A stretch of 64,000 nucleotides of DNA from a virus. Its lineage: Duplodnaviria; Caudoviricetes. The position numbers were made by a program, and so were the translations under genes. Within the stretch, counting starts at the first letter, position 1. Every line of letters begins with the position of its first letter. Below the pieces are notes generated by a model. It searched no databases. It saw only the letters and a program-made list of their open reading frames with translations, and had not been told where the DNA came from. The stretch is from the IMG/VR virus record IMGVR_UViG_3300028833_000061, positions 32,001 to 96,000 of that record; one strand, given 5' to 3'. Shown here one piece after another: positions 1 through 64,000 of the stretch.

Positions 1-30
1 CACCCGAACGTTCTTGAGATTATCCATGAC

Positions 31-588
31 CTACTCCTGAATGGTGACTGCGGTTACCTGGAGGCGGAACTCCTTGTGGATCTCATACACCACGATGTTG
101 CATCCGTTCAGCGCGCGAATGTTGTCGTTGACGTACTTCTTCGTCTCCTCGATCGCCTCGTACTCCTCCGTGACCCAGCTGGGAAGCTGCTGCGTGCGCA
201 GACAGACCTCCTCCTTGGAATCCCAGACGTCGAACGCCCAGCGCGACTTGTAGATGCGCTTGAACGAGCTTGCAGGAGCGGGCTTGACCTCGATGGTCTC
301 CTTTTCGACCGGCTCGGCCTCGTCCATCGCAACCTCTTCCTGCGGACACGGATCAGGCTCGCCATAGTCCGGCTCCTGCCTCTTGGTCCTTCTGACACGA
401 GGTGCTTTCTTTGGCTCCTCCTCGACTGGTGCTCCGTCAGGCATAGGCAGACCGTGCTTCTGGCAGTACTCTGGATCCTGCATAAGCTCGGCCTTGGTTC
501 TGCGGTGGCGCTTCTTGGGCTTCTCGGTATTCTCTGGAGCCACCTGCTCTTCTGTTGTCTCTACGTCGTAGACTGATTTTGCTGACAT
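31..588 (-). CDS. hypothetical protein, Glu/Lys/Pro-rich N-terminus with basic patches (KPKKRHRRTKAEL)
   Basis: 185 aa ORF with an A/C-rich leader before the ATG; codon style matches the neighbouring genes. Confidence 0.7.
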   Translation of the reverse strand: MSAKSVYDVETTEEQVAPENTEKPKKRHRRTKAELMQDPEYCQKHGLPMPDGAPVEEEPKKAPRVRRTKRQEPDYGEPDPCPQEEVAMDEAEPVEKETIEVKPAPASSFKRIYKSRWAFDVWDSKEEVCLRTQQLPSWVTEEYEAIEETKKYVNDNIRALNGCNIVVYEIHKEFRLQVTAVTIQE

Positions 589-1445
589 GTTTGTTGATCG
601 GTTGAGATTTTGGATTTTGCTTCTGCAGGCTTCTTTGCATAGACAGGATGGCCCGCGATCTTTATCGTAGTCACATCTTCCTCTGACTCAACCGAACCGT
701 CAGACAACTCCAGCTTAGCGGCTTGCTTCGCGGCCTTCTCCCTCATGTGATAAATGTGCCGCTTGATCTTCTTCTCTTCCTTCTTATCCTGCAGTGCTTC
801 CTCGTTCCACTTCCAGGCAGGATAGACCTGCGAATACCTGAAGCAAAGCAGCTCGAACTCCTTTGAGCTCAGATGCAGAGTGTTGGCTATGTCGCAGAAC
901 GCCTCGATACGTGGAACAGCCTTGCCGAGCTCCCATCTGCTGATGCACGCCTGTGTCTTCTTGATCTTGATAGCAAGATCGTCCATGGATACGTTCTCGC
1001 GCTCCCTGAGTATACGCAGGAGGCTCCTGAACGGAAGACGATACAGCTCCGGCATCTTCTTGAACCCTGTCTCGACTGTAACGACGTGGACGGTTCCTTC
1101 GATGTCAGCATGGATAGGCGGATGCTCTAGCGACATGCCACCGAGTTCGTAGCCTGGCTCGTTTACGATATCGGCCATGCTGTTCATTGTAAGCTTGACG
1201 CGATCAGGAGTGACGCATTCGCGTGTGTTGATAGTTACTGGTGCGCTGGTAAGAGCCTTGTGCCTTCCAGCAACTCCCTTGTTCCAGTCGTGGTTGACGC
1301 CAACATACGTGCGGGCTCTCTTGCGTGCCGCAATCCTGCCTGACGGAGACGTAGGACGAACATAGGACGCCTGCTCTGCTGCTGCAAGCTTAAGGCACTT
1401 GCTGTAGCTCATGCGGCGGGCTGTTCTGGCTGTGAGGTTGCTCAT
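561..1445 (-). CDS. XRE/Cro-C1 family helix-turn-helix protein
   Basis: LLRILRERENVSMDDLAIKIKKTQACISRWELGKAVPRIEAFCDIANTL is a typical HTH_3 pattern; start moved to MSNLT because a promoter overlaps 1472-1500. Confidence 0.8.
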   Translation of the reverse strand: MSNLTARTARRMSYSKCLKLAAAEQASYVRPTSPSGRIAARKRARTYVGVNHDWNKGVAGRHKALTSAPVTINTRECVTPDRVKLTMNSMADIVNEPGYELGGMSLEHPPIHADIEGTVHVVTVETGFKKMPELYRLPFRSLLRILRERENVSMDDLAIKIKKTQACISRWELGKAVPRIEAFCDIANTLHLSSKEFELLCFRYSQVYPAWKWNEEALQDKKEEKKIKRHIYHMREKAAKQAAKLELSDGSVESEEDVTTIKIAGHPVYAKKPAEAKSKISTDQQTCQQNQSTT

Positions 1446-1471
1446 GTCGTGTAACGTGTGGAACAGGGCGC

Positions 1472-1500
1472 AGTATTGCATAGCGCCCCTTGAATGTCAA
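1472..1500 (-). promoter_or_regulatory. sigma70-like promoter TTGACA-17-AATACT, with the -10 inside a GGGCGC/GCGCCC inverted repeat
   Basis: minus strand TTGACA TTCAAGGGGCGCTATGC AATACT. Confidence 0.55.
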
Positions 1501-1917
1501 ATGATTTTTTCATGGGCCCGATTCGGATTTGTCGTCTACTCTCTTGAACGCTGTTGCAGTGGGGGAGCTCGAGGGGCTTGCCCCTCGTGTTATACGATCC
1601 CCATCAGCGGTTAACGAAGTGGTCGCTGATGTGTCCTTCGTAAGAAGGCAGTGTAACCAGTGTATAATGGCAGTGACCACTACAACACTACAACCGTTGT
1701 TCTGTTGTACAGTTCAACACTATAACAGTTAGGATTTTCAGATGCTCGATCAGAAAATCGTCTTTTTAGTACCCTTTTCGCAGATTTTTGGAAACAAAAA
1801 GTAATGACTTCGACGTACAGACCAGTCAAAAACCTAGTGTTTTGAAGGGTGCATACCGTCGTACACACTACTTATTTTTTCCGTGCATATAACCGCTACA
1901 AGATCAACAGTTAAAGC

Positions 1918-1944
1918 AAAAGCCCCCGGTGTTACCCGGGGGCT
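1918..1944 (-). terminator. intrinsic terminator
   Basis: AGCCCCCGG/CCGGGGGCT stem followed by TTT on the minus strand, just after the stop of 1958..3091. Confidence 0.8.
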
Positions 1945-1957
1945 CTGCTACAGAGAG

Positions 1958-3091
1958 CTAATCCTCTCCGTCAGGTGACGAGAAGTCATCCAGGCCTTGC
2001 AGCCTGAAGACTTCGCCAACGGTGATACCGCCAGCCTTAGGAGCCTCCTTGCGGATATCCCTTGGGACGAATCCTATTCTGCACCAGTAGTGCAGCGGCT
2101 TCTTCGGGTCTCCAAACGACAGGTTGCGCAGATCCTGGGCGTCGTTCACTGAGAATGCAGAGAACTCCTGGACTGCAACGCACACGTCGTCGACACGTCC
2201 TGAATCCAATGCAGTCTCGTACAGACACACATTGAGCTGCGGATTCTGCGTCTGGATGCGATTGATGGCCATTATAGATGGATCGACTCCTTCCACGTCA
2301 AACGGGACCGGCTCCCCTTTCTTTTCTCTTGAGATGTCGATAATAAGCGGAGCTATCATGGAGAACTTTTTAGGAGTGTCGCTCAGCTGCTCCATCTTGA
2401 TCGAATCCTTTATCATGGACTCCCAGGTGGAAGACCACACAAGGTCACGATCGGAGAGCCTCCACCTCTGTGCGGAGATCCACTTTAGTTGCTGGTGGCA
2501 GCGAGGACACTCGACATCCATATCTGTGAGATCCTTGAGCCCTTTGATGACAGTCTTCTCGTCGCCCTTATAAACCGCTACAGTGCGCTTCATATTCTTG
2601 CCGTTGATTTCCGTCTCGATTTCCTTGTTCACCGTGTTGGCGAACAGGACATCTTTGACGGTACGCACGATTGTGCCGCAACTCGGGCAGTTGCACCTCG
2701 CCGACGGTACGCTGACAAGACAAGGTCCACGAACCAAACTGACTCGCACTTTCCCTTCGAACTTGCTTTCCTTCGTCTTCTCGTCGTAGGTATAGCGCTC
2801 GAATTCGAGCTTTCTACGGGGACACGTAAGAACAACCTCATGGACGCTGTAGTCTTCGGTTTTGGAAGAGACGACGAGGTATCCTCTGATACCGGCTCCC
2901 TCGCTAGTCTCGACATGGAGCTTGCCCTTGGAATCTTTCGCCGACCGGATGTCGGTAAAGCCAAGATGACGAACTCCCTTATCTGCTGAATCGCTTCCTG
3001 GATACTTGCTATAAGGCATCACAAGGCAGCATGTAGCAGGCCCATGGTCCTGCAGGAACCCGCCAGGTTGGCGGTTCTTTTTGTTTTTCAT
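1958..3091 (-). CDS. hypothetical protein with zinc-ribbon motifs (CPSC, CPRC)
   Basis: 377 aa ORF with an A/C-rich leader (CAAACAAAAACAAACAAAAATG) and its own terminator. Confidence 0.75.
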   Translation of the reverse strand: MKNKKNRQPGGFLQDHGPATCCLVMPYSKYPGSDSADKGVRHLGFTDIRSAKDSKGKLHVETSEGAGIRGYLVVSSKTEDYSVHEVVLTCPRRKLEFERYTYDEKTKESKFEGKVRVSLVRGPCLVSVPSARCNCPSCGTIVRTVKDVLFANTVNKEIETEINGKNMKRTVAVYKGDEKTVIKGLKDLTDMDVECPRCHQQLKWISAQRWRLSDRDLVWSSTWESMIKDSIKMEQLSDTPKKFSMIAPLIIDISREKKGEPVPFDVEGVDPSIMAINRIQTQNPQLNVCLYETALDSGRVDDVCVAVQEFSAFSVNDAQDLRNLSFGDPKKPLHYWCRIGFVPRDIRKEAPKAGGITVGEVFRLQGLDDFSSPDGED

Positions 3092-3114
3092 TTTTGTTTG
3101 TTTTTGTTTGCACT

Positions 3115-3188
3115 CTCAGCCTAACCTAGAGAAAGCTGCCACGGCTAAGAAGGATGACAGCCCGGGAGAATGCTAGGTTACATCTCCC
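3115..3188 (-). ncRNA. putative structured 5' leader (four interlocking helices)
   Basis: pairings TAACCTAG/CTAGGTTA, GCTGTCA/TGGCAGC, GGGAGATG/CATTCTCCC, CTTAGCC/GGCTGAG; the mismatches are G-U pairs on the minus strand. Confidence 0.45.
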
Positions 3189-3218
3189 AATTAGTTATAA
3201 CGCAATTAGTTTGTATAA

Positions 3219-3452
3219 TTACGGCATGACAAGCCTGCCGGGTCGTGTTCTTCCGTTATACTCGTAATAACAACCCGTGGCGGCGTGTCTTTCATTTTCG
3301 GTGTAAAGATATTCGATAGGATCCTCTTCGATACATTCGCTTGCAGGAAACTTGTAACCCTGGTTTCCTACAAGCGCCTCGTGCTTCATGTTCATCATCA
3401 GGCATAATTGATGACGCTGTGCGTAATAGTATATTCTTCCGGCCTCAATCAT
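3219..3452 (-). CDS. small ORF at the distal end of the array (membership weak)
   Basis: MIEAGRIYY...ENER; overlaps the preceding ORF. Confidence 0.55.
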   Translation of the reverse strand: MIEAGRIYYYAQRHQLCLMMNMKHEALVGNQGYKFPASECIEEDPIEYLYTENERHAATGCYYEYNGRTRPGRLVMP

Positions 3453-3672
3453 AGTAGAATGGCTCCATTTCGAAACCGCACCATCGCGTGTGGTTTCTTT
3501 CCTCCTCGAACGGTTTCCTGTTCAAGGTTCCAGTAAGCACAAACAGCCTGTCGTAGCTCGAGATCCATTTTGTACGCACTAGAAGAATGTTCGATGCACC
3601 GTAGCGCTCTGCGTTGTATTTGTATACTGCCTCTCGCAGCTTTGACATGTCGTCTCTAGATGACTTAATCAT
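3445..3672 (-). CDS. array small protein (paralogue of 3665..3898)
   Basis: MIKSSR...KPFEEER...GFEMEPFYYD. Confidence 0.75.
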   Translation of the reverse strand: MIKSSRDDMSKLREAVYKYNAERYGASNILLVRTKWISSYDRLFVLTGTLNRKPFEEERNHTRWCGFEMEPFYYD

Positions 3673-3898
3673 AGAACGGCTCCAGCGCGAATCCGTGTCC
3701 CTTTGTAAACATCCTTTCCTGTTCGAACGGTTTTCCGCTGAGAGAGTTGGACAGCACGTATGAGCGTCTGTTGCTGAACACGTAGCTGAACATCCACGCG
3801 GGATGTATCAGAACGTTTGCGCACCTATTTCTAGAAGCGGCGAATTTATAGAACGCCTCGCCCAATATCGAAAATTTCTGCCTTGACGCCACCATCAT
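3665..3898 (-). CDS. array small protein
   Basis: MMVASR...KPFEQER...GFALEPFYD. Confidence 0.75.
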   Translation of the reverse strand: MMVASRQKFSILGEAFYKFAASRNRCANVLIHPAWMFSYVFSNRRSYVLSNSLSGKPFEQERMFTKGHGFALEPFYD

Positions 3899-4137
3899 CT
3901 CGTCATATCTATGCCTGTGAACACGTATCTTGAACTTGCATCGAACCTGCGCTCGTTAGGGCACAGCATGCAGTTCTTGAGAACAGTCTTAGGACTGTAC
4001 GGACCATAGTGCGGAGGACTATAAGGAGAAGGATAGTACTTTCTTCCCATCCTAAGACCAGGATATGCCAGCTTTGTGATGCTGTCGTGGGCCGCTCGCA
4101 TCATCTCTAAGTAATGCCTTGCATCTATGTGTCTCAT
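3895..4137 (-). CDS. array small protein
   Basis: MRHIDARHY...CPNERRF; ATGA overlap. Confidence 0.65.
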   Translation of the reverse strand: MRHIDARHYLEMMRAAHDSITKLAYPGLRMGRKYYPSPYSPPHYGPYSPKTVLKNCMLCPNERRFDASSRYVFTGIDMTR

Positions 4138-4403
4138 CAGTAGAATTGTTTTGATCTTTTACTGCCTGGATACCAGGCACCGAGACCGCAGATCGAACAA
4201 CCGTTGATGTCGTTATCTCGTTCAGCTCTGAACGGATGTGTATTCCTTAGAACGCCTTCAGGGTCTATTGGGCCATGTATAGTATTACCGAACAATCCAA
4301 GACTAGTAGGCCCAAGATGAAGGTACGGCGATACGATCTTGTCCACCGCTATGTATGTAGATTCCAGTTTTTGTTCAACATACCATCGCGTAATCCATCT
4401 CAT
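4137..4403 (-). CDS. array small protein
   Basis: MRWITRWY...HPFRAER; AGGAGG Shine-Dalgarno upstream. Confidence 0.65.
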   Translation of the reverse strand: MRWITRWYVEQKLESTYIAVDKIVSPYLHLGPTSLGLFGNTIHGPIDPEGVLRNTHPFRAERDNDINGCSICGLGAWYPGSKRSKQFY

Positions 4404-4411
4404 ACAACCTC

Positions 4412-4609
4412 CTATCTTCCGTACGCCCATCCTGAGCTGTTCACACGTCTTTCGACGTTGAACGGATGGACTATCCTGTCCTTGTCGTTGCCTACCGTGT
4501 TCCGTCGTCTGATCTGACCGAACTTGAGCAGGAGTTCAGTGTTGTCCCGATATATCATTCCAAGCCACCTGAGCTCTCCTGCAAGGCACCATCTTTTGAT
4601 TCTGCTCAT
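4412..4609 (-). CDS. array small protein
   Basis: MSRIKRW...HPFNVERR; ATGA overlap. Confidence 0.65.
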   Translation of the reverse strand: MSRIKRWCLAGELRWLGMIYRDNTELLLKFGQIRRRNTVGNDKDRIVHPFNVERRVNSSGWAYGR

Positions 4610-4839
4610 GAGAATATGCAGTCCATACTCTCTGCGCTGTATCTGTGCTTCACGTGCGGGAAATGAATATGGAAATTGAATATCTCTGCACGCTCGTCGT
4701 GCATAGGCCTGTAGTCAGGCCATGCTCCAGTGAGCGCGAATGGATTCATCAGAAACCAGTGCTTCAACTCATCTACGCCATACATTAGTGAGGCGTATTT
4801 AACGTGCAAGTAGTACTCGCTTCTGTATGCTCGTTTCAT
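4606..4839 (-). CDS. array small protein
   Basis: MKRAYRSEY...RPMHDER; start set at the ATGA overlap 4836-4839. Confidence 0.65.
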   Translation of the reverse strand: MKRAYRSEYYLHVKYASLMYGVDELKHWFLMNPFALTGAWPDYRPMHDERAEIFNFHIHFPHVKHRYSAESMDCIFS

Positions 4840-5084
4840 GCTAGTTGTATCGGCTTGTAGCGCTCTCCGGCGAAGAACCAGGTCTTGAGCTTGTCGTTCC
4901 AAGGATACTTGTAGATCCTCATGAACTGCTGGCGCTCCGTCTTCACCGGGTTGTGTATCGCTGCTGGCATGATTGGATACCTGCATCCGTCGAACTCCAA
5001 AAGCGTTTGTTCGCAGAAGGGTATGACTTCTATTCTAGTCAGCCTCTCCTGCTGGAACAGAAATCTCCTGGTTATACCAACCAT
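4836..5084 (-). CDS. array small protein
   Basis: MVGITRRF...HNPVKTERQQF. Confidence 0.7.
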   Translation of the reverse strand: MVGITRRFLFQQERLTRIEVIPFCEQTLLEFDGCRYPIMPAAIHNPVKTERQQFMRIYKYPWNDKLKTWFFAGERYKPIQLA

Positions 5085-5094
5085 CTGATTCCTT

Positions 5095-5343
5095 TCAGTT
5101 GAATTGTCTTATGTCGAAGCATCCGTTCTCGAACCAGCAGTACGGCCACTCCGCTTCTCGATCCCCCTCCATCTTTTTACGTATATATGAAGCAAAGTGG
5201 CGTCTTTCAGCATTGAACGGATGTCTTGTGATGGCCGGGATGGTGTCGGCTGGAGGCTCTATTATAAGATATGCCTGCCCGCTTACTCCACGAGGACAAA
5301 ACCTGTGGACGTAATTGAAGAAGCCCCTGTCTGATTTAATCAT
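5095..5343 (-). CDS. array small protein
   Basis: MIKSDRGF...RHPFNAERRHF. Confidence 0.7.
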   Translation of the reverse strand: MIKSDRGFFNYVHRFCPRGVSGQAYLIIEPPADTIPAITRHPFNAERRHFASYIRKKMEGDREAEWPYCWFENGCFDIRQFN

Positions 5344-5573
5344 AGGCAGAGCCTCATTTCACGTTTGGCATGCCCGGTGTAAACGAAGTCATATGCGTAC
5401 GTAACCGCAATCCTGAATGCCCTGCGCTCGTATCTGATGAAATCCCCGATCATGTGCGAATCCTTCTCCGGCCATCTGGCAGGAGGTATACGCATCAGGG
5501 CCATCTCGTTCCACTGCTCGCGCCTGACGTATCCAAGCTGCCAATTCCACGTCTTCCTTTCAAGGCCGATCAT
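5340..5573 (-). CDS. array small protein
   Basis: MIGLERKTW...FIRYERRAF. Confidence 0.7.
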   Translation of the reverse strand: MIGLERKTWNWQLGYVRREQWNEMALMRIPPARWPEKDSHMIGDFIRYERRAFRIAVTYAYDFVYTGHAKREMRLCL

Positions 5574-5797
5574 TTGAACTTGCCTCTAAGCTTTCCGCAC
5601 AGCGGCCCGTATACGTGGCCGCCGTGTATCTTCTGCATCTTAACGCCGGCACGTTCGTCGTTCATCGGATGGTACGGGTCGCCTCCCATCCAGTAGTCCT
5701 CTTCTGGCCACAGGCATTTCCTGTCAAAGCGTCTTGCTGCATCAAGCCGCGTAATTCTGTATGCCTGAAACAGATACTTCTTCTTCAGGTAAATCAT
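5570..5797 (-). CDS. array small protein
   Basis: MIYLKKKY...HPMNDER...FK*. Confidence 0.7.
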   Translation of the reverse strand: MIYLKKKYLFQAYRITRLDAARRFDRKCLWPEEDYWMGGDPYHPMNDERAGVKMQKIHGGHVYGPLCGKLRGKFK

Positions 5798-6021
5798 TTA
5801 AGATCCTTTGTGTTGTATGTCATTCCGCACACCCTGTAAAATTTGTTCAATGTCCTGTAATGCAGTCTTTCATATGTCTCAGGTTGCGGGAATATCGGTA
5901 GCATGTAAGTATTTTCGTTTCGATACGAGTTTCCGAAATACGTCCTGATTATCTCTATTCTGCTTGTGTTGAATACCGAGTGGTACGAACGGTACAGCCT
6001 TTCTCTCGATGCGAATATCAT
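5794..6021 (-). CDS. array small protein
   Basis: MIFASRERLY...PQPETYERLHY...LK*. Confidence 0.7.
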   Translation of the reverse strand: MIFASRERLYRSYHSVFNTSRIEIIRTYFGNSYRNENTYMLPIFPQPETYERLHYRTLNKFYRVCGMTYNTKDLK

Positions 6022-6045
6022 TCAAGCCTCCTTGCCAGCCCAGCC

Positions 6046-6231
6046 TCATCTGAACATCGACAACCGTATAGGATTTACACGCTCTTGCTCGTAAGGACGC
6101 CAATCGAACATTGTACGAGACAAGTACGGTGCCCTGCTGTATCCGAATACCGCAGGCGCCCTCTTGAGATCGTATGTTGCAAGAAGCGCCCTGTGATTGC
6201 GTGCGTGTATGTATCTTCTTGACGTCTTCAT
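6046..6231 (-). CDS. array small protein (triplet subfamily)
   Basis: YDLKRAPAVFGYSRAPY...DWRPYEQER...FR*. Confidence 0.7.
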   Translation of the reverse strand: MKTSRRYIHARNHRALLATYDLKRAPAVFGYSRAPYLSRTMFDWRPYEQERVNPIRLSMFR

Positions 6232-6404
6232 TTGAACCAACCTGCGTGCGCACGCCTGTCTGCGTCGAACGGACGCCAGTCGACAATCGTTGCGATTCTA
6301 GGAACCTTGTCGAATCCGAAGAGGTACCAGCTCTTTTTCCAGTCATACGATATGACTAGCGACTGGTGATACCTGCGGTGGATGTGCCTTCTTGCCAGCC
6401 TCAT
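6228..6404 (-). CDS. array small protein (triplet subfamily)
   Basis: MRLARRH...YDWKKSWYLFGFDKVP...DWRPFDADRR...FK*. Confidence 0.7.
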   Translation of the reverse strand: MRLARRHIHRRYHQSLVISYDWKKSWYLFGFDKVPRIATIVDWRPFDADRRAHAGWFK

Positions 6405-6583
6405 TTGAACGTTCCGTCCATTCTTACGCAGATTCTTTCGATACTCTGTGGCCTGTAGTCCCTTAGCATACTGATGTAAGGCACTTTGTCGTACCCAAAT
6501 ATGACGGGTGCGTTCTTGACGTCGCATGACCACATCATCCACCTTAGATACATGTGGTATGTGCGTCTTATTGCCAGCCTCAT
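6401..6583 (-). CDS. array small protein (triplet subfamily)
   Basis: MRLAIRR...DVKNAPVIFGYDKVPY...DYRPQSIER...FK*. Confidence 0.7.
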   Translation of the reverse strand: MRLAIRRTYHMYLRWMMWSCDVKNAPVIFGYDKVPYISMLRDYRPQSIERICVRMDGTFK

Positions 6584-6801
6584 TTGTACCTCGACACCCT
6601 ATACGTTGTTCCACGGAACACAGCCCAGCATTCATGCCGTCTCTTCGCCTCGGCAAGCCTGTCTCTCTCGTCTCTTACAATGTGTTTCGGATACGAGTGG
6701 TGGTTTGGTTTGATTCTAAGTTTTGCGCAAGAATCGTAATCAACTACGCCAATCTCCCAGTTAAGCTCATGTCGATACATATACCTTTTGAAGTTTATCA
6801 T
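6580..6801 (-). CDS. array small protein
   Basis: MINFKRYMY...HIVRDER...YK*. Confidence 0.7.
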   Translation of the reverse strand: MINFKRYMYRHELNWEIGVVDYDSCAKLRIKPNHHSYPKHIVRDERDRLAEAKRRHECWAVFRGTTYRVSRYK

Positions 6802-7040
6802 CTGTACTTAAGGTAGTATTCCTCGTCATTCTTAGGCGCTCCCGGATCTATACAGTTTATATATCCAAATGTTCCGTGAATAGCCTCCCAGCGCTCAGCT
6901 CTGAACGGCCTGTAAGGATTTATAATGTGCGCATCGTTGTACAGCCTTAGCTTCGTCTGTGAATTCCAATTGCAGTCACTTGTATACTGAAGGCTGTCGT
7001 GCAGCTTTCTATGCCAATTGATTCTAGTAAGCATTATCAT
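6798..7040 (-). CDS. array small protein
   Basis: MIMLTRINW...RPFRAERW...YR*. Confidence 0.7.
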   Translation of the reverse strand: MIMLTRINWHRKLHDSLQYTSDCNWNSQTKLRLYNDAHIINPYRPFRAERWEAIHGTFGYINCIDPGAPKNDEEYYLKYR

Positions 7041-7267
7041 TTGAAGTCGCTCACTCTCCTTAGTATGCCGTCGTACCAGAACCATCGATGGTCTGTACGA
7101 AACGAATCCCGATAAGCCGAGCAATTCAGGCTCTCACGTTCGCCGCACGGAGCATTGTCTATGTACGTGAACGTCCTGGACGGATCCTGCAAATGTGCCT
7201 TGCACAAGTCAAGATCCTTGTATCCATAGAATCCACGAGTGTATCTTGGTCTTGTGTAGCCTATCAT
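7037..7267 (-). CDS. array small protein
   Basis: MIGYTRPRY...APCGER...FK*. Confidence 0.7.
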   Translation of the reverse strand: MIGYTRPRYTRGFYGYKDLDLCKAHLQDPSRTFTYIDNAPCGERESLNCSAYRDSFRTDHRWFWYDGILRRVSDFK

Positions 7268-7470
7268 ATGTAGTTACCTGGTGATATGTTGTGGGTCTTA
7301 ATACTACAAAAGTGATCCCTTTCGTACGTCACAGGATTCGGATGCCACGACGGTTCGTTCAAAATCAGGATGCTCCTAAGGCCCAGCTTGAATTCATCGT
7401 CCTTCTTGTTCGTTATACTCCTGAAGTATCCAAGCCTGAACGCGTACCCGCGCCTACGCCATACGATCAT
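7264..7470 (-). CDS. array small protein
   Basis: MIVWRRRGY...PNPVTYERDHF. Confidence 0.7.
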   Translation of the reverse strand: MIVWRRRGYAFRLGYFRSITNKKDDEFKLGLRSILILNEPSWHPNPVTYERDHFCSIKTHNISPGNYI

Positions 7471-7676
7471 GAGTCATAGCGGAATGGCCACAGCTTGAGG
7501 CGGTGTTTCCGCAGCTCTTCCTTGTTCTTGAACAGCACGCGCTCGTCCTCGGTAGGAGTCCAGTTGGAATATGACTTGTACTGATCGACGATGTACGCCG
7601 CCTCGCACGTGCACGGCTTTCTTTTTTTCTCGGTCTTTAACGCGGCGAAATATTGCCATCTGCTACAGTTTATCAT
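7467..7676 (-). CDS. array small protein
   Basis: MINCSRWQY...TPTEDERVLF. Confidence 0.7.
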   Translation of the reverse strand: MINCSRWQYFAALKTEKKRKPCTCEAAYIVDQYKSYSNWTPTEDERVLFKNKEELRKHRLKLWPFRYDS

Positions 7677-7861
7677 TTGTATTGGTACAGGTCATGATGC
7701 CACTGGAATCGTAGCCGCTCGTAATATATTACGCCCGGCAGGTGAATCTTGTAGGACTTCTTTGTAAGCAGATCCAGAAGTTCCCGATCGTTGATGTTTT
7801 TCGTGGATTCGTTGGCTTCCTTCAGGTCGACAAGATAGTCCCATCTGTTGTACTTTATCAT
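7673..7861 (-). CDS. array small protein
   Basis: MIKYNRWDY...PGVIYYERLRF...YK*. Confidence 0.7.
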   Translation of the reverse strand: MIKYNRWDYLVDLKEANESTKNINDRELLDLLTKKSYKIHLPGVIYYERLRFQWHHDLYQYK

Positions 7862-8106
7862 GTGAACATGCTCGTAGGTTTCCACCTTATCCACGAGCCG
7901 GCCATAAGCAGCCCGCATCTTCTGCGGTATGCATCATCGTCGATAGCTGCATTTAGATACTTGCGCTCTTCGCTGAATATGTCCTTTGGCGGTATAACAC
8001 TGACGAATCTGGAACACTTGTGCCTCTCTATCGCATAGTCGCTTTCTATGTGCCTTCCCTCGAACAAGAAGTCTATTTCATACTTGTGCCTGGTGTAGTT
8101 GATCAT
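7858..8106 (-). CDS. array small protein
   Basis: MINYTRHKY...PPKDIFSEERKY. Confidence 0.7.
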   Translation of the reverse strand: MINYTRHKYEIDFLFEGRHIESDYAIERHKCSRFVSVIPPKDIFSEERKYLNAAIDDDAYRRRCGLLMAGSWIRWKPTSMFT

Positions 8107-8330
8107 TTAAATATGCTCCTTGAGATCCACTCGTCGTATAGTCCGAGGGCAGGAAACCAGCCGATGACACGCATCCTTTCGTAGACCCTTATGAATTCCG
8201 TCCTCTCGTACCTGTCCGGGTATGGCGCGCTTGGCATACTTATGTGGTCTATATTCCACTTAAGGTCGACACGCTCGCACAGTGCAATCTCGTAGCCCTC
8301 GTAGTAACGTCGCCTGCTTACGTTGATCAT
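8103..8330 (-). CDS. array small protein
   Basis: MINVSRRRY...PYPDRYERTEF...FK*. Confidence 0.7.
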   Translation of the reverse strand: MINVSRRRYYEGYEIALCERVDLKWNIDHISMPSAPYPDRYERTEFIRVYERMRVIGWFPALGLYDEWISRSIFK

Positions 8331-8539
8331 TTTATCAAGTCCATCCAGCAGTAATTGCCGTAGAACCACAGGCACGGCTTGTCGGTGTGTACCATAGAGT
8401 TCAGCCTGCGTCTCTCGCTCTTGTCTGGATTTTCTTCTATGTATCTTTTTCCTCGCGTAGGCCACGACACGTGACTGCAGTAGTATTTCACTGTATTCTC
8501 GTGACCGGTCAAGTAGGATGCTCTGTGAATGTTGATCAT
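8327..8539 (-). CDS. array small protein
   Basis: MINIHRASY...NPDKSERRR...IK*. Confidence 0.7.
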   Translation of the reverse strand: MINIHRASYLTGHENTVKYYCSHVSWPTRGKRYIEENPDKSERRRLNSMVHTDKPCLWFYGNYCWMDLIK

Positions 8540-8781
8540 CTTATGTCCCTATAATTTACATCGTACGCACGCACAGACAGAGGAGGCGGCGGCGAAACAT
8601 GCAGGTACGCGATCATGTCATTGTATCCGTGGATCCTGTCCCTCTCGTAGCTGTCTGGCTTTCCAGGGAACCTGAAAGTTCCAAAGTCATAGAATTCACT
8701 GTCGAACAGACGAGGATGTGCCCTGCTTCTGATGACCATTTCAAGCATGTCCAGGTACTGTTGCTTTCCGAAGTTTATCAT
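8536..8781 (-). CDS. array small protein (close paralogue of 8778..9005)
   Basis: MINFGKQQY...RAHPRLFD...GKPDSYERDRI...IR*. Confidence 0.8.
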   Translation of the reverse strand: MINFGKQQYLDMLEMVIRSRAHPRLFDSEFYDFGTFRFPGKPDSYERDRIHGYNDMIAYLHVSPPPPLSVRAYDVNYRDIR

Positions 8782-9005
8782 CTTATTTCGTAGTATCCTA
8801 CCTTGTACATCCTGACAGACAGGTCAAGCCTGCAGTTGATCCTGTTGTATGTGTCGATACGGCTCCTCTCGTAACTATCAGGCTTTCCGGTAAACGGACC
8901 ATGACCAACATCGTATAATCCGTAGTCGAACAGGAAAGGATGCGCTCTGTTGTAGTTGAGAGCCTTCAGCATTCCACAATACTGTCGCTTGCCAAAATTG
9001 ATCAT
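8778..9005 (-). CDS. array small protein
   Basis: MINFGKRQY...RAHPFLFD...GKPDSYERSRI...IR*. Confidence 0.8.
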   Translation of the reverse strand: MINFGKRQYCGMLKALNYNRAHPFLFDYGLYDVGHGPFTGKPDSYERSRIDTYNRINCRLDLSVRMYKVGYYEIR

Positions 9006-9214
9006 CTGAACATGCGCAACGGTGTGCGGTAGATGTACTTAGGTTGACTGTAGCTATCGATAAGCCTTCTGTGCCGAAGCCTCTCGTCGTAAGGAGGATT
9101 GTACCTAACCATGAAGTATTCGCCATTCCGCGGGAATACGCTCTCGGGCTGCATGTTCTTCACGGCCGCCCTACGGTAGCACTCGACATGCCATCTGCGT
9201 ATAGTAAGACTCAT
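9002..9214 (-). CDS. array small protein (paralogue of 9211..9423)
   Basis: PESVFP...RYNPPYDER...FR*. Confidence 0.7.
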   Translation of the reverse strand: MSLTIRRWHVECYRRAAVKNMQPESVFPRNGEYFMVRYNPPYDERLRHRRLIDSYSQPKYIYRTPLRMFR

Positions 9215-9423
9215 ATCAGCATACTCCTGAAATCGAATCCGCGTATCCATCGTTCATGAGTATGGTGCTTGTTTGCCCCGTACACAATCTTCCGCTCCCT
9301 GTCGAACGGATTGTACCTCGAATACGCACATTTAAACTTCTTTGGAAACAGCGAATCGGGTTCTGCGCTTCCGCGCAGTTCCTTGAAGAAGTAATACCAC
9401 ATGTATCGGTATTCGCGTATCAT
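9211..9423 (-). CDS. array small protein
   Basis: MIREYRYMW...PDSLFP...RYNPFDRER. Confidence 0.7.
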   Translation of the reverse strand: MIREYRYMWYYFFKELRGSAEPDSLFPKKFKCAYSRYNPFDRERKIVYGANKHHTHERWIRGFDFRSMLI

Positions 9424-9674
9424 CTTAGATTATCCATGTTTACTCTAGAGTATCTGAATCTGCCAAATCTGCCGAGCTCGATCCGTCTGCTCTTGAAATA
9501 TCTAAGCTGTGTTCTTTCGCTGAACACCGGATCTTCCTCGAGTATCCAATGCCTTGACTCTGGAATCTCGAACATGTGTTTTAACTCAGGTGCAGGAATA
9601 AGGTCCTTGTTCCTGCTGTCGAAGTTGGCACCGCGAAGTCCTAGCTCGTAGCTTATCCTGCCGACGTGTATCAT
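9420..9674 (-). CDS. array small protein (paralogue of 9671..9919)
   Basis: MIHVGRISYELGL...RNK...LEEDPVFSER...LR*. Confidence 0.75.
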   Translation of the reverse strand: MIHVGRISYELGLRGANFDSRNKDLIPAPELKHMFEIPESRHWILEEDPVFSERTQLRYFKSRRIELGRFGRFRYSRVNMDNLR

Positions 9675-9919
9675 CGTATGTTCTCCGCGGATACTAGGAG
9701 TCCTCTTATGTTGGCCCGGTCCCAGCCACGCACTCTGAAAAGATAGTCTATGCGCTCCCTCTCGTGCCACACTGGATCTTCCTCCAACGGAAACGGTCCT
9801 CCGCCCCATATAGCATCTTCACCCAGCCCTTTTGGCTCAGGCATTACGCTCTTGTTCCTGCAGTTGTATACCGTGTCGCAGAGTCCCATGTCGTAGCTTT
9901 TTCTGCTTACTCCTATCAT
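9671..9919 (-). CDS. array small protein
   Basis: MIGVSRKSYDMGL...RNK...LEEDPVWHER...IR*. Confidence 0.75.
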   Translation of the reverse strand: MIGVSRKSYDMGLCDTVYNCRNKSVMPEPKGLGEDAIWGGGPFPLEEDPVWHERERIDYLFRVRGWDRANIRGLLVSAENIR

Positions 9920-10203
9920 CTGTATACCTCGAACTTTATGCCGTCCCTTCTGTGAAGAGCCCGGCTGATGCCGGCCGCTTCGAACAGCGCAATGCGCAAT
10001 CCGCTCATTGCATTGAGACAGTTCAGGTAGCCACGCACGCCCTTGGATATTCGATACATCTTGAACAGCTTCCTTTCGCTGTCGTCGACACAGCATCTGT
10101 ACGGGCCGTTGTCGACTGTACCGTTGATCTGGTTGTTGTAGGCGTCGTGCGCCAACTCGAGGCAGGTGTAGAACTTGTCCCTGTTCCAAATCTTGCTAAG
10201 CAT
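9916..10203 (-). CDS. array small protein
   Basis: MLSKIWNRDKFY...DDSERKLF...YR*. Confidence 0.6.
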   Translation of the reverse strand: MLSKIWNRDKFYTCLELAHDAYNNQINGTVDNGPYRCCVDDSERKLFKMYRISKGVRGYLNCLNAMSGLRIALFEAAGISRALHRRDGIKFEVYR

Positions 10204-10576
10204 CGTCTCTTCTCCCGTATCTGGACAAAAGCGCATACCAGTGCATGTTGGTTATCGTGCCAAGCGCGCATGCGCCCAGTTCCGGCAGCATGTCGTACAG
10301 CATCACGTCCTTGTACTTCTCATAGTAGTACTTGCGAGAGTAGTCTCCGTCAATCGGAGGATTCCACAAGGATCTCAGCCTGTGAAACCACGCGCACGCT
10401 CCGGGATAGTACGTCCTCTCAGAGTGCAATCCTAGCAGATCGACCACATCCACCTTGCGGCTGTACCACTCGCCTTCTCTGCCTGGATGCTGATACATGA
10501 ACGTCTGTGAGTTGTTCCTGAGTATCTTTAAATTTTCCCAGTCGACGTCGTACCTGCGCCTTGTGTACCCAAGCAT
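10196..10576 (-). CDS. array protein (longer member)
   Basis: MLGYTRRRY (compare MIGYTRPRY, MINYTRHKY)...HSERTY. Confidence 0.65.
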   Translation of the reverse strand: MLGYTRRRYDVDWENLKILRNNSQTFMYQHPGREGEWYSRKVDVVDLLGLHSERTYYPGACAWFHRLRSLWNPPIDGDYSRKYYYEKYKDVMLYDMLPELGACALGTITNMHWYALLSRYGRRDDA

Positions 10577-10998
10577 CAGCACAGCTCCTTCCACAAGTTT
10601 GTCCTGAATCTGAACAGCTTTTCAGTGAAGCTCGGCCGAAGTCCAGGCGTATACTGAAAGTCGTTCATCAGTGCGTTCACGAGCCTGGACATGTACGATG
10701 ACGGGCACGGCATAAGTCCAAGATGCCCGGCCTTTCTTCCTCTGCCATAGTCGTATTCGTCGAAGCAGCTGCTCGTGCAGAATCGCTCTTCGTCGATGTC
10801 CATAAATCCGGTAAGCTGATACGTGCTCACTGAATGGCAGTCACGAGGATCGAACGATCCAAAGTAGTTCGTGCCAAGCTGTATAACCGACATCCCGAAA
10901 TCGAACGACTGCCCCCTGAGAAGACATTCGTCGTGGAACAGCCGCACGCAGGCCATGTCTGAAACAGTCTTCCAGTAGAGTTGTCTTTTGTTCCTCAT
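10576..10998 (-). CDS. first ORF of the array (longer member)
   Basis: MRNKRQLYW...DIDEERF; stop overlaps the next start. Confidence 0.6.
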   Translation of the reverse strand: MRNKRQLYWKTVSDMACVRLFHDECLLRGQSFDFGMSVIQLGTNYFGSFDPRDCHSVSTYQLTGFMDIDEERFCTSSCFDEYDYGRGRKAGHLGLMPCPSSYMSRLVNALMNDFQYTPGLRPSFTEKLFRFRTNLWKELC

Positions 10999-11006
10999 TG
11001 TGAAAA

Positions 11007-11130
11007 GCAATCAGGGCCCGAGGATCGGCTCTAACGATCATCTCGGCTCCCAAGACGTGTTTTTAGTTCCAGGCGCCACCCATTAAGACGCCTGCCCACA
11101 CGGGCTTTAAACTACACGGGCCCTGATTGC
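11007..11130 (-). ncRNA. putative structured RNA closed by a perfect 14 bp terminal stem
   Basis: GCAATCAGGGCCCG...CGGGCCCTGATTGC; internal hairpins GCCC/GGGC, CAGGCG/CGCCTG and GATCG-TTAGAGC-CGATC. Confidence 0.55.
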
Positions 11131-11133
11131 AAA

Positions 11134-11207
11134 TGGAGCGACGTGCGGGAGTCGAACCCGCCTGACTAGCTTGGAAGGCTAGGACCCAGCCGCTAGGCCA
11201 ACGTCGC
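11134..11207 (-). tRNA. tRNA-Gly(TCC)
   Basis: cloverleaf; anticodon arm CTAGC-CT-TCC-AA-GCTAG; GGTTCGACTCC T-arm; encoded CCA. Confidence 0.93.
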
Positions 11208-12324
11208 ACTGTGTTTTGTTAATAGCCGCCGCTTCTCGTCTGCGCTTTCTGCCGAATTTGTTTCGACCCATCCATGTTGGAGATTGCGAGTCGCAGTTTG
11301 GACAGACAAGCCGGATATTTTCAATGACGTTATTATCGGCGTTTCCGTCGATGTGGTCAACTATAAGCGTCAAGTGCTTGCCGTTCCATTTGCTCCTTCC
11401 GCATATTGCGCATTTGTATCCGCTTGTTCTAGATATATAAAGAACAACTTCTTCACGCTTTATCTCCTGTCCTTGTTTGCTGAAGTATCCTCTTTCCTCT
11501 ACTTCCTGTATAACAATTTTCTTTTTATATTCATTGCAACACGCATGTGAACAGAATTTTTGGTCGCTATAGTGTTTTTTGCGTACAAATTCTTTTCCGC
11601 AATTAAGACATGTCAAGTGAGCCTTTTCAAATCTATCACTTAACAACTTTGAGGCACATGCACGAGAGCAACATACTTGCTCACATCCTCTGCTAAATGT
11701 TCTCTTTTTAAATGTTTTTCCGCATACAGGACATGTTCTAACTAGATCAGGGCGCCGTATTCTCCAGTCAACAATCTTTTTATGGCGTTGTTTCATAGTT
11801 TCACTAAGAACTTTACCCCAGCACTTCGAAGAACAATAAGTCTGACGTACCCGGCCATGAAAACTCTTTCCGCAAACTGGGCATATTTTATACAGACGCT
11901 TTCCTTTACATGCACATCTATGGCTACAGTATATGTGTCCTTCCTGGCTGATTTTTCTTTTATAAGCCAGTTTTCCTTTTGTTACGAAGAACTTTTTACC
12001 ACATGTCGGGCAAGTTACTTCTACCCGTGCTGCGTTTTTTCTTGCTTTGCATCCGCATTTTGGACTGCAATACACATGGCCACCTACGTTATTTTTGATA
12101 GATACTTTCAGCTTTCGTGCAGATATTAGAAACTTTTTACCACAGGTGTGGCACACAGCTTCTACGGTGGCTGCAATTTTTTTAGCTTTGCCAACACATG
12201 CTCTGCTGCAATATACGAAGCCACCAGCATTTCTTGTGGCCGCGCGTTTAAGTTTTTGCTTTTCTATCAGAAACAACTTGCCACAGGTGTGGCACGTAGC
12301 TTCTACGAAGTTATTTCCACCCAT
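11179..12324 (-). CDS. HNH endonuclease with ~6 N-terminal CxxC...(Y/F/C)CSxxC zinc-finger (TRASH-like) repeats; probable free-standing homing endonuclease
   Basis: C-terminal LIVDHIDGNADNNVIENIRLVCPNCDSQ; repeated VEAxCHTCGKxF...YCS modules; visibly AT-richer than the flanks; lies between tRNA genes. Confidence 0.88.
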   Translation of the reverse strand: MGGNNFVEATCHTCGKLFLIEKQKLKRAATRNAGGFVYCSRACVGKAKKIAATVEAVCHTCGKKFLISARKLKVSIKNNVGGHVYCSPKCGCKARKNAARVEVTCPTCGKKFFVTKGKLAYKRKISQEGHIYCSHRCACKGKRLYKICPVCGKSFHGRVRQTYCSSKCWGKVLSETMKQRHKKIVDWRIRRPDLVRTCPVCGKTFKKRTFSRGCEQVCCSRACASKLLSDRFEKAHLTCLNCGKEFVRKKHYSDQKFCSHACCNEYKKKIVIQEVEERGYFSKQGQEIKREEVVLYISRTSGYKCAICGRSKWNGKHLTLIVDHIDGNADNNVIENIRLVCPNCDSQSPTWMGRNKFGRKRRREAAAINKTQCDVGLAAGS

Positions 12325-12355
12325 TGCTTAGATTGAAACATTGGTTGAAAAACTA

Positions 12356-12428
12356 TGGAGTCTATGGGAGTCGAACCCATTAAAACCTGCGTGCAAGGCA
12401 GGCGCACCAACCGCTATGCGCAGACCCC
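12356..12428 (-). tRNA. tRNA-Ala(TGC)
   Basis: anticodon arm CCTGC-CT-TGC-AC-GCAGG; G3:U70 Ala identity pair present. Confidence 0.92.
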
Positions 12429-12434
12429 GTAAGA

Positions 12435-12519
12435 TGGCTCCAGAGACAGGACTCGAACCTGTAGTTGCTTTCGCCACGGATTAACAATCCGCTGCCATAC
12501 CAATTAGGCTGACTCTGGA
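12435..12519 (-). tRNA. tRNA-Asn(GTT) with long variable arm
   Basis: CGGA-TT-GTT-AA-TCCG; extra arm GGCGAAAGCAAC; G73 and CCA. Confidence 0.9.
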
Positions 12520-12537
12520 ATAGGTGGAACGGCGCCT

Positions 12538-12565
12538 ATAGTATCACAGCGCCGTATCCAGTCAA
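12538..12565 (-). promoter_or_regulatory. sigma70-like promoter for the tRNA/HNH/array transcript
   Basis: TTGACT-16-TACTAT with extended -10 TG; -10 lies inside a CGGCGC/GCGCCG inverted repeat. Confidence 0.65.
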
Positions 12566-12669
12566 CTACTTTCTGTGATCCTTGCCGTCGCAGCCGAGCG
12601 CCACAATAAGCGCAACGACCATACCGACGACGACTATCACGTAGACTGCTACATCGTGCATCGCTTCTT

Positions 12670-12891
12670 TTATACTTCGGACATGCGATTGACGTCGTCG
12701 ATCAGAGCGCCTATAGCCACCAGAAGATATCTCACGAACGTAGCATCCGTGCACTTGTTGCCGTGGCTTTCAAGATACGCACGTGCTTCCGTTAGCATGT
12801 CGTATGCCTTGGACGACGCTACGTACCGAAGGTTCTTCTCTGTGAAGAACTTCGTCAGAGTGTCGTAGGCCTTCTTTGTGTCCTCATCCAC
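12670..12891 (-). CDS. hypothetical protein
   Basis: 73 aa ORF with GAGGAGG upstream. Confidence 0.55.
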   Translation of the reverse strand: MDEDTKKAYDTLTKFFTEKNLRYVASSKAYDMLTEARAYLESHGNKCTDATFVRYLLVAIGALIDDVNRMSEV

Positions 12892-12935
12892 GAGAGATCC
12901 TCCTCTTCGTCGTACATTTCCTCGTCAACTTCCAT

Positions 12936-13742
12936 CTAGACCTCCACGACTGTATTGTACCAGTGAGACGTGTCAAGCACTTCCGGGAACTTGTCCGGAT
13001 AGCCCCAGGTCATACCGTGATATCCGACAGCGTTGCGAATATAACGAACTCCGTCGATGGTCTGGTCATCGAATCCGTGCGAGTGTCCCCAGATCCAGAG
13101 ATCCGGCTTCAGGTCGGTGAACGAATCGTCACACACGCAATACGTAGCGTTAAGGCCGAAGTACTTGCCATCGGCAGAGATCTCGTCAGCATATCGATCT
13201 GATATAAGCTCCTTCCGAGGGCCGGTATGCGTAACAATGACTCGCTTTAGGCCTTCGTACTGTGCATACTTGTCCCGGATCCACTTGGCGCATTCCCTGA
13301 AGTATTCGGTCTGCGTCCTTGCCGACCATCCCTTGATCCAGTTGAAGTCGTTCATACCCTGCTCGACGATCCAGCCGTCACGTTCGTTTATGTCCAGAGG
13401 CGCCCAGGCCGACACGCCGAATATCGCGACATCTCCGTCGACGACATCAATGTACTTGGCATCCTTCGCCTTAGGCGCCTTATTCTGGTTAGCGAACCGC
13501 ATAACCGTGTTGTTTCCCCACAGATCGTGGTTGCCCTCGATGGCCAGGACGTCCTTGAACTTGTCGGATGTCCTCTCCTTGAGCTCCTTGTACACCTTTT
13601 CCCAGGTGCTCTTAAGCCCGAGGTCGCCTGCAACCACAAGATAGTCCGCAGGCTCCAGCTGGTCAGGATCGAATGTCTCCCATACGACCTTTCCTGCCTT
13701 AAGATTGTTCCTGTGTATGTCCGATATGATGTTAAGTCTCAT
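12936..13742 (-). CDS. calcineurin-like metallophosphoesterase
   Basis: ISDIH, AGDLG, GNHD, VTH, WGHSH motifs. Confidence 0.9.
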   Translation of the reverse strand: MRLNIISDIHRNNLKAGKVVWETFDPDQLEPADYLVVAGDLGLKSTWEKVYKELKERTSDKFKDVLAIEGNHDLWGNNTVMRFANQNKAPKAKDAKYIDVVDGDVAIFGVSAWAPLDINERDGWIVEQGMNDFNWIKGWSARTQTEYFRECAKWIRDKYAQYEGLKRVIVTHTGPRKELISDRYADEISADGKYFGLNATYCVCDDSFTDLKPDLWIWGHSHGFDDQTIDGVRYIRNAVGYHGMTWGYPDKFPEVLDTSHWYNTVVEV

Positions 13743-13842
13743 TTACATTCTCCATGGCTTTGGCTTCATCTGTTGTTTATCCAGGCGATCACGCAGATAG
13801 CGGTGCAGAGGCATGCCAAGCCAAACACGTCAGGCCAGCTCA

Positions 13843-14652
13843 TCACCACGAACTCACGTACCTGAAGTCCCAATCGTCGAAATTGGGATCCTGCAGGATG
13901 TCCCTAACTATCTCAATCGTCCGGTTTACGTCCTCGAAGTATCCCCAGTTATACGCCGTCATTCCGAAGAAGAAACCTTCTGCCGTAGGAAAGACACTAT
14001 CCAGATCGCGAACGTATGGAGAGTCCTTTGGCAACATGAATTCAAAGTCTGCTTCTTGCTCGTCAACCTGCTTGAGAGGATCGTACTCCTTGTACGCGTG
14101 CTCCCTGATGGCTGGAGTGTCGATGGCCGACTTGAATATGTCGTGTGCCCTTTCGAGCGCCTGCAGCAGCTTCTGGAAGTCGTCCCTCGTGATGTGCCTG
14201 GACGGCTGGCACTGGTCGACCCCGTTCTGGCAGTTCTTTACGAACCACGCATGCAAGGCGTTGAACTTGCGCCAGTATGCGAATTCGTTGTCGTAGATAA
14301 GGCTGATGGCCTCAGAGACCGGATTGCACTTGTATATGTCCTTGCAATCCAGCTTGATTACGACCACACCGTCCATGTTCTCCCTGCTTGTGACGTCCCA
14401 CATAAAGTCTCCGATATGTTCTTTATACATGTTCCTTAGGATGGTCCTGGCCTCCGATCGGATGCGCCTGTCTATCTCGAGATCGTTCTCTGTCTCGCAG
14501 TAGAACTTCTCTGGAATACGCACCGTTATCTCCACCGGTCCTTCATCGATAAGGACATCGCTGTCTTCGTCATCTCCGAAATCCGCGTCTATAGTCAGAT
14601 TCGGATCGATCATTCCCTTCGGCACTCTGCCGAGAGTCATGTCTAGTCCCAT
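13843..14652 (-). CDS. conserved phage hypothetical protein (YWRKxNALHxWF family)
   Basis: MGLDM start; FAYWRKFNALHAWFV; FPTAEGFFFG; C-terminal YVSSW. Confidence 0.75.
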   Translation of the reverse strand: MGLDMTLGRVPKGMIDPNLTIDADFGDDEDSDVLIDEGPVEITVRIPEKFYCETENDLEIDRRIRSEARTILRNMYKEHIGDFMWDVTSRENMDGVVVIKLDCKDIYKCNPVSEAISLIYDNEFAYWRKFNALHAWFVKNCQNGVDQCQPSRHITRDDFQKLLQALERAHDIFKSAIDTPAIREHAYKEYDPLKQVDEQEADFEFMLPKDSPYVRDLDSVFPTAEGFFFGMTAYNWGYFEDVNRTIEIVRDILQDPNFDDWDFRYVSSW

Positions 14653-14666
14653 GATTTTCTCCTTTG

Positions 14667-14876
14667 CTACCAAGCGTCTCTCTGGTCCCAGTCATCGCCG
14701 GAACCAGAAATCAGATCGAACAGAAGCATCGTGATCAGCATTGCCAATATAGCAGGCCATGCCATGGCGAAGCCGAGCAGATGAAGCATCTTTCTACGGT
14801 CGCTCCACCATAGGAACAGCCCTATAACGGCCAGTCCTATGATGAAATACGCTACTGCAATCAGCAGGTATGTCAT
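14667..14876 (-). CDS. small membrane protein
   Basis: two hydrophobic segments; start MTYLL. Confidence 0.55.
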   Translation of the reverse strand: MTYLLIAVAYFIIGLAVIGLFLWWSDRRKMLHLLGFAMAWPAILAMLITMLLFDLISGSGDDWDQRDAW

Positions 14877-14891
14877 TTGTGTCCTTTCAAA

Positions 14892-14975
14892 TGGTGGGCA
14901 AGGCGGGAGTCGGACCCGCACGGGTTTCCCCACATGATCCTAAGTCATGCGTGTCTGCCATTCCACCACATGCCC
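14892..14975 (-). tRNA. tRNA-Leu(TAG)
   Basis: CATGA-CT-TAG-GA-TCATG; long variable arm; CCA. Confidence 0.92.
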
Positions 14976-15215
14976 TTGGTGTTCAGAACCGTTCTCTTTG
15001 GACAGGTCAGTCCTATTCAGACGGTCATATTCAATTGCATATTTGAGATAGCGGTTGAGTGCAGTGTCAAGCTCTTTAAGCAGCTTGTCATCAGGCTCTT
15101 CGGTCGTAGGCTGCGCCTGCCATATCTTAAGGATGGCAGCATAGATGTCTGCATTCAGCTGCCCACCAGGTCCGAGAAGCTCTTCAAGCTCTTCATTGCG
15201 TTTCTTGACTTCCAT
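14940..15215 (-). CDS. hypothetical protein; 3' end overlaps tRNA-Leu
   Basis: MEVKKRNEELEELL..., helical. Confidence 0.5.
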   Translation of the reverse strand: MEVKKRNEELEELLGPGGQLNADIYAAILKIWQAQPTTEEPDDKLLKELDTALNRYLKYAIEYDRLNRTDLSKENGSEHQGHVVEWQTRMT

Positions 15216-15227
15216 CGTCTTTAAAAA

Positions 15228-15304
15228 TGGTGTCCCAGAGAGGATTCGAACCTCCGACAAGCAGTGTAGGAGACTGCTGCTCTGTCCAGCTGAGCTACTG
15301 GGAC
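15228..15304 (-). tRNA. tRNA-Arg(CCT)
   Basis: GCAGT-CT-CCT-AC-ACTGC; canonical D and T arms; CCA. Confidence 0.93.
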
Positions 15305-15310
15305 TTTATT

Positions 15311-15544
15311 CTATTCCTCGTACTCCACCCAGGTTATCGTAGATCGTCCGTTCTGGCCGTTCTCGATGCAGATCTCATAGTCTCCAACGTCCGCATCCTC
15401 ATCGTTCTCGTAACTCTCCTGGAGCTCCTTCCACGCATCATCAAGTCCCTTCCTTGTAGTATACGGGCCTGAAACCGTGTTGACCTCTCCGACGAACTCA
15501 CTGGAGTACGTTACGCACTCCACGATCAAATACTTCACAGCCAT
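15311..15544 (-). CDS. hypothetical acidic protein
   Basis: 77 aa ORF in the gene chain. Confidence 0.6.
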   Translation of the reverse strand: MAVKYLIVECVTYSSEFVGEVNTVSGPYTTRKGLDDAWKELQESYENDEDADVGDYEICIENGQNGRSTITWVEYEE

Positions 15545-16044
15545 GGCGGATCGATCTCGAAGTACTCGATGTTTCCATCGACGTACCTGTGAAGCTTCGC
15601 ACGTATGAAGCCGACAACCTTTCCATACGTAGTCGCAGTCATGCTGCTGAGCTTCGTAAGAGTGTCCTTAGGCTCTCGACACGAAAACTTCCGGTACGTA
15701 CGCGACAGTTCGAAGTCTCCGTTCTTGAATATGTTGCTGCAGTCGCCGTCGATCGTGATCGTACGATATTCCTTCCCGTCCTTGATGACTGCTGTGATCT
15801 CATCGAGATACGCGAGATCCTTGTTGTTGACCGCGTGCTCGTAGATTGTGGTGATGCTGTCAATGTGCGTATTGTAGTATTTTCCGAGAACCTTGAGCTT
15901 GTGCCAGCACTTTGCCTGGATCGCAAGATTGTCGATCTCCAGCTGCTTAACGCCTATCGCGTTCTCAAGCCTCATGAGGGCCTGCTTCTGGCCCTCCAGG
16001 TCCATCGACAGCTCGATCAGCTTTTTCTTCTGTGCTCTTGTCAT
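15535..16044 (-). CDS. hypothetical protein
   Basis: start MTRAQKKK with GAAGGGAAGG upstream. Confidence 0.6.
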   Translation of the reverse strand: MTRAQKKKLIELSMDLEGQKQALMRLENAIGVKQLEIDNLAIQAKCWHKLKVLGKYYNTHIDSITTIYEHAVNNKDLAYLDEITAVIKDGKEYRTITIDGDCSNIFKNGDFELSRTYRKFSCREPKDTLTKLSSMTATTYGKVVGFIRAKLHRYVDGNIEYFEIDPPWL

Positions 16045-16435
16045 TGCCTTCCCTTCGCTTGATTTCGTTTTCAAGGTATGTTTCAAACAGGATCCACTGA
16101 GCGTCGTTGTTTTCCTCCATATACCTGACAAGCTCGTTGTGGATCGTTACAAGAGTCGGAACTGGGATAATCTCGATGTTGTCGCAGATGGTCTCCTGCA
16201 CATCCTTGACAACGTATGTCTGCCTGCCTAGCGCGTATCTGAACGCGCATACCAGCGTGACCCTTGACGACAGGTTGTTGTCGAACTTCTTCTTCTCGCA
16301 GAGCTTCCTCTCCTCCTTTATGGCAATTCTCAGTCTGTCTGCGTATAGTCCATATATGTCGGATAGCTCTTTCGTTGGCCAGTTCGTCTGGTACTTCAGT
16401 TCCAGCTCGGCGGCTAAGTCGTCCAGCTTTGACAT
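15965..16435 (-). CDS. conserved phage hypothetical protein (AFRYALGR motif)
   Basis: CAFRYALGRQTYVV; GAGGAG before MSKLDD. Confidence 0.65.
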   Translation of the reverse strand: MSKLDDLAAELELKYQTNWPTKELSDIYGLYADRLRIAIKEERKLCEKKKFDNNLSSRVTLVCAFRYALGRQTYVVKDVQETICDNIEIIPVPTLVTIHNELVRYMEENNDAQWILFETYLENEIKRREGNDKSTEEKADRAVDGPGGPEAGPHEA

Positions 16436-17037
16436 TTTCTCCTCTTCAGTAGAAACAAAGTTCCAAGTATCGCAAGGATCGACGGATTTGGTTCTGGTAT
16501 CGCGTAGAAATCCGTCGGATGCCATGGTGTCTCTGTCGGTGGTGCTAGCGTCCCGGCTGTATAAGTATGTGCCGCCCACAGATCGTTCAGGCTCGCCGAT
16601 GCAACTGCAACCGGTACAAACTCCCAGTCCAGATTCTTGTCCCAGTATCCTAGCTCGTAGAACACGGACACGTCTGACGGAGTATTCTCCGTAAGCCTTA
16701 TTGGCTGCCAGTCGGCATACGTAAGCGGAGTAACAGCCTGCCATACTCCTGGCTCCGCCTCCTCTGTAAGCAGAATTCCAAAGTCTACAATGTCGTCGTC
16801 AAACTCGCACTCACGATATCCAACCTCGTATCCTGCAGCCTGTGGAAGATCGCCGATGCCGATCCTTCCTGCCACGTTATCAGGCGTGCATGCAAGCGTA
16901 GAGATCCAGTCCGTTATCGACAGCGTGGTGTTTCCTAGATGCACTTTCATTCCTTCGTCTGCTCCAACCCACATGATCTGCGTAGCTGATGCCGCGATGG
17001 AAAGAATTGCAAGTAGTATCGTCAGTGCTTTTTTCAT
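16414..17037 (-). CDS. PEP-CTERM sorting domain protein (secreted, exosortase substrate)
   Basis: signal peptide MKKALTILLAILSIAASA; C-terminus AIPEPNPSILAILGTLFLLKRRK = PEP + TM helix + basic cluster. Confidence 0.88.
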   Translation of the reverse strand: MKKALTILLAILSIAASATQIMWVGADEGMKVHLGNTTLSITDWISTLACTPDNVAGRIGIGDLPQAAGYEVGYRECEFDDDIVDFGILLTEEAEPGVWQAVTPLTYADWQPIRLTENTPSDVSVFYELGYWDKNLDWEFVPVAVASASLNDLWAAHTYTAGTLAPPTETPWHPTDFYAIPEPNPSILAILGTLFLLKRRKCQSWTT

Positions 17038-17048
17038 TTTTGGTCTCC

Positions 17049-17134
17049 TGGTGCCGGCAGGGGGACTTGAACCCTCATGGGATTTCTCCCGGGAGATTTT
17101 GAGTCTCCTGCGTCTGCCTTTCCGCCATACCGGC
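17049..17134 (-). tRNA. tRNA-Leu(CAA)
   Basis: GGAGA-CT-CAA-AA-TCTCC; long variable arm; CCA. Confidence 0.93.
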
Positions 17135-17137
17135 ATG

Positions 17138-17211
17138 TGCGCCCGGGCGGACTCGAACCGCCGACCCTTTGATTAAAAGTCAAATGCTGCTACCAACTGA
17201 GCTACGGGCGC
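17138..17211 (-). tRNA. tRNA-Lys(TTT)
   Basis: TTTGA-CT-TTT-AA-TCAAA; canonical arms. Confidence 0.93.
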
Positions 17212-17228
17212 GAAAGCAAATTATGATA

Positions 17229-17615
17229 CTACAACGATCGACGGAGGTCTACCTTGCGGTTCCACCGGCCGTTCGACCAGACGGCTATTCCACTAAGGAA
17301 TCCACGTATTCTCATGGCGCGCTGCGTGTACTTTTCGGCCTTCTCATCACACTCTTCTGCAAGTTCGTGAAGGACTTTTATAGGGTCCTCATTCGTGAAC
17401 TCGCAGCACATGCCGAAGTCTGAGCCGGCCATTCCTCCGCTGCAGTCTGCAAGCTTGACGACGGCAGGATAGTCGAGATTCTCGATCTCTTCGCGACTGA
17501 GCGCGTGCCTGGCATCGGTGATAAGACCCCAGTCTGTCTCCTTGTGCTTCCTCCTATAATCGAAGAAGTCTTTTGCGGATTCTACGACAAGTATGTTCTT
17601 GCACTTGAACGCCAT
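17229..17615 (-). CDS. hypothetical protein
   Basis: AAGGAGG before MAFKCK. Confidence 0.6.
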   Translation of the reverse strand: MAFKCKNILVVESAKDFFDYRRKHKETDWGLITDARHALSREEIENLDYPAVVKLADCSGGMAGSDFGMCCEFTNEDPIKVLHELAEECDEKAEKYTQRAMRIRGFLSGIAVWSNGRWNRKVDLRRSL

Positions 17616-17616
17616 G

Positions 17617-18102
17617 TCATTCCTCCTTGCAGTCTTCGGGCTCCACACGCCAGTCCTCGACGACGAACTTGAGATCGGCCCAACGCTTGCCATCCTTGCT
17701 TTCACAAACCCAGATATCGAAGCCCCCGCAACCGGTATGGTTCTCGCGATAACCGTAGTGATCGTACTCCTTGTCGTCAAGATACTTGAACGCCTTCTTG
17801 AGCTGGTTCTCTGCTTCTGCCACTAGAACGTCCTCGGATGGAGGCTCGTCCGTGCCGCACCACTTCCAGTCGAGATAGCCCATGACGTCGGACATCCTCT
17901 TGAAGTCGAAGTTCTCTATGATATCGCCGATGACGCCTTCCCTTGTGTTTGGAAATCTGTCGTCAAGATATGCTTCGTCCGGCTGCGTGTCCATCTTCTC
18001 GATGGCTTTCGTTATATGCAGAAGGCGGTCATTGATCTTACTCATACCGGCCTCTAGCGCGGCAAGCCTCTGCTCGGTCGTTTTCTTTTTCTTTGTACTC
18101 AC
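17617..18102 (-). CDS. conserved phage hypothetical protein
   Basis: IIENFDFKRMSDVMGYLDWKW...TGCGGF; GTG start after AGGAG. Confidence 0.65.
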   Translation of the reverse strand: MSTKKKKTTEQRLAALEAGMSKINDRLLHITKAIEKMDTQPDEAYLDDRFPNTREGVIGDIIENFDFKRMSDVMGYLDWKWCGTDEPPSEDVLVAEAENQLKKAFKYLDDKEYDHYGYRENHTGCGGFDIWVCESKDGKRWADLKFVVEDWRVEPEDCKEE

Positions 18103-18359
18103 GCTTTTTCTCCTAGCATTGAAACTATGTCCAAGGCGTCGTTGTAACAGCCTTCGCACCCTGGAGCTCCGTTCACGGCGACAAGCAGGTCTGTGTCCAC
18201 AAGCACGGTAGGATGATTCTCTACCCAGTTTATACCGCGCACAAGACGCCTTATAATGTTCTCAATGTCAGACTCGCGCTGAGTCTGCTGCGGCATCCTG
18301 TCGCGACCGGCCCACTCGTCCTGTGTTTCGACGAGAACTCCGTTGTAGCAGTCCGGCAT
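18099..18359 (-). CDS. hypothetical protein
   Basis: 86 aa ORF abutting both neighbours. Confidence 0.5.
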   Translation of the reverse strand: MPDCYNGVLVETQDEWAGRDRMPQQTQRESDIENIIRRLVRGINWVENHPTVLVDTDLLVAVNGAPGCEGCYNDALDIVSMLGEKA

Positions 18360-18731
18360 CTACTTGTCCTTGTCCTTGTTCGGCCTGAGCTCGACCAGCC
18401 AGTCGTTGGCAAGCTGGACGAAGTTGGAGCCAAGCTCCTGCACAGTCTCCGAGTTGGCGATCTTAGGGATAACGACTATTGCCGCGGCCTCCTTCGTTGT
18501 GGGCAGCATAATGACTCCGATAGCCGCCACAATGCCCACGAAGCCTGCGCGCTTGCAGATCTTCAGGCATAACTTGAACTCGGGCTCGCTGTCGCCGCCG
18601 TCCGTCAGGGCCATAAGGCATATGACTCCTGTAACTATGGCTGTAACGATGCTGAACGCGAGCAGGATGGCGAACAGCGCATTGATTCCTTCAAGCCTTG
18701 TGATCCAGTAGACCAGCGATGGTGTGATCAT
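18360..18731 (-). CDS. membrane protein
   Basis: two TM segments; LPTTKEAAAIVVIP. Confidence 0.7.
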   Translation of the reverse strand: MITPSLVYWITRLEGINALFAILLAFSIVTAIVTGVICLMALTDGGDSEPEFKLCLKICKRAGFVGIVAAIGVIMLPTTKEAAAIVVIPKIANSETVQELGSNFVQLANDWLVELRPNKDKDK

Positions 18732-18748
18732 TGTGTTTTGGTTGGTTG

Positions 18749-18831
18749 TGCCGAAGGAGGGATTCGAACCCTCAAGGTCTTACGACCAGGGGTTTTTAAG
18801 ACCCCTGCGGTTGCCCTTTCGCCACTTCGGC
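18749..18831 (-). tRNA. tRNA-Leu(TAA)
   Basis: GGGGT-CT-TAA-AA-ACCCC; long variable arm. Confidence 0.92.
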
Positions 18832-19154
18832 TTGTTTAACGAATTACACGTATCCGCAGATGGCTATCACGATAGCGATAGTGGCAGCACCTAGAGCGAT
18901 GCCACCAATGATTGACAGGAATGTTTTCATCTGTCCGGCACTCCATAAAGGGGCGTGGACGCTAGAAATATGTTTACAGCGGCCTCCTGAATATCTGAGT
19001 CAGGCACTCCTTTGTTCGCACCTCCGTTACGAAGGCAGCACTTGATCCTGCCGACTATGTCAACAATCTTTGCAGGGTCTTTTGATAGGCCGACCCTACC
19101 GAGCCTTCTGGCCTCAGACAGAGGCCCTTCCAGAGTTTCTTTCATTTGGTTCTC

Positions 19155-19412
19155 CTAGAACGGCAGATCCGAGTCGTCAGAGGAACACTCATCGTCCACA
19201 CGTCTGCCGGTCAGTTCCAAGTACTTCGCGTTAGTCTCTTCGCCAGTCGGCAGTCGACCGTTCCTCTGTAGGAAGTCTGTCTCCCATTTGTCCATAATCT
19301 CGTCCATCTGGTCGAAATAAGCCTGTTCGTCATCGGCCCTGTCCGTGCTCGTATCACCGGTGAAAAGGATGCGAGTCGGATTGTAGCCGTCTTCGTATAC
19401 AGTTCTACACAT
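19155..19412 (-). CDS. hypothetical protein, acidic C-terminus ending DLPF
   Basis: 85 aa ORF in the chain. Confidence 0.55.
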   Translation of the reverse strand: MCRTVYEDGYNPTRILFTGDTSTDRADDEQAYFDQMDEIMDKWETDFLQRNGRLPTGEETNAKYLELTGRRVDDECSSDDSDLPF

Positions 19413-19992
19413 TTCTTAGATCCAGTCTTCTTATGTCGTCGTCTTCCCACTTGGAGCGCACAGGAAGCGTTACCATGCTGTAGCAGTACTGGAACTCACC
19501 ACGATACCAGAACTCGACGCAGTCTCCGACCTTGAGGTTCCCCTCTCGCATCTCGACCACGAACTCGTGTCCCTTTCTTAGAGTCTTGAACGTCAGAACA
19601 AGCCCAGGATTGACGAACGGATCAACCTCGACGTCGAACACTATTCCATACTGGTTAGTCGTTTGGTCCAGCCAGCTGAACATATCGTCGACGTTTACGA
19701 GATATCCCTTGCACTTTCGACAGTACTTCCTCAGATACTCGTCTAGCCTGCGCTGCCGTTCCTCCGCCTCGCGCTTGCGCCGCGCAACATACTCAAGCTG
19801 CTCGTCATAAAGCTGTCCTGGCTCCTTGTAGTATTCGTTCCATTCAGATCCGTCCCAGCCTATGTTCCTCCTGCGATACCTTCCACGGCCACTCCGGCCC
19901 AATCCTTCCGGATCAAGCCCTGTCCAGTCACCAAAGCCTGCCTCGGCCTCAAGGGCCTGGCAGAGCATCTGGTCGCATTCGAACTCGCTCAC
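19405..19992 (-). CDS. hypothetical protein
   Basis: 195 aa ORF, coupled to neighbours. Confidence 0.6.
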   Translation of the reverse strand: MSEFECDQMLCQALEAEAGFGDWTGLDPEGLGRSGRGRYRRRNIGWDGSEWNEYYKEPGQLYDEQLEYVARRKREAEERQRRLDEYLRKYCRKCKGYLVNVDDMFSWLDQTTNQYGIVFDVEVDPFVNPGLVLTFKTLRKGHEFVVEMREGNLKVGDCVEFWYRGEFQYCYSMVTLPVRSKWEDDDIRRLDLRNV

Positions 19993-20459
19993 GTCAGTTT
20001 CCTGCCATTTCTGATCCTTCCGCGCTCTATGAAGATCTCATTGGCATAGTTGTTGGCCATAAACGCATCATACGTCATCACGTTTGAAGCGCAGCCCTCC
20101 ATCATCAAGGAGGTTTCCTTGACGTCTGGCATGGTTATAATCAGGATCTTCTTTTTATTGGCGAACGCATATCCGCATTCCCAGGCCGTTCCGATAGCGC
20201 AGTGCTCTCTGCCGAAGTCGCAGGCAACGACCCAGTCGCAGTCGTCTATCGCGTTGACGTCCATCATAAAGACGCACTGTCCCCACATCTCCTGGGTTAT
20301 TCCCCACTCGTTGGGAACTCTGTGCTTCTTAGGAACAAATACTTCGCATCGGTCCTCGTCTGCGCACATTAGATTATCGAAGTGATGCTCTACAAGGAAC
20401 ATCTTGAGCTTGACATCTTCTGGGGCGACTATAGGCCCGGCAAGGTAGACCTTTATCAT
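19989..20459 (-). CDS. nucleoside 2-deoxyribosyltransferase family protein
   Basis: KVYLAGP, DVNAIDDCDWVVA, GTAWECGYAFANKK. Confidence 0.88.
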   Translation of the reverse strand: MIKVYLAGPIVAPEDVKLKMFLVEHHFDNLMCADEDRCEVFVPKKHRVPNEWGITQEMWGQCVFMMDVNAIDDCDWVVACDFGREHCAIGTAWECGYAFANKKKILIITMPDVKETSLMMEGCASNVMTYDAFMANNYANEIFIERGRIRNGRKLT

Positions 20460-20579
20460 TTCCAGACAGTCATTCCGAGTATCAGTCCAATCACAAGGCC
20501 GGACAGCATAACGATCCAGCTGCTAGGATTGCGGAAGAAGTCGCGTATATCCTCCTCCCACTCCTTCCAGCTCCAGAAC

Positions 20580-20978
20580 TCATTCTTTGTGGAAGTATTC
20601 ATTGATTAACCCTCGAATGTGGTCGAGCTGCGTCTCCGCCCGCTCCTTGGCTTCCTGAAGAGTCTTGTATGCATGGACATACGTGCCTCTCGACTGGAAC
20701 GCCCAGTCTCCGAACCTCTCCCAGTGGACGGCCTCCCTGCTGTTTGCAGGAATGCCGCCGATCCCCTCGAACAGAACATACAGCTCTGGAGTGTCGGACT
20801 GGATCATCCCCTTGGTGTCGCACGGCCGCTGCTCTACTATGATATACAGCCTCGGACTTACGTCCGTCTCGGACAGCTTGCCGACCGCCCAGTAGCAGTC
20901 GCGAGGATTCGACTCAAGGTCGTTGATCTTCTTCTCTTTCCAGCTAAGCATTCTATCTCCTTTACCGTGGCAGAGCAC
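20580..20978 (-). CDS. hypothetical protein
   Basis: 132 aa ORF; likely start at MLSWKE after AAAGGAG. Confidence 0.6.
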   Translation of the reverse strand: MLCHGKGDRMLSWKEKKINDLESNPRDCYWAVGKLSETDVSPRLYIIVEQRPCDTKGMIQSDTPELYVLFEGIGGIPANSREAVHWERFGDWAFQSRGTYVHAYKTLQEAKERAETQLDHIRGLINEYFHKE

Positions 20979-21355
20979 TAGTACGGCGTAGTTACGGCCA
21001 TTTCGGCCAACGCCTCAAGGGTCATGAACAGACCCCGAACAGTGGCAACGGACGGCTGAATATCACCGTGCTCGTCTTCCCAGTTGCTTCCGACCTCGAG
21101 ATAGTCTTTGTCGTCTGGACCGAACAGGTCAGAGTGCTTGATCATAAGATCGGCGGCCAGAACCATGTCCAGCTCTTTCTTTGTGAGCTTGGTCTTCTCG
21201 TTGAAGGCCTTCTTGTTCGACTGGCAGCGGTCCTTGACGGACCACAGTACTAGGCTGTAGCGGGCCATGCAATCCCAGCAAAACATCATTCGTTTGGTCT
21301 GCTTGGCCTTGTTCCACTTCTGCTTTTTCTTCTGTTTGCTAGATTTCTTTTTCAT
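20978..21355 (-). CDS. hypothetical protein, basic N-terminus
   Basis: 125 aa ORF; ATGA overlap. Confidence 0.6.
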   Translation of the reverse strand: MKKKSSKQKKKQKWNKAKQTKRMMFCWDCMARYSLVLWSVKDRCQSNKKAFNEKTKLTKKELDMVLAADLMIKHSDLFGPDDKDYLEVGSNWEDEHGDIQPSVATVRGLFMTLEALAEMAVTTPY

Positions 21356-21687
21356 TGGTCTTTTCTTTCTTTACCACTCTCTTCCCAGTCAATCCGGATT
21401 TGCCAGTGGTTGCTTGGTTTCATATCATATGTCCTCACCGCAACAGCCCTGTAGCCGAGGTTCTGCTTTAGGTATGTCAGGATGCACTTTATCTCATCCT
21501 CGGTGTAGCCATCGTAGAAGTGGTCCTTGTCCCTCACATACACGTCTGCATGATAACTGCATTCGGCAACGCTCATGTTGACCTCGTGCTCCACCTCTTT
21601 CAAGAGCTCTTTGTTGCAATTGCTCAGGTTTAGGGCATCGATGTTTTCCTTGGTCTGCCTATTGGCATCGCTTGCGTTCATCAACAT
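21352..21687 (-). CDS. hypothetical protein
   Basis: 111 aa ORF in the chain. Confidence 0.6.
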   Translation of the reverse strand: MLMNASDANRQTKENIDALNLSNCNKELLKEVEHEVNMSVAECSYHADVYVRDKDHFYDGYTEDEIKCILTYLKQNLGYRAVAVRTYDMKPSNHWQIRIDWEESGKERKDQ

Positions 21688-21692
21688 AATGT

Positions 21693-22109
21693 CTATTCAT
21701 TTCCGATGAACCTGTCGTGCTTCTCGAACGGATACAGCTTTCCTGTCTCAGGAAACCACACGACGAACTTCATCTTGTTGTCGATTATGTTATTCTTGGC
21801 GATGTCGCTGCACTTATACTCTGTCTTTCCATCGACGACATCCTTGCCCGTCAGCAGTTTTCCTTCGAAGTACACCCATCCCTTGTCAAGGAACAGCTGT
21901 CCTTTTGCAGGATCGTATATGAAGCGGCGGAAAGCAACATAGCCTTCACGCGTGTCGCGAAGTTTCTGTGCGACAGCCTCTGCATCCTCCCAGCTCTTTC
22001 TGGGCCACTTCATATCGCACGTATCTGCGAACAGCAGACCTGGCGATATGGCCATGATGTGCCTGTGGTTCAGAGGAACCTTGGCAAGCTTCTCTTTGTT
22101 GTCTGTCAT
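21693..22109 (-). CDS. hypothetical protein
   Basis: start MTDNKE after an AACCAATCAAACCAAC leader. Confidence 0.65.
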   Translation of the reverse strand: MTDNKEKLAKVPLNHRHIMAISPGLLFADTCDMKWPRKSWEDAEAVAQKLRDTREGYVAFRRFIYDPAKGQLFLDKGWVYFEGKLLTGKDVVDGKTEYKCSDIAKNNIIDNKMKFVVWFPETGKLYPFEKHDRFIGNE

Positions 22110-22127
22110 GTTGGTTTGATTGGTTGA

Positions 22128-22204
22128 TGGCGCGCCTGGCGGGGATCGAACCCACAACCCTCGGCTTAGAAGGCCGATGCTCTGTCCAATTGAGCTACAG
22201 GCGC
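22128..22204 (-). tRNA. tRNA-Arg(TCT)
   Basis: TCGGC-CT-TCT-AA-GCCGA; CCA. Confidence 0.94.
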
Positions 22205-22211
22205 AGTTTTT

Positions 22212-22294
22212 CGGAGAGTGCAGGATTCGAACCTGCGGAACTTGCGTTCATCGGTTTTCAAGACCGCCGCCTTAAACCTCTCAGCCAACTCTCC
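22212..22294 (-). tRNA. tRNA-Ser(TGA)
   Basis: CGGT-CT-TGA-AA-ACCG; long variable arm; G73. Confidence 0.92.
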
Positions 22295-22300
22295 ATTGAT

Positions 22301-22378
22301 TGGTGGTCGGGATGGGACTCGAACCCATAAAACCTTCTGGGTGTAAACCAGACGCTCTAACCATTGAGCTACCCGACC
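22301..22378 (-). tRNA. tRNA-Val(TAC)
   Basis: TCTGG-TT-TAC-AC-CCAGA; CCA. Confidence 0.92.
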
Positions 22379-22380
22379 GG

Positions 22381-22455
22381 TGGACCGGGTGGGACTTGAA
22401 CCCACAGTCCTGACCTTATAAGGGTCCCGCTCGAACCAATCGCAGCTGCCGGTCC
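22381..22455 (-). tRNA. tRNA-Ile(TAT)
   Basis: acceptor GGACCGG/CCGGTCC + A73; GACC-CT-TAT-AA-GGTC; GGTTCAAGTCC T-arm; D-arm somewhat atypical. Confidence 0.82.
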
Positions 22456-22520
22456 TTGTTGCGATCGGTTGGACCCTGATGCGCGCCAGATTAGTGGCAC
22501 GGGCCTGGACTTTCCAAAAG

Positions 22521-22922
22521 TCATTTGATCCCTAGTTCCTTCTTGTGCTTCTTGAACCAGTTTTCAGTATCGGTGAACATGTTCTCGTCGAAGAAGAACT
22601 TAAACCGTTCCCCACGATAAAAGCCTGTGACGTATATCATAGGCTCGAGGTCCTTGAACTCCCCAGTAGTATGCACATCCGTGATGCTTTCGCAATAGGA
22701 ATTCATCACGTCAGGCTTCTTGAGGTCAGACATTATTCCGACCAGGACGGCGTGATCCAGCCTCTTTGCCTTCGACTCGATCCTTGCCAGCTCCCTGAGC
22801 ACCCGTCTCGTATGGCACAGCATGCCATGCCTGAAGTTATTCAGCACGCGAATAAGCTGGTGCTCTGCGTCAACAACCGTCTTGATCGGAAACGTGTTCC
22901 ATTCGTTCGTGATCTTGCTCAC
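22521..22922 (-). CDS. hypothetical protein
   Basis: probable GTG start overlapping the AAA ATPase stop. Confidence 0.55.
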   Translation of the reverse strand: MSKITNEWNTFPIKTVVDAEHQLIRVLNNFRHGMLCHTRRVLRELARIESKAKRLDHAVLVGIMSDLKKPDVMNSYCESITDVHTTGEFKDLEPMIYVTGFYRGERFKFFFDENMFTDTENWFKKHKKELGIK

Positions 22923-24247
22923 TAGAATCCCATCCTGGGCTTTTCTGTTGGTTTCTTGAATCCGTTCTCCTTGTCGATCCCATAGATGTCGGCAAGGGTC
23001 ATGTCGTTCTCGGCAACCTTGTCGGAGCCGAGCTCCTTGAGCAATGTGTTTGCCTTGTCCTTGTCCAGAGGCTTGAACTCGTACTTCAGCTTCAATCTCC
23101 CTTTTCGCGTCAACGCCGAGTCGATCTTGTCGAGCGGGCAGTTGAACGTGCACAGGAACTTGATATTGAAGCCGTCTCCAAGTATGCCGTCTGTCAGGTT
23201 CAGGATAGTCGACATAGCCTCGTTGTATTCAGTTCTGTCCCTGAGCACGTCCTCGCAGTCTTCGAGGACGAATGTAGCGTTCTTCTTCTTGGATAGCAGC
23301 TCGATGAACTCGGCGTTGGTCATAGCGCCGAACATCGACTTGTCAAGGAACACGAATCTGCGAGGAACCGTAAGCGAAAGATGCCTTATGTACGACGTCT
23401 TACCGGTTCCTGGCGTTCCGTGAAGCAGAACGATTCCAGATGTGTTCGACTGGAGATGCTCACGTATCTCCTCGTCTGGCAGATCGTCGTTGTACTGCTT
23501 CTTGATGTCGATGTTCTGCTCTCGAATAGGGAGATCCATGCTCGAGAATCCGCCTCGAATGGACACGATATACTCCATGCTGCGGGGCTTCGTGCGCTTG
23601 CAGAACTTGATGCACTTCAGGATCTTGGCTATCTCCGGGTCGCCGTGCTGCATCAGAATAAGCGCGCAATGGTTGGCGATCTTGATGAATATGCCACCCT
23701 TTGTTGCGGCAAGCAGACGATATCTCTGCGTGTAGTTGCGATCCGACAGAATGTGCGTTCCGGCCGGTTTCTCGACAGGGTTCCAGTCGTCCTCGTCAGG
23801 AGTGTCGTCCTCCTCCTGTGAACCTACGTCCTTGGCGGAAGAGTCGTCGACATTCGACCACAGTGCAGTCCAGATGTTGCCACCGAAAATCTCCACCAGG
23901 TTGTTGTATGTGTCGACTATGGAGATCGACTCTCCTAGGTCCAGACGCTCCTTGCCTATGGTTATGTATCTAGGAACGAGGTCCTCGGACAGGGTAAGAG
24001 TCCTCTGGATCGGAACCTTGTGATACAGTGCCGAGTAGATGGAGTACATGGCCGACGCATCTATATAGTCGCCGGAGAACGCATCGAACGCCTCCTTCTC
24101 GGACACACCGCCAAGCGAGCCTGAGCCTGTTGCTAAAAGCTCAACCTTCTTCTGCCAGTCCGATAGTTCATCATGCAGCTTCTTTCCCGATGCAGGAAAC
24201 CAGCCGTTAAACATCGACAGCTCGCCTTTTTTGATCAGCGTGTTCAT
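22922..24247 (-). CDS. AAA family ATPase
   Basis: Walker A GTPGTGKT, Walker B FVLEDCE, ILNLTDG, IDSALTRKGRL; C-terminal MGF. Confidence 0.9.
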   Translation of the reverse strand: MNTLIKKGELSMFNGWFPASGKKLHDELSDWQKKVELLATGSGSLGGVSEKEAFDAFSGDYIDASAMYSIYSALYHKVPIQRTLTLSEDLVPRYITIGKERLDLGESISIVDTYNNLVEIFGGNIWTALWSNVDDSSAKDVGSQEEDDTPDEDDWNPVEKPAGTHILSDRNYTQRYRLLAATKGGIFIKIANHCALILMQHGDPEIAKILKCIKFCKRTKPRSMEYIVSIRGGFSSMDLPIREQNIDIKKQYNDDLPDEEIREHLQSNTSGIVLLHGTPGTGKTSYIRHLSLTVPRRFVFLDKSMFGAMTNAEFIELLSKKKNATFVLEDCEDVLRDRTEYNEAMSTILNLTDGILGDGFNIKFLCTFNCPLDKIDSALTRKGRLKLKYEFKPLDKDKANTLLKELGSDKVAENDMTLADIYGIDKENGFKKPTEKPRMGF

Positions 24248-24417
24248 CAGAGCTCCTTCACAGTGCACGAAAGGACGGGAATGTTGTCCTTCTCGAAACC
24301 ATACCAGTCTCTGGCGGTCTTCTCGGCATCCTCCTTGGACTTTGCCGAGCCTCCCCAGGTGGTCTTGCACTTGTGTCCGAATTCCATGAACTCGAACGTA
24401 ACTGCGTAGTGTTTCAT
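24247..24417 (-). CDS. small hypothetical protein
   Basis: MKHYAVTFEF after an AACCAACCAAC leader. Confidence 0.55.
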   Translation of the reverse strand: MKHYAVTFEFMEFGHKCKTTWGGSAKSKEDAEKTARDWYGFEKDNIPVLSCTVKEL

Positions 24418-24439
24418 TGTTGGTTGGTTTTGGTTGAAA

Positions 24440-24514
24440 TGGAGCCGACGATAGGAGTTGAACCTACAACCCACGGTTTACAAAACCGTTGCTCTGCCAT
24501 TGAGCTACATCGGC
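24440..24514 (-). tRNA. tRNA-Thr(TGT)
   Basis: ACGGT-TT-TGT-AA-ACCGT; CCA. Confidence 0.94.
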
Positions 24515-24515
24515 T

Positions 24516-24590
24516 TGGTCGGAGTGGTGCGGTTCGAACGCACGACGTCTTGCTCCCAAAGCAAGCGCACTACCACTGTGCTACACTCCG
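24516..24590 (-). tRNA. tRNA-Pro(TGG)
   Basis: CTTGC-TT-TGG-GA-GCAAG; C1-G72; CCA. Confidence 0.94.
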
Positions 24591-25010
24591 TAAAGATTAA
24601 CCGGCTGTAGGTCTGCAGAACCTACTTCCCTCCGTGTACTTTGGAGTAAGGTGGCCGGCCACCTTTGCTCGCGCCGCCTTTCCACATTGGTGCTGCGCCC
24701 AAGTCGATGGGCCGCTCATTCCAAGAGGCGTACGGCGCTTGTTAAGTTCTCTCGCGTGGTTGTCTGGGCCCGAATATAGCATACCCATTATAATTATACA
24801 AGCAGGGATTCCTTCACGAAGTGCCTGACGTTTGAAGTGCCGCTATCAATACACTGTTGCGTCATATCCTTCGCATATTTATCAGCTTTTTCCTTGTCCG
24901 TGAACACGCTTGCTCCTGTAACTGTGTTGTAGTACAGCTCGACCACAACCCAGACCTTCTTTGTTCCCATCGCGATTGCCCTCTTCTCCGTGTCGAAACG
25001 CCGTCCCATC

Positions 25011-25604
25011 TCAGAACGGCAGGTCGTCGATAACTATGTCGCACTGGATCGCCTCCAATACCTTAAGGGCGTGTTCCTTCATCTCTGGCGAAGTATCGGC
25101 AGTGGCATCCTTGTGAATGATGATCTTGGTGTCAGGGAAATACGTTCTCAGGATCGCCGCGTTCGTCAGCACGCAGATCGACGTGCACACTCCGCACATG
25201 TGGATCCATGTGTCCTTTATATTCTCGTTTGCATACCTGGCCCACTCCATGATTTCAAGAGGCAGTCGGAGCGAACCGAACGTGAATTTCTCGATGTACG
25301 TAGGACCGAGAGGATCGTTCGAATCCGGCCCGTCGAACTTGTCGCTCCACAACGCAGCTCCGACCTCGCTGGCGTTCAAATGGCCTTCGGTGTCGGAGAT
25401 GCAGTGCTGGATAGGCAGCTTCTGCCCTTCGAGAGTGTTCGGATAGTTTTCGCGATGCGTGTCCAGGGTAACGAACACGTGGTGCCAGTCACGGCTCTCT
25501 ATCAGCTTAGCGACAGCCGGAACGATCTCTGCGCACTCCTTGTTTCCAAGCGAGCCGGTCAGGAAGTCGTTCTGCATGTCGACCACTATCAGAATGTCTT
25601 TCAT
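25011..25604 (-). CDS. isochorismatase/nicotinamidase-family cysteine hydrolase
   Basis: LIVVDMQNDF, DTH, HC, EKFTFG, GVCTSICV (Asp-Lys-Cys triad). Confidence 0.88.
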   Translation of the reverse strand: MKDILIVVDMQNDFLTGSLGNKECAEIVPAVAKLIESRDWHHVFVTLDTHRENYPNTLEGQKLPIQHCISDTEGHLNASEVGAALWSDKFDGPDSNDPLGPTYIEKFTFGSLRLPLEIMEWARYANENIKDTWIHMCGVCTSICVLTNAAILRTYFPDTKIIIHKDATADTSPEMKEHALKVLEAIQCDIVIDDLPF

Positions 25605-25706
25605 CCTTTGTTTTCCTGTGCTTGCCGAGTCTTCTTCTCGTACTCGACCTCGTTCTGTTCTCTGTAGTTCTTGTTGCGATCATACACGTATAGCCTGAAC
25701 GCCGAC

Positions 25707-26330
25707 CTACCCGTTCGCCTGTTCTGGCGCTTCAGGTTTTTGCACATCTTCCTTTTTCGCAGCTTCATCCTTGAGCTCCTGCAGTTGCTGTTGCGCCTCG
25801 CGCATCTGCTTCTTGTACTTTGCGTACTCGCTCTTCTTGTAGAACAGTTCCTTGTGGGCATGGGCCATTTCATTGTACGCGTCTGCGAGAAGCGCGTATC
25901 TCGAATAGTTGTGCAGCCTTCTGTTTTCTGGAGCCTGTGCGTTTATGAGATCCCTTTTAGCATCGGCAGCCCACTTCTCTGCGGTCGGCAGACTGCACGC
26001 CTTCAGAACGGACATGTTCTGATTCATAACCTTAATCGTAGCCTTCAGCTGGTCCTCCTCTCGTGGCTTTGGAATCTCTACGATCTGTCCGAGCGTCAAT
26101 CTGTTGCAGACGTCCTTTGCATACTCGAGTCGCTTCTCCTCCTCGACGTCGCGAAGTCCAGCCAGTTCTTCGGGCAAAGACATGTTCTTCACCTCCGGGC
26201 CACGAGCTCCACAGTGTTCGCAGTTGTAGTATACGCTGTCCCACCGTCTTACTCTATGAAACCTTAGATCAAGGGCGGTTTCGACCAACTTCATGTCGTG
26301 CCCGCAAAACTTACACTTCATCTGGTTCAT
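25707..26330 (-). CDS. zinc-ribbon plus coiled-coil protein
   Basis: CKFCG...CEHCGARGP; C-terminal coiled coil. Confidence 0.65.
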   Translation of the reverse strand: MNQMKCKFCGHDMKLVETALDLRFHRVRRWDSVYYNCEHCGARGPEVKNMSLPEELAGLRDVEEEKRLEYAKDVCNRLTLGQIVEIPKPREEDQLKATIKVMNQNMSVLKACSLPTAEKWAADAKRDLINAQAPENRRLHNYSRYALLADAYNEMAHAHKELFYKKSEYAKYKKQMREAQQQLQELKDEAAKKEDVQKPEAPEQANG

Positions 26331-26808
26331 CCTCCCAGAGCCAGACTTCGAACATCTTCGGGCTTTTGCATTCCAGTATGAATGCCTCCCTTGCCGCGCT
26401 CGGCCCGAGATCCCTGAATCTGTCGAAGTTCTTTCTCTTCGGTTTGTGTTTGTTTTCCTCGACGTCCATGTAGCCCATCCTGTAGGCGTCTATGGCGTCG
26501 TAGATCTTCTGTTCGAAATGGCTCGGTATGCTCCCAAGCGACGCCAGGGAGTATTCCCACGCATACTTGCAGTAGGCCATCTTGTCCCTGTCGTCTATCA
26601 TGTCCGCGATCAGCTGTCCCCAATCGCGCATCGAGACTGCGTACACCTTCTTGTTGTCCAGCATCGGAACACCGTACTTCTGCTGGTGGAACACCCCGCC
26701 GTATGCGAGCTTGTTCTCTTTCAAATATTCGATGACAGCAAGCCTAGCTTCCTCGGAACGATCGACCTTGTGTCTCTCGTTCCAGGAGGTGAAACCGATT
26801 ACTTTCAT
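26311..26808 (-). CDS. hypothetical protein
   Basis: 165 aa; HQQKYGVP...SMRDWGQLIA. Confidence 0.65.
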   Translation of the reverse strand: MKVIGFTSWNERHKVDRSEEARLAVIEYLKENKLAYGGVFHQQKYGVPMLDNKKVYAVSMRDWGQLIADMIDDRDKMAYCKYAWEYSLASLGSIPSHFEQKIYDAIDAYRMGYMDVEENKHKPKRKNFDRFRDLGPSAAREAFILECKSPKMFEVWLWEDEPDEV

Positions 26809-27239
26809 TTCTTCTTCTTTTTCTTTAGCTTGTTGTACAGGAGTTCCGTGTACGTCACGTTTTCCTTCTTCATGTGCTTGTGCCGTTTCTCGAGAGCCTT
26901 CCTGAGCTCGTCATTGGTAGGAACTGCAAGCCCGCTGTCTGTACTCGAGAAGTCGAACTCGAAATAATCGTCTTTCAGCGTGGCGCAGGCCATCATGTCT
27001 GCAACGCACTCGCACGTGTCGACGATGTCGTAAGTCCAAGCGCACGGGTCGTCACCCTCAAGGCGATAGAAACTCTCGAGCGCACCAGCCCAGTCGTAGA
27101 TCCAGTCACGGAATGTGTCGATGCCTGAAATGTCTTCCTTGTATGCAGCGTCATACACACGCTTTATAACTTCACGAGGAAGATCCTGCACAAGCTCGAT
27201 CACGATATCCACGAAGATCGCTGTGTATTCTTTTTCCAT
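26805..27239 (-). CDS. hypothetical protein, poly-Lys C-terminus
   Basis: 144 aa; ATGA overlap. Confidence 0.6.
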   Translation of the reverse strand: MEKEYTAIFVDIVIELVQDLPREVIKRVYDAAYKEDISGIDTFRDWIYDWAGALESFYRLEGDDPCAWTYDIVDTCECVADMMACATLKDDYFEFDFSSTDSGLAVPTNDELRKALEKRHKHMKKENVTYTELLYNKLKKKKKK

Positions 27240-27245
27240 GGCTTG

Positions 27246-27277
27246 AAAATAAAGGCCGGGCGTTATATAGCCCGGCC
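27246..27277 (-). terminator. intrinsic terminator
   Basis: GGCCGGGC/GCCCGGCC stem, with TTTATTTT shortly after on the minus strand. Confidence 0.7.
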
Positions 27278-27301
27278 AGTGTTTTCGTCTGCTACAGAGG
27301 A

Positions 27302-27997
27302 CTACCAGTCCTCTTCGTCGGAATCCTCGTCGGAATCGTCGTCATCGTCGTCGGAGTCCTCCTCATCGGAGTCATCCTCCTCCTCTTCCTCCTCGTCGCA
27401 CCCGGTATCCTCGGAGCAGCGCTTCTCGCACGCTTCGGGATCGGTGTCGTAGGCGGTGGGGCAGATGGAGCGGATGGCGAGCGCCAGCTTGTCGGCGAGG
27501 CGGTCGAGAACGAGGTCGGGCGAGAGACGGCGGCTCTTCTTGTCGAGCTTGACGATCTCGTTGCCTTCCTCGTCGATGACACGGCCCTCGCTCACGATAT
27601 AGTAGTAGAGCTTGCCGTTGACGTCGTCGACGCGGTCGGGCTTGATGTCCGCCTCGATCAGCTGGACGATGGCGCCGAACCAGCGGAGCAGCGGCTTGCT
27701 GCCGTACTGCTTCTGGAACTTGGCGAGGGCCTTCTCGTCGGCCTTGCGCTCCTTCTCGGTGCGGCCGACGGTCATGTGGCCGTTGACCACCTTGGAGTGC
27801 TGGAGGCCGGTCGGGTTGGACATGAGGCCGTTGAGGCCGATGATATTGTCGTTCTGATCATAGACAGCGCAGACCTTCTTGTTCGCGACGAGGTCATACA
27901 GGTCGAGGAAGCCCTTCTCCTTGATAACGGGGGCGTTCTTCTTCTCTTCGATCTTCTTGAGGTTGTCCTTGAGCTTGGACGCGTCTTTCTTGTTCAT
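27302..27997 (-). CDS. hypothetical protein with long Asp/Glu tail, probably highly expressed
   Basis: C-terminus DEEEEEEDDSDEEDSDDDDDDSDEDSDEEDW; almost exclusively C/G-ending codons; own terminator. Confidence 0.75.
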   Translation of the reverse strand: MNKKDASKLKDNLKKIEEKKNAPVIKEKGFLDLYDLVANKKVCAVYDQNDNIIGLNGLMSNPTGLQHSKVVNGHMTVGRTEKERKADEKALAKFQKQYGSKPLLRWFGAIVQLIEADIKPDRVDDVNGKLYYYIVSEGRVIDEEGNEIVKLDKKSRRLSPDLVLDRLADKLALAIRSICPTAYDTDPEACEKRCSEDTGCDEEEEEEDDSDEEDSDDDDDDSDEDSDEEDW

Positions 27998-28066
27998 TGG
28001 CAGGTTTCCTGTCTTTGTTGTTTTTGTTTTCTGTATCACTCGAGTTTTACAAACGCCACTCATATC

Positions 28067-30388
28067 CTACATGTGGCAGAGGGCGCCATAATGGCCCTTC
28101 AAAGAGTCTTTCTTGATGAACTGCTTGGCATCTGCCCAGCGATTGAGGAAATCCATGATCTCCTTTCCGTCTGGCATGCTGTCAACGTCGGAATTGTACT
28201 TTCCGTGAATCTGGCGCACCTTCCACGAGGGATCGATGTCCATTGTTATGAACGGAACGTCTGGATTGTCTTTCTTCCGCAGGAACACGATATACTCCAC
28301 CCCCTGCATGACCGAATCCTTATAGGACGACACGCAGTGGTGCAGAGTATTAGACTCGACATCCAGTTCTTCAAGCTTCTTGGTGGCGACGATTATATAC
28401 TTGTCCGATTCCTCGCCTTCCCAATCAACCTTCTTGGCCTTCTTGTACGGTCCGTTCTCATAGGCCTGATTCATGACCTTCAGGCGCTCTGCGCGCCCCA
28501 TGTTCTCGAATTCGGTCTTCTTCCTGACCAGCCGGTCGTGAAGAGCGGCCACGCGCTCCTTCTGCGGGAACAGCTCGAAAGCCTCCTCGTCGAGCGCGTT
28601 GTTGGGAAGGTTTCCGACCTCCCGCCGCATTCTCAGATAATCCTTGTATGTGCCGAAGTCTTCTCCGTAGGCGGACAGCTTGCGAAGCAGGTTGAGCCCG
28701 CTTCCAGCGGCCTTCATGTTGTCCGGCAGCTCCCTCCAGACGTCTGCGAGGCTTCCGCCTCCGTTGCGTCCTTCGCGAGCGGCCGAAATGTTGACCACCC
28801 CCTTGAACGTCTCGTCGTCCAGCGACGCATAGTTCACGTCCTGGAACAGCGACAGCACGTCGTTCATCCTAATGGAGCAGCCATCGTTTCCGCGACTTTC
28901 CTTCTTGGTGTTCTTGTCGATAAGTTCCTCGATAAGTCTGATCTTCGCCATCGGGAGGTCGAACGCCTTTGTAAGCGATGTCCTGTCGGACAGGATGGTC
29001 CAGATGGCGTCGCCGAATCCGGCTGTCCTGCTGTACCATCCTCCGTTCGTATAGCGCTCCAGCATTCGCTTCTTGTTGGCGTCGATCGCGGCCTTGTCCA
29101 TCGTGGTGATCGAGCGATTTAGCAGGCATCCGGCGATATTGTTCAGATTGAGTGTAAGCGCCTGCTCGATGTAGTTTCCTCCGCTCTTGCTGATCGCGTT
29201 CAGGACGCACGGATCCATGCTGACGATAATCACGCCTGCGATCTCGGCCTCGCGTCGGTCGATCTGTGGAGGATTCGACTTGATGATCTTGGAAAGCTGG
29301 GAATCGCCGAGGTCCTCGTCCTTGCCGTTGAGCAGAACGCGATTTCCGTCGAGACGGGACATGACGAACGGCATCGGAGATCCGTCGCTGTTCAGAGCAT
29401 AGTGCTTGCCTGTCTTCGTGTTTACGGCATACGTGTCGTACTTGTGGATGGCATAGTGCCGCATGAGCGCGATGATCCAGTCGTCGTGCTTGCTCAGCAG
29501 GACGAACTGTGATGAAAGACGGCGGCGGATATACCGTGCCTTCTCGAACTCTGCCGCGGCTATCTCGCGGATGTCCTTGATCGTGTTCTCGGCGGATGCA
29601 GACCTAAGTCTTAGGGAGGATTCGAGCAGCTCGACAAGATGCACGTTCGTCTTGATCGTACAGCCCTTGTCTCCTCCGCTTTTCCTTGCAAATTCAACCA
29701 CATACGGATCGTTTGGCGGAAATATCTCCTTCACGATCTTGATGGTGGCGTCATCGAAATACGTGCTGCATCCGCGCCCAAGCGCATACAGGATGCCCTT
29801 CCTGATGTCTGGCGACTCGCTGAGGAACGATGGAACGTTGCACTTGCCCTTGCGGCGAAGCTTTTTGTCCTTGAACGCGTCTTCGACAGGATAGAATTTA
29901 TTCGTCGTTTCTCCGGGATTCCACACGCGAGTGACCACGTTCTCGTCCTTGTCGAGGAACAGTGGCACAAACGTGCGATCCTTGAATATCCTGACGCCTA
30001 TCATCATTTCATCACTATACGGGACATACACTTCCTCTGCTTTTCCGCGAATCTTCTCCTTCCTCAGAAGCTCTGCCGATCTACGGGTTCCGAGTACGAG
30101 ATGCGCCTTTCCAGGCCTGTACGCCTTGTACGCCGTGAACACGGAGCATCCGACAAGGGAATAGACGTCGAAATACGTCTTCCCGTCTCCCTTGACATAC
30201 AGCGCTCCGCACGACGGACGATACAGGCTTCCGGTAGCGGTGTCGATTATGGCGTCTTTGATGAACTCGTTGTATTCCTCCATGCTGCGGGAGAAGCGCT
30301 CACCGTTGTGCGCGCGTCCCGTAGTGGTGGATCGCATGACGAGTTTCTTCTTGCAGTATTCGATTACCTCTTCAGGCAGCTTCATCAA
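28067..30388 (-). CDS. PcfJ-like domain protein
   Basis: C-terminal ELDVESNTLHHCVSSY...IVFLRKKDNPDVPFITMDI...QIHGKYN. Confidence 0.8.
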   Translation of the reverse strand: MMKLPEEVIEYCKKKLVMRSTTTGRAHNGERFSRSMEEYNEFIKDAIIDTATGSLYRPSCGALYVKGDGKTYFDVYSLVGCSVFTAYKAYRPGKAHLVLGTRRSAELLRKEKIRGKAEEVYVPYSDEMMIGVRIFKDRTFVPLFLDKDENVVTRVWNPGETTNKFYPVEDAFKDKKLRRKGKCNVPSFLSESPDIRKGILYALGRGCSTYFDDATIKIVKEIFPPNDPYVVEFARKSGGDKGCTIKTNVHLVELLESSLRLRSASAENTIKDIREIAAAEFEKARYIRRRLSSQFVLLSKHDDWIIALMRHYAIHKYDTYAVNTKTGKHYALNSDGSPMPFVMSRLDGNRVLLNGKDEDLGDSQLSKIIKSNPPQIDRREAEIAGVIIVSMDPCVLNAISKSGGNYIEQALTLNLNNIAGCLLNRSITTMDKAAIDANKKRMLERYTNGGWYSRTAGFGDAIWTILSDRTSLTKAFDLPMAKIRLIEELIDKNTKKESRGNDGCSIRMNDVLSLFQDVNYASLDDETFKGVVNISAAREGRNGGGSLADVWRELPDNMKAAGSGLNLLRKLSAYGEDFGTYKDYLRMRREVGNLPNNALDEEAFELFPQKERVAALHDRLVRKKTEFENMGRAERLKVMNQAYENGPYKKAKKVDWEGEESDKYIIVATKKLEELDVESNTLHHCVSSYKDSVMQGVEYIVFLRKKDNPDVPFITMDIDPSWKVRQIHGKYNSDVDSMPDGKEIMDFLNRWADAKQFIKKDSLKGHYGALCHM

Positions 30389-30411
30389 TCAGCTCCAATT
30401 GCCTTTTTGGT

Positions 30412-31131
30412 TTATTCCTTTTCTTGTTCTTCGATCTTCTCGGTCTTGTCGATCTTGTCGTTGAAATACGACCGAGTGTCGCCGGACAGGACGACGTTTC
30501 CGTCCTTGTCCAGCTCCAAGCCTTTCTTGATCTTTTCCAGCCAATGTGCTGTCGGATACTTGCAGTACATCGCCAGATCATAGAACGGAACGCAATATGC
30601 GTGGTCTTCCGTGTACTTTATTCTGTGTTCCCTGATGATACCTTCAAGGTAGTGGTTCTTGTTCCGTCCGGCATACATGGCCGCAGCGTTGAGGTGCCCG
30701 ACTACGAGCGTCCAGTAGTGCATGTAGCCTCCCCAGACCTCGTCGGCAAGAACAGAAGCCTGGGCCAGGTGAGCCCAGGCAAGGTACTCCATGTTCGTGC
30801 TCATGGCGACAAGCCGCTCTCCCATGAAATCTACCGGCTCGAGCTCACAGCTTGTGTCGTTGGCCATTCGCTCGACGACGTCAAGATATTTCTCGTACGG
30901 TATGTCGCACGGGCCTTCAAGCATGTAGCGCATATATGCAGACACCTGAAGGTTGCAGGACAGCGTTTCGCTCTTCTCGACTATCTCGTCGGCGGCCTCC
31001 AGCAGGTTTCCGTAGATGTCGAACGAATAATCATCGAACGGACCTCTGCTGTAGCTCTCAAGAACAAGAGCCGTCGACAGGTGCTTTATCGTGCACTGTG
31101 CACAGTGTTGTCTCATCCTTTTTCCTTTCAA
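30412..31131 (-). CDS. hypothetical protein with internal helical repeat
   Basis: HLSTALVL...GNLLEAA repeated as HLAQASVL...GHLNAAA. Confidence 0.6.
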   Translation of the reverse strand: MKGKRMRQHCAQCTIKHLSTALVLESYSRGPFDDYSFDIYGNLLEAADEIVEKSETLSCNLQVSAYMRYMLEGPCDIPYEKYLDVVERMANDTSCELEPVDFMGERLVAMSTNMEYLAWAHLAQASVLADEVWGGYMHYWTLVVGHLNAAAMYAGRNKNHYLEGIIREHRIKYTEDHAYCVPFYDLAMYCKYPTAHWLEKIKKGLELDKDGNVVLSGDTRSYFNDKIDKTEKIEEQEKE

Positions 31132-31275
31132 ACAGGTCGCATGCGGGTGCGTCCAGCTCGGTTACGTTCTTGTTCCCGAAAGGACCCAGCTGCTTCCTGC
31201 ACAGACCAGTGCCAGCGAAGTAGTCATGGTCGTAGCAGTACTTGCAATCCTTGCATAGGACCGGCTTTTTATCTT

Positions 31276-31758
31276 TCACAGATTGCCCTTCACTTTCTTA
31301 GTGTCGAGTCCCCATACAGAACATGCAAAGTCAATCTTCGCGTCGTCAGGCTCCCCGGCGACGCCTGGCTTCACGCCGTCCTTCTCGGACCACGTGGTAG
31401 CTCCAGCGTACTTTCCGAAGTTCACGATATCTGCGCTTCCGATGTAGCAGCCAATATACTGTCCGGCATACGAGAACTTGATCAGACCTCCTGCAGGAAG
31501 GCTGTCTCCGGCTATACACGCGCCTTCGAGATCCATCCTGTCCTTGCTGCAATAGCGAACGATGCACGCCTGCTCGTCGACGCGAGTAGGCTTGCCGTTC
31601 TTCGCAGTCTTGAAGTGGTTGAGAGCTGCGTCGGAATTGAATACGACGCACTCCTTGCCGGCCTTCTTGACGGTCTTAAGGTTCTTGGCCTTCCACTGCT
31701 GCCAGCTGTCGGACGGCACCTTGATGCAGTTGCATACGTCAAACGCTTCCTTTGGCAT
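31276..31758 (-). CDS. hypothetical protein
   Basis: 160 aa ORF. Confidence 0.6.
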   Translation of the reverse strand: MPKEAFDVCNCIKVPSDSWQQWKAKNLKTVKKAGKECVVFNSDAALNHFKTAKNGKPTRVDEQACIVRYCSKDRMDLEGACIAGDSLPAGGLIKFSYAGQYIGCYIGSADIVNFGKYAGATTWSEKDGVKPGVAGEPDDAKIDFACSVWGLDTKKVKGNL

Positions 31759-33238
31759 CTCCGAGTTTCCTTATTTCTTCTTCGAGCTCTTCGGCCTTCG
31801 ACAGGTATCCGCCGTCTCGCAACTTCTTGACCCTTCCGGCAAGGAACTTCGCGCGCCTGAGGTTGTTTACCCTCTTGCTGTACGCGTGTTTCCTGGCCTT
31901 CCGCGTCCTTCGTGCGTCTAGCGCTCCCTGTTCTCTAAGCTCCATGAACCTTGTCGCTGTATCGACCAACCCGAATATCTTCTCCATCTTGGCCTCCCAC
32001 TCGGCCCACTCCTGCTGTGCAACTGTGGGCGTCTCTCCCTTCTTCGCAGGCTTGTCAGGCTTCTCAACCTTTGGTTTCATCGGCGAGCCGTCTGACTGCA
32101 TGTTCAGTTGGAAGCACCTCTTGCATGGCAGAGGAGGCGATTCGAGCAGGGCCTTCTTGAAGTCTTCCGAGTCTAGATAGTCGTCTACAAGCCAGTACCT
32201 GGAGTTGTCGGCCACGCATTTTCCGTATTTCTCTTCCGCGCATTCTATGTAGAAGTGGAACTTGTCAGACTCCTGCAGAGCAGGAGGCGTCAGTGCATAA
32301 AACTTGGTCTTTGAATATTTTCCGTCTACAAGAAGCGGGGCGTGCGTAACCACGTCAACCAGTTCCCATCCCGCAAAAGCCGTAATCGTAGGCTCGCAGG
32401 ACCATCTGTTCATTTCCAGCCACCTGTCAGAACCCGTGGCCGCAGCGTGCGGCGTCGGTTCAATGTGAACCGACCCGCAGACGACGCACACCGGAGCGCC
32501 TGGCTCCATGCACGCCTTTCCGTTGGCGGCAACCTTCAAAACCGGATTCCTCAGCTGTGTGCCTACCGATGCCACTATCCTGTACCTGTCGAACATGTCG
32601 TTCGTGCTCGGATCGTTTCCCGATATCTTTACGTCAATCGGCAATCCGAACTTCCTGCACATGAATACCTTGAACAGGAACAGGTGGAACAGAGAACAGT
32701 TCTGCCCGTATGTGTATGGCCTTGGACGTCTTGCGAGAAGCTCCTCGTCCTCCGCCCTGTGTGCGAGCATGTGGGCCAGCTCAAGCAGCTTCCAGCCTTT
32801 TGGATCCAGCACAAGATCCAACAGCCAGTCGCCTTTCGGCCGCCTGTACTCGCTCTCTGGCGTCACACGTCCTATGTGGCTCAGGTCGATCATCGTCTTG
32901 TTCTGCCAGGTGTCGTTGATATGCCTTGGAACCGGCAGGTTCTTCAGCAGATACGCCGTGTTTCCCCGCATCTTGGATGCGGGCAGCCCTATGGCCGCAT
33001 CCCAGACGGCAGGCCATCCGCAACCGCTCTCAGCGAGCGGGTCGGCGGATACCAGCTCATCCGGTTTGGAGTTCTTCCAGCGCATCCGCAGCGACGAGTC
33101 TACTATCTCGTCTATTTTGTCGGAATGTGGATACTCAGGGTCGTCGAAAGGATACCCTGGCTCCTCGCTGTTCTTATCGACAGCAAGAAGCTTTGCGGCC
33201 TGATCCTTCCTTGTCTGGAAGAACTCTCGCCAATCCAT
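31739..33238 (-). CDS. hypothetical protein
   Basis: ~499 aa ORF starting MDWREFF. Confidence 0.7.
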   Translation of the reverse strand: MDWREFFQTRKDQAAKLLAVDKNSEEPGYPFDDPEYPHSDKIDEIVDSSLRMRWKNSKPDELVSADPLAESGCGWPAVWDAAIGLPASKMRGNTAYLLKNLPVPRHINDTWQNKTMIDLSHIGRVTPESEYRRPKGDWLLDLVLDPKGWKLLELAHMLAHRAEDEELLARRPRPYTYGQNCSLFHLFLFKVFMCRKFGLPIDVKISGNDPSTNDMFDRYRIVASVGTQLRNPVLKVAANGKACMEPGAPVCVVCGSVHIEPTPHAAATGSDRWLEMNRWSCEPTITAFAGWELVDVVTHAPLLVDGKYSKTKFYALTPPALQESDKFHFYIECAEEKYGKCVADNSRYWLVDDYLDSEDFKKALLESPPLPCKRCFQLNMQSDGSPMKPKVEKPDKPAKKGETPTVAQQEWAEWEAKMEKIFGLVDTATRFMELREQGALDARRTRKARKHAYSKRVNNLRRAKFLAGRVKKLRDGGYLSKAEELEEEIRKLGDAKGSV

Positions 33239-33239
33239 G

Positions 33240-33536
33240 CTACGCCCTCGACGCCTCTGCGGGCATGTCGTCAAGCTTGACGTTCATAAGCTCCTCCGCC
33301 TCTTTCAGCGAGGAGTCTCCATACAACGCCTTGATGGTTCTAAGCAACTCTCGTTGATTTGTGATCTTGGTATAGAACTGCGACTGGTAATTCAAGACCA
33401 AAGCCCAGGTGTCACCGTACTTCGTCTTCTCCTTTACCAGACCAGCCGAGGTGATCTTGTCGCCATGGATGAAATCCATTCGACCCTCGGAGGTCCTGAC
33501 TCGCAGAACTTTGTTTTTAGGCGCTTCTAGCTCCAT
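33240..33536 (-). CDS. hypothetical protein
   Basis: GAGGT upstream; 98 aa. Confidence 0.6.
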   Translation of the reverse strand: MELEAPKNKVLRVRTSEGRMDFIHGDKITSAGLVKEKTKYGDTWALVLNYQSQFYTKITNQRELLRTIKALYGDSSLKEAEELMNVKLDDMPAEASRA

Positions 33537-33546
33537 TGTCTACCTC

Positions 33547-33970
33547 TTAGTACACGTTCGCTGACGTGTATTCTCCTTCGTATCTCATCTTCTTCAGTAT
33601 AGCCTTGATATTTGATCTCATAGCTATGAATCCGGCATGGCTGTCGAACAGGCTCGGGTGCCCTTCGATCTTTATGCCTGCCTTTTTCAAGCAATATCCA
33701 AGGGCCCTGCAGGCCCTGGACTTCTGGTTAATTCCAAAACTGCCACTATAGTATGTTCCGATCCAGCCTCTTCCGTCGCGTAGTATCAGCTTGCACGACG
33801 TGTAGCATGGCTTGTCGTCGAACAGCGCGATGATGTAGTCGGTCTTGTTGACGTTATCGATACCGCAGGACAGCATAATCCCGGTTGCTGCCGATATCTT
33901 CTTCGTCTCGGAATCTCGATCGATCTGTCTAACTCTTGTAAGTCCATCAGTCGATACCGACAGGGACATA
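33547..33970 (-). CDS. hypothetical protein
   Basis: GAGGAGG before MSLSVS. Confidence 0.55.
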
Positions 33971-34567
33971 TGGTGCCTCCTCTTTTGGAGATTGATATGA
34001 TTCGTCAATGTCAGGCAGCTCCCACTGCATGTACCTTGCCATGTCATAGAACAGCGGCCTTACAGGCCTGACCCAGATCTGCATCTCTGCCTTTTTGTCG
34101 AGAAGCATAGCCCCCGGCTGCAGAATCCACACCGGAACGGTAGGATTGTCGTGGATGAAGACATATGCACACAGGTGCTTCGGATCGTCCTCTCTAACTA
34201 TCACGATCGATCCTATGCCATGTGTAACGGCCTCTTCCGCGAGGTCGTCAATGTTGTCTTCGACCCATTTCCTTCCGTTTTTGGCCTCTCGTATGTCTAG
34301 CGTAAGATCAGACGGTGTTCCATCTCCAGGGGTGAACGCCCCGTGCGAAACGACGTCAAGTATCTGTCTGACGTGCTGTATAACTGGCGCGTCGTAGTCT
34401 ATGTCGATGCTAAGCGCCCGCTCAACCTGCCAGAACGCGTTTGCCGTATAACCTAGGCCGCGGATTATATGTCTCGCGGCCTGGTCGTCGGCTTTCATGG
34501 TTGCCGAGGTTACGTTGTCCTTGTAGAACTTTCGCCTCTTCAGCCAAGTCTCTCGCGGATCAGCCAT
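33947..34567 (-). CDS. hypothetical protein
   Basis: 206 aa ORF in the chain. Confidence 0.65.
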   Translation of the reverse strand: MADPRETWLKRRKFYKDNVTSATMKADDQAARHIIRGLGYTANAFWQVERALSIDIDYDAPVIQHVRQILDVVSHGAFTPGDGTPSDLTLDIREAKNGRKWVEDNIDDLAEEAVTHGIGSIVIVREDDPKHLCAYVFIHDNPTVPVWILQPGAMLLDKKAEMQIWVRPVRPLFYDMARYMQWELPDIDESYQSPKEEAPYVPVGID

Positions 34568-35000
34568 CTTGCAAATCGGGATGCTCGTCCAGCAGATACA
34601 CGACAGGCAGAACGCTGTTCTTCCTGTACGCCTCGACGACCGCGTCTTCCAGGTCTTCCTTGTAGTGTAGGAGCTCCCATGCCTTGTCCGCGACCCATTG
34701 CTTGTACTTGTCTACGGCGTCTGCAGGAACCCCGGAATTCTTGTATGCCTCCAGCGTCTTGGACAGATCAGAACATATTCTTACGACATCCGGTATCTTC
34801 ATTCCAAGAGATCTCAGTCTTTCGTCGACCAATCTCCTGATCTTGCCCTTGCACTCCGGGCAGAGTCCGTTGCTGTCCAGTATTCGCTCATCTGTATACA
34901 GTTCACGGCACAGCGAACACAGCTGCAGTTTACCCGCGCACTCGCCGTACGGCTTTGGCTTTTCCGACAGGCGGTACGCATCAGGTTCAGGGGTGCTCAT
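34560..35000 (-). CDS. zinc-finger hypothetical protein
   Basis: CSLC...CPEC. Confidence 0.6.
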   Translation of the reverse strand: MSTPEPDAYRLSEKPKPYGECAGKLQLCSLCRELYTDERILDSNGLCPECKGKIRRLVDERLRSLGMKIPDVVRICSDLSKTLEAYKNSGVPADAVDKYKQWVADKAWELLHYKEDLEDAVVEAYRKNSVLPVVYLLDEHPDLQDG

Positions 35001-35310
35001 ATTTCTCCTTCATCGCCTTTGCGAATTCTTCAACCTCGCACTTCATTATGCCCGGATGGCACTTCGGGCATTCTCTCGTGTGCAGAACCTCGTTCTTCTT
35101 GATTACATATCCACTGTCGTGCGGACCTGGCAGTATTCCGCCAATCAGATGTCCGCAGTTCCTGCATACGATGACGGCTACGTCGCCGTACTTCGTACTG
35201 CAGTCGTGGCACCAGCCCGGCCTGTCTCCAGGCCTGGCTATTTCACCGAGAAGAGGCTTTCCACACCACGAGCATAGCGCGGGAGGAAGTTGTTTCTGTT
35301 CCTGTTCCAT
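34987..35310 (-). CDS. Cys-rich zinc-finger protein
   Basis: CSWC, CHDC, CRNC, CPKC; start MEQEQK. Confidence 0.6.
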   Translation of the reverse strand: MEQEQKQLPPALCSWCGKPLLGEIARPGDRPGWCHDCSTKYGDVAVIVCRNCGHLIGGILPGPHDSGYVIKKNEVLHTRECPKCHPGIMKCEVEEFAKAMKEKYEHP

Positions 35311-36107
35311 CAGCACTTGAAGAAGAGAAGTTGGTTGCCTTCGGTTATACACTGTCGGCACTTGGAGCAGCCTCCTTCGAGGTTCATCCTTCCAGCGTCG
35401 ACAGGACAGCATGTTATACGCGTCTTGTCCAGCCACGTCAACACGTCCTTGTCCTTTGTAGTCCTCTTCAAGTCGTCGATCTTGTTCGTGTAGTCCTCGA
35501 GCTCCTTGCCCATGTAGGCTATCTTGTACTTGGGACTCTGGTACATTTTCTTGTCGACGAACGTCTTCCATGCCTGCTTCCAGTTGCAATGGTCTGCAGA
35601 CAGGTACAGTATGAGATTAGGAGCCTTCATCAGTATGTCGGCATATTCGAACGATCTAGTGTACGTCCAGAACTTTATGTGAGGAAACTTCTTCATGGCG
35701 GACACGAGAGCCTTGGCGTACTCTATGTTGAATACATCGCCAGACCAGTGCAGCCTGAAATATGCGTAGTCCTCGTAGTTCTTTCCGTTCTTCTTGGCCC
35801 AGGCTTTCGTCTTGGCTTCGAAGTCCTCGATCGTCTCGACTAGCTCCTTGCGTATGTCGGCCTGCGTTCCTTGGAGCTTCTTGGTGTTGTCGTCCAGCAC
35901 CTTTCCGGCTCCCTTGAAGCACTTGGCCAGGCAGAAGGCATAGCAGGTCGGATTCTTCTTTCCTTCCGGGATATGGAAGCACCCTCCCTTCTCCTTCGTG
36001 CAGCCGGGACATGTACCTCCAAGGCATGGAGGCCCGGCATTAAGACCATAACTGTTTTCGTGCGTCGGGTAGAATCTGACCTTTCGGTCGCACGCCAGCC
36101 GGAGCAT
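35310..36107 (-). CDS. phage Gene product 88 (GP88)-like Cys-rich protein
   Basis: TCPGC...CYA, YFRLHWSGDVF, FWTYTRS, CSKCRQC. Confidence 0.7.
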   Translation of the reverse strand: MLRLACDRKVRFYPTHENSYGLNAGPPCLGGTCPGCTKEKGGCFHIPEGKKNPTCYAFCLAKCFKGAGKVLDDNTKKLQGTQADIRKELVETIEDFEAKTKAWAKKNGKNYEDYAYFRLHWSGDVFNIEYAKALVSAMKKFPHIKFWTYTRSFEYADILMKAPNLILYLSADHCNWKQAWKTFVDKKMYQSPKYKIAYMGKELEDYTNKIDDLKRTTKDKDVLTWLDKTRITCCPVDAGRMNLEGGCSKCRQCITEGNQLLFFKC

Positions 36108-36375
36108 TATTTCATCTCCTCGACCGGCTGCTCCTCCGCTTGTTGAACAGGATTCAGCTGATCCGCGTCAACCTCGTAGAGGTCCTTCTTTCCATCTCCG
36201 CACAGTTCGCAGATGTGATTCATATACGGCTTTTCGACATCGATCTCGATGCCGTTCGCCTCTGCACAGTCTGCGCAAATGTATCTCTTGTCCGATTCCA
36301 TCTGTTTTGCTTTTCATTTGTACTGCCTCCTGTTTCCAGGCCAGCTCCAGCTCTAGCAAGACAGATGGGTTTGAT

Positions 36376-36588
36376 TTACTTTTCCTTGGCTTTCTTTTCT
36401 TCGACCGGCAGCTGCTCCAAGGTTCCTTCCAGTTCTTCCTGGAGTCCCTTCAGAGTATCGTTATACTGCTGCATGGCCGCCTTCTTCGCCGACTTGGTGG
36501 ATAGGATCTGGCGGTTCAGTTCCGCGATCCTGTCCTTCAGCTCGGCAGGCGTTCTCTGGATTTTAGGTGCTTCTTCAGGCATTTGCAA
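36376..36588 (-). CDS. small coiled-coil protein
   Basis: ELKDRIAELNRQIL... Confidence 0.55.
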   Translation of the reverse strand: MQMPEEAPKIQRTPAELKDRIAELNRQILSTKSAKKAAMQQYNDTLKGLQEELEGTLEQLPVEEKKAKEK

Positions 36589-37147
36589 TCTCCGTTGCGT
36601 AGTTCAAATTAGCGTACTGGCTGTATATATTGCGCAGTCCTTCCATGTACTGGCAGATTCCCTGCTCGCATACCGGATCTCCCGACATGACGCATTCGTA
36701 TCTGTCGTTTTCGGAATAGTACTTGTCTCCAAGACCCATGAACTCGAATGCGTCCTTTTCCTCGACTGTGACATCCTTTATCCAGGCGCACTGTGTGAAT
36801 ATCCTGGAGATGTCGCAGACCATAGCGTCCTGCCACTTCTTCGTAGTAGGCTGCATGTACCTATAGAACGACAGACCCTTTCTGAAGAAGTTGACCATGA
36901 TGATGCCGAACTGAAGGCCGGCTTCCCAGCCAGTCGGCACTATAGGCCTGGTAGGCATGTTTCTGGCCTGCTGAGCTCCGCAGATCCTTGTCAGGTCGGC
37001 GTGCAGGTCCTCCCACAGAGTCTCTCCCTTGAACGTTCTCACGCCAAGTTCATTCCCGTGCGGTATTCCGACATGCACGGCGGCCACGGGGGTGAGGTGC
37101 CCCCGTGGCTCGGCCGGTTCACGAGTTACGCTGATATATATGTTCAT
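36575..37147 (-). CDS. hypothetical protein
   Basis: 190 aa; ATGA overlap. Confidence 0.6.
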   Translation of the reverse strand: MNIYISVTREPAEPRGHLTPVAAVHVGIPHGNELGVRTFKGETLWEDLHADLTRICGAQQARNMPTRPIVPTGWEAGLQFGIIMVNFFRKGLSFYRYMQPTTKKWQDAMVCDISRIFTQCAWIKDVTVEEKDAFEFMGLGDKYYSENDRYECVMSGDPVCEQGICQYMEGLRNIYSQYANLNYATEIANA

Positions 37148-37395
37148 TCAGCGTCCGGCACGCCGTCGTCTGTCGCCACCCTACCCAGGATCTTTTCTGT
37201 ATACTCCTGGATCGCGTCGATCAGATTCTGCTCGGTGTCTTCGATGAGACCCCTGAGCGACGTGTTGTTCTTCAGGGCGTCAGCCGACGGCTTCTCCTTC
37301 GGGTCCTTGCGAGAGATCCCGGCAGGAACGCTTACGGTTACTGAATCGTGACCATACTTTCCGTCCGTGACAGTGACGTTGATTTCGATCCTCAT
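37144..37395 (-). CDS. hypothetical protein
   Basis: 83 aa; coupled start/stop. Confidence 0.55.
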   Translation of the reverse strand: MRIEINVTVTDGKYGHDSVTVSVPAGISRKDPKEKPSADALKNNTSLRGLIEDTEQNLIDAIQEYTEKILGRVATDDGVPDAE

Positions 37396-37985
37396 TAGTC
37401 GTTCTCCTGTTCGCGCTTAGCGCGACGTTCTTCGAGCTGTTTGCGCAGACCTGCCGCGAGTGCTTCGATAAGCTCGTCCGCAGGACGCTCGTTCTTGTTG
37501 TGGCGAACCGCGGCCGCAAGAGCGGGTCCGCGCTTTCCTCCCCTGAATTCGATCTCCCTCTCGAGAGACTCGATAGTGACACGCTTCCTTCCATACCCGT
37601 CCACCTTGGCGGCAGCGAGCCTTCCCTTGCTCAGGAGCACGGAGGCAGCATTGTACGCCACTCCGAGCCGCTTGGCCGCCTCAGACAGGTCGATGGTTGT
37701 TCCGAGGGACACGACGAGCTTGCGCACGTCCTCGATGTTGACTCCGACCGCATACGTGCGTCCGGGCAGCATCACGCGCCTGACGACGCCAGCCTTCACA
37801 TATCCGTATAGCTGGGCGTACGACAGGCCTGCGAGCCGTGCTGCTTCCTGCATTGTGCAGACGTCTGTGAATCCGTCCTCGTTGGCCTGTAGAACCTGGC
37901 CGTTCATGGACTCCTTCATATTGCGCTTCTGGCGCTTTCCGAGGGAGTCGTATACGCTGTTCAGATGTTTCGAGATTTTGCTCAT
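37395..37985 (-). CDS. tandem helix-turn-helix (excisionase/MerR-like HTH_17) DNA-binding protein
   Basis: TMQEAARLAGLSYAQLYGYVKAG and DLSEAAKRLGVAYNAASVLLSKGRL. Confidence 0.75.
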   Translation of the reverse strand: MSKISKHLNSVYDSLGKRQKRNMKESMNGQVLQANEDGFTDVCTMQEAARLAGLSYAQLYGYVKAGVVRRVMLPGRTYAVGVNIEDVRKLVVSLGTTIDLSEAAKRLGVAYNAASVLLSKGRLAAAKVDGYGRKRVTIESLEREIEFRGGKRGPALAAAVRHNKNERPADELIEALAAGLRKQLEERRAKREQEND

Positions 37986-39079
37986 GACTGTTTCTTCTGT
38001 TGCTCGTTGTTCATGAATGTTTCAGCTATTTCGCTTGTCTTCTCAGGGTTGTGGAGCATCTCCAGCAGCAGCTCGTAGACGTCCGTTCCCTTCTCGAAAT
38101 AATCCTCGACCACAGACTCAAGCGACACGATCTGGTTGTCCCGGTCAATCTCTTCGACGGTGAATTCATCACCGTACGGGATGAGCCGGACCAGGGCACC
38201 GATCTTCTTCATCGACTGTTCGATTCCGGCGATTGCGCCGTCAATATCGTTCCTCACGCGAACGATGTTCATCGAGTACTGGATATCCTTGTCATTGTCG
38301 AAGTCCCCAAGGAACTTCGCATAGTCCTCCTTGGTGTCGATCCTGATCTCGTTGAACTTCCGCGTCGGTATGGGGATGTCTTCGCAAGCCATAAGCTCTG
38401 CGTCGTTGAACTGGACAAGGAATACCTTCTTGTCCTTCTCCTCGTTCAACGATCCAACTTCCGTGGAGCCTGGCTGCAGGAATGTAACCCTGTGCCCGTC
38501 ATACTCAACGTCCTTGCGCATGTGCTGGTGGATGTGGCCGACCAGCACGGTGTGGGTCTTCATTCGCTTCAGGAAAGGCATGACGTTCTCGAACGTCAGC
38601 TCGGCGGCGAACGGATCGCCCATCTCGGCAAATCCGCAATGAAGAACAAGCACCGGTATGCGCAGATTCTCGTTCTCGCACATGAGCGCCACCTCCTCCA
38701 GCTTCTCGAGAAGAAGCGACGGCTTCAGATAGTCGATGCCGTACACACCGAGAGACGAATCATAGTCCTGCTGGCCCAGAGGCGTTACGCCGCACACATA
38801 CAGCCACTCTCCAGTGCCCACGCGATCGTGGTTTCCCTCGATCCCGAACACAGGCGCGTTGCATGTGTCGACTCCGTCCTTCAGAGTTGCAACTGCCTTG
38901 GCCTGCGGTCTGCTTATGTCGAATATGTCTCCGGCAAGAACGACGGCGTCAACGGCGTGATAGTTGGCCTTGTCGAATACAACCGACGCGGCCGAATAGA
39001 AGTCCTCTTCTCTGTCCTTAAGGCCGTACATCCTGTCGCCAAGATGCAGATCGGCCGCAAAAAGCATTGTGTGTTCCAT
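37982..39079 (-). CDS. Mre11/SbcD-like DNA repair nuclease
   Basis: ADLHLG, AGDIFD, GNHD, GHIH, PGS motifs. Confidence 0.9.
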   Translation of the reverse strand: MEHTMLFAADLHLGDRMYGLKDREEDFYSAASVVFDKANYHAVDAVVLAGDIFDISRPQAKAVATLKDGVDTCNAPVFGIEGNHDRVGTGEWLYVCGVTPLGQQDYDSSLGVYGIDYLKPSLLLEKLEEVALMCENENLRIPVLVLHCGFAEMGDPFAAELTFENVMPFLKRMKTHTVLVGHIHQHMRKDVEYDGHRVTFLQPGSTEVGSLNEEKDKKVFLVQFNDAELMACEDIPIPTRKFNEIRIDTKEDYAKFLGDFDNDKDIQYSMNIVRVRNDIDGAIAGIEQSMKKIGALVRLIPYGDEFTVEEIDRDNQIVSLESVVEDYFEKGTDVYELLLEMLHNPEKTSEIAETFMNNEQQKKQS

Positions 39080-40257
39080 TAGACTACGCAGCTTAGTACT
39101 TCGAGTTCTGCAAGACTGAACGGCGATATCGCCGACACGTACTCCTGTGCATAATACTTCTCCGCTCCATTGTCGCGGGCAAGCTTTGCGAATTCGCTGG
39201 AATAGAGGAAGAATTTGAATTCGTCTCGCTTTGCATACGTGTCGAACATGTGCTTGATCGAGATCCTATCGATGAACTTGCCGCAATCTATCGGCTTGAA
39301 CTTGGCAGTCGTATCCTTCCTTATGCCGACAGCATACGTGTACATGTCGCGATCAAGCCAGGCCGATAGCCTCTGCGACAGATACCTTCCGGAGAAGTTC
39401 GCCATCGCATCAACATACCACCACTTATCGAGCCCGAGATTGTCAAGGCTGTCGACGTACGTCTTATACGTGTACACCGATGTGCCTCTTTTAGGCTCGA
39501 GCTTTCTGATCGCGTGGACGAAAGCGCCCTCGCGATCGGTAGCGTCGACAGCCTGCGGAATGTCTGATACTACGATTCCTGTTACGGCCTCATCCTTCTT
39601 GACCTCTCTGGATCTGTCGTCTATCCTGGATGACTTGCACATATTGAACGCCTTGACTTCGCTGTGCTTCCACGTGTCGGGAGATATTACGACTGGAAAT
39701 ACTACCAGCTTGTGCTTTCGATCCTCTTCCTCGTTGTAATATGATATCTCGCAGTCTATGTTGTCTCGGAAGAAGTCAAGCACGTCTGGATGCCTTCCAC
39801 AGTACTGCGCGTCGCAGATTCCGTAGATGTACGTCATCGCGTCATGGCTCATCGGCGGCACCTTGTTTCCCTTGCTGTCACGCCCTACTATATGCGCGTT
39901 GTACACGTGCTTAAGAACGTTGTCCAGCCGCTCTATGCCCTTGTAAGGCATTCCTAGAGGGATGATGTCCTCCTTGTCGTCCATGACGTAGAACGTAGCG
40001 TAGTCTGTCAGGCACAGCGGGCAGGTGGCAGCCTTGTAGAACTCGGCCGTCGGCGACACATGCATAAGTCCGACCTTTCCATCCGCCCTTTCCACGGTAT
40101 TCCACGCCGAGCTCTGCCCCCACGGGCACGTCGTCGAGAAATACCTGGAGTTCATCGGGTTGGTCAGTATCTTCCTGACCTTTCTGATGTTTTTCATCGC
40201 GGCAGTCTCGACGATCTTCTTCGTCTCGAAGAGACCTTCCGGGATTGCATCGTGCAT
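39079..40257 (-). CDS. hypothetical protein
   Basis: 392 aa; AAAGGAG upstream. Confidence 0.7.
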   Translation of the reverse strand: MHDAIPEGLFETKKIVETAAMKNIRKVRKILTNPMNSRYFSTTCPWGQSSAWNTVERADGKVGLMHVSPTAEFYKAATCPLCLTDYATFYVMDDKEDIIPLGMPYKGIERLDNVLKHVYNAHIVGRDSKGNKVPPMSHDAMTYIYGICDAQYCGRHPDVLDFFRDNIDCEISYYNEEEDRKHKLVVFPVVISPDTWKHSEVKAFNMCKSSRIDDRSREVKKDEAVTGIVVSDIPQAVDATDREGAFVHAIRKLEPKRGTSVYTYKTYVDSLDNLGLDKWWYVDAMANFSGRYLSQRLSAWLDRDMYTYAVGIRKDTTAKFKPIDCGKFIDRISIKHMFDTYAKRDEFKFFLYSSEFAKLARDNGAEKYYAQEYVSAISPFSLAELEVLSCVV

Positions 40258-40274
40258 CTATCTCTAGCTCCTTT

Positions 40275-40306
40275 AAAAAGGCCCCCTCCGTTTTACGGGA
40301 GGGGGC
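40275..40306 (-). terminator. intrinsic terminator after the RecA-like gene
   Basis: GCCCCCTCC/GGAGGGGGC stem followed by CTTTTT on the minus strand. Confidence 0.8.
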
Positions 40307-40314
40307 ATTGTGTA

Positions 40315-41634
40315 TCATTCGTCCTGGTCGAAGTCCTCGCGCATGAAATCCTTCGTCTTGCGCTTTGGCTTCGTATCCTCCTGTTCCTGTTCGTCCAGGT
40401 CAGGAGGTCCCTCATAAGACTTCTCCCAGGAATGGCCGAATCCGCGGATTCGCATCTTCTCCCTGCATGACATAAGCAGGTCTTCGTTGTCATAGAACGC
40501 ACGCACGAACTCCTCCTCGTTGGCGAACGACGGCTGAGTCTTGTCGCGCAGAGCAGTACACGTTATTCCGTGTGAATGCTTGTAGCACTCGTACGGTTGT
40601 CCGTTTGCGTCAAGCAACGCGTGCGTCTTCGACTTGAACGGCGAATTGGCCGAATTCAACAGAAAATCGGCATCCGTGTGAATCATGTCGAAACCGTCCG
40701 TGTTGGACAGATACAGATCGATGCTGCGGTAGCGCGGGCTCCACTTGTTCTTGAACGTGGACAGATGCAATACGTCTCCCAGTTCCTGGCCCTTCGCCTT
40801 GTCATACCACCTGGATGCGTTGCCGAAATCGATGCCGAAGGTGCTGTAGATGCCGATCGCCTCCGCGGCAATCGACGTCTTCTTCGGCCCGGCCATCGCC
40901 GCCATTCCAGTCTCGATCTTCACCGTCTCCTGAGTTGTAAGGAACAGGGCCGTCTGCGTCGTCCTGAACCGCTGCACGCGCGAGGAGAAGAACTTTCTCA
41001 TCGCTCTCGCGGTGCTGCCTATTCCAGTGACCTTTCCGACGTCGATGACGTCCTGCTCCGCTTCCTTCTCGGATGCCAATGCCGACAGCGAGTCTATTCC
41101 TATTAGAATGGGACACTCGCAATCCTTGTCGACCGGCTCTGTGAATTTCGTCTTTATGCTTCTGCCGAGCTCGCCTACCATGCCGCCGAAGCCGCCGCGT
41201 ATCTCGCAGATGAGCGTGTCCACTTGCGACAGCGCGTCGTCAAGCGAATTGCTCTCCACCTGCAGCAGCTCGTTCGGATTCGCGCCGATCATCACGACGC
41301 GATCCGCAGGCATTGGCGCTCCCTCGGTCTCGATATGGAAGCAGAATGCATTGCTCTTCTTCTGGGCCGCTCCGTACTGAAGATACATGTACGAAGACTT
41401 GCCCTTCGAATAAGTCGCTCTCAGCTGGGTCACACGTCCCGCTATGAACCCTCTGGCCCCTATGAACCACTCCTGGGAGATGGTCGGCAGGCCTGTCTTA
41501 GGGTCGCAGAAATCGAGGTACCGCACATTCTTCATCATATCGGAAGCGGTCTCGATGCCCGTGTTGTTCTCTGAGAGCCTTTGTATCAGCGCCTGCATCT
41601 TGGATACAGGCAGCTCCTTCTTTCTTGGACTCAT
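40315..41634 (-). CDS. RecA/UvsX-like recombinase
   Basis: GFIAGRVTQLRATYSKGKS (degenerate Walker A), IETEGA, IGIDSLSAL, FKNKWSP. Confidence 0.8.
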   Translation of the reverse strand: MSPRKKELPVSKMQALIQRLSENNTGIETASDMMKNVRYLDFCDPKTGLPTISQEWFIGARGFIAGRVTQLRATYSKGKSSYMYLQYGAAQKKSNAFCFHIETEGAPMPADRVVMIGANPNELLQVESNSLDDALSQVDTLICEIRGGFGGMVGELGRSIKTKFTEPVDKDCECPILIGIDSLSALASEKEAEQDVIDVGKVTGIGSTARAMRKFFSSRVQRFRTTQTALFLTTQETVKIETGMAAMAGPKKTSIAAEAIGIYSTFGIDFGNASRWYDKAKGQELGDVLHLSTFKNKWSPRYRSIDLYLSNTDGFDMIHTDADFLLNSANSPFKSKTHALLDANGQPYECYKHSHGITCTALRDKTQPSFANEEEFVRAFYDNEDLLMSCREKMRIRGFGHSWEKSYEGPPDLDEQEQEDTKPKRKTKDFMREDFDQDE

Positions 41635-41644
41635 GGCCTACCTC

Positions 41645-42919
41645 CTACTTGCGGAGGCGTGCCATGATCTCTTCCCTGGAGAGAGGCTTCGTCTCTCCGG
41701 GAACCCCGGCAAAGCCAGGAGACGGAGGAAATGCCGTCTGCGGCTGCTGCTTCGGAACGAAGGCAGGAATCGGCGCGGCAGGAATCGGTTGTGCCACGGG
41801 CTGTTCCGCCATCTTCTCCACTGCGACAGTCGCCGCCATCGGAGCGGCCACACCAGGCTTGAACGCGTTGGTGTTCTCTGGCTGCGGAGGAACGTTCACA
41901 GGATATGTGACGGTATTGGCAGGAGTGCTTGCAAGGCTGATGTTGCTTGTTGCGGCAGGAGCTGCCGGAGGATCTGGAACGACCCATCCGTAGTCGTTGA
42001 AAGCCATCTTCAGGAGCGCATATTCGTGATACCCCTTCGGAGAGCGCTGGCGGAGCATGTCCACCAGTTCGTCGACCAGTTCCTGCTCTGTCGGAATGTT
42101 TACGATGGATCCCACGTCGGCCATGTTGTACCGCTGGGCCATCTGATCCTGAGTCAGCTGCGCCCTCCATGGATTGCCGTCTGGACCGGTTGCCACGGAA
42201 AGCTCATAACCGCTGAATCCCTTCTTGTCGGTGCCCCTCTCGCAAACGAGAACCAACCCGTTGTTCGGATCGGTCAGGTCTCCCTTGGAATATTGATACA
42301 TGTAGTTCTGCGCGAGCAGCTCCTGCGGGACGCTGTCGTTGCGCTGGAACATGAGACCGTTCTTGCGATTCATGAGTGACATGAACGCCGACTTTGAAAA
42401 TTCTCCTACCCTGACACCGGATCCAAGATCGTACATGTCGAGCACGTTCGCCAGCATCGCAGGAGCGATTGGAGGCAGAGCTGCCCTGACGAATCCAGGC
42501 GTTCCATACTTGCCCTGGTCCATCGTAAGATATCCCCAGTCATCCTTGTTCTGGTCGATAAAGTTCATCAGGATGCTGAGAGGACATGTCGCGTTGGGTC
42601 CCTCGGTCTTCCTTGAGACCAGCTCGCGGCGCTGCTTGTAATCGCCGCGCCCGGCGAACTTGACGGAGAACATGATAGCCGCAAATTGCGCGATGTGTCC
42701 GTCAGGGGTTATGGATGGAGTATAGGACGTGCGGGTGTCGGGATTCGCAGGATCGAACGCGGGAAGAAGCTTGAAGGTTATCTTCTTGATTCCCTTGTTC
42801 TTGTTCTCCCTCATGTACAGGACGCGAACGCCTTCCTTGTATGTGCGCCTGCGATCCGACTGGGGATTGGTACTCATATTTTCCTGCGCGTATGTCAGTG
42901 ACTCTTCGAATGTTGCCAT
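41645..42919 (-). CDS. putative single-stranded DNA-binding protein (gp32-like)
   Basis: FKLLPA...CPL...ANVLD...GDLTDPNNG pattern, Pro/Ala-rich tail, position directly upstream of the RecA-like gene; inference. Confidence 0.55.
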   Translation of the reverse strand: MATFEESLTYAQENMSTNPQSDRRRTYKEGVRVLYMRENKNKGIKKITFKLLPAFDPANPDTRTSYTPSITPDGHIAQFAAIMFSVKFAGRGDYKQRRELVSRKTEGPNATCPLSILMNFIDQNKDDWGYLTMDQGKYGTPGFVRAALPPIAPAMLANVLDMYDLGSGVRVGEFSKSAFMSLMNRKNGLMFQRNDSVPQELLAQNYMYQYSKGDLTDPNNGLVLVCERGTDKKGFSGYELSVATGPDGNPWRAQLTQDQMAQRYNMADVGSIVNIPTEQELVDELVDMLRQRSPKGYHEYALLKMAFNDYGWVVPDPPAAPAATSNISLASTPANTVTYPVNVPPQPENTNAFKPGVAAPMAATVAVEKMAEQPVAQPIPAAPIPAFVPKQQPQTAFPPSPGFAGVPGETKPLSREEIMARLRK

Positions 42920-42980
42920 TTCTGTTGCTTTCTGTTTTATGTGCTGTTGTTCATTGGTACTCCTTTCAGCTCTAGCTCCA

Positions 42981-43010
42981 GAAAAAACCCGCCGGTTACT
43001 GGCCGACGGG
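42981..43010 (-). terminator. intrinsic terminator inside the leader of the SSB-RecA operon
   Basis: CCCGTCGG/CCGGCGGG stem followed by TTTTTT. Confidence 0.75.
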
Positions 43011-43078
43011 CAAAGGGTCATTATTCCACCTGTTTTTAACTATGACTGTGGCAGAATGTGTCGTCGGTAACGGGACAC

Positions 43079-43107
43079 AGTATAGCACAGCCTTTTATAA
43101 AATTCAA
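43079..43107 (-). promoter_or_regulatory. sigma70-like promoter
   Basis: TTGAAT-17-TATACT with extended -10 TG. Confidence 0.7.
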
Positions 43108-43124
43108 TTAGAAAATGTAACTTC

Positions 43125-43451
43125 TTACACGCAGAATTTTCTCGCTCCGGGCTCCTGGATCGTGTACTCGTTCTTGACGTGAGCGATGACGTCGTCAGGA
43201 ATCTGATACATAGCTCGCAGCTCCTCGACGACTCCGTTCAGATCGATCACTGTCTTGGGCTTGTTGTATGCCCATGACGCGATCTTGTTCAACCCGTCTG
43301 TAGACAGCAGCGTATCGTTGTTGCCCATGAACTGTTCGATGGTCTTCCTAGGTTCGACCATCTGGTCCTCGATGCGCTTCTTCTGCTGTCGCAGATCGAT
43401 ATACTTTGTCAGAGCAGCCGCGATCTCAGGAGTGGCCTTGATGCTAGGCAT
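43125..43451 (-). CDS. hypothetical protein resembling the C-terminal domain of YqaJ-type recombinases
   Basis: YIDLRQQKKRIEDQM...IEQFMG...IASW...RKF. Confidence 0.55.
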   Translation of the reverse strand: MPSIKATPEIAAALTKYIDLRQQKKRIEDQMVEPRKTIEQFMGNNDTLLSTDGLNKIASWAYNKPKTVIDLNGVVEELRAMYQIPDDVIAHVKNEYTIQEPGARKFCV

Positions 43452-43824
43452 TGTCCTGCTCCATCATTTCGTAGACTGACTTCGACTGGCGCGTCTTGGC
43501 TTTTCTGCCGGCTGCCTTGACTTCAGGCTCGGCGGGCTGTGCCTCCTCGACCTGAGCCTTCGGCTTGCGACCACGGCGCTTCTTCGGCTGCTCATCCGCA
43601 GGCGCTTCCGCCTTTGGCTTGCGTCCGCGTCTCTTCTTCGGCTGTTCCTCCACGGGCGTCTCGGCCTTGGGCTTGCGGCCTCTACGCTTTGGAGCGGCAA
43701 GATACTTTGCACCGAGATCCGACAGGTCCTTGCCGACCTGCACGAGGATGTTTCCGACGGCCTGGCGAACATTGTCGTCGGCCAGTTTGACGATTTCGGT
43801 CGTCAGGGTTTCGAGTGTGTCCAT
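43444..43824 (-). CDS. basic AT-hook-like repeat protein (possible nucleoid/DNA-binding)
   Basis: three copies of KRRGRKPKA. Confidence 0.7.
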   Translation of the reverse strand: MDTLETLTTEIVKLADDNVRQAVGNILVQVGKDLSDLGAKYLAAPKRRGRKPKAETPVEEQPKKRRGRKPKAEAPADEQPKKRRGRKPKAQVEEAQPAEPEVKAAGRKAKTRQSKSVYEMMEQDNA

Positions 43825-44457
43825 TTAGTTCTTGTGGGTTGCGGGCGTAACGTAGTACTTCGTTCCGTCCTTCATTGTTATGCTTGTTATGGCTCCACCA
43901 TTTCCAGGCACCCTTGTATAAGACTGCCCTGTCTTGTCTTTTTGCGTCTCGTTCCACCGCTTGACCATTTCTTCGCGTACCTGCATGTTGTACTTGAACT
44001 GGTTGACCATGGTAGGAATACCGTCCTTCACCTCGACGATAGCGGTGGTTGCATACTCATCAGGAGGCTCGCACAACGTAGACGCAATTATGTCATATCT
44101 TGCGCCAGTCTCCTTGTCGATGAAGTTTTCGACCTCGAGACTTCTCCAGGTCGGACGGTTTCTGTCCTCTGCATTCTTCTTCGTGTCGCCAACGAACTCG
44201 GCGTGATCCTTTATTCGCTCGTACTCCTCGCGCATCAACGCAAGAGCGCTGGAGTGGCTTCTGAAGCATCCGATTATAAACGGATGCTGGTCCTTGCCTG
44301 TGACCGTTACGACGTACTTGGAACCGCGGTATCCATTCTCGGATCCAATCATACTGCATTCGTCTTCAGGGTCACCTAGCTTGATCTCGCCGTCCATGGC
44401 CATCATCTGCTGGAATGTCTTTGCGTCATCCAGCAAGGCTTGGACACCGGTGGCCAT
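43825..44457 (-). CDS. hypothetical protein
   Basis: 210 aa ORF in the chain. Confidence 0.65.
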   Translation of the reverse strand: MATGVQALLDDAKTFQQMMAMDGEIKLGDPEDECSMIGSENGYRGSKYVVTVTGKDQHPFIIGCFRSHSSALALMREEYERIKDHAEFVGDTKKNAEDRNRPTWRSLEVENFIDKETGARYDIIASTLCEPPDEYATTAIVEVKDGIPTMVNQFKYNMQVREEMVKRWNETQKDKTGQSYTRVPGNGGAITSITMKDGTKYYVTPATHKN

Positions 44458-45233
44458 TATTGCTTGCTGGTAGGATTGGTATCAGCAGAGTTACGGCAGG
44501 TGATCGTCGGATATGAAGGACTCTCGGGCTGCTGCCACCACGGCTTGTCCGGCTGCACAGACCACGGAGGCGGAGGATACGGAAGCTGGTATGGCACCGG
44601 AACGTACTGTGGAGGCGCAGGAGCCTTGGCAGGAGCATACTCCTCGTCGTCCTTCTTGTCAGCCGTAAGCCCGCGGAGCTGCGCAAGCTCGGACTGGATG
44701 CTGTGCAGCCAGCTCCAGCCGACATGCTTGGGCTTCTTGGTCTTGCGGTCGATGAGGTCTCCCTCCTTGACGAACATGGCATCCTTGAACATAGTCTCGA
44801 TGTTCGCGAGCGAGTTGGCCATCTTCGCCAGAGAAAGCGATATGTTCTCGAGGGCGATCTCCGACAATGTCCTTGTCGTTCCGTTCAGAGCATCTGACAC
44901 CATCCTGACGCTTCTGAACGAACGCTCCTCGCACGTGGTCGCTGTAGGATTGGCCTTCGCCTGCACGAGAATAGGCTTGGCCACGTCCTCCATGTAGTCC
45001 TGGAAGCGCCTGGCAAACTTCTTAACCAGGATCTCGTACGCCAGCTTCGGAAGCTTGTCCTTGTACTTGTCGACGAACTTCTTGGCAAGCTCGATAAGCT
45101 TGTCCTTGATGCTTGCGCGCTTGCCGCTCGAACGAATGGCGATATACTTGTACTGCAGCTGCTTGTACTCGTCTGTGTCCTTAAATTCCTGAACCAGTTT
45201 CAACTGTTCCTTGGTCAGTCCCATCTTGGTCAT
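44457..45233 (-). CDS. hypothetical protein with Pro-rich C-terminus
   Basis: 258 aa; helical N-terminus, PPPQYVPVPYQLPYPPPPW. Confidence 0.65.
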   Translation of the reverse strand: MTKMGLTKEQLKLVQEFKDTDEYKQLQYKYIAIRSSGKRASIKDKLIELAKKFVDKYKDKLPKLAYEILVKKFARRFQDYMEDVAKPILVQAKANPTATTCEERSFRSVRMVSDALNGTTRTLSEIALENISLSLAKMANSLANIETMFKDAMFVKEGDLIDRKTKKPKHVGWSWLHSIQSELAQLRGLTADKKDDEEYAPAKAPAPPQYVPVPYQLPYPPPPWSVQPDKPWWQQPESPSYPTITCRNSADTNPTSKQ

Positions 45234-45249
45234 TTTCTGTTTCCTGTAT

Positions 45250-48015
45250 CTAGTGTTTCATTTTCTCTCCCCAACGCGTGTATATATCCGTGTCGGAGTC
45301 AAGTCTGAATGTTCTTCCCGTCTTATATATCGGGATGTCTATCTCTGACATAGCCCAGTGCATCGCTTCCTTGGTAACGTCGATTTCATCGATCGGCACC
45401 TCGAGCATCAATGCATCGTGGATCTGGTTCTGGAGCTTGAATCTAAGCCCAAGCTCCTTTCTTCTGTTAAGCAGTCTCTCGGTTGCTATCTGTATCGTGC
45501 CTGACACAAGCGACTGGATGCTGTAGTTCGCACTTTCGCGTTCGTATGCCGCATTCCGTTCGCCAGGCCTGACAGGCGTCCACTTTCGCATTCCCCAGGC
45601 GTTCTCAATATAGCCTTTCTCGTACACGCTCTGCTTCCACTCCTCAAGAGTGTTCCACGCGACAGGGAACGAGCGTGTCTTCCATGCGTCAAGGACGTTC
45701 TGCATCTCTGCGGTGATTACATCCAACGGCCTCTCGTCTCTTGTCGACGACTTTATTTTTATAGCCAGTGCAGCCGCGCCGATTCCATACATGATCGAAA
45801 AGTTAGTCGTCTTTGCGGCAAGCCTCGGGCCGTTCTTCATCTGTGCGTGGGTCATGCACAGCCCGTGCTCGTTCTTGTATGTAAGGCTCTTCTGGAAGTT
45901 TTCGAACTCTTCGCAGGTATCTGAGCCAAGCTCCGAGGCATATTTGCAGATGTCGTCCATCGTCCATTCCTTGCCGTCTGGATCAAACATATGCAGGTGG
46001 AACGAGTCTACGGCAACCATTGTGTGCATGTCTGTTCCAAGGGTGTGCAAGGCCTTCAACAGATTAGGATCACCGGATAGGTTTCCTAGGACATGCAGTT
46101 CGGCAGTCGAATAATCCGTTTCCATCATGACCCATCCGTCTGGCGGCTTTACAAACGACCGCATCGACGGTGGCGGTGGATCTGGCGCGAAGATCTCGGC
46201 CATTGCGGCGTCGGCCTTCTTGCTAAAGTTCTGGACGTTTGGATCAGACGACGACAGCCTCCCCGTGGCAAGAAGCATTGAATATCTCGTATGGATCCTG
46301 CCATCCGGCCATACATAGCTCTTCAGTCCGCCTTTTCCGTGTTCGTCCGGCATCTGGAACAGATCGCACGGCTTCGACACCCTGCGATATCTCAGAAGCA
46401 GCCCTACTATCGGATGGGCGAATTCAAGCATCGTCAGGGAATCCTTGTCGGTGGACGCCTGCACAGATCCGCTGTCGTCATCCATGGCCATGTTCGCCAT
46501 GGCGTCTGCCCACGACTTCTTGTTCGTAGCCTTTATAGGTGTAAGTCCGCACTTGTCGAACAGCAACGTCCTGATGTGTGCAGAGCTGTTTACGTTGATG
46601 TCAGGCATTCCGAGGTTGGCGCAGGCTGTAGTCAGCTTTCCGAGGGCGTCTGCGCGGATATTCTGATACGCATCGACAAGTTCCTTGAATCTTTCCTCGT
46701 CGAACGGGAGGCCAGTGATCTCCATCTCCATCACCGACAAGGCCGTGGCCATAGTCGTGTGGAACAGCGACGGATACTCGCCTTTCACTCCTCTTGGGTC
46801 TAGCGCGCCTCTCTCCTGCAGCAACGGCAGCTGCTTCTCCATGATTCGATCAAGGACACAGACGTCATACGCACCATACGGCAGCAGTATTTCGTCAGGC
46901 ATGTTTCCATAGCCGTTGCTGTCTACGTCCGCCTTGTGCTCTTTGGCCCACTTGTCCGATGCTATGCAATACCTACCGAAATCGGTATATTTCATGGACA
47001 GGTCGTCGAGACCGAACGGGCCGATGTTCTTCAAGATGAATTCGGCCAGCATCGTATCGTAGAAGATCCGCGGACGTATGTCGATTCCGTACGACAAAAG
47101 CCATTCCGCGTCCGCTATGATGTTGTGGCCTACGATGTCGACGCGCTCGTCTTCCAGCAGCAGCTTCAGCTCGTCGAGCATCTTGTTGTAGCACGAGACG
47201 TGCCTGCCTCCCTCGTGGGTCAGCTGCACGACAACGGCCTTGTCCCTGGCATACGAAAACTGGATCGTCCTGAAATAGCGGTTCGGATCCTGCCAGTTCT
47301 TTCCGCCCCACTCCGAGTCAAGGAACAGAGGAACGTTCTTCTGGTTTTCGAACAGAATTTCGCGGAACGCCTTTATCTCGTCTGCCGACGTGAAGTACAT
47401 TACATCGACTTCCGGCACCTTCCTTGGCGTCCCGTCGAGATAGTTTATCGCCTCCTTCAGGTCGCGATGGAACGCATCGTCATATTCTGGATGCTTCTCG
47501 ACCTGGTCGAGGCTGAACACACCTAGAAGCTTTCTTGTCTTTCCAGCTATTTCCTTGTCTATTAGCTCGCCTCTGGATATGTCGAAATAGCCCTTGGCTC
47601 CGTACATGTTCTCGAAAGGATACGCCCCCAGGCAGATTATGATCTCAGGATCTACTTCCGCTATCTCCTCTTCAAGGAACAGCGAGCACTCCTTCGTCAT
47701 GTCGGCCTTTGGCTTCTCGCCTTTCTTCAGCGAGTACTTGAGCACATTCGTATAATACGTGCATCCTTTCGGGAAGCCTATCAGCCCAAGGTGTTCATAC
47801 AGAAAGTCAGCCTGCGAGTTGTACACGTCGCCGTTAGGAGCCTTCTGCAGGAACACCTTGCCGTGAACGACCTCGTTGTGGGTCGGAGCGGACCCGACGA
47901 TCATGCACCTGGCATGCGCCGGGCCGCGCCCGTTTACCCACATCCTGCTTCCTATCTGGAGCCTGTCTCCTTGGAAGCGGTGTGGTCTGTCGTCAATCTT
48001 TGGAATCTTCGCCAT
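45250..48015 (-). CDS. polA: DNA polymerase family A with 3'-5' exonuclease and N-terminal uracil-DNA-glycosylase-like domain
   Basis: exo LDSEW, HNIIAD, YGAYD; TGRLSSSDPNVQN; motif A DYSTAELHVL; motif B RLAAKTTNFSIMYG; motif C IHDAL; N-terminal MIVGSAP...TNVLK...EEEIAEVDPEIIICLG. Confidence 0.93.
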   Translation of the reverse strand: MAKIPKIDDRPHRFQGDRLQIGSRMWVNGRGPAHARCMIVGSAPTHNEVVHGKVFLQKAPNGDVYNSQADFLYEHLGLIGFPKGCTYYTNVLKYSLKKGEKPKADMTKECSLFLEEEIAEVDPEIIICLGAYPFENMYGAKGYFDISRGELIDKEIAGKTRKLLGVFSLDQVEKHPEYDDAFHRDLKEAINYLDGTPRKVPEVDVMYFTSADEIKAFREILFENQKNVPLFLDSEWGGKNWQDPNRYFRTIQFSYARDKAVVVQLTHEGGRHVSCYNKMLDELKLLLEDERVDIVGHNIIADAEWLLSYGIDIRPRIFYDTMLAEFILKNIGPFGLDDLSMKYTDFGRYCIASDKWAKEHKADVDSNGYGNMPDEILLPYGAYDVCVLDRIMEKQLPLLQERGALDPRGVKGEYPSLFHTTMATALSVMEMEITGLPFDEERFKELVDAYQNIRADALGKLTTACANLGMPDINVNSSAHIRTLLFDKCGLTPIKATNKKSWADAMANMAMDDDSGSVQASTDKDSLTMLEFAHPIVGLLLRYRRVSKPCDLFQMPDEHGKGGLKSYVWPDGRIHTRYSMLLATGRLSSSDPNVQNFSKKADAAMAEIFAPDPPPPSMRSFVKPPDGWVMMETDYSTAELHVLGNLSGDPNLLKALHTLGTDMHTMVAVDSFHLHMFDPDGKEWTMDDICKYASELGSDTCEEFENFQKSLTYKNEHGLCMTHAQMKNGPRLAAKTTNFSIMYGIGAAALAIKIKSSTRDERPLDVITAEMQNVLDAWKTRSFPVAWNTLEEWKQSVYEKGYIENAWGMRKWTPVRPGERNAAYERESANYSIQSLVSGTIQIATERLLNRRKELGLRFKLQNQIHDALMLEVPIDEIDVTKEAMHWAMSEIDIPIYKTGRTFRLDSDTDIYTRWGEKMKH

Positions 48016-48736
48016 CTGGAAGCTCCGCTTTCACATGGCACGGATTCGTCTCATAATCGTCTGCCCACGGATACGAATCCCAGCCGTACCAGATATCGAT
48101 GTTCGGGCTGAACAGGATGTCGATGTCAGACAGCTTCTCTGCATTCTTGCAAATGCATAGACGAGGCTCGTCCTTCTTCGACTCGTCATAGTCCCATGAG
48201 CCTGGCTGACGAAGGCGATAGTCGATCACGTGATCCCCAACAGTGTCAGGGCCATCCTCTACGACCTGGTGGTCGATCTCGAACACCATATGCGCCTTCT
48301 TCGTATACGGCGTGTCCTTGGTTACCTCGGGCTTGTCCTCAGGATCCATATCCTCGTCCTCGCCATCCCACTCATAGCACTCGGAATAGTCGAATCCGTC
48401 GACATGGACTCCTTCGTCCTCGAGCAGGCTGCAGACTTGCTCCTCCCACATCTTCATGTCCGGGTCGTTCTCGACGTCGCCTGGACGAAGATCCGGCTCC
48501 CAGCAACCGAACTTGTTTGCGATCCTGAGTACGGTAAGATACTGCAGCTTGTCGTAGAACGTGTCTGGACCGTAGTTCCAGTCAGCCCTGTCAAAGTTGA
48601 ATCTGATCTTGCCACGCCTGATGCAGCCGCTAAGTTTGAAATACTCCTTGCGGCTGATCTTGCGCGGCGAAACAGACACTGCGTGCGTCGAGGACGAATT
48701 TGTCTCGAACACGCCTTCTCTTTTCACTTTTGGCAT
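47993..48736 (-). CDS. FETNSSS-motif protein 1
   Basis: MPKVKREGVFETNSSSTHAVSV. Confidence 0.8.
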   Translation of the reverse strand: MPKVKREGVFETNSSSTHAVSVSPRKISRKEYFKLSGCIRRGKIRFNFDRADWNYGPDTFYDKLQYLTVLRIANKFGCWEPDLRPGDVENDPDMKMWEEQVCSLLEDEGVHVDGFDYSECYEWDGEDEDMDPEDKPEVTKDTPYTKKAHMVFEIDHQVVEDGPDTVGDHVIDYRLRQPGSWDYDESKKDEPRLCICKNAEKLSDIDILFSPNIDIWYGWDSYPWADDYETNPCHVKAELPDGEDSKD

Positions 48737-48746
48737 TGTTTTTCTC

Positions 48747-49334
48747 CTATTGCGGTAAAACCGAAATCACGACATTAGGATTGTCGAGAAGATCGTACGC
48801 CGACAGCCGTTCCGTCATGTCGTCGAACGGAACACCGATATCGAAGTCCACTGACAGATACAGCTTCTTGTTCTTGCGGTTGAACGCGCTGGCTGCGTCT
48901 ATGTGAGCCCACTTGTACAGAGGGCCGGACGGCTCTTTGAATATCTTTGTCCAGCCCTTCTCGCTTTTCAAGTCGCGATCGAGCTTGCCGGCTCTCGACA
49001 GAACGCTGTTTGCGCTGTTCTCGATCATGCGGAATTCGCGCGTACGTTTAAACTCGTCTATATAATCCGTGACGTCATCATCGTACTTCTCCTGCTTGTA
49101 CATGAACCTGTCCATCGCGGCTTGGATGAGATACGCGACCTTTTCTCCGAATCCGGTGATCTTCGTCTCCTTGTTCAATATGACGACAGGCTTGACCTTG
49201 AGAACGTTGTTCTTGATCTTGATGTCTCTGAAGTAGTCGTCTGGCCACTGCTTCCTCGGATGATAGCCCTTGATGGAAAGGCTGTGCATCGACGACGAAT
49301 TCGTTTCAAAGACGTTGTGGCGTTCTACTTTCAT
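48747..49334 (-). CDS. FETNSSS-motif protein 2
   Basis: MKVERHNVFETNSSSMHSLSI. Confidence 0.8.
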   Translation of the reverse strand: MKVERHNVFETNSSSMHSLSIKGYHPRKQWPDDYFRDIKIKNNVLKVKPVVILNKETKITGFGEKVAYLIQAAMDRFMYKQEKYDDDVTDYIDEFKRTREFRMIENSANSVLSRAGKLDRDLKSEKGWTKIFKEPSGPLYKWAHIDAASAFNRKNKKLYLSVDFDIGVPFDDMTERLSAYDLLDNPNVVISVLPQ

Positions 49335-49663
49335 TATTCGTATCCGTATGCGCAGAGTATGTGAATCTTATCGCCGTGTTCAGAAGTATACTCGTGCTCA
49401 TCCTGCTCAAGGTCCTCATACCACGCATCCATATTGAACCAGCCTTCGCTGCACAGCGGCCATACGGCCCCGTGCTCGATGTCGTCCTTAAAGTAGTCTG
49501 GAAGCAGCTTTATCGCCTCTTCCTTCGTCTTGATTCCGTGGTCCTTGTGGTACCATAGATTCCTGTCTTCCTTCAGTTTCTTGAAGTCCGCATCCGAAAG
49601 AATCGCTATCGCATGCGTAGACGAGGAGTTTGTTTCAAACACGCCATGCCTAGTTGTTTTCAT
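49334..49663 (-). CDS. FETNSSS-motif protein 3
   Basis: MKTTRHGVFETNSSSTHAIAI. Confidence 0.8.
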   Translation of the reverse strand: MKTTRHGVFETNSSSTHAIAILSDADFKKLKEDRNLWYHKDHGIKTKEEAIKLLPDYFKDDIEHGAVWPLCSEGWFNMDAWYEDLEQDEHEYTSEHGDKIHILCAYGYE

Positions 49664-50285
49664 GTTCTTCTCCGTAGAGTTTGTTGTAGTACGGGAGCTG
49701 CTTCACCCAGTCACAGAAGGTGTGCCACTCAGACAGCTTGTGAGTCTTTCTCGCCTCGTACATGTGATGCAGCACCTGATAGTTGCCCATCCATGTCGCC
49801 TTCTGGTTGTACGAAGATGGCAGCATCTGGACGATGTCTCGCCACATCGACTCCTTAAGGTCTGGAAGGTCCTCCTTCAGACACAGGTCTCGCATGAGGT
49901 TCAGCTCGTCGATCATGTCCCTGAAATAACGATAGCCGTATGACGTGCCGTCCCTGCTGAAGTCGTCGATAGTAAATGGCTTCTTCAACAGCGTGTGCAT
50001 GGTCGAGCAGCTGTTCCTTACTGTGCCTATTTTGTAGGTATCTGCCTCTTTCCACCAATACATCGGTGCTGTGATATCGGCATACACAACGATCATGCGA
50101 GTCAGCTTGCCGTGGTCGTCTCCGGCCTGTGCAAGCTTCATTGCAAGCTCAAGGTCCTTCTTGCCTGGAGTGAAAACTCCGTCTTCGTTTTTCGAATCTG
50201 ACAAGTGCCACGAATTCAACGGGTTGCGCATTGCGCGCAAGGCCTCCTTGAGTCCGTAAACACTCGTGTTTTCAATTTTGATCAT
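49650..50285 (-). CDS. ThyX-like (flavin-dependent thymidylate synthase fold) phage protein
   Basis: AMRNPLNSW...ITAPMYWWKEADTYK...SCSTMH...LPSSYNQ...RKTHKLSEW; canonical RHR motif absent. Confidence 0.6.
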   Translation of the reverse strand: MIKIENTSVYGLKEALRAMRNPLNSWHLSDSKNEDGVFTPGKKDLELAMKLAQAGDDHGKLTRMIVVYADITAPMYWWKEADTYKIGTVRNSCSTMHTLLKKPFTIDDFSRDGTSYGYRYFRDMIDELNLMRDLCLKEDLPDLKESMWRDIVQMLPSSYNQKATWMGNYQVLHHMYEARKTHKLSEWHTFCDWVKQLPYYNKLYGEEHENN

Positions 50286-50952
50286 CGCCTGTCAGTACCT
50301 TCGCTACGTTTTCTTCGAATATCTTTCCCCAGTGATCCTCGAACTTGTTGGATTCCGGCAGGAACTTTCCATCATACTCGGACTGTCCGTCAAGCTCGAT
50401 GATGTACGAACGGGGATCTTCCAGGAATCTCTCGATGTTCTCCCGCTCGCGCAGATTGAACTTGTCGAGGAAGTCTGTCCGAATCCAGCAGTTGGTGTGG
50501 ATGAGCTGTATCTGCTCTGGTGGATCCTTGCTGATGCTGTCCTTGGGCTCGTTGTACAGCATCCTGATGTGGCTCGGGATTATACCAGAAACCTCGTAGC
50601 CGTGGCGCGCCATGACGTTCCTGACCGCCAGCTCGATCACAGGAAACATGGAAAACGGATAGTCTCCGAACACCTGCTCGGGCATGTACCAGTTGTCGTA
50701 CCACTTGCCGTACTTGTCCCAGAAGCTGTCCGCTGCCGTGGCAAGCAGCACGCGAACCTTGTCGTAGAACGAATATATCTCGTTCGGCATGTCGAAATCA
50801 TCGATCTCGAAGTTATTATACTTTCTGACATGCGTATACGCCTCCTTGAAGTACATGTCGTTCAGCACGAAGTGCTTGTCACCGTTGTACAGGGCCAGCA
50901 CGTGCGTCGACGACGAATTCGTCTCAAATACGCCTCGTCTAGTTGTTTTCAT
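50272..50952 (-). CDS. FETNSSS-motif protein 4
   Basis: MKTTRRGVFETNSSSTHVLAL. Confidence 0.8.
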   Translation of the reverse strand: MKTTRRGVFETNSSSTHVLALYNGDKHFVLNDMYFKEAYTHVRKYNNFEIDDFDMPNEIYSFYDKVRVLLATAADSFWDKYGKWYDNWYMPEQVFGDYPFSMFPVIELAVRNVMARHGYEVSGIIPSHIRMLYNEPKDSISKDPPEQIQLIHTNCWIRTDFLDKFNLRERENIERFLEDPRSYIIELDGQSEYDGKFLPESNKFEDHWGKIFEENVAKVLTGDDQN

Positions 50953-51499
50953 GCTTTCTTATTATCGTTATGTCGCTGCACAGCGTGCAGTACTCGATGT
51001 CTCCGAAAGATTTGCAGTTCTTGTTCCAGAACCACTCGAACTCAACCTCGTCGCCAGGCTCGATGTCTTGATTTATATACTTTCGCGTTATGAACATCTG
51101 CCCGGTCCAGGCGCGTATCCACTGGCGCTTCGTTCCATATCTGGTACGAATGTTGCACGACGTTATCGTACCGCGAAACTTTCTTCTATCTATAACCGGA
51201 GTATCCGGGGCCTTTGGAGGCTCGTACTCCTTAAGGCCTTCTGGACCTCCTACGACTACGCACCCGAGAATGATTCTTTCGTGGTTTCCGCTTACCGTGT
51301 ACGCGCTTACGGTCTGCCCTTTCTTTATGTCCCTGTTTATACTGAGACATGTCGATATTAGATCGGACAGACCCTTAAGCTTGATCGACTGCTTCGCCTT
51401 CCCGGCCACAGTACCGTACACCTCGCTCCACTCCACTACGCCCGTTGTTACAACGACGTCCTTGGAGTGGAACGAGCCTACGACGTCGCCAGCCTTCAT
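50939..51499 (-). CDS. hypothetical beta-rich protein (possible tandem OB folds)
   Basis: DIKKGQTVSA and DIEPGDEVEFE repeats. Confidence 0.55.
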   Translation of the reverse strand: MKAGDVVGSFHSKDVVVTTGVVEWSEVYGTVAGKAKQSIKLKGLSDLISTCLSINRDIKKGQTVSAYTVSGNHERIILGCVVVGGPEGLKEYEPPKAPDTPVIDRRKFRGTITSCNIRTRYGTKRQWIRAWTGQMFITRKYINQDIEPGDEVEFEWFWNKNCKSFGDIEYCTLCSDITIIRKHENN

Positions 51500-52389
51500 C
51501 GCAGCGACCTGTACATTGCCGTGACGGAGACCGGTTTGGTCGGATCATAGAACGTGAGAACGTCCGTAAGCGAATTGCGTGCATAGGCATGCGCCACGGC
51601 ATCGACGTACATCGACGCAGAAGTCATGGTACCGTCCACTCCATCGTCGCCCATATACATTGACAGCCATGCCTGCGGCTCCATCATGTCCTTGACGCCG
51701 AGCTGGTTGAGGGCCAGATTGTCGAAAGACAGGACCTTGCATGGCAACTTACCTGTGACGATGTGCCTGACGACTTCCTTGAGCGTGGACATGTCCGGGA
51801 TCTCGTCCTTCTTTGCACGGCCCATGTTCTTGTAGCCAAGCAGCAGGATCTTCGCTCCGCTCGTCGCATACTCCACGACAGCCTTCGGAGGAACGATTCC
51901 TGCGATCAGGTGAAGAACCGTGTTGTCCGTCATCTTTTCGACGATCTCCGCATCGAAGTGATCGATCGACACTCCGATTCCGAACAGCTTCTTGTCGTTG
52001 ACGTACTTCATCAGGCGATCGTGGTACTTCAGGAAGTGCGTCCAGTGGACCGTTATGTTGGCCAGCAGTTCGTTGTCCGAGCACAGGTCCAGGATGCGAT
52101 CGAGGTCTGGATGCTCGATCGGAGATCCTCCGCCAAGCGCGACCTCGGTCCACGGCATCATCGTATCCACGACTGCACGCACGTCCTCATAGCTTGCGTG
52201 CTTTCCTGCAGGAGTGCAATTGCGATAGCAGAACGGACAGCCGACGCCGCACGCGTCGGTGATGTTCAGATCGATCGACTCAGGGAAGTCGGCAATGAAA
52301 ACAGGCTCTTCCCCGGAATCGCGGATCTTCGTTCCGTCAGTATCGTCTATGGAAACCTTGTAGTTTCCGTTCTGATACTCGTGCGTCAT
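51496..52389 (-). CDS. radical SAM protein
   Basis: CGVGCPFC (CxxxCxxC), EVALGGGSP. Confidence 0.92.
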   Translation of the reverse strand: MTHEYQNGNYKVSIDDTDGTKIRDSGEEPVFIADFPESIDLNITDACGVGCPFCYRNCTPAGKHASYEDVRAVVDTMMPWTEVALGGGSPIEHPDLDRILDLCSDNELLANITVHWTHFLKYHDRLMKYVNDKKLFGIGVSIDHFDAEIVEKMTDNTVLHLIAGIVPPKAVVEYATSGAKILLLGYKNMGRAKKDEIPDMSTLKEVVRHIVTGKLPCKVLSFDNLALNQLGVKDMMEPQAWLSMYMGDDGVDGTMTSASMYVDAVAHAYARNSLTDVLTFYDPTKPVSVTAMYRSLR

Positions 52390-52787
52390 AGCTTTTCAAG
52401 CTCCTTGACGCGATGAACCAGCATGGCGGTCTTGCGCTCGGCGGCGATGACGGTCTGCTCGTCGAACGGAAGCTTTCCGCTTCCGCTGCCGTACCATTTG
52501 ACCACCTCCCAGTTGGCACCGACGATATAGGTTCCGTTGTCGCCATTGTCGGTGTCGAGGTGCTTCAGGTCACCGACTCCGATTCCGCTGTCCTTGGCAA
52601 GTCCGAGGTCGAACGCAATAAGTCCGCACAGTCTTGCCACCGCGTATTCTGGATCGTCTTCCGGGTCGCGATAGCCAAGCGCCTTTGCGGCCCCAATATA
52701 GCCAAGCACCGTGGCTGGATCTCCGTTCCAGTGGACGTAGATACCGGTATCGCAGTCATTCAATCCGATTACTGCTCTGTCTCCCAT
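52386..52787 (-). CDS. conserved phage hypothetical protein
   Basis: MGDRAVI...IYVHWNG...DNGTY. Confidence 0.7.
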   Translation of the reverse strand: MGDRAVIGLNDCDTGIYVHWNGDPATVLGYIGAAKALGYRDPEDDPEYAVARLCGLIAFDLGLAKDSGIGVGDLKHLDTDNGDNGTYIVGANWEVVKWYGSGSGKLPFDEQTVIAAERKTAMLVHRVKELEKL

Positions 52788-53416
52788 TATTCGTAGCTCC
52801 AGTCCTTCTCAGCATGGATCATGAATTCGATCTGCGTGTTGAAGATTAGGGTTATCATTTCATCGACGGACGCGTTCATAATCTCGAAATACTCGGTCCT
52901 GGCCTCCGGTCCGACGTACACCAGATTGCTCTGGCGTATAATCTTGCGGATTTCAGGCTCGTCGTGTCCGTCATGCCACTTTGGATTCCAAATCTGGTTT
53001 CCGTTGGAGTCGGCCTTGCCCATGGCGCAAGCCGGAAACTGCGCGCGCCCGAGGACTACTCTCCTGAGCGGCACGTCCTTTCCATCCTTGTGCGCGATAG
53101 CAAGCGACTCGTTGATCTTGTCGAACAGCGTCTTGAAGTCGACGAACTGCATAAGCTCGGCAGGAGTAGCATGGAACAGATGCTCATAGTTGCTGTATCC
53201 GAACAGGCTTGTCTTGCAGTCGTTCGCATACAGCGCCAACGCCGTCTTGATCTTGTCAGGCAGCGATATCGCCCATCCGTCATCCATGTCCAGCGACAGG
53301 TCTCCGATCCAGAAGTCTTTGGCCTTGGACCTGCGAAGCTGCTCGTAGATGCAGGCGGGATTGCTCTTCTTGCTGCGCTTTCTGAAAATCTCGAGAATGT
53401 ATCTCTCCTCGTCCAT
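52787..53416 (-). CDS. hypothetical protein
   Basis: start MDEERY coupled to the upstream stop. Confidence 0.65.
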   Translation of the reverse strand: MDEERYILEIFRKRSKKSNPACIYEQLRRSKAKDFWIGDLSLDMDDGWAISLPDKIKTALALYANDCKTSLFGYSNYEHLFHATPAELMQFVDFKTLFDKINESLAIAHKDGKDVPLRRVVLGRAQFPACAMGKADSNGNQIWNPKWHDGHDEPEIRKIIRQSNLVYVGPEARTEYFEIMNASVDEMITLIFNTQIEFMIHAEKDWSYE

Positions 53417-54123
53417 CAGCCGTTCCTCCAGTATGAGATTCCAAGTGTCTTGCGGATGACGATGTCTATAGGACGCCAGCCGCCGAAGCACGACGTGAGG
53501 CTCTTGTGCTCGTCCCAGGCATCCCTTGCCCAGTCACACACTTCGTGATCAAGGTCGGACACGACAAGCTTGCCTTTGTCGATCCGCTCGTACAGAATAA
53601 CCCTCTTTGCACTAGGATCCTCTATGATTTTTCCGTCGTCGTTCTTTACAGTGATGCACTTGAGCATGATATTGTCGTTGTCATAACTAGATCCAAGAAG
53701 ATCCTCCACCTCCCATAGGTCGGAACGTTCTCCGAACACGATATCCTTGAGGTTGAAGCCGAGCTTCTTGAACTCCTTCGTGAGGTCATTCACGAAATCC
53801 TTGTACGCCTTGTGCTTCTTCATCTTCTCGACGTCGATCAGATAGTCTCCTGTATAACGGTTCGTGAGCCCCTGGCCTATGATGCCGAATATGTACCGGA
53901 GCTTTGCGTCGAGCGAATACTTCGTCGTACGCATCTTTCCGCCTAGCTTTCTGATTCGCAGATACCAGTCGTCCCCCTGCTTGTCCATTACAACGGAATC
54001 CCAGTCATCAAGGTCCAGGACATCCGCCCTGTCGATCTTCTTGTATGTCTCCGCGAGATTCCAGGCGATCGCGTGGGTCGAGCTGGAATTCGTCTCGAAG
54101 ACGCCTCTTCTAACCGTTCTCAT
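53416..54123 (-). CDS. FETNSSS-motif protein 5
   Basis: MRTVRRGVFETNSSSTHAIAW. Confidence 0.8.
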   Translation of the reverse strand: MRTVRRGVFETNSSSTHAIAWNLAETYKKIDRADVLDLDDWDSVVMDKQGDDWYLRIRKLGGKMRTTKYSLDAKLRYIFGIIGQGLTNRYTGDYLIDVEKMKKHKAYKDFVNDLTKEFKKLGFNLKDIVFGERSDLWEVEDLLGSSYDNDNIMLKCITVKNDDGKIIEDPSAKRVILYERIDKGKLVVSDLDHEVCDWARDAWDEHKSLTSCFGGWRPIDIVIRKTLGISYWRNG

Positions 54124-54514
54124 TTTCGTAGTCGTAGATTGCGTGTTGCGTTATCCCTGATTTCTCCATCAAGTGGATGATCTCTTCCCTTGTCTTGTTG
54201 CTGATAACATACGAGACGTTGTTCTCCAGAGAGATCTCATAGAATCTTTTTATAACCCCTCTCCACTCCCACCACTGCTCTTCGCCAGCATCGCCTCTGT
54301 AATCAAGCTTTCTGCGTAGGACTTTGATTTTGTCCTTCTGCATCTGCTCGTTAAGCCAGCCACATTCCTCGATACGGGCGATCAGAGACAATTTCACTCC
54401 GATCCAGTTTGGATGCATCTCGTTAATGCCGCCGGCATTCGTGGTCCGTGTATAGTGGTCGAACCACACGAGGTATTCCTGTAAGCCGTTAGAAGCTGGA
54501 GCACGCGCGATCAT
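54110..54514 (-). CDS. hypothetical protein
   Basis: 134 aa ORF in the chain. Confidence 0.55.
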   Translation of the reverse strand: MIARAPASNGLQEYLVWFDHYTRTTNAGGINEMHPNWIGVKLSLIARIEECGWLNEQMQKDKIKVLRRKLDYRGDAGEEQWWEWRGVIKRFYEISLENNVSYVISNKTREEIIHLMEKSGITQHAIYDYENENG

Positions 54515-54755
54515 AGCAGTCGTCGCAAAGACCTGTCTGGATCATCTCGCGCTCGGTTGGCGTGAACTGATCCACTGGCAGGATTTCCTGGATCAACTTG
54601 TGGTTCTTACCGCTGCAGTAGTCTCTGATAGCATTAGCCTGGTCTGTCGAACAGACAAGCATCTGCTTCTTTCCACACATTGGGCACGCTCTGTGCACCT
54701 CGGCCGTCGCCATGTTTGGGTGCATTATCATTCTGTCAAAACTAGCCATTTCCAT
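54489..54755 (-). CDS. small zinc-ribbon protein
   Basis: CPMCG...EREMIQTGLCDDC. Confidence 0.65.
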   Translation of the reverse strand: MEMASFDRMIMHPNMATAEVHRACPMCGKKQMLVCSTDQANAIRDYCSGKNHKLIQEILPVDQFTPTEREMIQTGLCDDCYDRACSSF

Positions 54756-55749
54756 CCTTCAGCTCTACCAGGCAATTGAACGAGCTCAACGTGAGACCGC
54801 TGTTTGCCAGGTACTTGTTTGAATTTACTGTGTCCTCTATCTGCCTCCATATTTCAGGCCTTGGACATTCTCCGGCGTCCTTGTATCCCTTCAGGGACAC
54901 TGGAACTACCAGCGTAGTAGTGGGAAATCTTGCGGCTAGCTTTGTCTGTTCGTCAGCCGCGTCAGGGTCCAACAGGAGAATGACAAGACGCCACCTGGAC
55001 AGCATCGATATCTGGCCGTCGCTGACGTTCTTTCCGAAAGTAGCCACTCCGCACAGCCCAACGGCCATGGCATCGAAGGCACCCTCGGTAACGACAACGA
55101 CGTCAGAATGCACCGCCCAGTCCTTGTTGAACAGCAGTTTTCCCTTTTCAACACCCGGAGACGTGAAATACTTCGGAGGTCTCCTGTACTTGCCACTTGG
55201 CTTCTTCTCGAATCCGAAGGCCGCGCATTCATCATCGCTCAGCTTGTCGGGATTGTACAGCAGCCTGGATTGCCATCCTACCACCTTTCCTTCGTCGTAC
55301 AATGGAAGTACTATGGTGTTGGACGTGTTGAACAATCCTCCTGCATACGGCTTTCCTTCCCGGCAATAGCATACTCCGAACATGCGCTCCAGCTCTCCCG
55401 GATCGAACCCGCGTTGCTTCAGGTACAGGATCGCCTGGTGACCTGAAGGCAGCGCGTGCAGCGGTATCAGTTCGCCAGGATCCGTCTGGACTATCGGTTT
55501 CTTCTCTTCCTTCTCAACAGGCCTGAATACCATATTCCTGGCCTCACGAATAAGGTTGCCTATGCGGCCTCCCTCACCACAGTGCCAGCAATGCCAGATA
55601 CCCATGTTGGCATTTACCGACATCTTGTACTCGTGCCCGCATTTCGGGCACGTCGTCAACAGTTCCAGACCGTTTCTACCGCTGCTTTTCCTGACAGGTC
55701 CGAACTTGTCCTCAAGAAGCTGCTGGAGCCTCTGGCTTGACTGGGACAT
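54742..55749 (-). CDS. DNA primase (Zn-binding + TOPRIM)
   Basis: CPKC...WHCWHC; PKYFTSP; VVVTEGAFDA; LLDPDA; KDAGE. Confidence 0.9.
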   Translation of the reverse strand: MSQSSQRLQQLLEDKFGPVRKSSGRNGLELLTTCPKCGHEYKMSVNANMGIWHCWHCGEGGRIGNLIREARNMVFRPVEKEEKKPIVQTDPGELIPLHALPSGHQAILYLKQRGFDPGELERMFGVCYCREGKPYAGGLFNTSNTIVLPLYDEGKVVGWQSRLLYNPDKLSDDECAAFGFEKKPSGKYRRPPKYFTSPGVEKGKLLFNKDWAVHSDVVVVTEGAFDAMAVGLCGVATFGKNVSDGQISMLSRWRLVILLLDPDAADEQTKLAARFPTTTLVVPVSLKGYKDAGECPRPEIWRQIEDTVNSNKYLANSGLTLSSFNCLVELKDGNG

Positions 55750-57259
55750 TCGTTTCCTCTCCGGTCATCATCTGGTAGAACTTCTCAATTCCTTCGTCGT
55801 CTAGCAGCTTCATCGCGTCCAGCATGTCGTCGCGCTTGTCCCACATGCGCAAGGACGGCCCTTGGTAGAACGTCCTGTATGTGTTGATGGCTTCGGCGTC
55901 TCGGCACTTCAGGAACGACACGTTCATGAATCTGCTCAGCTCCGGCATCTCAGAGGCCTTCTTGCCGGTGTTGCTCATATATTTTATCTTTCCGGCGTCC
56001 TTAAGGGCAAGAGCGATGCAGATGTCGCAATAATCGATCACGTGCGAAGAATGCGCTATATCCTTGCGGACGAGCACGTTCTTCTCCTCGGACCCTTGCT
56101 TTACCTGGCAGGCGGTCCATATGATCGTCCGGGTCCTTCTGGCGATAGCGGACAACTCCCTGGATATCTTCTTGAGCAGTCCTGCCTCGTTGTCGGTCCT
56201 CTGGGCGTTTCTAACGCTATGAAAGTCGTTCGTGATCGATTCGATCCAGTCCACATATACGAACGAACAGCGATCCTCTGGTATTCCCTGCTTCATCTTG
56301 CTTTCCTTCCAATACGATATGGATGATTCGATAACGTCCAGGGTAGGCTCGATGTGCTGCATCTTCTGATACTTGCTCGCGCCAGAGAAGTCGAGAATGC
56401 TGATATTATTCCACAGTGGACACTTCTTGGCGCACCACCTGTAGTTTTCAAGCATCTTCTTGGGCCACAGGTCGAGATTTCTCTTCTTGAGATTGCGCGC
56501 GTCGATGAACGACATCATCGCATTCAGTCGAGAAACGACCATGGACTCAGGATTCTCCAGTGTCATAGTAAGGCTGTGGCGACCCATAAGGGCGTTGTTC
56601 ATGGCGAAATTCAGCATGCCTATGGACTTTCCGACGCCAGACGGCGCCACAAGGATCCCATACTGTCCTATGTCCATGCCGCCGCCAAGCGGTATGTCTA
56701 TGCTCTGAAGTCCGGTGCCGTACAGATACTCCGACTCCCCGAACACCTCAGAGAATTCCGTAGGATCCGTAAACTGGAATCCATCGGCGTTCATGGACGC
56801 CACGTCGGCCTGGATCTGGTTTATCTCCTCGGCATAGCTGTCAGCATCTAGACCCTTGGCGTCAGCTGCCATGAATCTGACGGTCTTTACGAACCGGTTC
56901 AGCTTCTTCGGGTCTCTGAAATAATTCGAATTTGCCGTAGACGGATTCTGAAGCGCATTGCATGCTCCGCACAGGACGTCCGCGAAATCGGAGTAGTCCT
57001 GTTCAGCTACGCTGTTCCTATAGGTATCCGTCGTTCCATTTACAGCCCCGATCGCCTCCATCTGCAGGATCTCGGGGGTTATCATCTGGTTGAACTTCTT
57101 GTAGTGCTTGTCGGCAACCTCGAATATCAGCCTGAGCGCATCAGTGCCGAAATCAGTTGATCTCAGCTTTCCCGATACGTCCTTGAAGAACTCCTTGTCC
57201 GCAAGAAGCGCATATAGAAGGTTTGTCTGGAACCTTCTGTCGAACTCTACGTTCAGCAT
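55712..57259 (-). CDS. DnaB-like replicative helicase
   Basis: APSGVGKS, TLEN, VYVDW, IWTACQ; adjacent to the primase. Confidence 0.85.
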   Translation of the reverse strand: MLNVEFDRRFQTNLLYALLADKEFFKDVSGKLRSTDFGTDALRLIFEVADKHYKKFNQMITPEILQMEAIGAVNGTTDTYRNSVAEQDYSDFADVLCGACNALQNPSTANSNYFRDPKKLNRFVKTVRFMAADAKGLDADSYAEEINQIQADVASMNADGFQFTDPTEFSEVFGESEYLYGTGLQSIDIPLGGGMDIGQYGILVAPSGVGKSIGMLNFAMNNALMGRHSLTMTLENPESMVVSRLNAMMSFIDARNLKKRNLDLWPKKMLENYRWCAKKCPLWNNISILDFSGASKYQKMQHIEPTLDVIESSISYWKESKMKQGIPEDRCSFVYVDWIESITNDFHSVRNAQRTDNEAGLLKKISRELSAIARRTRTIIWTACQVKQGSEEKNVLVRKDIAHSSHVIDYCDICIALALKDAGKIKYMSNTGKKASEMPELSRFMNVSFLKCRDAEAINTYRTFYQGPSLRMWDKRDDMLDAMKLLDDEGIEKFYQMMTGEETNVPVKPEAPAAS

Positions 57260-57969
57260 CGGCTAGGTTGGTGGTTATCGGTCGGTTGGTCTCCCCAGAT
57301 GGAGAGTAGGGTTTCAACCGTCCGGCTGTTCTTGACCCTAGCAAATTCTAGTACCTCTTGTCCAGCAAACAATTCTGCCCTTGCTCGCTCTCCATAGCGC
57401 TCAAGCAAGTCACGGTCCAACTCCTCTGGATACACGACCCTGAACCACGCAGGCAACGAAATCATTGGATTTGCAAGTACTTGCTTCTCCGTTCTTCCGT
57501 TCAATACAAGCTCTGTAACGATCCTTTCGGACGCGTTCCACGCATCCTCTGGGTCTATTGCAGAACGCTGTTTTTCCTTGGCGTAGTGCGCTATCGCGCT
57601 GGACGTAGTCAGATTGCCTGGCAGCACGATGCCCCCGTTGGAAGCTATGGACCTGAATACCGTACTTACATAGTCTCCAGGATCCCAGCCGTGTTCATCG
57701 CAAATCTTACCGATTGCAAGAAAGCTCTTCCAGTTCCGGTGTTCCTCATACATCTTTCCGATGCCGGACCTGGACATGTTGTGTTGCTCGAAATAAAACG
57801 AGTCGAATGCCTTTCTGGCGGCAAGGTCTATGCGGAGCAGTTTGTCCTGTATCGCCAGGTCGGTCAGAGGAGGCGTTCCAACGGAGTCGTCGGGCGCGCC
57901 TTCCATGTTGCAGTCGTCTTTACCAATTCCTTGTCCAGGAACGGCAATTCCGTCAATTGCTGCACCCAT
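57253..57969 (-). CDS. hypothetical protein (true start probably downstream)
   Basis: ORF between the two helicases. Confidence 0.55.
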   Translation of the reverse strand: MGAAIDGIAVPGQGIGKDDCNMEGAPDDSVGTPPLTDLAIQDKLLRIDLAARKAFDSFYFEQHNMSRSGIGKMYEEHRNWKSFLAIGKICDEHGWDPGDYVSTVFRSIASNGGIVLPGNLTTSSAIAHYAKEKQRSAIDPEDAWNASERIVTELVLNGRTEKQVLANPMISLPAWFRVVYPEELDRDLLERYGERARAELFAGQEVLEFARVKNSRTVETLLSIWGDQPTDNHQPSRC

Positions 57970-59441
57970 TGTTGTACGAATCCGAGTTCCTTGTACGACC
58001 TCTTTCTAGCTTGCGCCGCTCTTAGATTAGGTCCTGGCTTGCTTCTTGGATCGTTCATGTCCTGAACGTCCCAGGCAGGCCAAAACTCAACTAGATATGC
58101 GACGTCCTTACCATCTGTTCTTCTGGAAGCTCTGCCGGACACCTGCTTGGTCAGGATGTCTGACGAGGCTCCGTACGAGTTGATCACTACGTCAAGTCCA
58201 GGAAAATCTACACCGGTCGACCAGGCTCCAGAGGCTATGATCTTCATGATCTTGCGATCCCTGAAGTCGTTATAAGCCTGCTTGCGCTGTGCTGCCGACA
58301 CCGGCCCGACAGTAGGATATGTCACTTGGTACGACTCTCCGTTCCTGCCGGTTCTCCTGAACGACGTATCCGCGTGCATGTATTTGACGTCCTCGTCACA
58401 GAGCTGATGTATGTTGGATATCTGCTCGATGTGCTGGGCCATGCACAATGTCTGGATGTCCTTCTTCTGAGATCTCAGAATGTCCGATATCATCTGGCTC
58501 AGATTTGTGTTTTCCTCCAGTGCGTACTCGACCTTCTTCTCGCGCAGCTTGTAGCGCATGTATCTGTCGAGCCCGATCGACGGCTCCGGCAGTGGAAGCC
58601 AGTAGACCTCTATTGGAACCAAGGCCCCTGCCCTGACCATGTCGGCATATGTCCTTCTTACAACAACAGGCCCTAGCAGACCTTCCGAGACGATGTCTCT
58701 TCCGTCTGATCGGCCCTCTGGAGTTGCAGAAACGCCATAACGCATAGCCTTCATGAACTTTGACAAAGCCTCGGCTCTTGAGTCTGCTGCAGACGTGTGC
58801 ATCTCGTCCACGATAAGAAGCCCGACGTCGTCAGGATCCAGCAGGTGCAGACTGTCCAACGTGATGCAGATGATGTCATCGGACCACTTGGACGTGCCGG
58901 ACATTATGCATCCGACATCCCTTCCTGTTATGAATCTTGCAAGCTCTTCGGCATTCTTGCGGTTGATGTCCTTCGACGGACACGCAAAAACGCTCAACGG
59001 AGTTCCTCGCAATTTCCATTGTTCTGGATCGAACGCCTTTATAATAGCCGCCGACATAAACGACTTTCCGCTACCTGTCGCGGATTCGAGTACTCCTCCC
59101 TTGGACGCGAGCATGTTATAGATAATCTCTATCTGGTAGTCTCTTGCGCCTTCTATCGCTTTCGCGTAATCAGGTTCGGGGAACGGAGTTCTGAGGTCCT
59201 TGAACTCGAACTGGAATCCTGCGCTTCTCAGGCCGTCTATGACCCTGTGCGCGAATCCAGGCATCGTCGTGAACACTCTTTCGCCGTTTACTACCAGCTC
59301 GGAGAACAGCTGTTCCTTCTGGAACTGCATCTTGCGAGTACGCACGTTGAACTCGGCCTTGTTGTAGCTGAGCTCCTTTTCAAGGAATCCTGGCGGTCTG
59401 ATTATCTCGAGCAGACCATCCTTCAACGTGACCTCTACCAT
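57864..59441 (-). CDS. superfamily 2 DNA helicase (UvsW-like)
   Basis: ARDYQ, SATGSGKS, DEMH, SAT, STGVDFP, QVSGRASR. Confidence 0.9.
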   Translation of the reverse strand: MVEVTLKDGLLEIIRPPGFLEKELSYNKAEFNVRTRKMQFQKEQLFSELVVNGERVFTTMPGFAHRVIDGLRSAGFQFEFKDLRTPFPEPDYAKAIEGARDYQIEIIYNMLASKGGVLESATGSGKSFMSAAIIKAFDPEQWKLRGTPLSVFACPSKDINRKNAEELARFITGRDVGCIMSGTSKWSDDIICITLDSLHLLDPDDVGLLIVDEMHTSAADSRAEALSKFMKAMRYGVSATPEGRSDGRDIVSEGLLGPVVVRRTYADMVRAGALVPIEVYWLPLPEPSIGLDRYMRYKLREKKVEYALEENTNLSQMISDILRSQKKDIQTLCMAQHIEQISNIHQLCDEDVKYMHADTSFRRTGRNGESYQVTYPTVGPVSAAQRKQAYNDFRDRKIMKIIASGAWSTGVDFPGLDVVINSYGASSDILTKQVSGRASRRTDGKDVAYLVEFWPAWDVQDMNDPRSKPGPNLRAAQARKRSYKELGFVQQWVQQLTELPFLDKELVKTTATWKARPTTPLERLL

Positions 59442-59677
59442 CGCTTTGATCTATGAATCGATATGATGTCCATCATGGCAATGACCATAGTCAGGCAGGC
59501 ACCAATCAGCATTATTACCATCAGTAGAGCGACCGGGATCCACATCGGACACAGAACCCATACCCAGTCCCAATCCACCACCTTGGCCAGCTTAAGCACG
59601 ATGAATACGACACACAGCATCATCGGAGTGGCCAGAGGCAGTTCAATCTTCATCCTTTGACTCATCTGGCGTTTCAT
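59435..59677 (-). CDS. small membrane protein (phage LKL...WSWxWVLxP family)
   Basis: FIVLKLAKVVDWDWVWVLCPMWIP. Confidence 0.7.
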   Translation of the reverse strand: MKRQMSQRMKIELPLATPMMLCVVFIVLKLAKVVDWDWVWVLCPMWIPVALLMVIMLIGACLTMVIAMMDIISIHRSKRW

Positions 59678-60329
59678 CCTTTACTAGATTCAGAAGCTTG
59701 ACGTCGACGTTCTGTATGCCCTGCAGCCTTGTCCATACCAGCTGCTGCCGGTTGAGAGCGTCGTATCCAGCCTCTATCTCGTCGAGAGTTCTTGGTGTGT
59801 AGGACATGTACGGAACCATGCATCCGACATTGTATGCGGCCGGCTTGATCCTGTACAGCGATTCTATCGTCTCCTGCATCTTCAGGCATACCTTGTAGTC
59901 GAACGAGCAGTGGACGTGGCCGTACAGGTGCTTGCTTCCACGGAACATCCCGTTGTGCGATGTCATGTAATAGTGGCTCATCACCACCATCTTGCCCGCG
60001 TCCGAGATCTCCTTGTAGTTCTCCCACCCGACGACCTTGTCCTTGACACGCCTGTCGTTCAATAGCTGGTTGAGATAGTTTTCGCGGTCGTGGTTGCCCT
60101 TGATGAAGAAGATCCGGCCGTTGAGCCGCCGGATCTGGTCAACCCACTTCTCATACTTGTCCCACGAGAAGTCGCCGATATGATAGACGACATCCTCGTC
60201 GGTAACGACCGCGTTCCAGTTCTCGACCAGCTTTTCGTCCATCTCGTCGACCGACTTGAACGGACGATTGTCGTACAGGATTATGTTTGCGTGCCCTAGG
60301 TGCAGGTCGGAAATGTAGAAGTTCCTCAT
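59643..60329 (-). CDS. calcineurin-like metallophosphoesterase
   Basis: ISDLHLGHANI, IGDF, GNHD, HLYGHVH. Confidence 0.9.
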   Translation of the reverse strand: MRNFYISDLHLGHANIILYDNRPFKSVDEMDEKLVENWNAVVTDEDVVYHIGDFSWDKYEKWVDQIRRLNGRIFFIKGNHDRENYLNQLLNDRRVKDKVVGWENYKEISDAGKMVVMSHYYMTSHNGMFRGSKHLYGHVHCSFDYKVCLKMQETIESLYRIKPAAYNVGCMVPYMSYTPRTLDEIEAGYDALNRQQLVWTRLQGIQNVDVKLLNLVKDETPDESKDED

Positions 60330-61288
60330 TTCGGGCGATGCTTGAGCGCCTTGGACCGATGCATCGGATAGAACAGCCACCGGCACAGCAAGTTCATTCG
60401 CTCCGTGTCGAAGCAGAACCTGTCGGACGGATCAAGGAACTCGTTGCCGAAGAAGCATGGATGGTAGTTCTTCTTGAAGTCCTTGTTCTTCTGCAGGCTT
60501 GCAACCTCCTTGCGGCAAGAATCGCACAGACACCCGAGCAGCTTTACGAATACGCTGTTGTCGTTCTCCGGCCAGGTCTGCTTGACGCATCGCTCGCCGA
60601 AGTACGTCGACTTGTACAGGCTGTCAGGCGCGTTGTCCTCGACCTCGGACGTAGAGTCGTTGATCGTGATGTCGAACACCTTGGTGTCGCACGTATATCC
60701 GCTGATCGGAACCTGCGGGCGCTCGGTGGACTGGAACGTGGCGATAGCCTGGATATTGAACGGTACTCCAAGGCGAGGAATGCAGTGGAACATGATATAG
60801 CCGTAGGTAGGAACATCCTTGTTTGCCGGAACCTGCGTCTCGATATCTCCGACGAACGCGAGCTTGGCGTCGTTTGCAAGGAATTTCTTTCCAGACTGGC
60901 TGTCGTCGAACGGATGCTCCATGCCGGAGACACGATAGATCCCCTCCAGCAGCTTCTTTGCCTGTTCTTCGGTCAGTCCGTTGCGCTTGTCGTTGACTGC
61001 ACGGTCCACGATGCTCTTGACCATCGGAATGAAGTCCTTGATATAACGATAGGCGATCTCGGTATCGTCGAACTGGCTGGAGTTCTCCTTCTTGAGAGCG
61101 ACGCCGAAGGTATATCCGGCATAGAACGCTGTTCTGTCCGCCTGGGTGATGCAGGTGTCCGGCAAGGCGAAGATCGGCTTGCGGGAGTCTAGATCGACCA
61201 TACCCTTGTGGACATGAAAACCGACGTCCGTGTACAGTGCATCCATCTTGGCCGTGTTGTCGGCCGGTTTGTCGAAGTTTACGAACAT
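60326..61288 (-). CDS. hypothetical protein
   Basis: 320 aa; ATGA overlap. Confidence 0.7.
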   Translation of the reverse strand: MFVNFDKPADNTAKMDALYTDVGFHVHKGMVDLDSRKPIFALPDTCITQADRTAFYAGYTFGVALKKENSSQFDDTEIAYRYIKDFIPMVKSIVDRAVNDKRNGLTEEQAKKLLEGIYRVSGMEHPFDDSQSGKKFLANDAKLAFVGDIETQVPANKDVPTYGYIMFHCIPRLGVPFNIQAIATFQSTERPQVPISGYTCDTKVFDITINDSTSEVEDNAPDSLYKSTYFGERCVKQTWPENDNSVFVKLLGCLCDSCRKEVASLQKNKDFKKNYHPCFFGNEFLDPSDRFCFDTERMNLLCRWLFYPMHRSKALKHRPK

Positions 61289-61291
61289 TGG

Positions 61292-63421
61292 CTAGAGTTG
61301 GATGATTTGATCCGCCTGCGCACTAACCTGGGAATGGTGAGTGGCGCAGAGCACTTGAACGTTCATTGTCTTTGCGACATCCATGATCTTTTTCAGGACG
61401 CCGCCGAACTTGTTTATCGTTTGCTCGTCAAGATAGGCTGTCGGTTCGTCCAGAACCAGCAGCCCGAGCTTCGATGCGAACATTTCGTAGGTAGAGAACC
61501 GGAATGCGACGGCCAGCTGCACCTTCTGTCCTCCAGATAGGACTTCGGCTCTGGCGAGGTCGTTAGGCATAACCCTGCCGTCGTTGAAACGGCACAGGAA
61601 GCCGATTCCTTCCTTTTCTGGCTCTACCGTGAACGGAGCCGAGAACAGCTCCAGATAGTTGTTCACCTCGGCTGTGAGCTTCCTGACGATCTTCTGGGAC
61701 AAGGTGCGCGGAATCGCGGAATAGTGCAGCGCCTGCCGAACCTGCGACAGCACGTTGATTTTCCTGCGAAGCTCGGTCGACCCGTCCTTCTTGATCTTTA
61801 GATCTGCAATATACTGCTCGGAAGCCTTGATCTGCTCGTCTGTTGTCGTGATTGCGCCGTCTAGAGCAGCGATCTCTGCGGACAGTTGATCGAACCTGGA
61901 TATACCGTCGGACAGCTCGGCTGCTTGCTTCGTAAGCTCGTCGATTGACATCTGGACAGTTGTCTTGTCGTCCAGGTCGCCAACGCTCTTCTCATAGTGC
62001 TCGATCGACGTAGTGCATGCCACGACGGCCTTCTCGGCCTTCGCCTTCTCGTTGTCCCAGCCACGACGAACGGACAGCGCGTTCGCGATGTCCTGAAGCA
62101 TCTTGCGGCCTTTTTCGATATTGCTGTTGACCACGGCAGGCATCTTCGTCTCGATCTCGACCTTCTGATTCTCATAGCCTTTCAGAGTCGTCTCGATGAT
62201 GGAGACGTTGCGCTCCTTGGCTGCCAGATTCTGGCGAAGCATTGCGAAGTTATTGACCGGCATCCCGTTCTGGATCTTGGTATACTCGTTGGACGCGTCG
62301 GATCTCTCCTTCTGCAGCTTCTCCGCAAGATTGAACGACAGGACCGTGCCACAGACAGGACAGTTTCCGCTTCCCTGGACTATCTTGATATAGTTATCCA
62401 AAGTAATCATCCTGTTTGACAGAGCGGCCAGCTTCTCGCGAGCTTCGTTATACTCGGCTTCGTATTTCGCGATGCTTTCCTCTGGAATGGCCGGAAGCGC
62501 CTTTGCAACATCGAGCTGCTTTCCGACCTCTTCGATCTTGCGCTTGATCGAAAGATATTTCTCTACCTGCTCGACGGCCCTGTGCAGCTTCTCGTGCTCG
62601 ACCGACAGTTCCTCGACCGACTTCTCGCTGTGAGGATAGTCCTCCAGCTTCTTTAGCATTTCCTTCGCCTTCTCAAGCTCCACCCTAGCGACGTCAAGCT
62701 GCTTGGCATCGTTGAGGCGCTGGCGCTCGTTGGCGATATCCGTCTGGATCTGCGCTAGAAGGTCCATCATATCCTTCTTCGTTGGCATCTTGGCCAAAGT
62801 GTCCTTCATTTCGGTCACTTTGGCCTTCAAGCCTTCGCAGCGTTCCTTCGTGGCGGCAAGGTTACGCTCGGCGTCGTCAAGGAGCGTGTCGTAGTTGTCG
62901 GGATGGTCGTACTTGGTCAGGATACCGCCGAGCACGTTATACATCTTCTCGGTGTCACCAAGACCGGCGATCTTCTGGAACGCACGCTCGCGCTTGTTCT
63001 GCTCGTCGTCGAACAGGATTGATGTCACCTCCGTCTGAGGAACGAACACGACCTTCTTGAATATGTCCTTGTCGATTCCGAGCCGCTCCTTTAGTGCCTG
63101 TTCGACTGCCTTAGCTCCATTGATCTTATCGATACCGATCTGCATGGAGCACGCAGGCGAGGATATGAACCGCTTGATGGAGCAGTCGATCGTACCCTGG
63201 GAGAACTCAAGCTCGACATAGCCGTCCTTCTCGCCCCAGGAAACCAGGTCCTTCTTGTTCGCACCCGGCTGTTCGCCGGTCAGTGCAAATTGCAAGGCCC
63301 CGATGAAATTAGACTTGCCCGCCCCGTTCCTGCCTAGTATGGCTATAAGCGATCCGTTGAAGTCGACGTCGAACTCGTGATGCTGCCTGTAGTTACGCAG
63401 GCTTACCTTCTTTAGCTTCAA
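61292..63421 (-). CDS. Rad50/SbcC-like SMC ATPase
   Basis: GRNGAGKS, coiled coils, CPVC zinc hook, LSGGQ, LVLDEPT. Confidence 0.92.
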   Translation of the reverse strand: MKLKKVSLRNYRQHHEFDVDFNGSLIAILGRNGAGKSNFIGALQFALTGEQPGANKKDLVSWGEKDGYVELEFSQGTIDCSIKRFISSPACSMQIGIDKINGAKAVEQALKERLGIDKDIFKKVVFVPQTEVTSILFDDEQNKRERAFQKIAGLGDTEKMYNVLGGILTKYDHPDNYDTLLDDAERNLAATKERCEGLKAKVTEMKDTLAKMPTKKDMMDLLAQIQTDIANERQRLNDAKQLDVARVELEKAKEMLKKLEDYPHSEKSVEELSVEHEKLHRAVEQVEKYLSIKRKIEEVGKQLDVAKALPAIPEESIAKYEAEYNEAREKLAALSNRMITLDNYIKIVQGSGNCPVCGTVLSFNLAEKLQKERSDASNEYTKIQNGMPVNNFAMLRQNLAAKERNVSIIETTLKGYENQKVEIETKMPAVVNSNIEKGRKMLQDIANALSVRRGWDNEKAKAEKAVVACTTSIEHYEKSVGDLDDKTTVQMSIDELTKQAAELSDGISRFDQLSAEIAALDGAITTTDEQIKASEQYIADLKIKKDGSTELRRKINVLSQVRQALHYSAIPRTLSQKIVRKLTAEVNNYLELFSAPFTVEPEKEGIGFLCRFNDGRVMPNDLARAEVLSGGQKVQLAVAFRFSTYEMFASKLGLLVLDEPTAYLDEQTINKFGGVLKKIMDVAKTMNVQVLCATHHSQVSAQADQIIQL

Positions 63422-63740
63422 ACACTGCCTCCAGCTGTTTGTTTTTGAAATGATCGCAGCGGACTACGTCATACGGTACTCTCGGAAAACAGTGTGGACA
63501 TATGGTTCCGAAATTCTTGTTGTTTTCAAGATTTGTGCAACGTTTGCAAAAATTGACAAAATGCCCGGCCCGTGCTTGATATGTCTCGGGACGTATGTTT
63601 CCGTGGATGTCTCGTATCTCTGTAATACAGGCAGGATACACGTCTGTCTTGTACCACTTCTCCTTGCGTATCTCATCAATAAGTGCCTTGAGACAGTATC
63701 CAAGCAGAAACAGTCCTGCGTACAAAAGAATGTCAGTCAT
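63393..63740 (-). CDS. hypothetical protein with N-terminal TM segment and Cys pairs
   Basis: MTDILLYAGLFLLGY...CKRC...CPHC. Confidence 0.5.
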   Translation of the reverse strand: MTDILLYAGLFLLGYCLKALIDEIRKEKWYKTDVYPACITEIRDIHGNIRPETYQARAGHFVNFCKRCTNLENNKNFGTICPHCFPRVPYDVVRCDHFKNKQLEAVFEAKEGKPA

Positions 63741-63993
63741 GCTTAAGAAGTTTCGACAGCGCCCGAGCGGCAAGCCAGTGAATGCCGAATAATGGCAATA
63801 AAACAATCGCTACGACTGTAACCGTCAGCAAACCAACAACGAATATCGGCCAAAATATTGCGACAATCGCCGCCTCATCTACGTTGTCGAAGTCGAACAA
63901 CAGCGACAAAACAGTAGTGCTGTTCAGGAATCCGACAATATGAAGTTTGTACAACACAACCGTGAAAGCGACGCCGATTCCTAGATACACCAC
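63733..63993 (-). CDS. membrane protein, probably truncated by the window edge
   Basis: hydrophobic; IFWPIF. Confidence 0.5.
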   Translation of the reverse strand: MVYLGIGVAFTVVLYKLHIVGFLNSTTVLSLLFDFDNVDEAAIVAIFWPIFVVGLLTVTVVAIVLLPLFGIHWLAARALSKLLKHD

Positions 63994-64000
63994 TATCCCA

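Follow-up and report, generated by a model that had tools for sequence, protein, structure and literature searches.

Positions 3219-10998 of the window (the whole stretch of 64,000 nucleotides analysed) almost certainly hold a lineage-specific multigene family that arose from a single gene, encoding a small basic protein of about 60-80 residues, by tandem multiplication to about 32 protein-coding copies, with unequal crossing-over as the cause of copy gain, loss and recombination, in some cases precisely where a shared P-x3-ER motif is encoded. The mini-protein array makes up about 4% of the 201-kb genome of an uncultured phage from ruminant guts. It is located outside the structural region, in an accessory zone that also holds the 16 tRNA genes of the phage, and follows directly after tRNA-Gly.

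Organization of the array

The array comprises 33 successive minus-strand ORFs, designated m01 to m33 (Table 1). An earlier note had counted about 32, and 32 of the 33 do belong to one family (58-126 aa). Twenty-eight ORFs encode 58-84 aa, two 95-97 aa, and the three at the 5' end 95-140 aa. The lead cistron m01 was also considered as a family member, but is not detectable as such.

Table 1. ORFs of the array and the preceding RNA leader. Rank: position in the leave-one-out profile test (close paralogues excluded; among 2342-2343 ORFs).
Feature	Coordinates	Strand	Product	Motif	Rank	Remarks
RNA leader	10998..11133	-	structured RNA, tRNA-Gly to first cistron			from fold energy and conservation
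m01	10576..10998	-	140 aa, lead cistron		459 of 2343	lineage-specific; 88-91% aa identity in L002 and L008, omega 0.18-0.37
m02	10196..10576	-	126 aa, C-terminal extension	M-L-G-Y-T-R-R-R-Y start, ER at residue 53	3	own SD-like site
m03	9916..10203	-	95 aa, marginal member	ER at residue 43, Y-R end	2	
m04	9671..9919	-	82 aa	PVWHER	1	paralogue of m05 (E 1e-9)
m05	9420..9674	-	84 aa	PVFSER	1	
m06	9211..9423	-	70 aa	PFDRER	1 (E 2e-5)	
m07	9002..9214	-	70 aa	PPYDER	1	
m08	8778..9005	-	75 aa	PDSYER		53% identity with m09 (E 1e-23)
m09	8536..8781	-	81 aa	PDSYER	1	
m10	8327..8539	-	70 aa	PDKSER	1	omega 0.75-1.15 vs orthologues
m11	8103..8330	-	75 aa	PDRYER	1	recurs unchanged on 4 public contigs
m12	7858..8106	-	82 aa	MINYTRHKY start, FSEER core	1	
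m13	7673..7861	-	62 aa	MIKYNRWDY start, IYYER core	1	
m14	7467..7676	-	69 aa	PTEDER	1	orthologue absent from called genes of L003 and L008
m15	7264..7470	-	68 aa	PVTYER	1	
m16	7037..7267	-	76 aa, weak member	MIGYTRPRY start, PCGER core	32	
m17	6798..7040	-	80 aa	PFRAER	1	
m18	6580..6801	-	73 aa	MINFKRYMY start, VRDER core	3	
m19	6401..6583	-	60 aa	PQSIER		m19-m21 subfamily (E 1e-9 to 1e-14)
m20	6228..6404	-	58 aa, shortest member	PFDADR (D replaces E)		
m21	6046..6231	-	61 aa	PYEQER		L002 orthologue: altered C-terminus, motif gone
m22	5794..6021	-	75 aa, opens new coupling block	PETYER	9	preceded by 25-nt gap with AAGGAGG upstream
m23	5570..5797	-	75 aa	PMNDER	6	omega 0.12
m24	5340..5573	-	77 aa	IRYER	6	
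m25	5095..5343	-	82 aa	PFNAER	1	
m26	4836..5084	-	82 aa	PVKTER	6	preceded by 11-nt gap, own SD
m27	4606..4839	-	77 aa	PMHDER	6	
m28	4412..4609	-	65 aa	PFNVER	6	omega 0.11
m29	4137..4430	-	<=97 aa (start uncertain: 4430 or 4403)	PFRAER	1	orthologue absent from called genes of L002 and L008
m30	3895..4137	-	80 aa	CPNER	4	
m31	3665..3898	-	77 aa	PFEQER		43% identity with m32 (E 6e-17)
m32	3445..3672	-	75 aa	PFEEER	1	
m33	3219..3452	-	77 aa, last member	MIEAGRIYY start, TENER core	8	79-97% identity to orthologues

Shared motifs and amino acid composition

Motif counts in the 33 ORFs were tested against 2000 composition-preserving shuffles. P-x3-ER is present in 22 of the 33 ORFs (expected 0.78, maximum 5), P-x(2-4)-ER in 23 (expected 2.2) and ER at any position in 32 (expected 13.2); the sole ORF without ER carries DR at the aligned position. 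At the N-terminus, M-x4-R occurs in 26/33 ORFs (expected 3.7) and MI-x3-R-x2-[YFW] in 15/33 (expected 0.04), and 17/33 end with [FYILM][KR] (expected 1.6). Thus, all three anchors proposed in the earlier note, at the start, in the core and at the end, exceed the shuffled controls. However, the first and the last have to be attributed in part to the nucleotide level: An ATGA start/stop overlap requires an A both as the last letter of the final codon (AAA or AGA in 18 cases) and as the first letter of the second codon, which contributes to the M-I start as well as to [FY][KR] at the C-terminus. Conservation of the core motif concerns the peptide; its codons vary (CCG, CCT or CCA for P, GAG or GAA for E, AGR and CGN for R). 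Its density amounts to 8.5 per 1000 aa in the array vs. 0.23 in 214 genes from elsewhere in the genome, and P-x3-ER was not found among 48 other small genes. Among array orthologues, conservation is highest at residues 1, 2, 4-6 and 9 and, within the motif, at P, E and R. Core members have 0-3 Cys each at non-conserved positions.

The proteins are, as had been noticed, rich in five residues compared to the rest of the genome: Arg (11.2 vs. 5.3%), Tyr (7.7 vs. 3.8%), Trp (2.5 vs. 1.3%), His (3.4 vs. 1.7%) and Phe (5.2 vs. 4.0%). The pI is about 9-10 for most members, and near-neutral or acidic in some (m04 5.8, m33 5.9, m09 6.8). A separate leader, M-T-x-x-F-K-x-G-F, is found on at least eight proteins at the phage genome ends, some of them beside a tail-fibre-like gene, and in none of the array members.

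Tandem growth, relatives and selection

In leave-one-out profiles, 16 of the 33 members rank first and most others among the top 10 against 2342 background ORFs. The upstream and downstream halves of the array align in hhalign with a probability of 88.5% (E 2.7e-6), and neighbouring copies are more similar than distant ones (0/5000 permutations). Together, these three results argue for a single family grown by tandem duplication and substantiate the proposed roughly 30-fold expansion and diversification of one ancestral mini-protein. Most copies are less than 30% identical to one another. The related contig L002 carries a chimera, in which nt 1-150 share 87-97% identity with m04 and the remainder is nearer to m05. 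Its breakpoint lies at the shared motif.

The array is retained in three related metagenomic contigs (L002, L003 and L008). The family HMM detects 28 copies in L002 and 20 in L008 compared to about 32 in the window, but detects no member in the remainder of the 201-kb genome, nor in unrelated phage loci. Searches of Pfam, PHROGs, NCBIfam, PADLOC and PDB yielded no match, and when 1.84 billion proteins were searched exhaustively by profile, only orthologues from the same phage lineage came up. This agrees with the initial impression of no known family; the family has no known relatives outside the lineage.

dN/dS was determined on orthologues. The pooled omega of the array is 0.35 (L002), 0.40 (L003) and about 0.25 (L008) vs. 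0.14-0.16 for flanking genes, i.e. selection is purifying but relaxed relative to the neighbourhood. Compared with L008, array orthologues are on average 59% identical vs. 69-91% for flanking genes. Omega reaches 1 or more in only three orthologue pairs (m10 and m12 vs. L003, m15 vs. L002), each with few substitutions. Reading frames, starts and motifs are preserved in all three diverged relatives.

In T4, the counter-defence gene tifA undergoes segmental 'accordion' amplification (PMC9391042). As with tifA, a small accessory gene was tandemly multiplied by recombination and copy number shifts between close relatives. However, the repeats of tifA are identical, of recent origin and under selection for dosage (PMC9391042), whereas the array is ancient, with strongly diverged copies each under its own purifying selection.

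Translation and the RNA leader

ATGA overlaps are found at 24 of the 32 array junctions vs. 22 of 163 elsewhere, and many of these junctions have no Shine-Dalgarno (SD)-like site nearby. The two members located after a gap, m22 and m26, each have their own SD-like site. Internal promoter and terminator signals matched at chance level only. With all ORFs on one strand, the array therefore looks built for chain translation, which would proceed by termination-reinitiation and would yield roughly equal amounts of all members. Contigs with 100% identity are present in RNA libraries at a depth below that of neighbouring genes, where DNA carry-over is possible.

The RNA leader upstream of m01 has a minimum free energy of -63.8 kcal/mol (z -4.9 vs. 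shuffles). Its identity in L002 and L008 is about 97%, compared with 83-89% for the adjoining coding DNA. It is present in a single copy in the genome, and an Rfam search gave no match.

Possible functions of the array products

The test for a common fold suggested in the earlier note gave poor AF2 models (pLDDT 55 for m10, 60 for m20), and Foldseek found nothing with these low-confidence models. The family is predicted to be helical; in both models, a helix begins with P and carries E-R-x-x-hydrophobic. This predicted placement would fit a structural scaffold element equally well as a docking site. The conserved I2, R6 and Y9 together with P-x3-E-R-x-x-hydrophobic most probably constitute the scaffold, in which an N-terminal amphipathic helix would pack against a Pro-capped helix. 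The segment between them and the tail at the C-terminus are variable.

We tentatively propose that the array products might be a mixture of specific binders directed against variable molecules of the host, i.e. counter-defence or host-takeover factors. Different host variants or targets might be handled by different paralogues, which would explain why each is retained. Arg, Tyr, Trp and His dominate hot spots of protein interaction as well as nucleic-acid contacts. The proposal is based on the doubling of these four residues vs. the rest of the proteome and on the location of the array in the accessory zone instead of a structural module. By contrast, overall omega is below 1, which does not indicate an arms race, the modelled structures are of low confidence and without a match, and basic, aromatic-rich mini-proteins suit nucleic-acid binding at least equally well.

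Indeed, the members could be nucleic-acid binders, either specific regulators or RNA/tRNA binders of differing sequence preference or a structural DNA coat, with the conserved helices as binding core, although we consider this rather unlikely. The high pI of most members, the abundance of Arg, Tyr, Trp and His and the position behind tRNA-Gly among the tRNA genes are in line with it. So is Bacillus phage G, where a lineage-specific expansion has produced about 35 zinc-ribbon mini-proteins, which were interpreted as specific transcription factors or DNA-binding structural proteins (Iyer et al., 2021, PMC7824862). In both cases, a jumbo phage has about 30-35 copies of one small family without demonstrated function (PMC7824862). 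The array family, however, has no zinc ribbon and no sequence relation to that of phage G, and its copies form one unbroken, translationally coupled tandem chain. Furthermore, its members match no solved structure and no family that binds DNA or RNA, some are near-neutral or acidic, and about 30 equimolar regulators in one operon have no obvious logic.

T-even phages encode small, basic internal proteins (IPI, IPII, IPIII and those of polymorphic loci), which differ extremely both between and within phages, have nothing but a brief N-terminal signature in common and inhibit host defence nucleases (PMC3012670). Array members, too, are small, mostly basic and hyper-variable after a short conserved N-terminus. 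They might be packaged into the virion and ejected likewise, with the N-terminal nonapeptide as packaging address and the variable bodies acting on cell entry. In T4-like phages, the genes for internal proteins are found close to head or tRNA genes; the array lies outside the structural region. T-even internal proteins are few per genome and their N-terminal capsid-targeting sequence is cut by the prohead protease, whereas the array has 32 copies, a second, mid-protein motif that internal proteins do not need, and no protease-type cleavage motif after the N-terminal segment on sequence inspection. In addition, this phage appears to put a different leader, the one described above, on other proteins. 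Packaging is therefore improbable.

Slightly less probable still are subunits of one hetero-oligomer, or exchangeable adaptors for a shared partner such as m01 or the downstream 377-aa protein, whose stoichiometry would be fixed by coupling. The ATGA overlaps suggest equimolar synthesis, m01 and m02 are conserved better than most members, and the shared motifs could serve as a common contact. But copy number differs among close relatives (20, 28 and about 32) and members are freely lost, unlike those of a fixed complex. Finally, an array without function, be it neutrally expanding small ORFs or untranslated, would accord with the restriction to one lineage, the poor structure models and the motif loss in the L002 orthologue of m21, but is very improbable, since 7.8 kb of dead weight are unlikely to last in a packaged genome, frames, starts and motifs are kept in the three relatives at an omega of 0.25-0.40, and no positions are better conserved among orthologues than those of the motif.

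A lineage-restricted family grown by tandem duplication

The array comprises 33 consecutive ORFs on the minus strand (m01 to m33 from its upstream end, with each start chosen nearest to the preceding stop). It is a real, translated-looking and lineage-restricted gene family that has grown by tandem duplication. Copies are turned over by unequal recombination, and the family, with each copy under purifying selection, evolves about twice as freely as the flanking genes. Notable traits are the long chain of coupled cistrons, the conserved leader RNA and the size of the array (32 copies, 3.9% of the genome). The coordinates of the features discussed are collected in the table.

Features of the array region, of one related contig and of the record ends (window positions unless marked)
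Feature	Position	Strand	Description
HTH_3/HTH_31 protein	561-1481		two genes downstream of the array
377-aa protein	1958-3091	minus	directly downstream of the array; two C-x2-C pairs; no family match
Array, m33 to m01	3219-10998	minus	33 consecutive ORFs
m02 and m01	10196-10998	minus	126 and 140 aa; exceed most array members in length and conservation
Leader RNA	10998-11133	minus	RNA structure between tRNA-Gly and m01; 125 nt, multi-branched
Closing stem of the leader	11007-11020 with 11117-11130		perfect, 14 bp
Eight tRNA genes	11134-18831		just upstream of the array; Gly-TCC, Ala, Asn, Leu (three), Arg-CCT, Lys
HNH endonuclease	11179-12324	minus	381 aa; about 8 zinc-ribbon-like repeats C-x2-C...C-x3-C
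Single gene at the m04/m05 position	L002, 6961-7206		m04-like, then m05-like
Proteins beginning M-T-x-x-F-K-x-G-F	genome 743-6047, 171666-175449, 200760-201086		at least 8; outside the window

The array has the properties of a tandem lineage-specific expansion: its members are homologous to each other (leave-one-out profiles, hhalign and motif statistics), they are contiguous on one strand with adjacent copies more similar than distant ones, copy number and content change between close relatives, and the proteins evolve faster than those of the flanks. BLASTP connects neighbours directly (m08/m09, 1e-23; m31/m32, 6e-17; m19-m21, 1e-9 to 1e-14; m04/m05, 1e-9). In a leave-one-out HMM test, in which close paralogues were also removed and the 2342 other ORFs of the genome served as background, 16 members ranked first and most others were found in the top ten. 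Member m16 was weak (rank 32). m01 ranked 459 and appears, judged by its sequence, not to belong to the family. Profiles of the upstream and the downstream half, each enriched with orthologues, were aligned by hhalign from residue 1 through the ER motif (probability 88.5%, E 2.7e-6). Adjacent copies outscore distant ones, as tandem duplication predicts, and this was matched in 0 of 5000 order permutations. The leave-one-out test, the hhalign alignment and the permutations together bear out the earlier proposal that one ancestral mini-protein was expanded about 30-fold. Outside the array, the family HMM had no match in the 201-kb genome, nor did it have one in three unrelated phage loci.

Peptide motifs and the junction signature

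Motif counts were compared with composition-preserving shuffles. P-x3-ER is present in 22 of the 33 members (0.78 expected), M-x4-R in 26 (3.7 expected), MI-x3-R-x2-[YFW] in 15 (0.04 expected) and a C-terminal [FYILM][KR] in 17 (1.6 expected). All motifs listed in the earlier note are present far above the shuffles. The E-R pair is aligned in every member (D-R in m20), and the density of P-x3-ER in the array is 37-fold that of the other 214 genes. The unusual composition is real, too: Arg, Tyr, Trp and His occur at about twice the genome average.

The note had treated the N-terminus, the core and the C-terminus as three anchors. Only some of these signals are clearly peptide signals. The core residues P, E and R are written with several synonymous codons, Arg as both AGR and CGN, and at the N-terminal R and Y it is the first two codon positions that hold the information. 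Hence, the core P-x3-ER and the N-terminal R/Y are conserved as peptide. The M-I start and the C-terminal K/R, by contrast, are partly tied to the gene junctions. At 24 of the 32 junctions, the start codon overlaps the preceding stop codon in ATGA, compared to 22 of 163 same-strand junctions elsewhere in the genome. Two further junctions overlap by 1 nt and three by 8 nt, two have short gaps, and at one the start (m29) is uncertain. With an ATGA overlap, A is obligatory both as the last base of the final sense codon (AAA or AGA in 18 cases) and as the first base of the second codon (ATH in 20 cases), so the junction consensus T-T-C-A-R-ATGAT can be read as one nucleotide signature in two frames. 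The terminal anchors would be compatible with selection either on the peptide ends or on a reinitiation site, two effects that are inseparable here. The two starts after gaps, m22 and m26, carry their own Shine-Dalgarno (SD)-like sites, and many ATGA-coupled starts have none nearby; across the phage, about 39% of the genes have such a site.

Sigma-70-like promoters and intrinsic terminators occur inside the array at chance level. A non-coding repeat was rejected as an explanation, as the DNA repeats of the array comprise only motif-coding and junction segments. Plus-strand ORFs overlapping the array (e.g. 9832-10500) were rejected as genes because selection operates in the minus-strand frames.

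Relatives, selection and recombination

The record carrying the array (201,401 bp, with the window at bases 32001-96000) is rated complete. Array DNA was found in gut metagenomes of sheep, goat and cattle (12 studies), which identifies the phage as an uncultured jumbo phage of ruminant guts. Three related stretches were found via exact-protein look-ups: L002 (85-89% nucleotide identity, 28 HMM-detectable members), L003 together with L009 (one sample, a partial stretch) and the more distant L008 (20 detectable members). Copy number thus varies from 20 and 28 to about 32 in the window, while reading frames, starts and motifs are kept in all related stretches. No match to the array was found by megablast among 50,697 phage records, and scans with the neighbouring 377-aa, Metallophos and DNA-polymerase genes yielded no relatives. 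The distant Metallophos homologues P0010, P0012 and P0022 belong to unrelated phages without any array and were discarded.

The pooled omega of the array (Nei-Gojobori) is 0.35 against L002, 0.40 against L003 and about 0.25 against L008, for which dS is near saturation; the flanking genes have 0.16 and 0.14. Relative to L008, the array proteins have a mean amino acid identity of 59%, compared to 69-91% for five flanking genes. Omega reaches 1 or more in three pairs (m10 and m12 versus L003, m15 versus L002), with few changes in each. m01 and m02 are 88-94% identical to their counterparts in L002 (omega 0.16-0.18); m01 has seven Cys and no family signal. Among orthologues, positions 1, 2, 4-6 and 9, the core P with the next residue and the core E and R are kept best, and the C-terminal third is the least conserved part.

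At the m04/m05 position, L002 has one gene whose first 150 nt match m04 at 87-97% identity and whose remainder is closer to m05. The switch point coincides with the P-V-x-x-E-R codons. This gene is a natural chimera that arose from unequal crossing-over at the conserved motif. The m08/m09 pair of the window is represented by one gene in the relatives.

Searches for known families and folds

All 33 members were scanned singly against Pfam-A, PHROGs v4, NCBIfam and PADLOC-DB without a significant family match; the best E-values were 0.007-0.09, and no family was matched by more than one member. A profile search of PDB sequences gave a best E of 0.65. These searches agree with the earlier impression of no known family. 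A word-indexed search of 5.8 billion proteins returned only orthologues of the phage's own lineage (58-83 aa), as did an HMM search run exhaustively over 1.84 billion cluster representatives (60-82 aa). Given the latter lengths, no fused form was seen among these matches. m01 is as lineage-specific as the array members. The family is new; such arrays are already known as a kind from the case of phage G (PMC7824862).

In the ESM Atlas, the best score of m10 (0.82) was at chance level and m01 had no match. AlphaFold2 with family alignments of 59 and 64 sequences yielded models of low confidence for m10 (pLDDT 55) and m20 (pLDDT 60), and Foldseek found no match for them in BFVD and PDB; with such poor models, the missing match carries no information about the fold. 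Both place an N-terminal helix over the first motif and a helix beginning at the core-motif Pro. The members might fold as two amphipathic helices, to judge from the E-R-x-x-[FLIY] after this Pro and from the spacing of I2/R6/Y9/L13.

Leader RNA and expression

The leader folds far better than shuffled sequences (z -4.9). All three relatives share it at about 97% identity, compared to 83-89% for the surrounding coding DNA, and it is single-copy in the genome. In Rfam, no matching family was found. Since m01 heads the chain of coupled cistrons, one may speculate that this leader acts as a gate for the entire array.

Parts of the array are matched, at 100% identity, by contigs of two metatranscriptome libraries from one sheep sample. 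Contig depth is lower over the array than over the downstream genes and highest in the region over the 377-aa protein gene, but the libraries possibly contained DNA, and the contigs show neither transcription nor strand nor transcript ends. A skip from 1587 to 11146 in run X10 was disregarded: one side has only 25 letters and lies beside a tRNA.

Possible functions

We tentatively favour, at somewhat less than even chance, the view that the members are produced together as a panel of small proteins binding variable host molecules. This reading is based on the hot-spot-like composition, the position in an accessory region and the birth-and-death dynamics, and it has precedents in the internal proteins of T-even phages (PMC3012670) and in tifA amplification (PMC9391042). 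The main rival, that the members bind nucleic acid, is rather unlikely; a nucleic-acid role was also proposed for the approximately 35-copy zinc-ribbon expansion of phage G (PMC7824862). That the members are packaged internal proteins seems quite improbable. The capsid-targeting sequence at the N-terminus of T-even internal proteins (CTS family) ends in a prohead-protease site L/I-x-E. The array proteins do have a conserved N-terminal M-I-x3-R-x2-Y, but neither L/I-x-E nor another common cleavage motif follows it. Furthermore, at least eight other proteins of this phage carry a different leader, M-T-x-x-F-K-x-G-F, which is absent from all array members. The features do not fit an array of RiPP precursors: such arrays have a conserved leader of at least 20 residues, a Cys/Ser/Thr-rich core and an adjacent maturase, whereas here conservation at the N-terminus is limited to about 9 residues, the bodies are rich in R, Y and W instead, and the flanking genes examined encode no modifying-enzyme domains. 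For an anti-CRISPR or anti-defence operon of the Acr-Aca type, one would expect an HTH (Aca) regulator right behind the small accessory genes and matches to known anti-defence proteins. The HTH_3/HTH_31 gene is two genes downstream of the array, with the 377-aa gene and a 476-nt gap in between, and no member matches a family in the libraries scanned.

For the binder panel, a more specific mechanism can be imagined, improbable as a whole: a phage-encoded repertoire on one two-helix scaffold. In it, the motif-coding DNA would have a second role as a joint for recombination, at which neighbours exchange their N- and C-terminal halves (the m04/m05 chimera being an example). Such half-shuffling would yield binders with new specificities for polymorphic defence proteins of the host. 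Serial termination-reinitiation would release the whole repertoire as an equimolar cocktail, which the ultra-conserved structured leader RNA would gate at the first cistron.

Large phages have many unexplained small genes. Arrays of this sort are the clearest evolutionary sign that such genes matter, because selection retains each of the about 32 copies even as the set itself changes. Should the products prove to be specific inhibitors of host factors, about 30 natural binders would be available from one phage, and the array would also be a read-out of defence diversity in a major rumen bacterium. In addition, the long ATGA chain, with many junctions lacking a nearby SD-like site, is a natural test bed for translational reinitiation.

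Genomic surroundings

The phage has nearly all of its genes on the minus strand. Its proteins include DnaB-like and other helicases, an SbcC-like protein, a UvsX-like recombinase and a family-A DNA polymerase; the latter shares only about 24% identity with its counterpart in any cultured phage. All 16 tRNA genes are located within 27 kb around the array (genome 29391-56590), three of them downstream of it. They include both AGR-reading tRNA-Arg species; AGR accounts for 65% of the Arg codons in the array versus 55% elsewhere. The HNH endonuclease gene, the 3' end of which overlaps tRNA-Gly, looks like a mobile insertion, because L002, L008 and a goat-gut metagenome lack it at this position. 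The 377-aa protein is fast-evolving (71-73% amino acid identity to L002 and L008, with dS saturated). The proteins beginning with M-T-x-x-F-K-x-G-F are otherwise dissimilar and encoded at both ends of the linear record, those at low coordinates within a few kb of a tail-fibre-like gene. Their common N-terminus may be a shared assembly or targeting leader.

Follow-up and report, generated by a model that had tools for sequence, protein, structure and literature searches.

Whether a long run of small paralogous genes in a large phage is still gaining copies, or was duplicated long ago and has since been inherited gene by gene, is the question raised by this locus. An earlier note, drawn from the sequence, had read the array as nested recent duplications with ongoing gene birth, the copies then diverging quickly in the manner of an arms race. 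The window (the whole stretch of 64,000 nucleotides that was analysed, to which all coordinates below refer) comes from a phage genome assembled as a single contig of 201,401 bp, and the phage carrying the array was found in sheep, goat, and bovine gut runs from 12 studies. Some of these contigs come from RNA libraries and may be carried-over DNA. Every record falls below 25% identity to the phage DNA polymerase, no DNA match to GenBank phages was obtained in either near or distant mode, and searches of IMG/VR, JGI metagenomes, and GTDB genomes with the array members, the DNA polymerase, a 377-aa neighbour, and a phosphoesterase as queries returned no relatives. A single GTDB match (L001) was rejected as a 13-residue chance alignment.

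Organization of the array and its protein family

The array, recognized through ORF tiling and common motifs, and the elements associated with it are as follows.

3219 to 9919, minus strand: core array of 30 tiled paralogous genes, 58-88 aa
9916 to 10998, minus strand: three longer genes at the operon head (9916-10203, 10196-10576, 10576-10998)
4404 to 4411, minus strand: one of three non-overlapped junctions, with a GGAGG-like ribosome-binding site ahead of the following gene's ATG
5085-5094 and 6022-6045, minus strand: the other two non-overlapped junctions, each with a GGAGG-like site in the corresponding position

Adjacent genes overlap by four nucleotides (ATGA) at 26 of the 29 junctions in the 30-gene array, and at these overlapped junctions GGAG-like sites are located in the tail of the preceding gene. 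No internal promoters or terminators above chance were found in the array, and an Rfam search yielded nothing besides tRNAs. The layout shows some 30 small genes placed head to tail in what reads as one translationally coupled operon.

Alignment revealed a core common to the 30 genes, consisting of an MIxxxRxxY motif and a P-x3-4-ER motif. Most array pairs are undetectable by pairwise comparison; in a leave-group-out HMM analysis, 18 of the 30 held-out members ranked first among 2519 ORFs and 28 fell within the top nine. Among the longer genes at the operon head, gene 10196 (leave-out rank 1; 61% hhalign probability against gene 7037) is probably a family member with a C-terminal extension, the membership of gene 9916 (rank 5) is doubtful, and gene 10576 gave no family signal (rank 501). 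No further copies were found elsewhere in the 201,401-bp genome, and a profile search of 1.84 billion representatives produced seven matches, all of them orthologs of window members; there was no match to the family in GenBank phages, IMG/VR, or JGI contigs. With 30 adjacent same-strand paralogs confined to one lineage and a genome of 201,401 bp, this is a tandem multigene family specific to a jumbo-phage lineage.

The array proteins are basic and rich in Arg, Tyr, Trp, and His, as judged from composition and pI. They have no significant match in Pfam, PHROGs, PADLOC, or PDB sequences, and the ESM Atlas provided no usable lead. Their AlphaFold models are of low confidence (pLDDT 56 and 61), and therefore the lack of a Foldseek match to BFVD at E <= 0.001 carries no weight. 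These models tentatively suggest two-helix proteins, in which the proline of the P-x3-4-ER motif would cap the second helix.

Relationships among the copies

Relatedness across the 435 possible pairs was assessed by blastp, shuffle Z, and hhalign. The main groups are listed here.

8536 to 9005, minus strand: closest pair, 8536/8778, 57% aa and 61% nt identity (codon alignment), dN 0.41, dS 1.84
3445 to 3898, minus strand: pair 3445/3665, 45% aa identity, Z 27
6046 to 6583, minus strand: nested triple 6046/6228/6401, the shortest members (58-61 aa), 32-40% aa identity
9420 to 9919, minus strand: pair 9420/9671, 34% aa identity, Z 16.5
9002 to 9423, minus strand: weak pair 9002/9211, Z 4.7

Most of the subfamilies that the earlier note had proposed were recovered, clearly so for 8536/8778 (Z 42, hhalign 99.8%), 3445/3665 (hhalign 98%), 6046/6228/6401 (Z 15-20), and 9420/9671 (hhalign 98%). 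The non-adjacent pair 4606/5570 (Z 7.9, hhalign 68%) and the pair 9002/9211 (hhalign 54% over 24 columns) are weak yet above background. The proposed pair 4836/5095 does not rise above the family background (Z 3.3, 35th of 435 pairs, hhalign probability 1.4%); its members have in common, besides the family-wide P..ER, only PA-x4-P and one F. Further weak pairs that had not been proposed are 8103/8327 (Z 7.4), 4412/5095, and 3895/4137. A three-gene block duplication, [4412,4606,4836] versus [5095,5340,5570], is not claimed, as the pair scores are weak. The DNA-level similarity that had been suggested for 8536/8778 holds weakly (blastn 69% over 168 nt), and none of the other pairs has it.

Six of the best eight pairs are adjacent, compared with an expected 7% of pairs, and the adjacent-pair score was reached in none of 20,000 permutations of gene order. 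A tree placed 6046 and 6228 as sisters (support 100/99) with 6401 outside. Nearest neighbours are thus nearest relatives and the triple has a nested order, in agreement with the proposed expansion by local tandem duplication.

Age of the duplications

That the duplications are recent, as had been supposed, is not supported, given that even the best pair, 8536/8778, is 61% identical in nucleotides with a saturated dS of about 1.8, and dS is higher or not computable in the other pairs. Array paralogs have their own orthologs, at 70-99% identity, in sheep, goat, and cattle gut samples, the ortholog proteins coming from JGI, ENA, NCBI, and Logan contigs. The protein collection contains all but one of the 30 members. 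For 28 of these, the cluster to which the member belongs, at 90% identity or more, includes non-identical relatives; member 6046 has orthologs at 78-81% only. Since the ortholog sets stem mostly from these clusters, they are biased towards conserved alleles, and about one-third of members share their cluster with at most three others.

In the trees, ortholog sets form reciprocal separate clades, with branches between paralogs 5 to more than 50 times the within-clade depth. The sets of 8536 and 8778 are separated with support of 100/100 by a branch of 0.97, and those of 3445 and 3665 likewise form separate clades. Orthologs of 6046, 6228, and 6401 are all linked to one 1320-nt contig. No extra copies were found among 212 related proteins and the contigs of four runs, in which relatives are known from short contigs and proteins. 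It is from such material, and from contig size as a contig label, that the number and order of copies in other strains are read, with 1065 nt being common to two different contigs; where a single run left part of the window uncovered, this was not counted as absence. The idea of ongoing gene birth is not upheld by these data, in which the copies are old, their orthologs fall into separate clades, and a strain-specific extra copy was not found. All duplications visible here are older than the divergence of the strains sampled from sheep, goat, and cattle.

Recombination between units and strain variation

Three stretches of the array are absent or altered in strain variants.

7694 to 8822, minus strand: absent in a strain variant, so that gene 8778 runs to residue 61 and continues into the final six residues of gene 7673
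5460 to 5599, minus strand: absent in another variant, fusing residues 1-66 of gene 5570 to residues 39-77 of gene 5340
6810 to 7031, minus strand: body of gene 6798, which a bovine-gut contig of run X9 either skips or replaces (6809 joined to 7032)

The first of these was read from one metagenome protein, P0064 (67 aa), which ends with DLYQYK, a tail unique to gene 7673, implying a four-gene deletion of about 1.1 kb in which the whole of genes 8536, 8327, 8103, and 7858 and most of 7673 would be lost. Orthologs of 6401, 6580, 8778, and 9002 are linked to a 2351-nt contig, while these genes span 2814 nt in the window. The 7-nt identity GACCTGT is present at both deletion ends in the window, and this sole mapped junction points to illegitimate rather than homologous recombination. 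The second product, P0114 (106 aa, from an ENA contig of 1460 nt), retains both ER motifs. At gene 6798, the X9 joint leaves the sequence between its two sides unspecified, so that deletion and divergent replacement are indistinguishable. A joint of 1587 to 11146 in run X11, one side of which has 25 letters, was taken as spurious. Remodelling of the array by recombination between units is supported by two chimeric genes in other metagenomes, but the events seen are deletions and fusions, with no gains.

Goat and bovine contigs are collinear with the window at 2-12% nucleotide divergence, reaching 12% for the 8.2-10 kb stretch of the array in a bovine run; given this figure, some array members may evolve fast. 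Mean ortholog identity between strains is 0.81 for 8536 and 0.92 for 8778, so that 8536 is the more variable. Array genes keep their length among their orthologs, up to 14 distinct ones for each gene, and indels within the 30 genes of strain contigs are net in-frame; one 6046 allele is frameshifted upstream of the ER motif. Among orthologs, 12-16% of positions vary in the motif regions versus 24-34% elsewhere. A small SNP sample contained 6 synonymous and 8 non-synonymous changes. In one goat contig, three array genes have seven amino acid changes among roughly 23 nucleotide changes, the latter being an estimate by gene-length share of the contig's 36 mismatches and not a count. The flanking 377-aa gene is 69-76% identical in three relatives, apparently on the same contigs, versus 79-97% for array genes. 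With the kept lengths, the in-frame indels, the 6:8 SNPs, and this less conserved neighbour, the proposed arms race with fast-diverging copies is not supported, and substitutions in the array look purifying, although the dN/dS figures are rough.

Origin and maintenance of the array

It is likely that the array, carried by a 201-kb phage of the ruminant gut, is an old multigene family restricted to a single phage lineage, whose copies are kept individually and are trimmed or fused by events between units. Single genes were duplicated beside themselves repeatedly, so that the array grew with neighbours as closest relatives and with the nested order ((6046,6228),6401). Each copy has persisted as a gene in its own right, with a set of orthologs and with length and motifs conserved. 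In some strains, deletions between units have created in-frame chimeric or fused genes; if these deletions proceed through recombination at short identities between units, the visible change would be contraction and fusion rather than birth.

A genomic accordion, in which unequal recombination is creating copies at present and an arms race drives them apart quickly, would equally make neighbours the closest relatives and leave unit-level recombination products, and it could draw on the members that are 12% diverged between strains and on the greater variability of 8536 over its sister. We consider it improbable, however, as near-identical tandem copies are lacking (no pair exceeds 61% nucleotide identity, and dS is saturated), the copies have their own orthologs in separate clades, no extra copy was seen among the proteins and short contigs of other strains, deletions and fusions alone were observed, and the substitution pattern looks purifying. 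The similarity of neighbours might instead reflect gene conversion between adjacent copies rather than later duplication. Adjacent tandem copies are its usual substrates and a RecA-like gene is present (40315-41634), but the patches of high nucleotide identity that conversion should leave are absent (the best local match is that of 69% over 168 nt), similarity is evenly spread along the pairs, and sister paralogs are distinct in all strains; conversion is thus very improbable. Least credible, to the point that we would hardly entertain it, is that the ORFs are non-functional, as decaying duplicates or a non-coding repeat staying open by chance. Such a view could appeal to the lack of a homolog, known domain, or confident fold and to the frameshifted 6046 allele, whereas adjoining frames among the 30 overlap by exactly 4 nt or, where the overlap is absent, have ribosome-binding sites, their lengths are kept, their indels are net in-frame, and their motif positions are the most conserved.

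As an old, individually kept family, the array shows that each gene of such a set can be passed on stably in the phages of three ruminant hosts while recombination between units still trims and fuses the set; it separates "arose by tandem duplication" from "is expanding now", two ideas often merged. Because the scaffold is constant and the surfaces are variable, the array could conceivably be a set of small binders acting early in infection in host takeover or counter-defence, a guess that we regard as doubtful. More speculative still is a scheme in which about 30 small, basic binders with two helices, each retained because of a separate target in the host or its defences, would be made in near-equal amounts through termination-reinitiation, with deletions and fusions between units (the 8778/7673 and 5570/5340 chimeras) trying new specificities in the population. 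The array in any case offers 30 natural variants of one small scaffold and two natural chimeras, which would be usable in binding or toxicity screens given a known host.

Comparison with known systems

Orphan tandem gene families take up several percent of the genome in large phages. Jumbo phages G and 121Q have tandem arrays that exceed 30 genes, their copies being described as "very similar genes" (Hua et al. 2017, PMC5646251), and Bacillus phage G has a zinc-ribbon expansion of about 35 copies (Iyer et al. 2021, PMC7824862). Like these arrays, the present one is a tandem series, about 30 strong and all on one strand, of paralogs of a small protein with no assigned function, interpreted as the product of tandem duplication and confined to one lineage of jumbo-size phage; unlike the "very similar genes", its copies are very diverged, and its phage is uncultured and comes from the ruminant gut. 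The protein family is unrelated to theirs, having neither the zinc-ribbon Cys pattern nor a Pfam or PHROG match.

The internal proteins of T4 have an N-terminal capsid-targeting sequence and a protease site ending in Glu, and occur in 3-5 copies. They resemble the array proteins as diverse small proteins with a short conserved N-terminus in common, but the latter have a second conserved motif mid-protein and number 30. In the alignment of the array proteins, no conserved Glu cleavage motif of the T4 type follows the conserved MIxxxRxxY N-terminus.

In poxvirus accordions, near-identical copies appear and are lost again in the course of passaging; such genomic accordions, with amplification of K3L, were reportedly described by Elde and colleagues in 2012. 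In both cases tandem copies of a small viral gene change in number through recombination between units, whereas the phage copies are at most 61% identical in nucleotides, fixed across strains, and seen only to contract. Large eukaryotic DNA viruses have multigene families too; MGF110 and MGF360 of ASFV resemble the phage array as old, diverged tandem paralogs that are individually kept, with strain deletions and fusions within the array. They belong to another virus realm, however, their proteins are much larger, they lie at the genome ends, and they are known to act in host range and the evasion of interferon.

The phage and its array

The window corresponds to bases 32001-96000 of a single contig of 201,401 bp, whose length and gene content (tRNAs, replication and recombination genes) identify the source genome as that of a large tailed phage. 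The phage DNA is present in sheep, goat, and bovine gut runs (12 studies). No close phage and no DNA match was found among GenBank phages, and the DNA polymerase is less than 25% identical to any GenBank phage record. The features discussed here are:

1958-3091, minus strand: Cys-rich protein of 377 aa, just downstream of the array
3219-9919, minus strand: the array, tiled by 30 ORFs of 58-88 aa
11179-12324, minus strand: HNH endonuclease of 381 aa with repeated zinc-ribbon motifs
45250-48015, minus strand: family-A DNA polymerase with an N-terminal uracil-DNA-glycosylase(-superfamily) domain and a 3'-5' exonuclease domain
Elsewhere in the window: 13 tRNA genes, a DnaB-like helicase, an SF2 helicase, a Rad50/SbcC-like ATPase, a RecA-like protein, and a calcineurin-type phosphoesterase

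The array carries coupled translation signals. Genes overlap by 4 nt (ATGA) at 26 of 29 junctions, with a junction consensus of roughly T-T/A-C-A-R-ATGAT. GGAGG-like sites precede all three non-overlapping starts (genes 4137, 4836, and 5794, named by start coordinate), and GGAG lies 9-13 nt upstream of many other starts, within the preceding gene. No internal promoter or terminator above chance was found in the array. Contigs of run X3, a sheep-gut metatranscriptome library, match window 1500-13000 (array and flanks) without differences and are identical to most of the array; they are compatible with its expression but do not prove transcription, since they may come from DNA carried over into the library. 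In several other metagenomes the last gene (3219-3452) is called from an internal Met, giving 59-60 aa rather than 77 aa, so the family N-terminus may be lost or unused in some strains.

Alignment shows an N-terminal MIxxxRxxY common to the members and a P-x3-4-ER core in which the Arg is invariant and the Glu and Pro nearly so. Pairwise comparison misses most of the relationships (median shuffle Z over array pairs, 0.36), so each member was held out together with its close relatives and then ranked among 2519 genome ORFs; 18 of the 30 ranked first and 28 ranked ninth or better. No further copy was found elsewhere in the 201,401-bp genome. Of three longer upstream genes, 10196 probably belongs to the family, membership of 9916 is doubtful, and 10576 gave no family signal in hold-out ranking or profile comparison.

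The HNH endonuclease gene sits between tRNA-Gly (11134-11207) and tRNA-Ala (12356-12428). In one contig of run X11, positions 11200 and 12356 are separated by just 12 other letters, and neither the goat nor the bovine runs cover the gene body. Judged from these sequences, the gene could be a homing endonuclease insertion that varies among strains, though the joining contig could come from another organism.

Origin and age of the copies

The array arose by local nested tandem duplication. Pair relations were assessed by blastp, shuffle Z, and profile-profile comparison with ortholog-enriched profiles, and the methods agree. The closer subfamilies proposed in the earlier note are strong for 8536/8778 (Z 42, hhalign 99.8%, 57% aa identity), 3445/3665 (Z 27, 45%), 6046/6228/6401 (Z 15-20, 32-40%), and 9420/9671 (Z 16.5, 34%). 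Similarity at the DNA level, also claimed for 8536/8778, is detectable in that pair alone (69% over 168 nt). Kinship of the non-adjacent 4606/5570 (Z 7.9, hhalign 68%) and of 9002/9211 (Z 4.7, hhalign 54%) stands above background but is weak, while 4836/5095 (Z 3.3, rank 35 of 435 pairs, hhalign 1.4%) does not hold as a subfamily. Adjacent genes make up six of the eight best pairs (about 7% expected), and none of 20,000 gene-order permutations matched the observed adjacent-pair score. Within the triple, 6046 and 6228 are sisters, with 6401 outside.

The duplications had also been called recent. By codon alignment, the closest pair, 8536/8778, has 61% nt identity, dN 0.41, and dS 1.84, and dS of the remaining pairs is 1.4-3.0 or not computable; with dS saturated, the duplications are not recent. 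The accordion model, defined by near-identical tandem copies, fails on the same best pair. Of the 30 proteins, 29 are present in a public protein collection by exact look-up. For 28 of these, the protein's own cluster (≥90% identity) also contains non-identical relatives, which come from JGI, ENA, NCBI, and Logan contigs; the cluster of the 29th, 6046, contains no other protein, but orthologs exist at 78-81%. In trees of each group with its orthologs, the orthologs of each paralog form a separate clade (support 92-100), a monophyly partly built in by defining groups partly through clustering. Not built in is the branch-length ratio: 0.97 to about 2 substitutions/site between paralogs versus tips of 0-0.19 within ortholog clades. 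The copies are of great age.

Conservation across strains

The array is maintained copy by copy. Goat (X5) and bovine (X9) contigs are collinear with it.

Divergence from the window
Most array pieces: goat 2-6%, bovine 3-5%
Array 8.2-10 kb: goat about 6%, bovine 12%
Flank 1500-3004: goat 1.1%, bovine 2.8%

The higher bovine divergence at 8214-9999, the promoter-proximal part (about 12% versus 3-5% in most of the rest), could mean that this part evolves faster or has recombined with a divergent block of alleles.

Protein tables link contigs of 13,433, 25,434, 7,264, and 19,751 nt to 15, 14, 9, and 10 array members, respectively. The recurrence of these sizes suggests that whole arrays are common to other strains, nt size being an imperfect identifier (1065 nt is common to two different contigs). 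In three more distant relatives, the neighboring 377-aa gene is 69-76% identical versus 79-97% for array genes tied to same-sized contigs, and is thus conserved less than many array genes. This protein has no Pfam match and only four homolog clusters (69-100% identity).

Rapid, arms-race-like divergence, as the earlier note envisaged, is not supported by the orthologs. Their lengths are conserved, indels within the 30 genes preserve the reading frame overall (24, 78, 90, and 222 nt, together with small shifts that cancel out), and variable positions are fewest in P..ER (12%) and at the N-terminus (16%) versus 24-34% elsewhere. Fourteen well-supported SNPs within array genes comprise six synonymous and eight non-synonymous changes. 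One goat contig differs from three listed proteins by 7 aa in total, against roughly 23 nt changes estimated by allotting its 36 mismatches by gene length. These samples point to a dN/dS of roughly 0.1-0.4, as rough estimates. Mean pairwise ortholog identity is 81% for 8536 versus 92% for 8778.

Deletions and fusions

Ongoing gene birth likewise found no support: no additional strain-specific copy appeared among the proteins and contigs examined, and present-day deletion and fusion variants were seen instead. The metagenome protein P0064 (67 aa) follows gene 8778 through residue 61 and then reads DLYQYK, the unique C-terminus of gene 7673, which implies that it would have arisen by deletion of about 1129 nt (7694-8822) with the frame restored, removing genes 8536, 8327, 8103, and 7858 and most of 7673. 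A contig size of 2351 nt, the same as that of the contig encoding P0064, is tied to orthologs of 6401, 6580, and 9002; these span 2814 nt in the window, and fitting them on 2351 nt requires such a deletion. P0114 (106 aa), composed of 5570 residues 1-66, one Tyr, and 5340 residues 39-77, reads as a fusion of these neighbors through a putative deletion of about 140 nt. Further variants include a 6046 allele frameshifted immediately before the ER motif, two 3895 alleles with a different tail, and a bovine contig in which the body of gene 6798 is skipped or replaced. Both P0064 junction sites in the window share a 7-nt identity (GACCTGT), which speaks against any requirement for RecA-type homology; the array deletions would then be products of illegitimate recombination between short identities.

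Possible role and comparison with known arrays

The array proteins are basic (pI mostly 8.6-11), with Arg, Tyr, Trp, His, and Met about twice as common as in the long ORFs of the phage and Ala, Val, Gln, and Thr scarce. Two AlphaFold runs that used paralog and ortholog alignments yielded helical models of low confidence (pLDDT 56 and 61), both with a long N-terminal helix and a second helix beginning at the motif proline. No match was found in Pfam, PHROGs, PADLOC, PDB sequences, BFVD folds, or the ESM Atlas, and among 1.84 billion representative proteins a profile search hit nothing but orthologs. A tentative, low-confidence reading is that the proteins share an unvarying two-helix scaffold, differ in their surfaces, and serve as a set of binders for host takeover or counter-defense.

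Tandem arrays exceeding 30 genes have been reported for jumbo phages G and 121Q and attributed to tandem duplication (PMC5646251), and phage G has a zinc-ribbon expansion of about 35 copies (PMC7824862). With about 30 tandem genes likewise read as tandem duplication, the present array resembles those of G and 121Q (PMC5646251); it is therefore of an already-known kind, phage tandem gene arrays, while the family itself is new and orphan.

Follow-up and report, generated by a model that had tools for sequence, protein, structure and literature searches.

Several described systems pair a radical SAM (rSAM) enzyme with a short conserved peptide. The anaerobic sulfatase maturases (anSME/AtsB) have as their target a serine within a short invariant motif, C/S-x-P/A-x-R, near the N-terminus of their clients, which are sulfatases; one maturase can serve several paralogous clients, and the enzyme carries a C-terminal SPASM domain with the cysteines for two auxiliary 4Fe-4S clusters. 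In the glycyl-radical pairs (PflB/PflA, NrdD/NrdG and the spare-part protein GrcA) a small rSAM enzyme with a three-cysteine cluster acts with an adjacent 10-stranded barrel protein, whose strictly conserved C-terminal peptide, R-V-x-G-[FYW], needs an invariant glycine; activases of the PflA/NrdG/QueE type have a Fer4_12 domain. RiPP maturation systems (PqqE/PqqA, MftC/MftA, SuiB) set one rSAM gene beside several precursor-like genes sharing a conserved segment, with RRE/PqqD-like and SPASM or twitch domains and short precursors. In PqqA/PqqE and MftA/MftC the peptide motif on which the rSAM enzyme acts is short and invariant; in bottromycin precursors the core is at the N-terminus and the follower at the C-terminus. 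The internal proteins of phage T4 are hypervariable, multi-copy proteins with an N-terminal sequence of about 10 residues (M-K...hydrophobic-x-E), which is cut after hydrophobic-x-Glu.

The locus and its radical SAM enzyme

The window analysed here, a stretch of 64,000 nucleotides, belongs to a 201-kb phage genome that contains exactly five ORFs with a shared N-terminal peptide, hereafter the tag, and one rSAM gene (Table 1). As previously placed, the rSAM gene lies between the genes for a family-A DNA polymerase (45250-48015) and a primase (54742-55749).

Table 1. Positions of the tagged proteins, their tags and the rSAM gene in the window
Feature	Coordinates	Strand	Description
Tagged protein M1	47993-48736	-	247 aa; acidic, pI 4.5; ORF and translation
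M1 tag	48683-48736	-	Residues 1-18; N-terminal tag HMM, E 1.7e-10
Tagged protein M2	48747-49334	-	195 aa; basic, pI 9.0; ORF and translation
M2 tag	49284-49334	-	Tag HMM, E 5.7e-12
Tagged protein M3	49334-49663	-	109 aa; 'short' tagged class
M3 tag	49613-49663	-	Tag HMM, E 1.4e-13
Tagged protein M4	50272-50952	-	226 aa; long, divergent; ORF and translation
M4 tag	50902-50952	-	
Tagged protein M5	53416-54123	-	235 aa; ORF and translation
M5 tag	54073-54123	-	Tag HMM, E 2.5e-13
rSAM enzyme	51496-52389	-	297 aa; PF04055 match
CxxxCxxC motif	52228-52251	-	C-G-V-G-C-P-F-C (C47, C51, C54); motif translation

Judged by its cluster motif and profile score, the predicted enzyme belongs to the radical SAM superfamily (PF04055, 39.2 bits with the cut-off at 29.5; E 1e-9 over residues 42-154). 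The three cluster cysteines are invariant in 69 orthologues and 97 fused relatives, and a G-G-G run at residues 86-88 is conserved in both the unfused and the fused class; a glycine-rich SAM-binding ('GGE') motif and a partial TIM-barrel fold are features of the superfamily. Profile matches assign the enzyme to a virus-dominated subfamily (phrog_16999, E 4.7e-34; family HMM, E 3.4e-94). Similarity to MoaA, viperin, SuiB and Tes is confined to the generic core, and the best PDB sequence matches, which as for a RiPP maturase include SuiB, SkfB and PqqE, cover the cluster-binding core only.

No auxiliary-cluster motif was found in the enzyme: only the three cluster-ligand cysteines are conserved in alignment A4, and none of the three other cysteines of the window enzyme is. 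SPASM-family NCBIfam models matched the N-terminal core only, far below their cut-offs, no anSME model was among the NCBIfam matches, and Pfam and NCBIfam scans returned no RRE/PqqD-like, SPASM or twitch domain. An enzyme of the sulfatase-maturase type is ruled out by the missing auxiliary-cluster cysteines. The formation of formylglycine by this route, suggested in the preliminary description, is therefore not supported; the tag also has no C/S-x-P-x-R motif, none of its serines being followed by Pro/Ala-x-Arg, and the tagged proteins are not sulfatases. What is shared with anSME/AtsB is a serine-containing invariant motif near the N-terminus of several paralogous proteins beside one rSAM enzyme.

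The glycyl-radical pairs resemble the locus in their small three-cysteine-cluster enzyme, in the adjacent partner with a strictly conserved short peptide, and in their occurrence in large phages, in genes prone to intron or intein invasion. Some fused relatives of the window enzyme match Fer4_12, which is typical of the activase/QueE group (Arash protein, 24.9 bits, cut-off 22), and one source labels fused relatives 'organic radical activating enzyme'. In contrast, the window enzyme has no match to PF13353 (Fer4_12) at E up to 1, the tag is N-terminal and serine-rich, and its only glycine (position -3) is present in 112 of 203 members (55%), being replaced by Asn in 52, as in M2, and by Ser in 20; the partners are proteins of 60-300 aa with no recognised fold. 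Unlike RiPP precursors, which they resemble in being encoded in several copies beside one rSAM gene, the tagged proteins have an N-terminal, invariant conserved segment and a variable part that is a folded domain of 100-250 aa, and fusions of 'precursor' and enzyme are common.

The tag and the tails

All five ORFs singled out in the preliminary description were recovered on the minus strand. Each starts with M and one or two basic residues, followed by R-x-x-V-F-E-T-N-S-S-S-[T/M]-H and a hydrophobic stretch, and the invariant columns of the five-paralogue alignment are M1, R6, V9, F10, E11, T12, N13, S14, S15, S16 and H18. A degenerate DNA pattern for F-E-T-N-S-S-S gave five matches against 0.15 expected, a number reached in none of 100 shuffles. 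Codon choice varies among the copies (TTC/TTT, GAG/GAA, ACA/ACG, TCG/TCC/AGC), and thus the conservation is at the level of the protein and not that of a DNA repeat. The tagged family comprises about 9,100 representative clusters (9,117 representative matches), nearly all viral, and the invariance of the tag, which is about 17 residues long with the core R....T-N-S-S-S-x-H, spans phages of Bacteroidota, cyanobacteria and enterobacteria.

The tag is a real, modular and strictly N-terminal element. In 196 of 204 ORFs the tag glutamate follows the start codon at a distance of 9-10 residues, the profile start of the tag maps almost always to residue 1 in the top 150 of the 9,117 representative matches, and an internal duplicated long domain (P0100) is without it. 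The tag is borne in identical form by two tail families that are unrelated to each other (hhalign probability 0.2%) and by additional, unclassified tails. The 'long' class (cluster 0, of the Ma-LMM01 gp130 type) is defined in its tail-only profile by G-E-F-G-W, a K-x-S-Y-L helix and two conserved polar motifs, G-Y-I-D-H (Asp conserved in at least 90%) and G-N-D-N; of the 'short' class M3 is a clear member, matching the full HMM (E 2.8e-30) as well as the tail-only HMM (E 2.2e-16) and bearing the N-terminal tag. The tails of both classes are acidic, and neither resembles a known fold. In the loci examined they were not found without the tag, which was present on 283 of 293 ORFs fetched by tail-only profiles of the long class and on 178 of 181 of the short class.

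The tails of the window proteins diverge as strongly as had been reported, the overall identity of 28-31% being owed mostly to the tag, and BLASTP among the tails of the four long paralogues gave no link at E 1e-3. The helix and DH/HID strings noted earlier in four of the proteins are present as given, at the positions where the canonical long family has its conserved helix and G-Y-I-D-H, but comparing the profiles of the tails alone gave no significant result: hhalign probability against the long family was 52% for M4, 8% for M1, and 3% and 0.4% for the other two, and no window ORF reached E 0.01 with the long-class tail-only HMM, so that the resemblance is at motif level only. The D-H and N-D-N motifs have been lost from the window tails to varying degrees, whereas the tag is invariant. 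M1 has no Pfam or PHROG match and a tail outside known families, the tail of M2 has a single weak relative among 204 viral family members, and just 4 close homologues of M4 were found in 5.8 billion proteins searched.

The AF2 model of M3 has a pLDDT of 85, with residues 1-10 below 50; that of M4 has a pLDDT of 75, with about 53 in the tag region and 85-97 in the core. Fold searches with the two models gave no match (best Z 4.3 for M3). A beta-strand begins directly after the tag in these models. The tag was left unplaced (pLDDT <50-55) next to confidently modelled domains, as expected of a peptide that needs a partner.

Coupling of the tag to the radical SAM gene

An rSAM orthologue was found in 46 of 49 tag-bearing viral contigs (E 1e-23 to 1e-63) and in 22 of the 22 that were at least 90% complete, the three contigs without it being 66-76% complete. 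Motif proteins are thus not commonly found without the enzyme, in line with the co-occurrence that the preliminary description had proposed to measure. The reverse search agreed: when loci were selected on rSAM similarity and nothing else, 75 of 80 contained one to six tagged ORFs, with the exact sequence E-T-N-S-S-S in 192 of 200. The nearest tagged gene lay on the strand of the rSAM gene in all 85 loci analysed, at a median gap of 8 bp (75th percentile 28 bp). Among 126 tagged loci, 88 had the rSAM gene, and none had a homologue of the window's polymerase, primase, DnaB, phrog_6721 gene, p186, p133 or p234. De novo clustering of the neighbours in 80 rSAM-anchored loci recovered the rSAM family in 80, the tagged family in 75 and the next family in 20, with no conserved protease, transporter or other tailoring gene.

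The usual cassette order is long tagged protein, short tagged protein and rSAM. A long domain is fused to rSAM in at least 100 clusters, with identities as low as about 30%; in these proteins the tag still forms the very N-terminus, with Ala in place of Glu and T-N-S-S-S-x-H retained. The minimal system consists of one long tagged protein and the rSAM enzyme, as in Microcystis phage Ma-LMM01; the two are often joined in one polypeptide, for example in Salmonella phage Arash. Both phages have one tagged protein per genome. One maturase serving five clients, as first envisaged for the window, is thus not the general design. The tag and the rSAM gene are coupled genetically, down to gene fusion, and the earlier proposal of a modular tag with a functional tie to this rSAM subfamily is upheld by the two-way co-occurrence, the adjacency, the fusions and the lack of any other conserved neighbour. 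The module is very widespread in phages and apparently undescribed; our search found no literature on it.

The tagged genes have neighbourhoods of the early or replication type and lie outside head modules, and the partner proteins are acidic, fast-evolving and multi-copy, a combination that fits host-takeover or counter-defence proteins.

Possible roles of the tag

The explanation we prefer, with a confidence that stops a little short of even, is that the small rSAM enzyme, free of auxiliary clusters, acts with dedicated tagged partners whose tag enters its active site and is modified there. With the flexible N-terminal tag of each partner in place, the 5'-deoxyadenosyl radical would abstract hydrogen within T-N-S-S-S-x-H. 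The resulting covalent modification, on which the action of the partner proteins would depend, might for example be the oxidation or dehydration of a serine, crosslinking to the histidine, or the creation of a protein-based radical or cofactor. Active-site entry, any covalent modification and its chemistry are what we infer as most likely, and not what we observed directly. Several points sit uneasily with a modified tag. Clients are not usually fused to their own maturase, and gene fusion more typically joins subunits of one enzyme; the invariance is stricter than that of usual recognition sequences and would fit a catalytic or ligand-binding arm too; and the three cluster ligands are the only conserved cysteines of the enzyme, which rules out the best-understood routes of serine oxidation and most routes of peptide crosslinking. 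The long and short tails, moreover, are dedicated to the system, which argues against any protein being able to serve as a client. A bolder possibility, which we regard as doubtful, is a new kind of rSAM system in which the invariant, strictly N-terminal serine-rich arm, borne by dedicated partner domains that in some cases are fused to the enzyme, becomes or serves as an unprecedented protein-derived radical site or cofactor, without auxiliary clusters. If this were true, thousands of large phages would owe a core function to such chemistry.

The serious rival, although on balance we hold it to be unlikely, is that the tagged proteins are not substrates but subunits, interchangeable with one another, of an rSAM enzyme made of two parts. 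The arm would plug into the rSAM barrel and supply catalytic or ligand-binding Thr, Asn, Ser and His, while the variable domain would select the true substrate (a nucleotide, nucleic acid or host protein). The widespread fusion class, the minimal systems with exactly one tagged protein, the near-absolute invariance of the polar tag residues and the restriction of long and short tails to tagged proteins all speak for such subunits, as does the covariation by class of the tag glutamate with rSAM position 56 (E with H-E in unfused systems, A with Y-Q in fused ones), although this reflects a single event and so is weak evidence. However, the proteins with the two unrelated tails, and others with the same arm, would have to compete for one site, the window paralogues have lost other long-class motifs and kept the arm, and no other substrate-related gene is conserved nearby.

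It is improbable that the tag is instead a sacrificial core peptide, processed by the rSAM enzyme and released as a small product or cofactor, with the tail as a 'follower' and the paralogues raising the yield. The core is indeed invariant and the followers diverge freely in multiple copies, with parallels in PqqA/PqqE, MftA/MftC and the bottromycin precursors. Such a route would, however, have to do without a conserved protease or tailoring gene and without a detectable RRE/PqqD-like or SPASM domain, fusion to the enzyme would permit one turnover only, and the followers are of 100-250 aa, whereas all followers known to us are far smaller.

Autoprocessing in inteins and pyruvoyl enzymes classically takes place at Asn-Ser or Ser-Ser junctions. 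The presence of such junctions in the tag, with a histidine after the serines and a beta-strand right behind, speaks for the self-processing alternative raised in the preliminary description, taken here as self-cleavage at N-S or S-S to expose an N-terminal Ser/Thr nucleophile or a pyruvoyl group, with the rSAM enzyme only loosely related. We consider this very improbable, as it leaves a near-obligate, adjacent and often fused rSAM unexplained; the folds do not resemble those of Ntn hydrolases, and the pyruvoyl-enzyme matches are AdoMetDC rows only, within noise at Z 3.2-3.3. There is equally little to be said for the motif as the N-terminal active-site strand and loop of one ordinary enzyme family, beside rSAM through the shared descent of the phages: the polar motifs of the canonical long class are enzyme-like, but unrelated tails carry the same tag, the tag-rSAM pair is conserved where surrounding genes are not, and an rSAM identity of just 26-44% indicates deep divergence with the linkage retained. 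The unrelated tails and the unconserved surroundings of a conserved pair largely refute it.

Least probable of all is a capsid-targeting or protease signal of the T4 internal-protein type, cut after V-F-E and only incidentally linked to rSAM, since, for all the match in length and layout with the T4 sequence and the acidic, fast-evolving, multi-copy nature of the proteins, the fused proteins do without the glutamate, the genes are placed outside head modules and such a signal would not account for the tight rSAM coupling. In addition, the fused protein gp146 of phage Arash is named nowhere in the main text of the paper listing 116 particle-associated proteins (PMC10585845).

Relatives of the long class

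The functionally unassigned phage protein family phrog_28997 was matched by 66 of 111 long-class relatives (best E 4.6e-30), and weakly by M3 and M5 (E about 3e-3), in the latter two over tag residues 3-24 only; the M5 match covers residues 3-21. A Pfam scan found the Tad2-like anti-Thoeris sponge domain (PF11195) in none of the five window tagged proteins; in 5 of the 111 relatives it forms a C-terminal extension (best E 5.8e-8).

Organisation of the module in the source phage

The source phage record measures 201,401 bp, of which the window spans bases 32001-96000, and is complete according to CheckV; the genes across the region studied are all encoded on the minus strand. Since nearly every stop codon from the primase to the family-A DNA polymerase abuts or overlaps the next start, this stretch of genes has the look of a single translationally coupled unit. 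Five of its ORFs (M1 to M5) begin with methionine and one or two basic residues, followed by the tag peptide R-x-x-V-F-E-T-N-S-S-S-(T/M)-H, and a degenerate DNA pattern for F-E-T-N-S-S-S matched the window five times against an expectation of 0.15. The complete 201-kb genome encodes exactly five tagged ORFs and one radical SAM gene (rSAM), and the preliminary description of this arrangement was accurate, coordinates included. Synonymous codons vary among the five tag copies, which indicates that selection acts on the peptide and rules out a repeat maintained at the DNA or RNA level.

The cassette of this window is atypical: scattered among its rSAM and tagged genes are unrelated ones, namely p186, p133, p234 and a phrog_6721 gene. 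The phrog_6721 ORF had no Pfam or NCBIfam match. Its lack of a homologue across the 126 related loci marks it as an insertion into the cassette that lies outside the module. The other three ORFs lacked a family match and a homologue in the related loci; they are probably co-translated with the module, given that each overlaps the adjoining genes at its start and stop. The polymerase ORF shares 23 bases with the end of M1 and carries a long N-terminal extension ahead of its exonuclease and polymerase part.

Features of the tagged-protein cassette in the window and of selected related loci
Feature	Position	Strand	Description
DNA polymerase	45250-48015	-	family A, 921 aa
M1	47993-48736	-	tagged ORF
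M2	48747-49334	-	tagged ORF
M3	49334-49663	-	tagged ORF, short class, 109 aa
phrog_6721 gene	49650-50285	-	211 aa, between M3 and M4; phrog_6721 match E 8e-68 (function unknown)
M4	50272-50952	-	tagged ORF
p186	50939-51499	-	186 aa
rSAM	51496-52389	-	297 aa; Pfam Radical_SAM score above curated cut-off
rSAM residues 55-56	52222-52227	-	Y-R, directly after third Cys
rSAM CxxxCxxC	52228-52251	-	cluster motif
p133	52386-52787	-	133 aa
p234	52787-53491	-	234 aa
M5	53416-54123	-	tagged ORF
Primase	54742-55749	-	
Tad2-like long protein	L016:5276-6061		
Tad2-like long protein	L024:191-976		
Tad2-like long protein	L103:3596-4381		
Tad2-like long protein	L110:5531-6319		
Tad2-like long protein	L121:3250-4038		
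Ma-LMM01 gp129	L212:5622-5960		phage ProQ C-terminal-like domain, PF24203, E 7e-15

The tag defines a large family and is strictly N-terminal

A back-translated pattern was used to search IMG/VR for the motif and returned at least 116 stretches. Among the matches listed were 204 complete tagged ORFs of 60-300 aa, arranged in one to six tandem copies per locus; in 196 of them 9-10 residues separate the tag Glu from the start codon. The Arg five residues upstream of this Glu was invariant in the tagged ORFs though absent from the search pattern. Searched with a profile, a set of 1.84 billion representative proteins yielded 9,117 matches at E <=1e-3 and 4,266 at E <=1e-10, corresponding to about 9,100 representative clusters of the partner family at 50% identity, and in the best 150 of the 9,117 the profile almost always started at residue 1 of the protein. 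One protein, P0100, carries an internal second copy of the domain without the tag. Across 185,579 prokaryotic species genomes the pattern was found in just 74 stretches, mostly phage-sized MAG contigs; the few isolates with it, namely Acetivibrio ethanolgignens, Eubacterium plexicaudatum and Breznakiella, have an adjoining rSAM, with a broken frame in Breznakiella. Judged by this distribution, the tag family is essentially viral.

The tag is coupled to one radical SAM subfamily

Of the 49 tag-bearing contigs that reach 100 kb, 46 encode an rSAM orthologue (E 1e-23 to 1e-63). Those with a completeness of 90% or more all have one (22 of 22), and the three that lack it are 66-76% complete. In every one of the 85 slices holding both, the nearest tagged gene lies on the same strand as rSAM (median gap 8 bp), and 88 of the 126 related loci contain rSAM while homologues of the window's other genes occur in none. 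The reverse test used the best 80 of at least 538 viral stretches encoding rSAM, picked without reference to the tag; 75 carry one to six tagged ORFs within 10 kb, and the tag reads exactly E-T-N-S-S-S in 192 of 200 cases. Among the five loci without a tagged ORF, at least one has its tagged gene in another part of its contig (L194 and L088). When the neighbours in these 80 loci were clustered, rSAM was present in 80, the tagged family in 75 and the next family in 20. The rSAM identities are 26-44%, so the pairing has outlived deep divergence. By gene content the link between tag and rSAM is specific, and the suspicion that the two co-occur beyond this phage was borne out in both directions, the motif being seldom found without the enzyme.

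Unrelated tails carry the same tag

Grouping of the tagged proteins with the tag masked gave three groups. Long-class proteins have a core of about 165-200 aa with the motifs G-E-F-G-W, a K-x-S-Y-L helix, G-Y-I-D-H and G-N-D-N; short-class proteins are about 120 aa; and other tails form a minority, about 15% of tagged proteins. Profile comparison showed the tails of the long class to be unrelated to those of the short class (hhalign probability 0.2%); acidity is common to the two classes (median pI about 4.6). Both were present in 60 of the 75 rSAM-anchored loci, most commonly in the order long-short-rSAM. Matches to tail-only profiles bore the tag in 283 of 293 cases for the long class and 178 of 181 for the short class, those without it being mostly fragments at locus ends. 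Within the window, M3 is the sole ORF significant in a tail class (short, tail-only E 2.2e-16), and the four long paralogues M1, M2, M4 and M5 showed no significant relation to the canonical long tail or to one another. The weak helix and DH strings picked out in the preliminary description nevertheless align with the matching long-class motifs.

Five long-class proteins of about 261 aa contain a Tad2-like domain (PF11195, anti-Thoeris sponge; best E 5.8e-8), judged by eye to be a C-terminal extension. The long class often ends in K-G-N (exactly so in 25 of 103 proteins) and short-class proteins often terminate in Y-D-G or G-H-D, recurrences by which both termini seem to be constrained.

Cultured phages and gene fusions

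rSAM is present in Prevotella Lak megaphages and in the Ma-LMM01/MaMV group of Microcystis phages, and Salmonella phage Arash has a match to a portion of it. The rSAM of Ma-LMM01 is gp128, which bears the annotation 'Fe-S oxidoreductase'. Two genes upstream of it, beyond the ProQ-like ORF gp129, lies gp130, a tagged protein of the canonical long type. Arash gp146c, a 476-aa protein annotated 'methyltransferase', is a fusion of a long tagged domain and rSAM. Ma-LMM01 and Arash encode exactly one tagged protein each. The fused protein is not named in the main text of the Arash genome paper, including its table of particle-associated proteins (PMC10585845). A region-restricted search recovered fusions of this kind, 450-530 aa in length, in at least 100 clusters (90% identity) that diverge to about 30% identity, and their genomic contexts are phage-like too. 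The tag is always at the extreme N-terminus of the fusions, in the variant R-x-G-F-A-T-N-S-S-S-x-H; as all read F-A-T-N-S-S-S-x-H, the Glu is dispensable and T-N-S-S-S-x-H is the invariant core.

Features of the radical SAM enzyme

Fused and unfused rSAM proteins share G19, D40, the three Cys, E82, a G-G-G run, H93, N111, S141, K187, R191, D223, Y261, D263 and S273, and no conserved cysteines were found besides the three cluster ligands. The residues at positions 55-56, directly after the third Cys, are H-E in unfused proteins (H in 87% and E in 96% of relatives) and Y-Q in fused ones, with Y-R in this window; the Glu/Ala difference in the tag follows the same split. Likeness to other radical SAM enzymes (MoaA, viperin, SuiB, SkfB, PqqE, Tes) is confined to the cluster-binding core. 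Membership of known groups failed on each count: the SPASM cysteines and C/S-x-P-x-R motif of anSMEs are missing, as is the RRE of RiPP maturases, and a glycyl-radical system or motif was dropped because the glycine of the tag is not conserved.

In other phages the rSAM gene is interrupted time and again. Contigs G013 and G047 have rSAM split into two ORFs just past the cluster motif, and in contig G020 it lies within a 714-aa frame. A probable intein sits inside the CxxxCxxC of P0176, an 823-aa protein (Intein_splicing E 1e-4, under the Pfam cut-off); interruption of this sort is typical of highly conserved phage genes.

Structure and database searches

AF2 models built from family alignments resolved the domains with confidence, at pLDDT 75 for M4 (core 85-97) and 85 for M3, and in both the first 10-17 residues were unplaced. 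Foldseek searches of PDB and BFVD, together with wide VIA-align comparisons, gave best Z values of 3.3 (M4) and 4.3 (M3), within noise, and PDB sequence-profile searches with the tails revealed no credible relative. Pfam, NCBIfam and PHROGs returned nothing for M1-M5 except a tag-only match to phrog_28997, and across tagged proteins of the long (111), short (56) and remaining (35) kinds Pfam recognised just the five Tad2-like domains, along with stray matches. M5 had zero tblastn matches in 50,697 phage records, and every cluster retrieved from the ESM Atlas was either viral hypothetical or rSAM. Motif strings yielded no paper in full-text literature, and nothing relevant was found on phage rSAM with anti-defence or on Ma-LMM01. 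In these searches neither the tagged family nor rSAM acquired a Pfam family past the generic radical SAM core, a recognisable fold or a literature record. No match supported a DEDD exonuclease motif, a Toprim-like E...DxD site, a flavodoxin-type phosphate loop or metallophosphatase motifs, and these were dropped. A three-residue cyclophane motif was dropped too, since some of the fusions have L, H, R or P at its aromatic position.

Possible roles of the tag

A modular, strictly N-terminal and near-invariant peptide, dedicated partner domains for it, and its coupling with one rSAM subfamily as far as gene fusion are established. Because an identical tag is borne by unrelated folds and is disordered in the AF2 models, it is most likely a free arm bound by a common partner, which would be the rSAM. 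After binding this arm, rSAM may covalently modify the T-N-S-S-S-x-H core; such modification is tentatively put forward as the likeliest outcome. The analogy is to activase/glycyl-radical and maturase/sulfatase pairs, whose target peptides are invariant too since they must fit the radical SAM site and work afterwards. A serious rival, albeit an unlikely one, holds that the tag is a non-substrate arm of the rSAM enzyme, acting as its subunit, and is favoured by the many fusions and the many minimal systems that have a single partner. Other readings fit the data less well: the tag as a sacrificial core peptide is improbable, rSAM-independent self-processing and an ordinary active-site motif with coincidental synteny are both very improbable, and a capsid-targeting signal is the least probable of all.

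The invariance of an eight-residue polar core across phages of different bacterial phyla implies precise chemistry, and with a three-cysteine cluster alone this should differ from that of the known serine-oxidising and crosslinking radical SAM enzymes. Once solved, it would provide radical SAM enzymology with a new reaction or protein-derived cofactor, and one of the more extensive portions of phage 'dark matter' would gain a function, in viruses that range from the Lak megaphages of the human and animal gut to bloom-controlling Microcystis phages and a cultured Salmonella phage. The module is directly testable, given the cultured hosts of Ma-LMM01 and Arash and the small partner M3.

The replication-module setting, acidity, rapid divergence, copy-number variation and occasional Tad2-like fusion hint at a role of the module in host takeover or counter-defence. 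As for its neighbours, a P-loop protein of about 295 aa is the next commonest (20 of the 80 loci, L132-L211) and a Thg1-like ORF recurs in the same set, both labelled by eye; an RNA ligase lies near the module in Arash and a gene annotated 'histidyl tRNA synthetase' in Ma-LMM01. Together these neighbours might hint at an RNA-repair setting.
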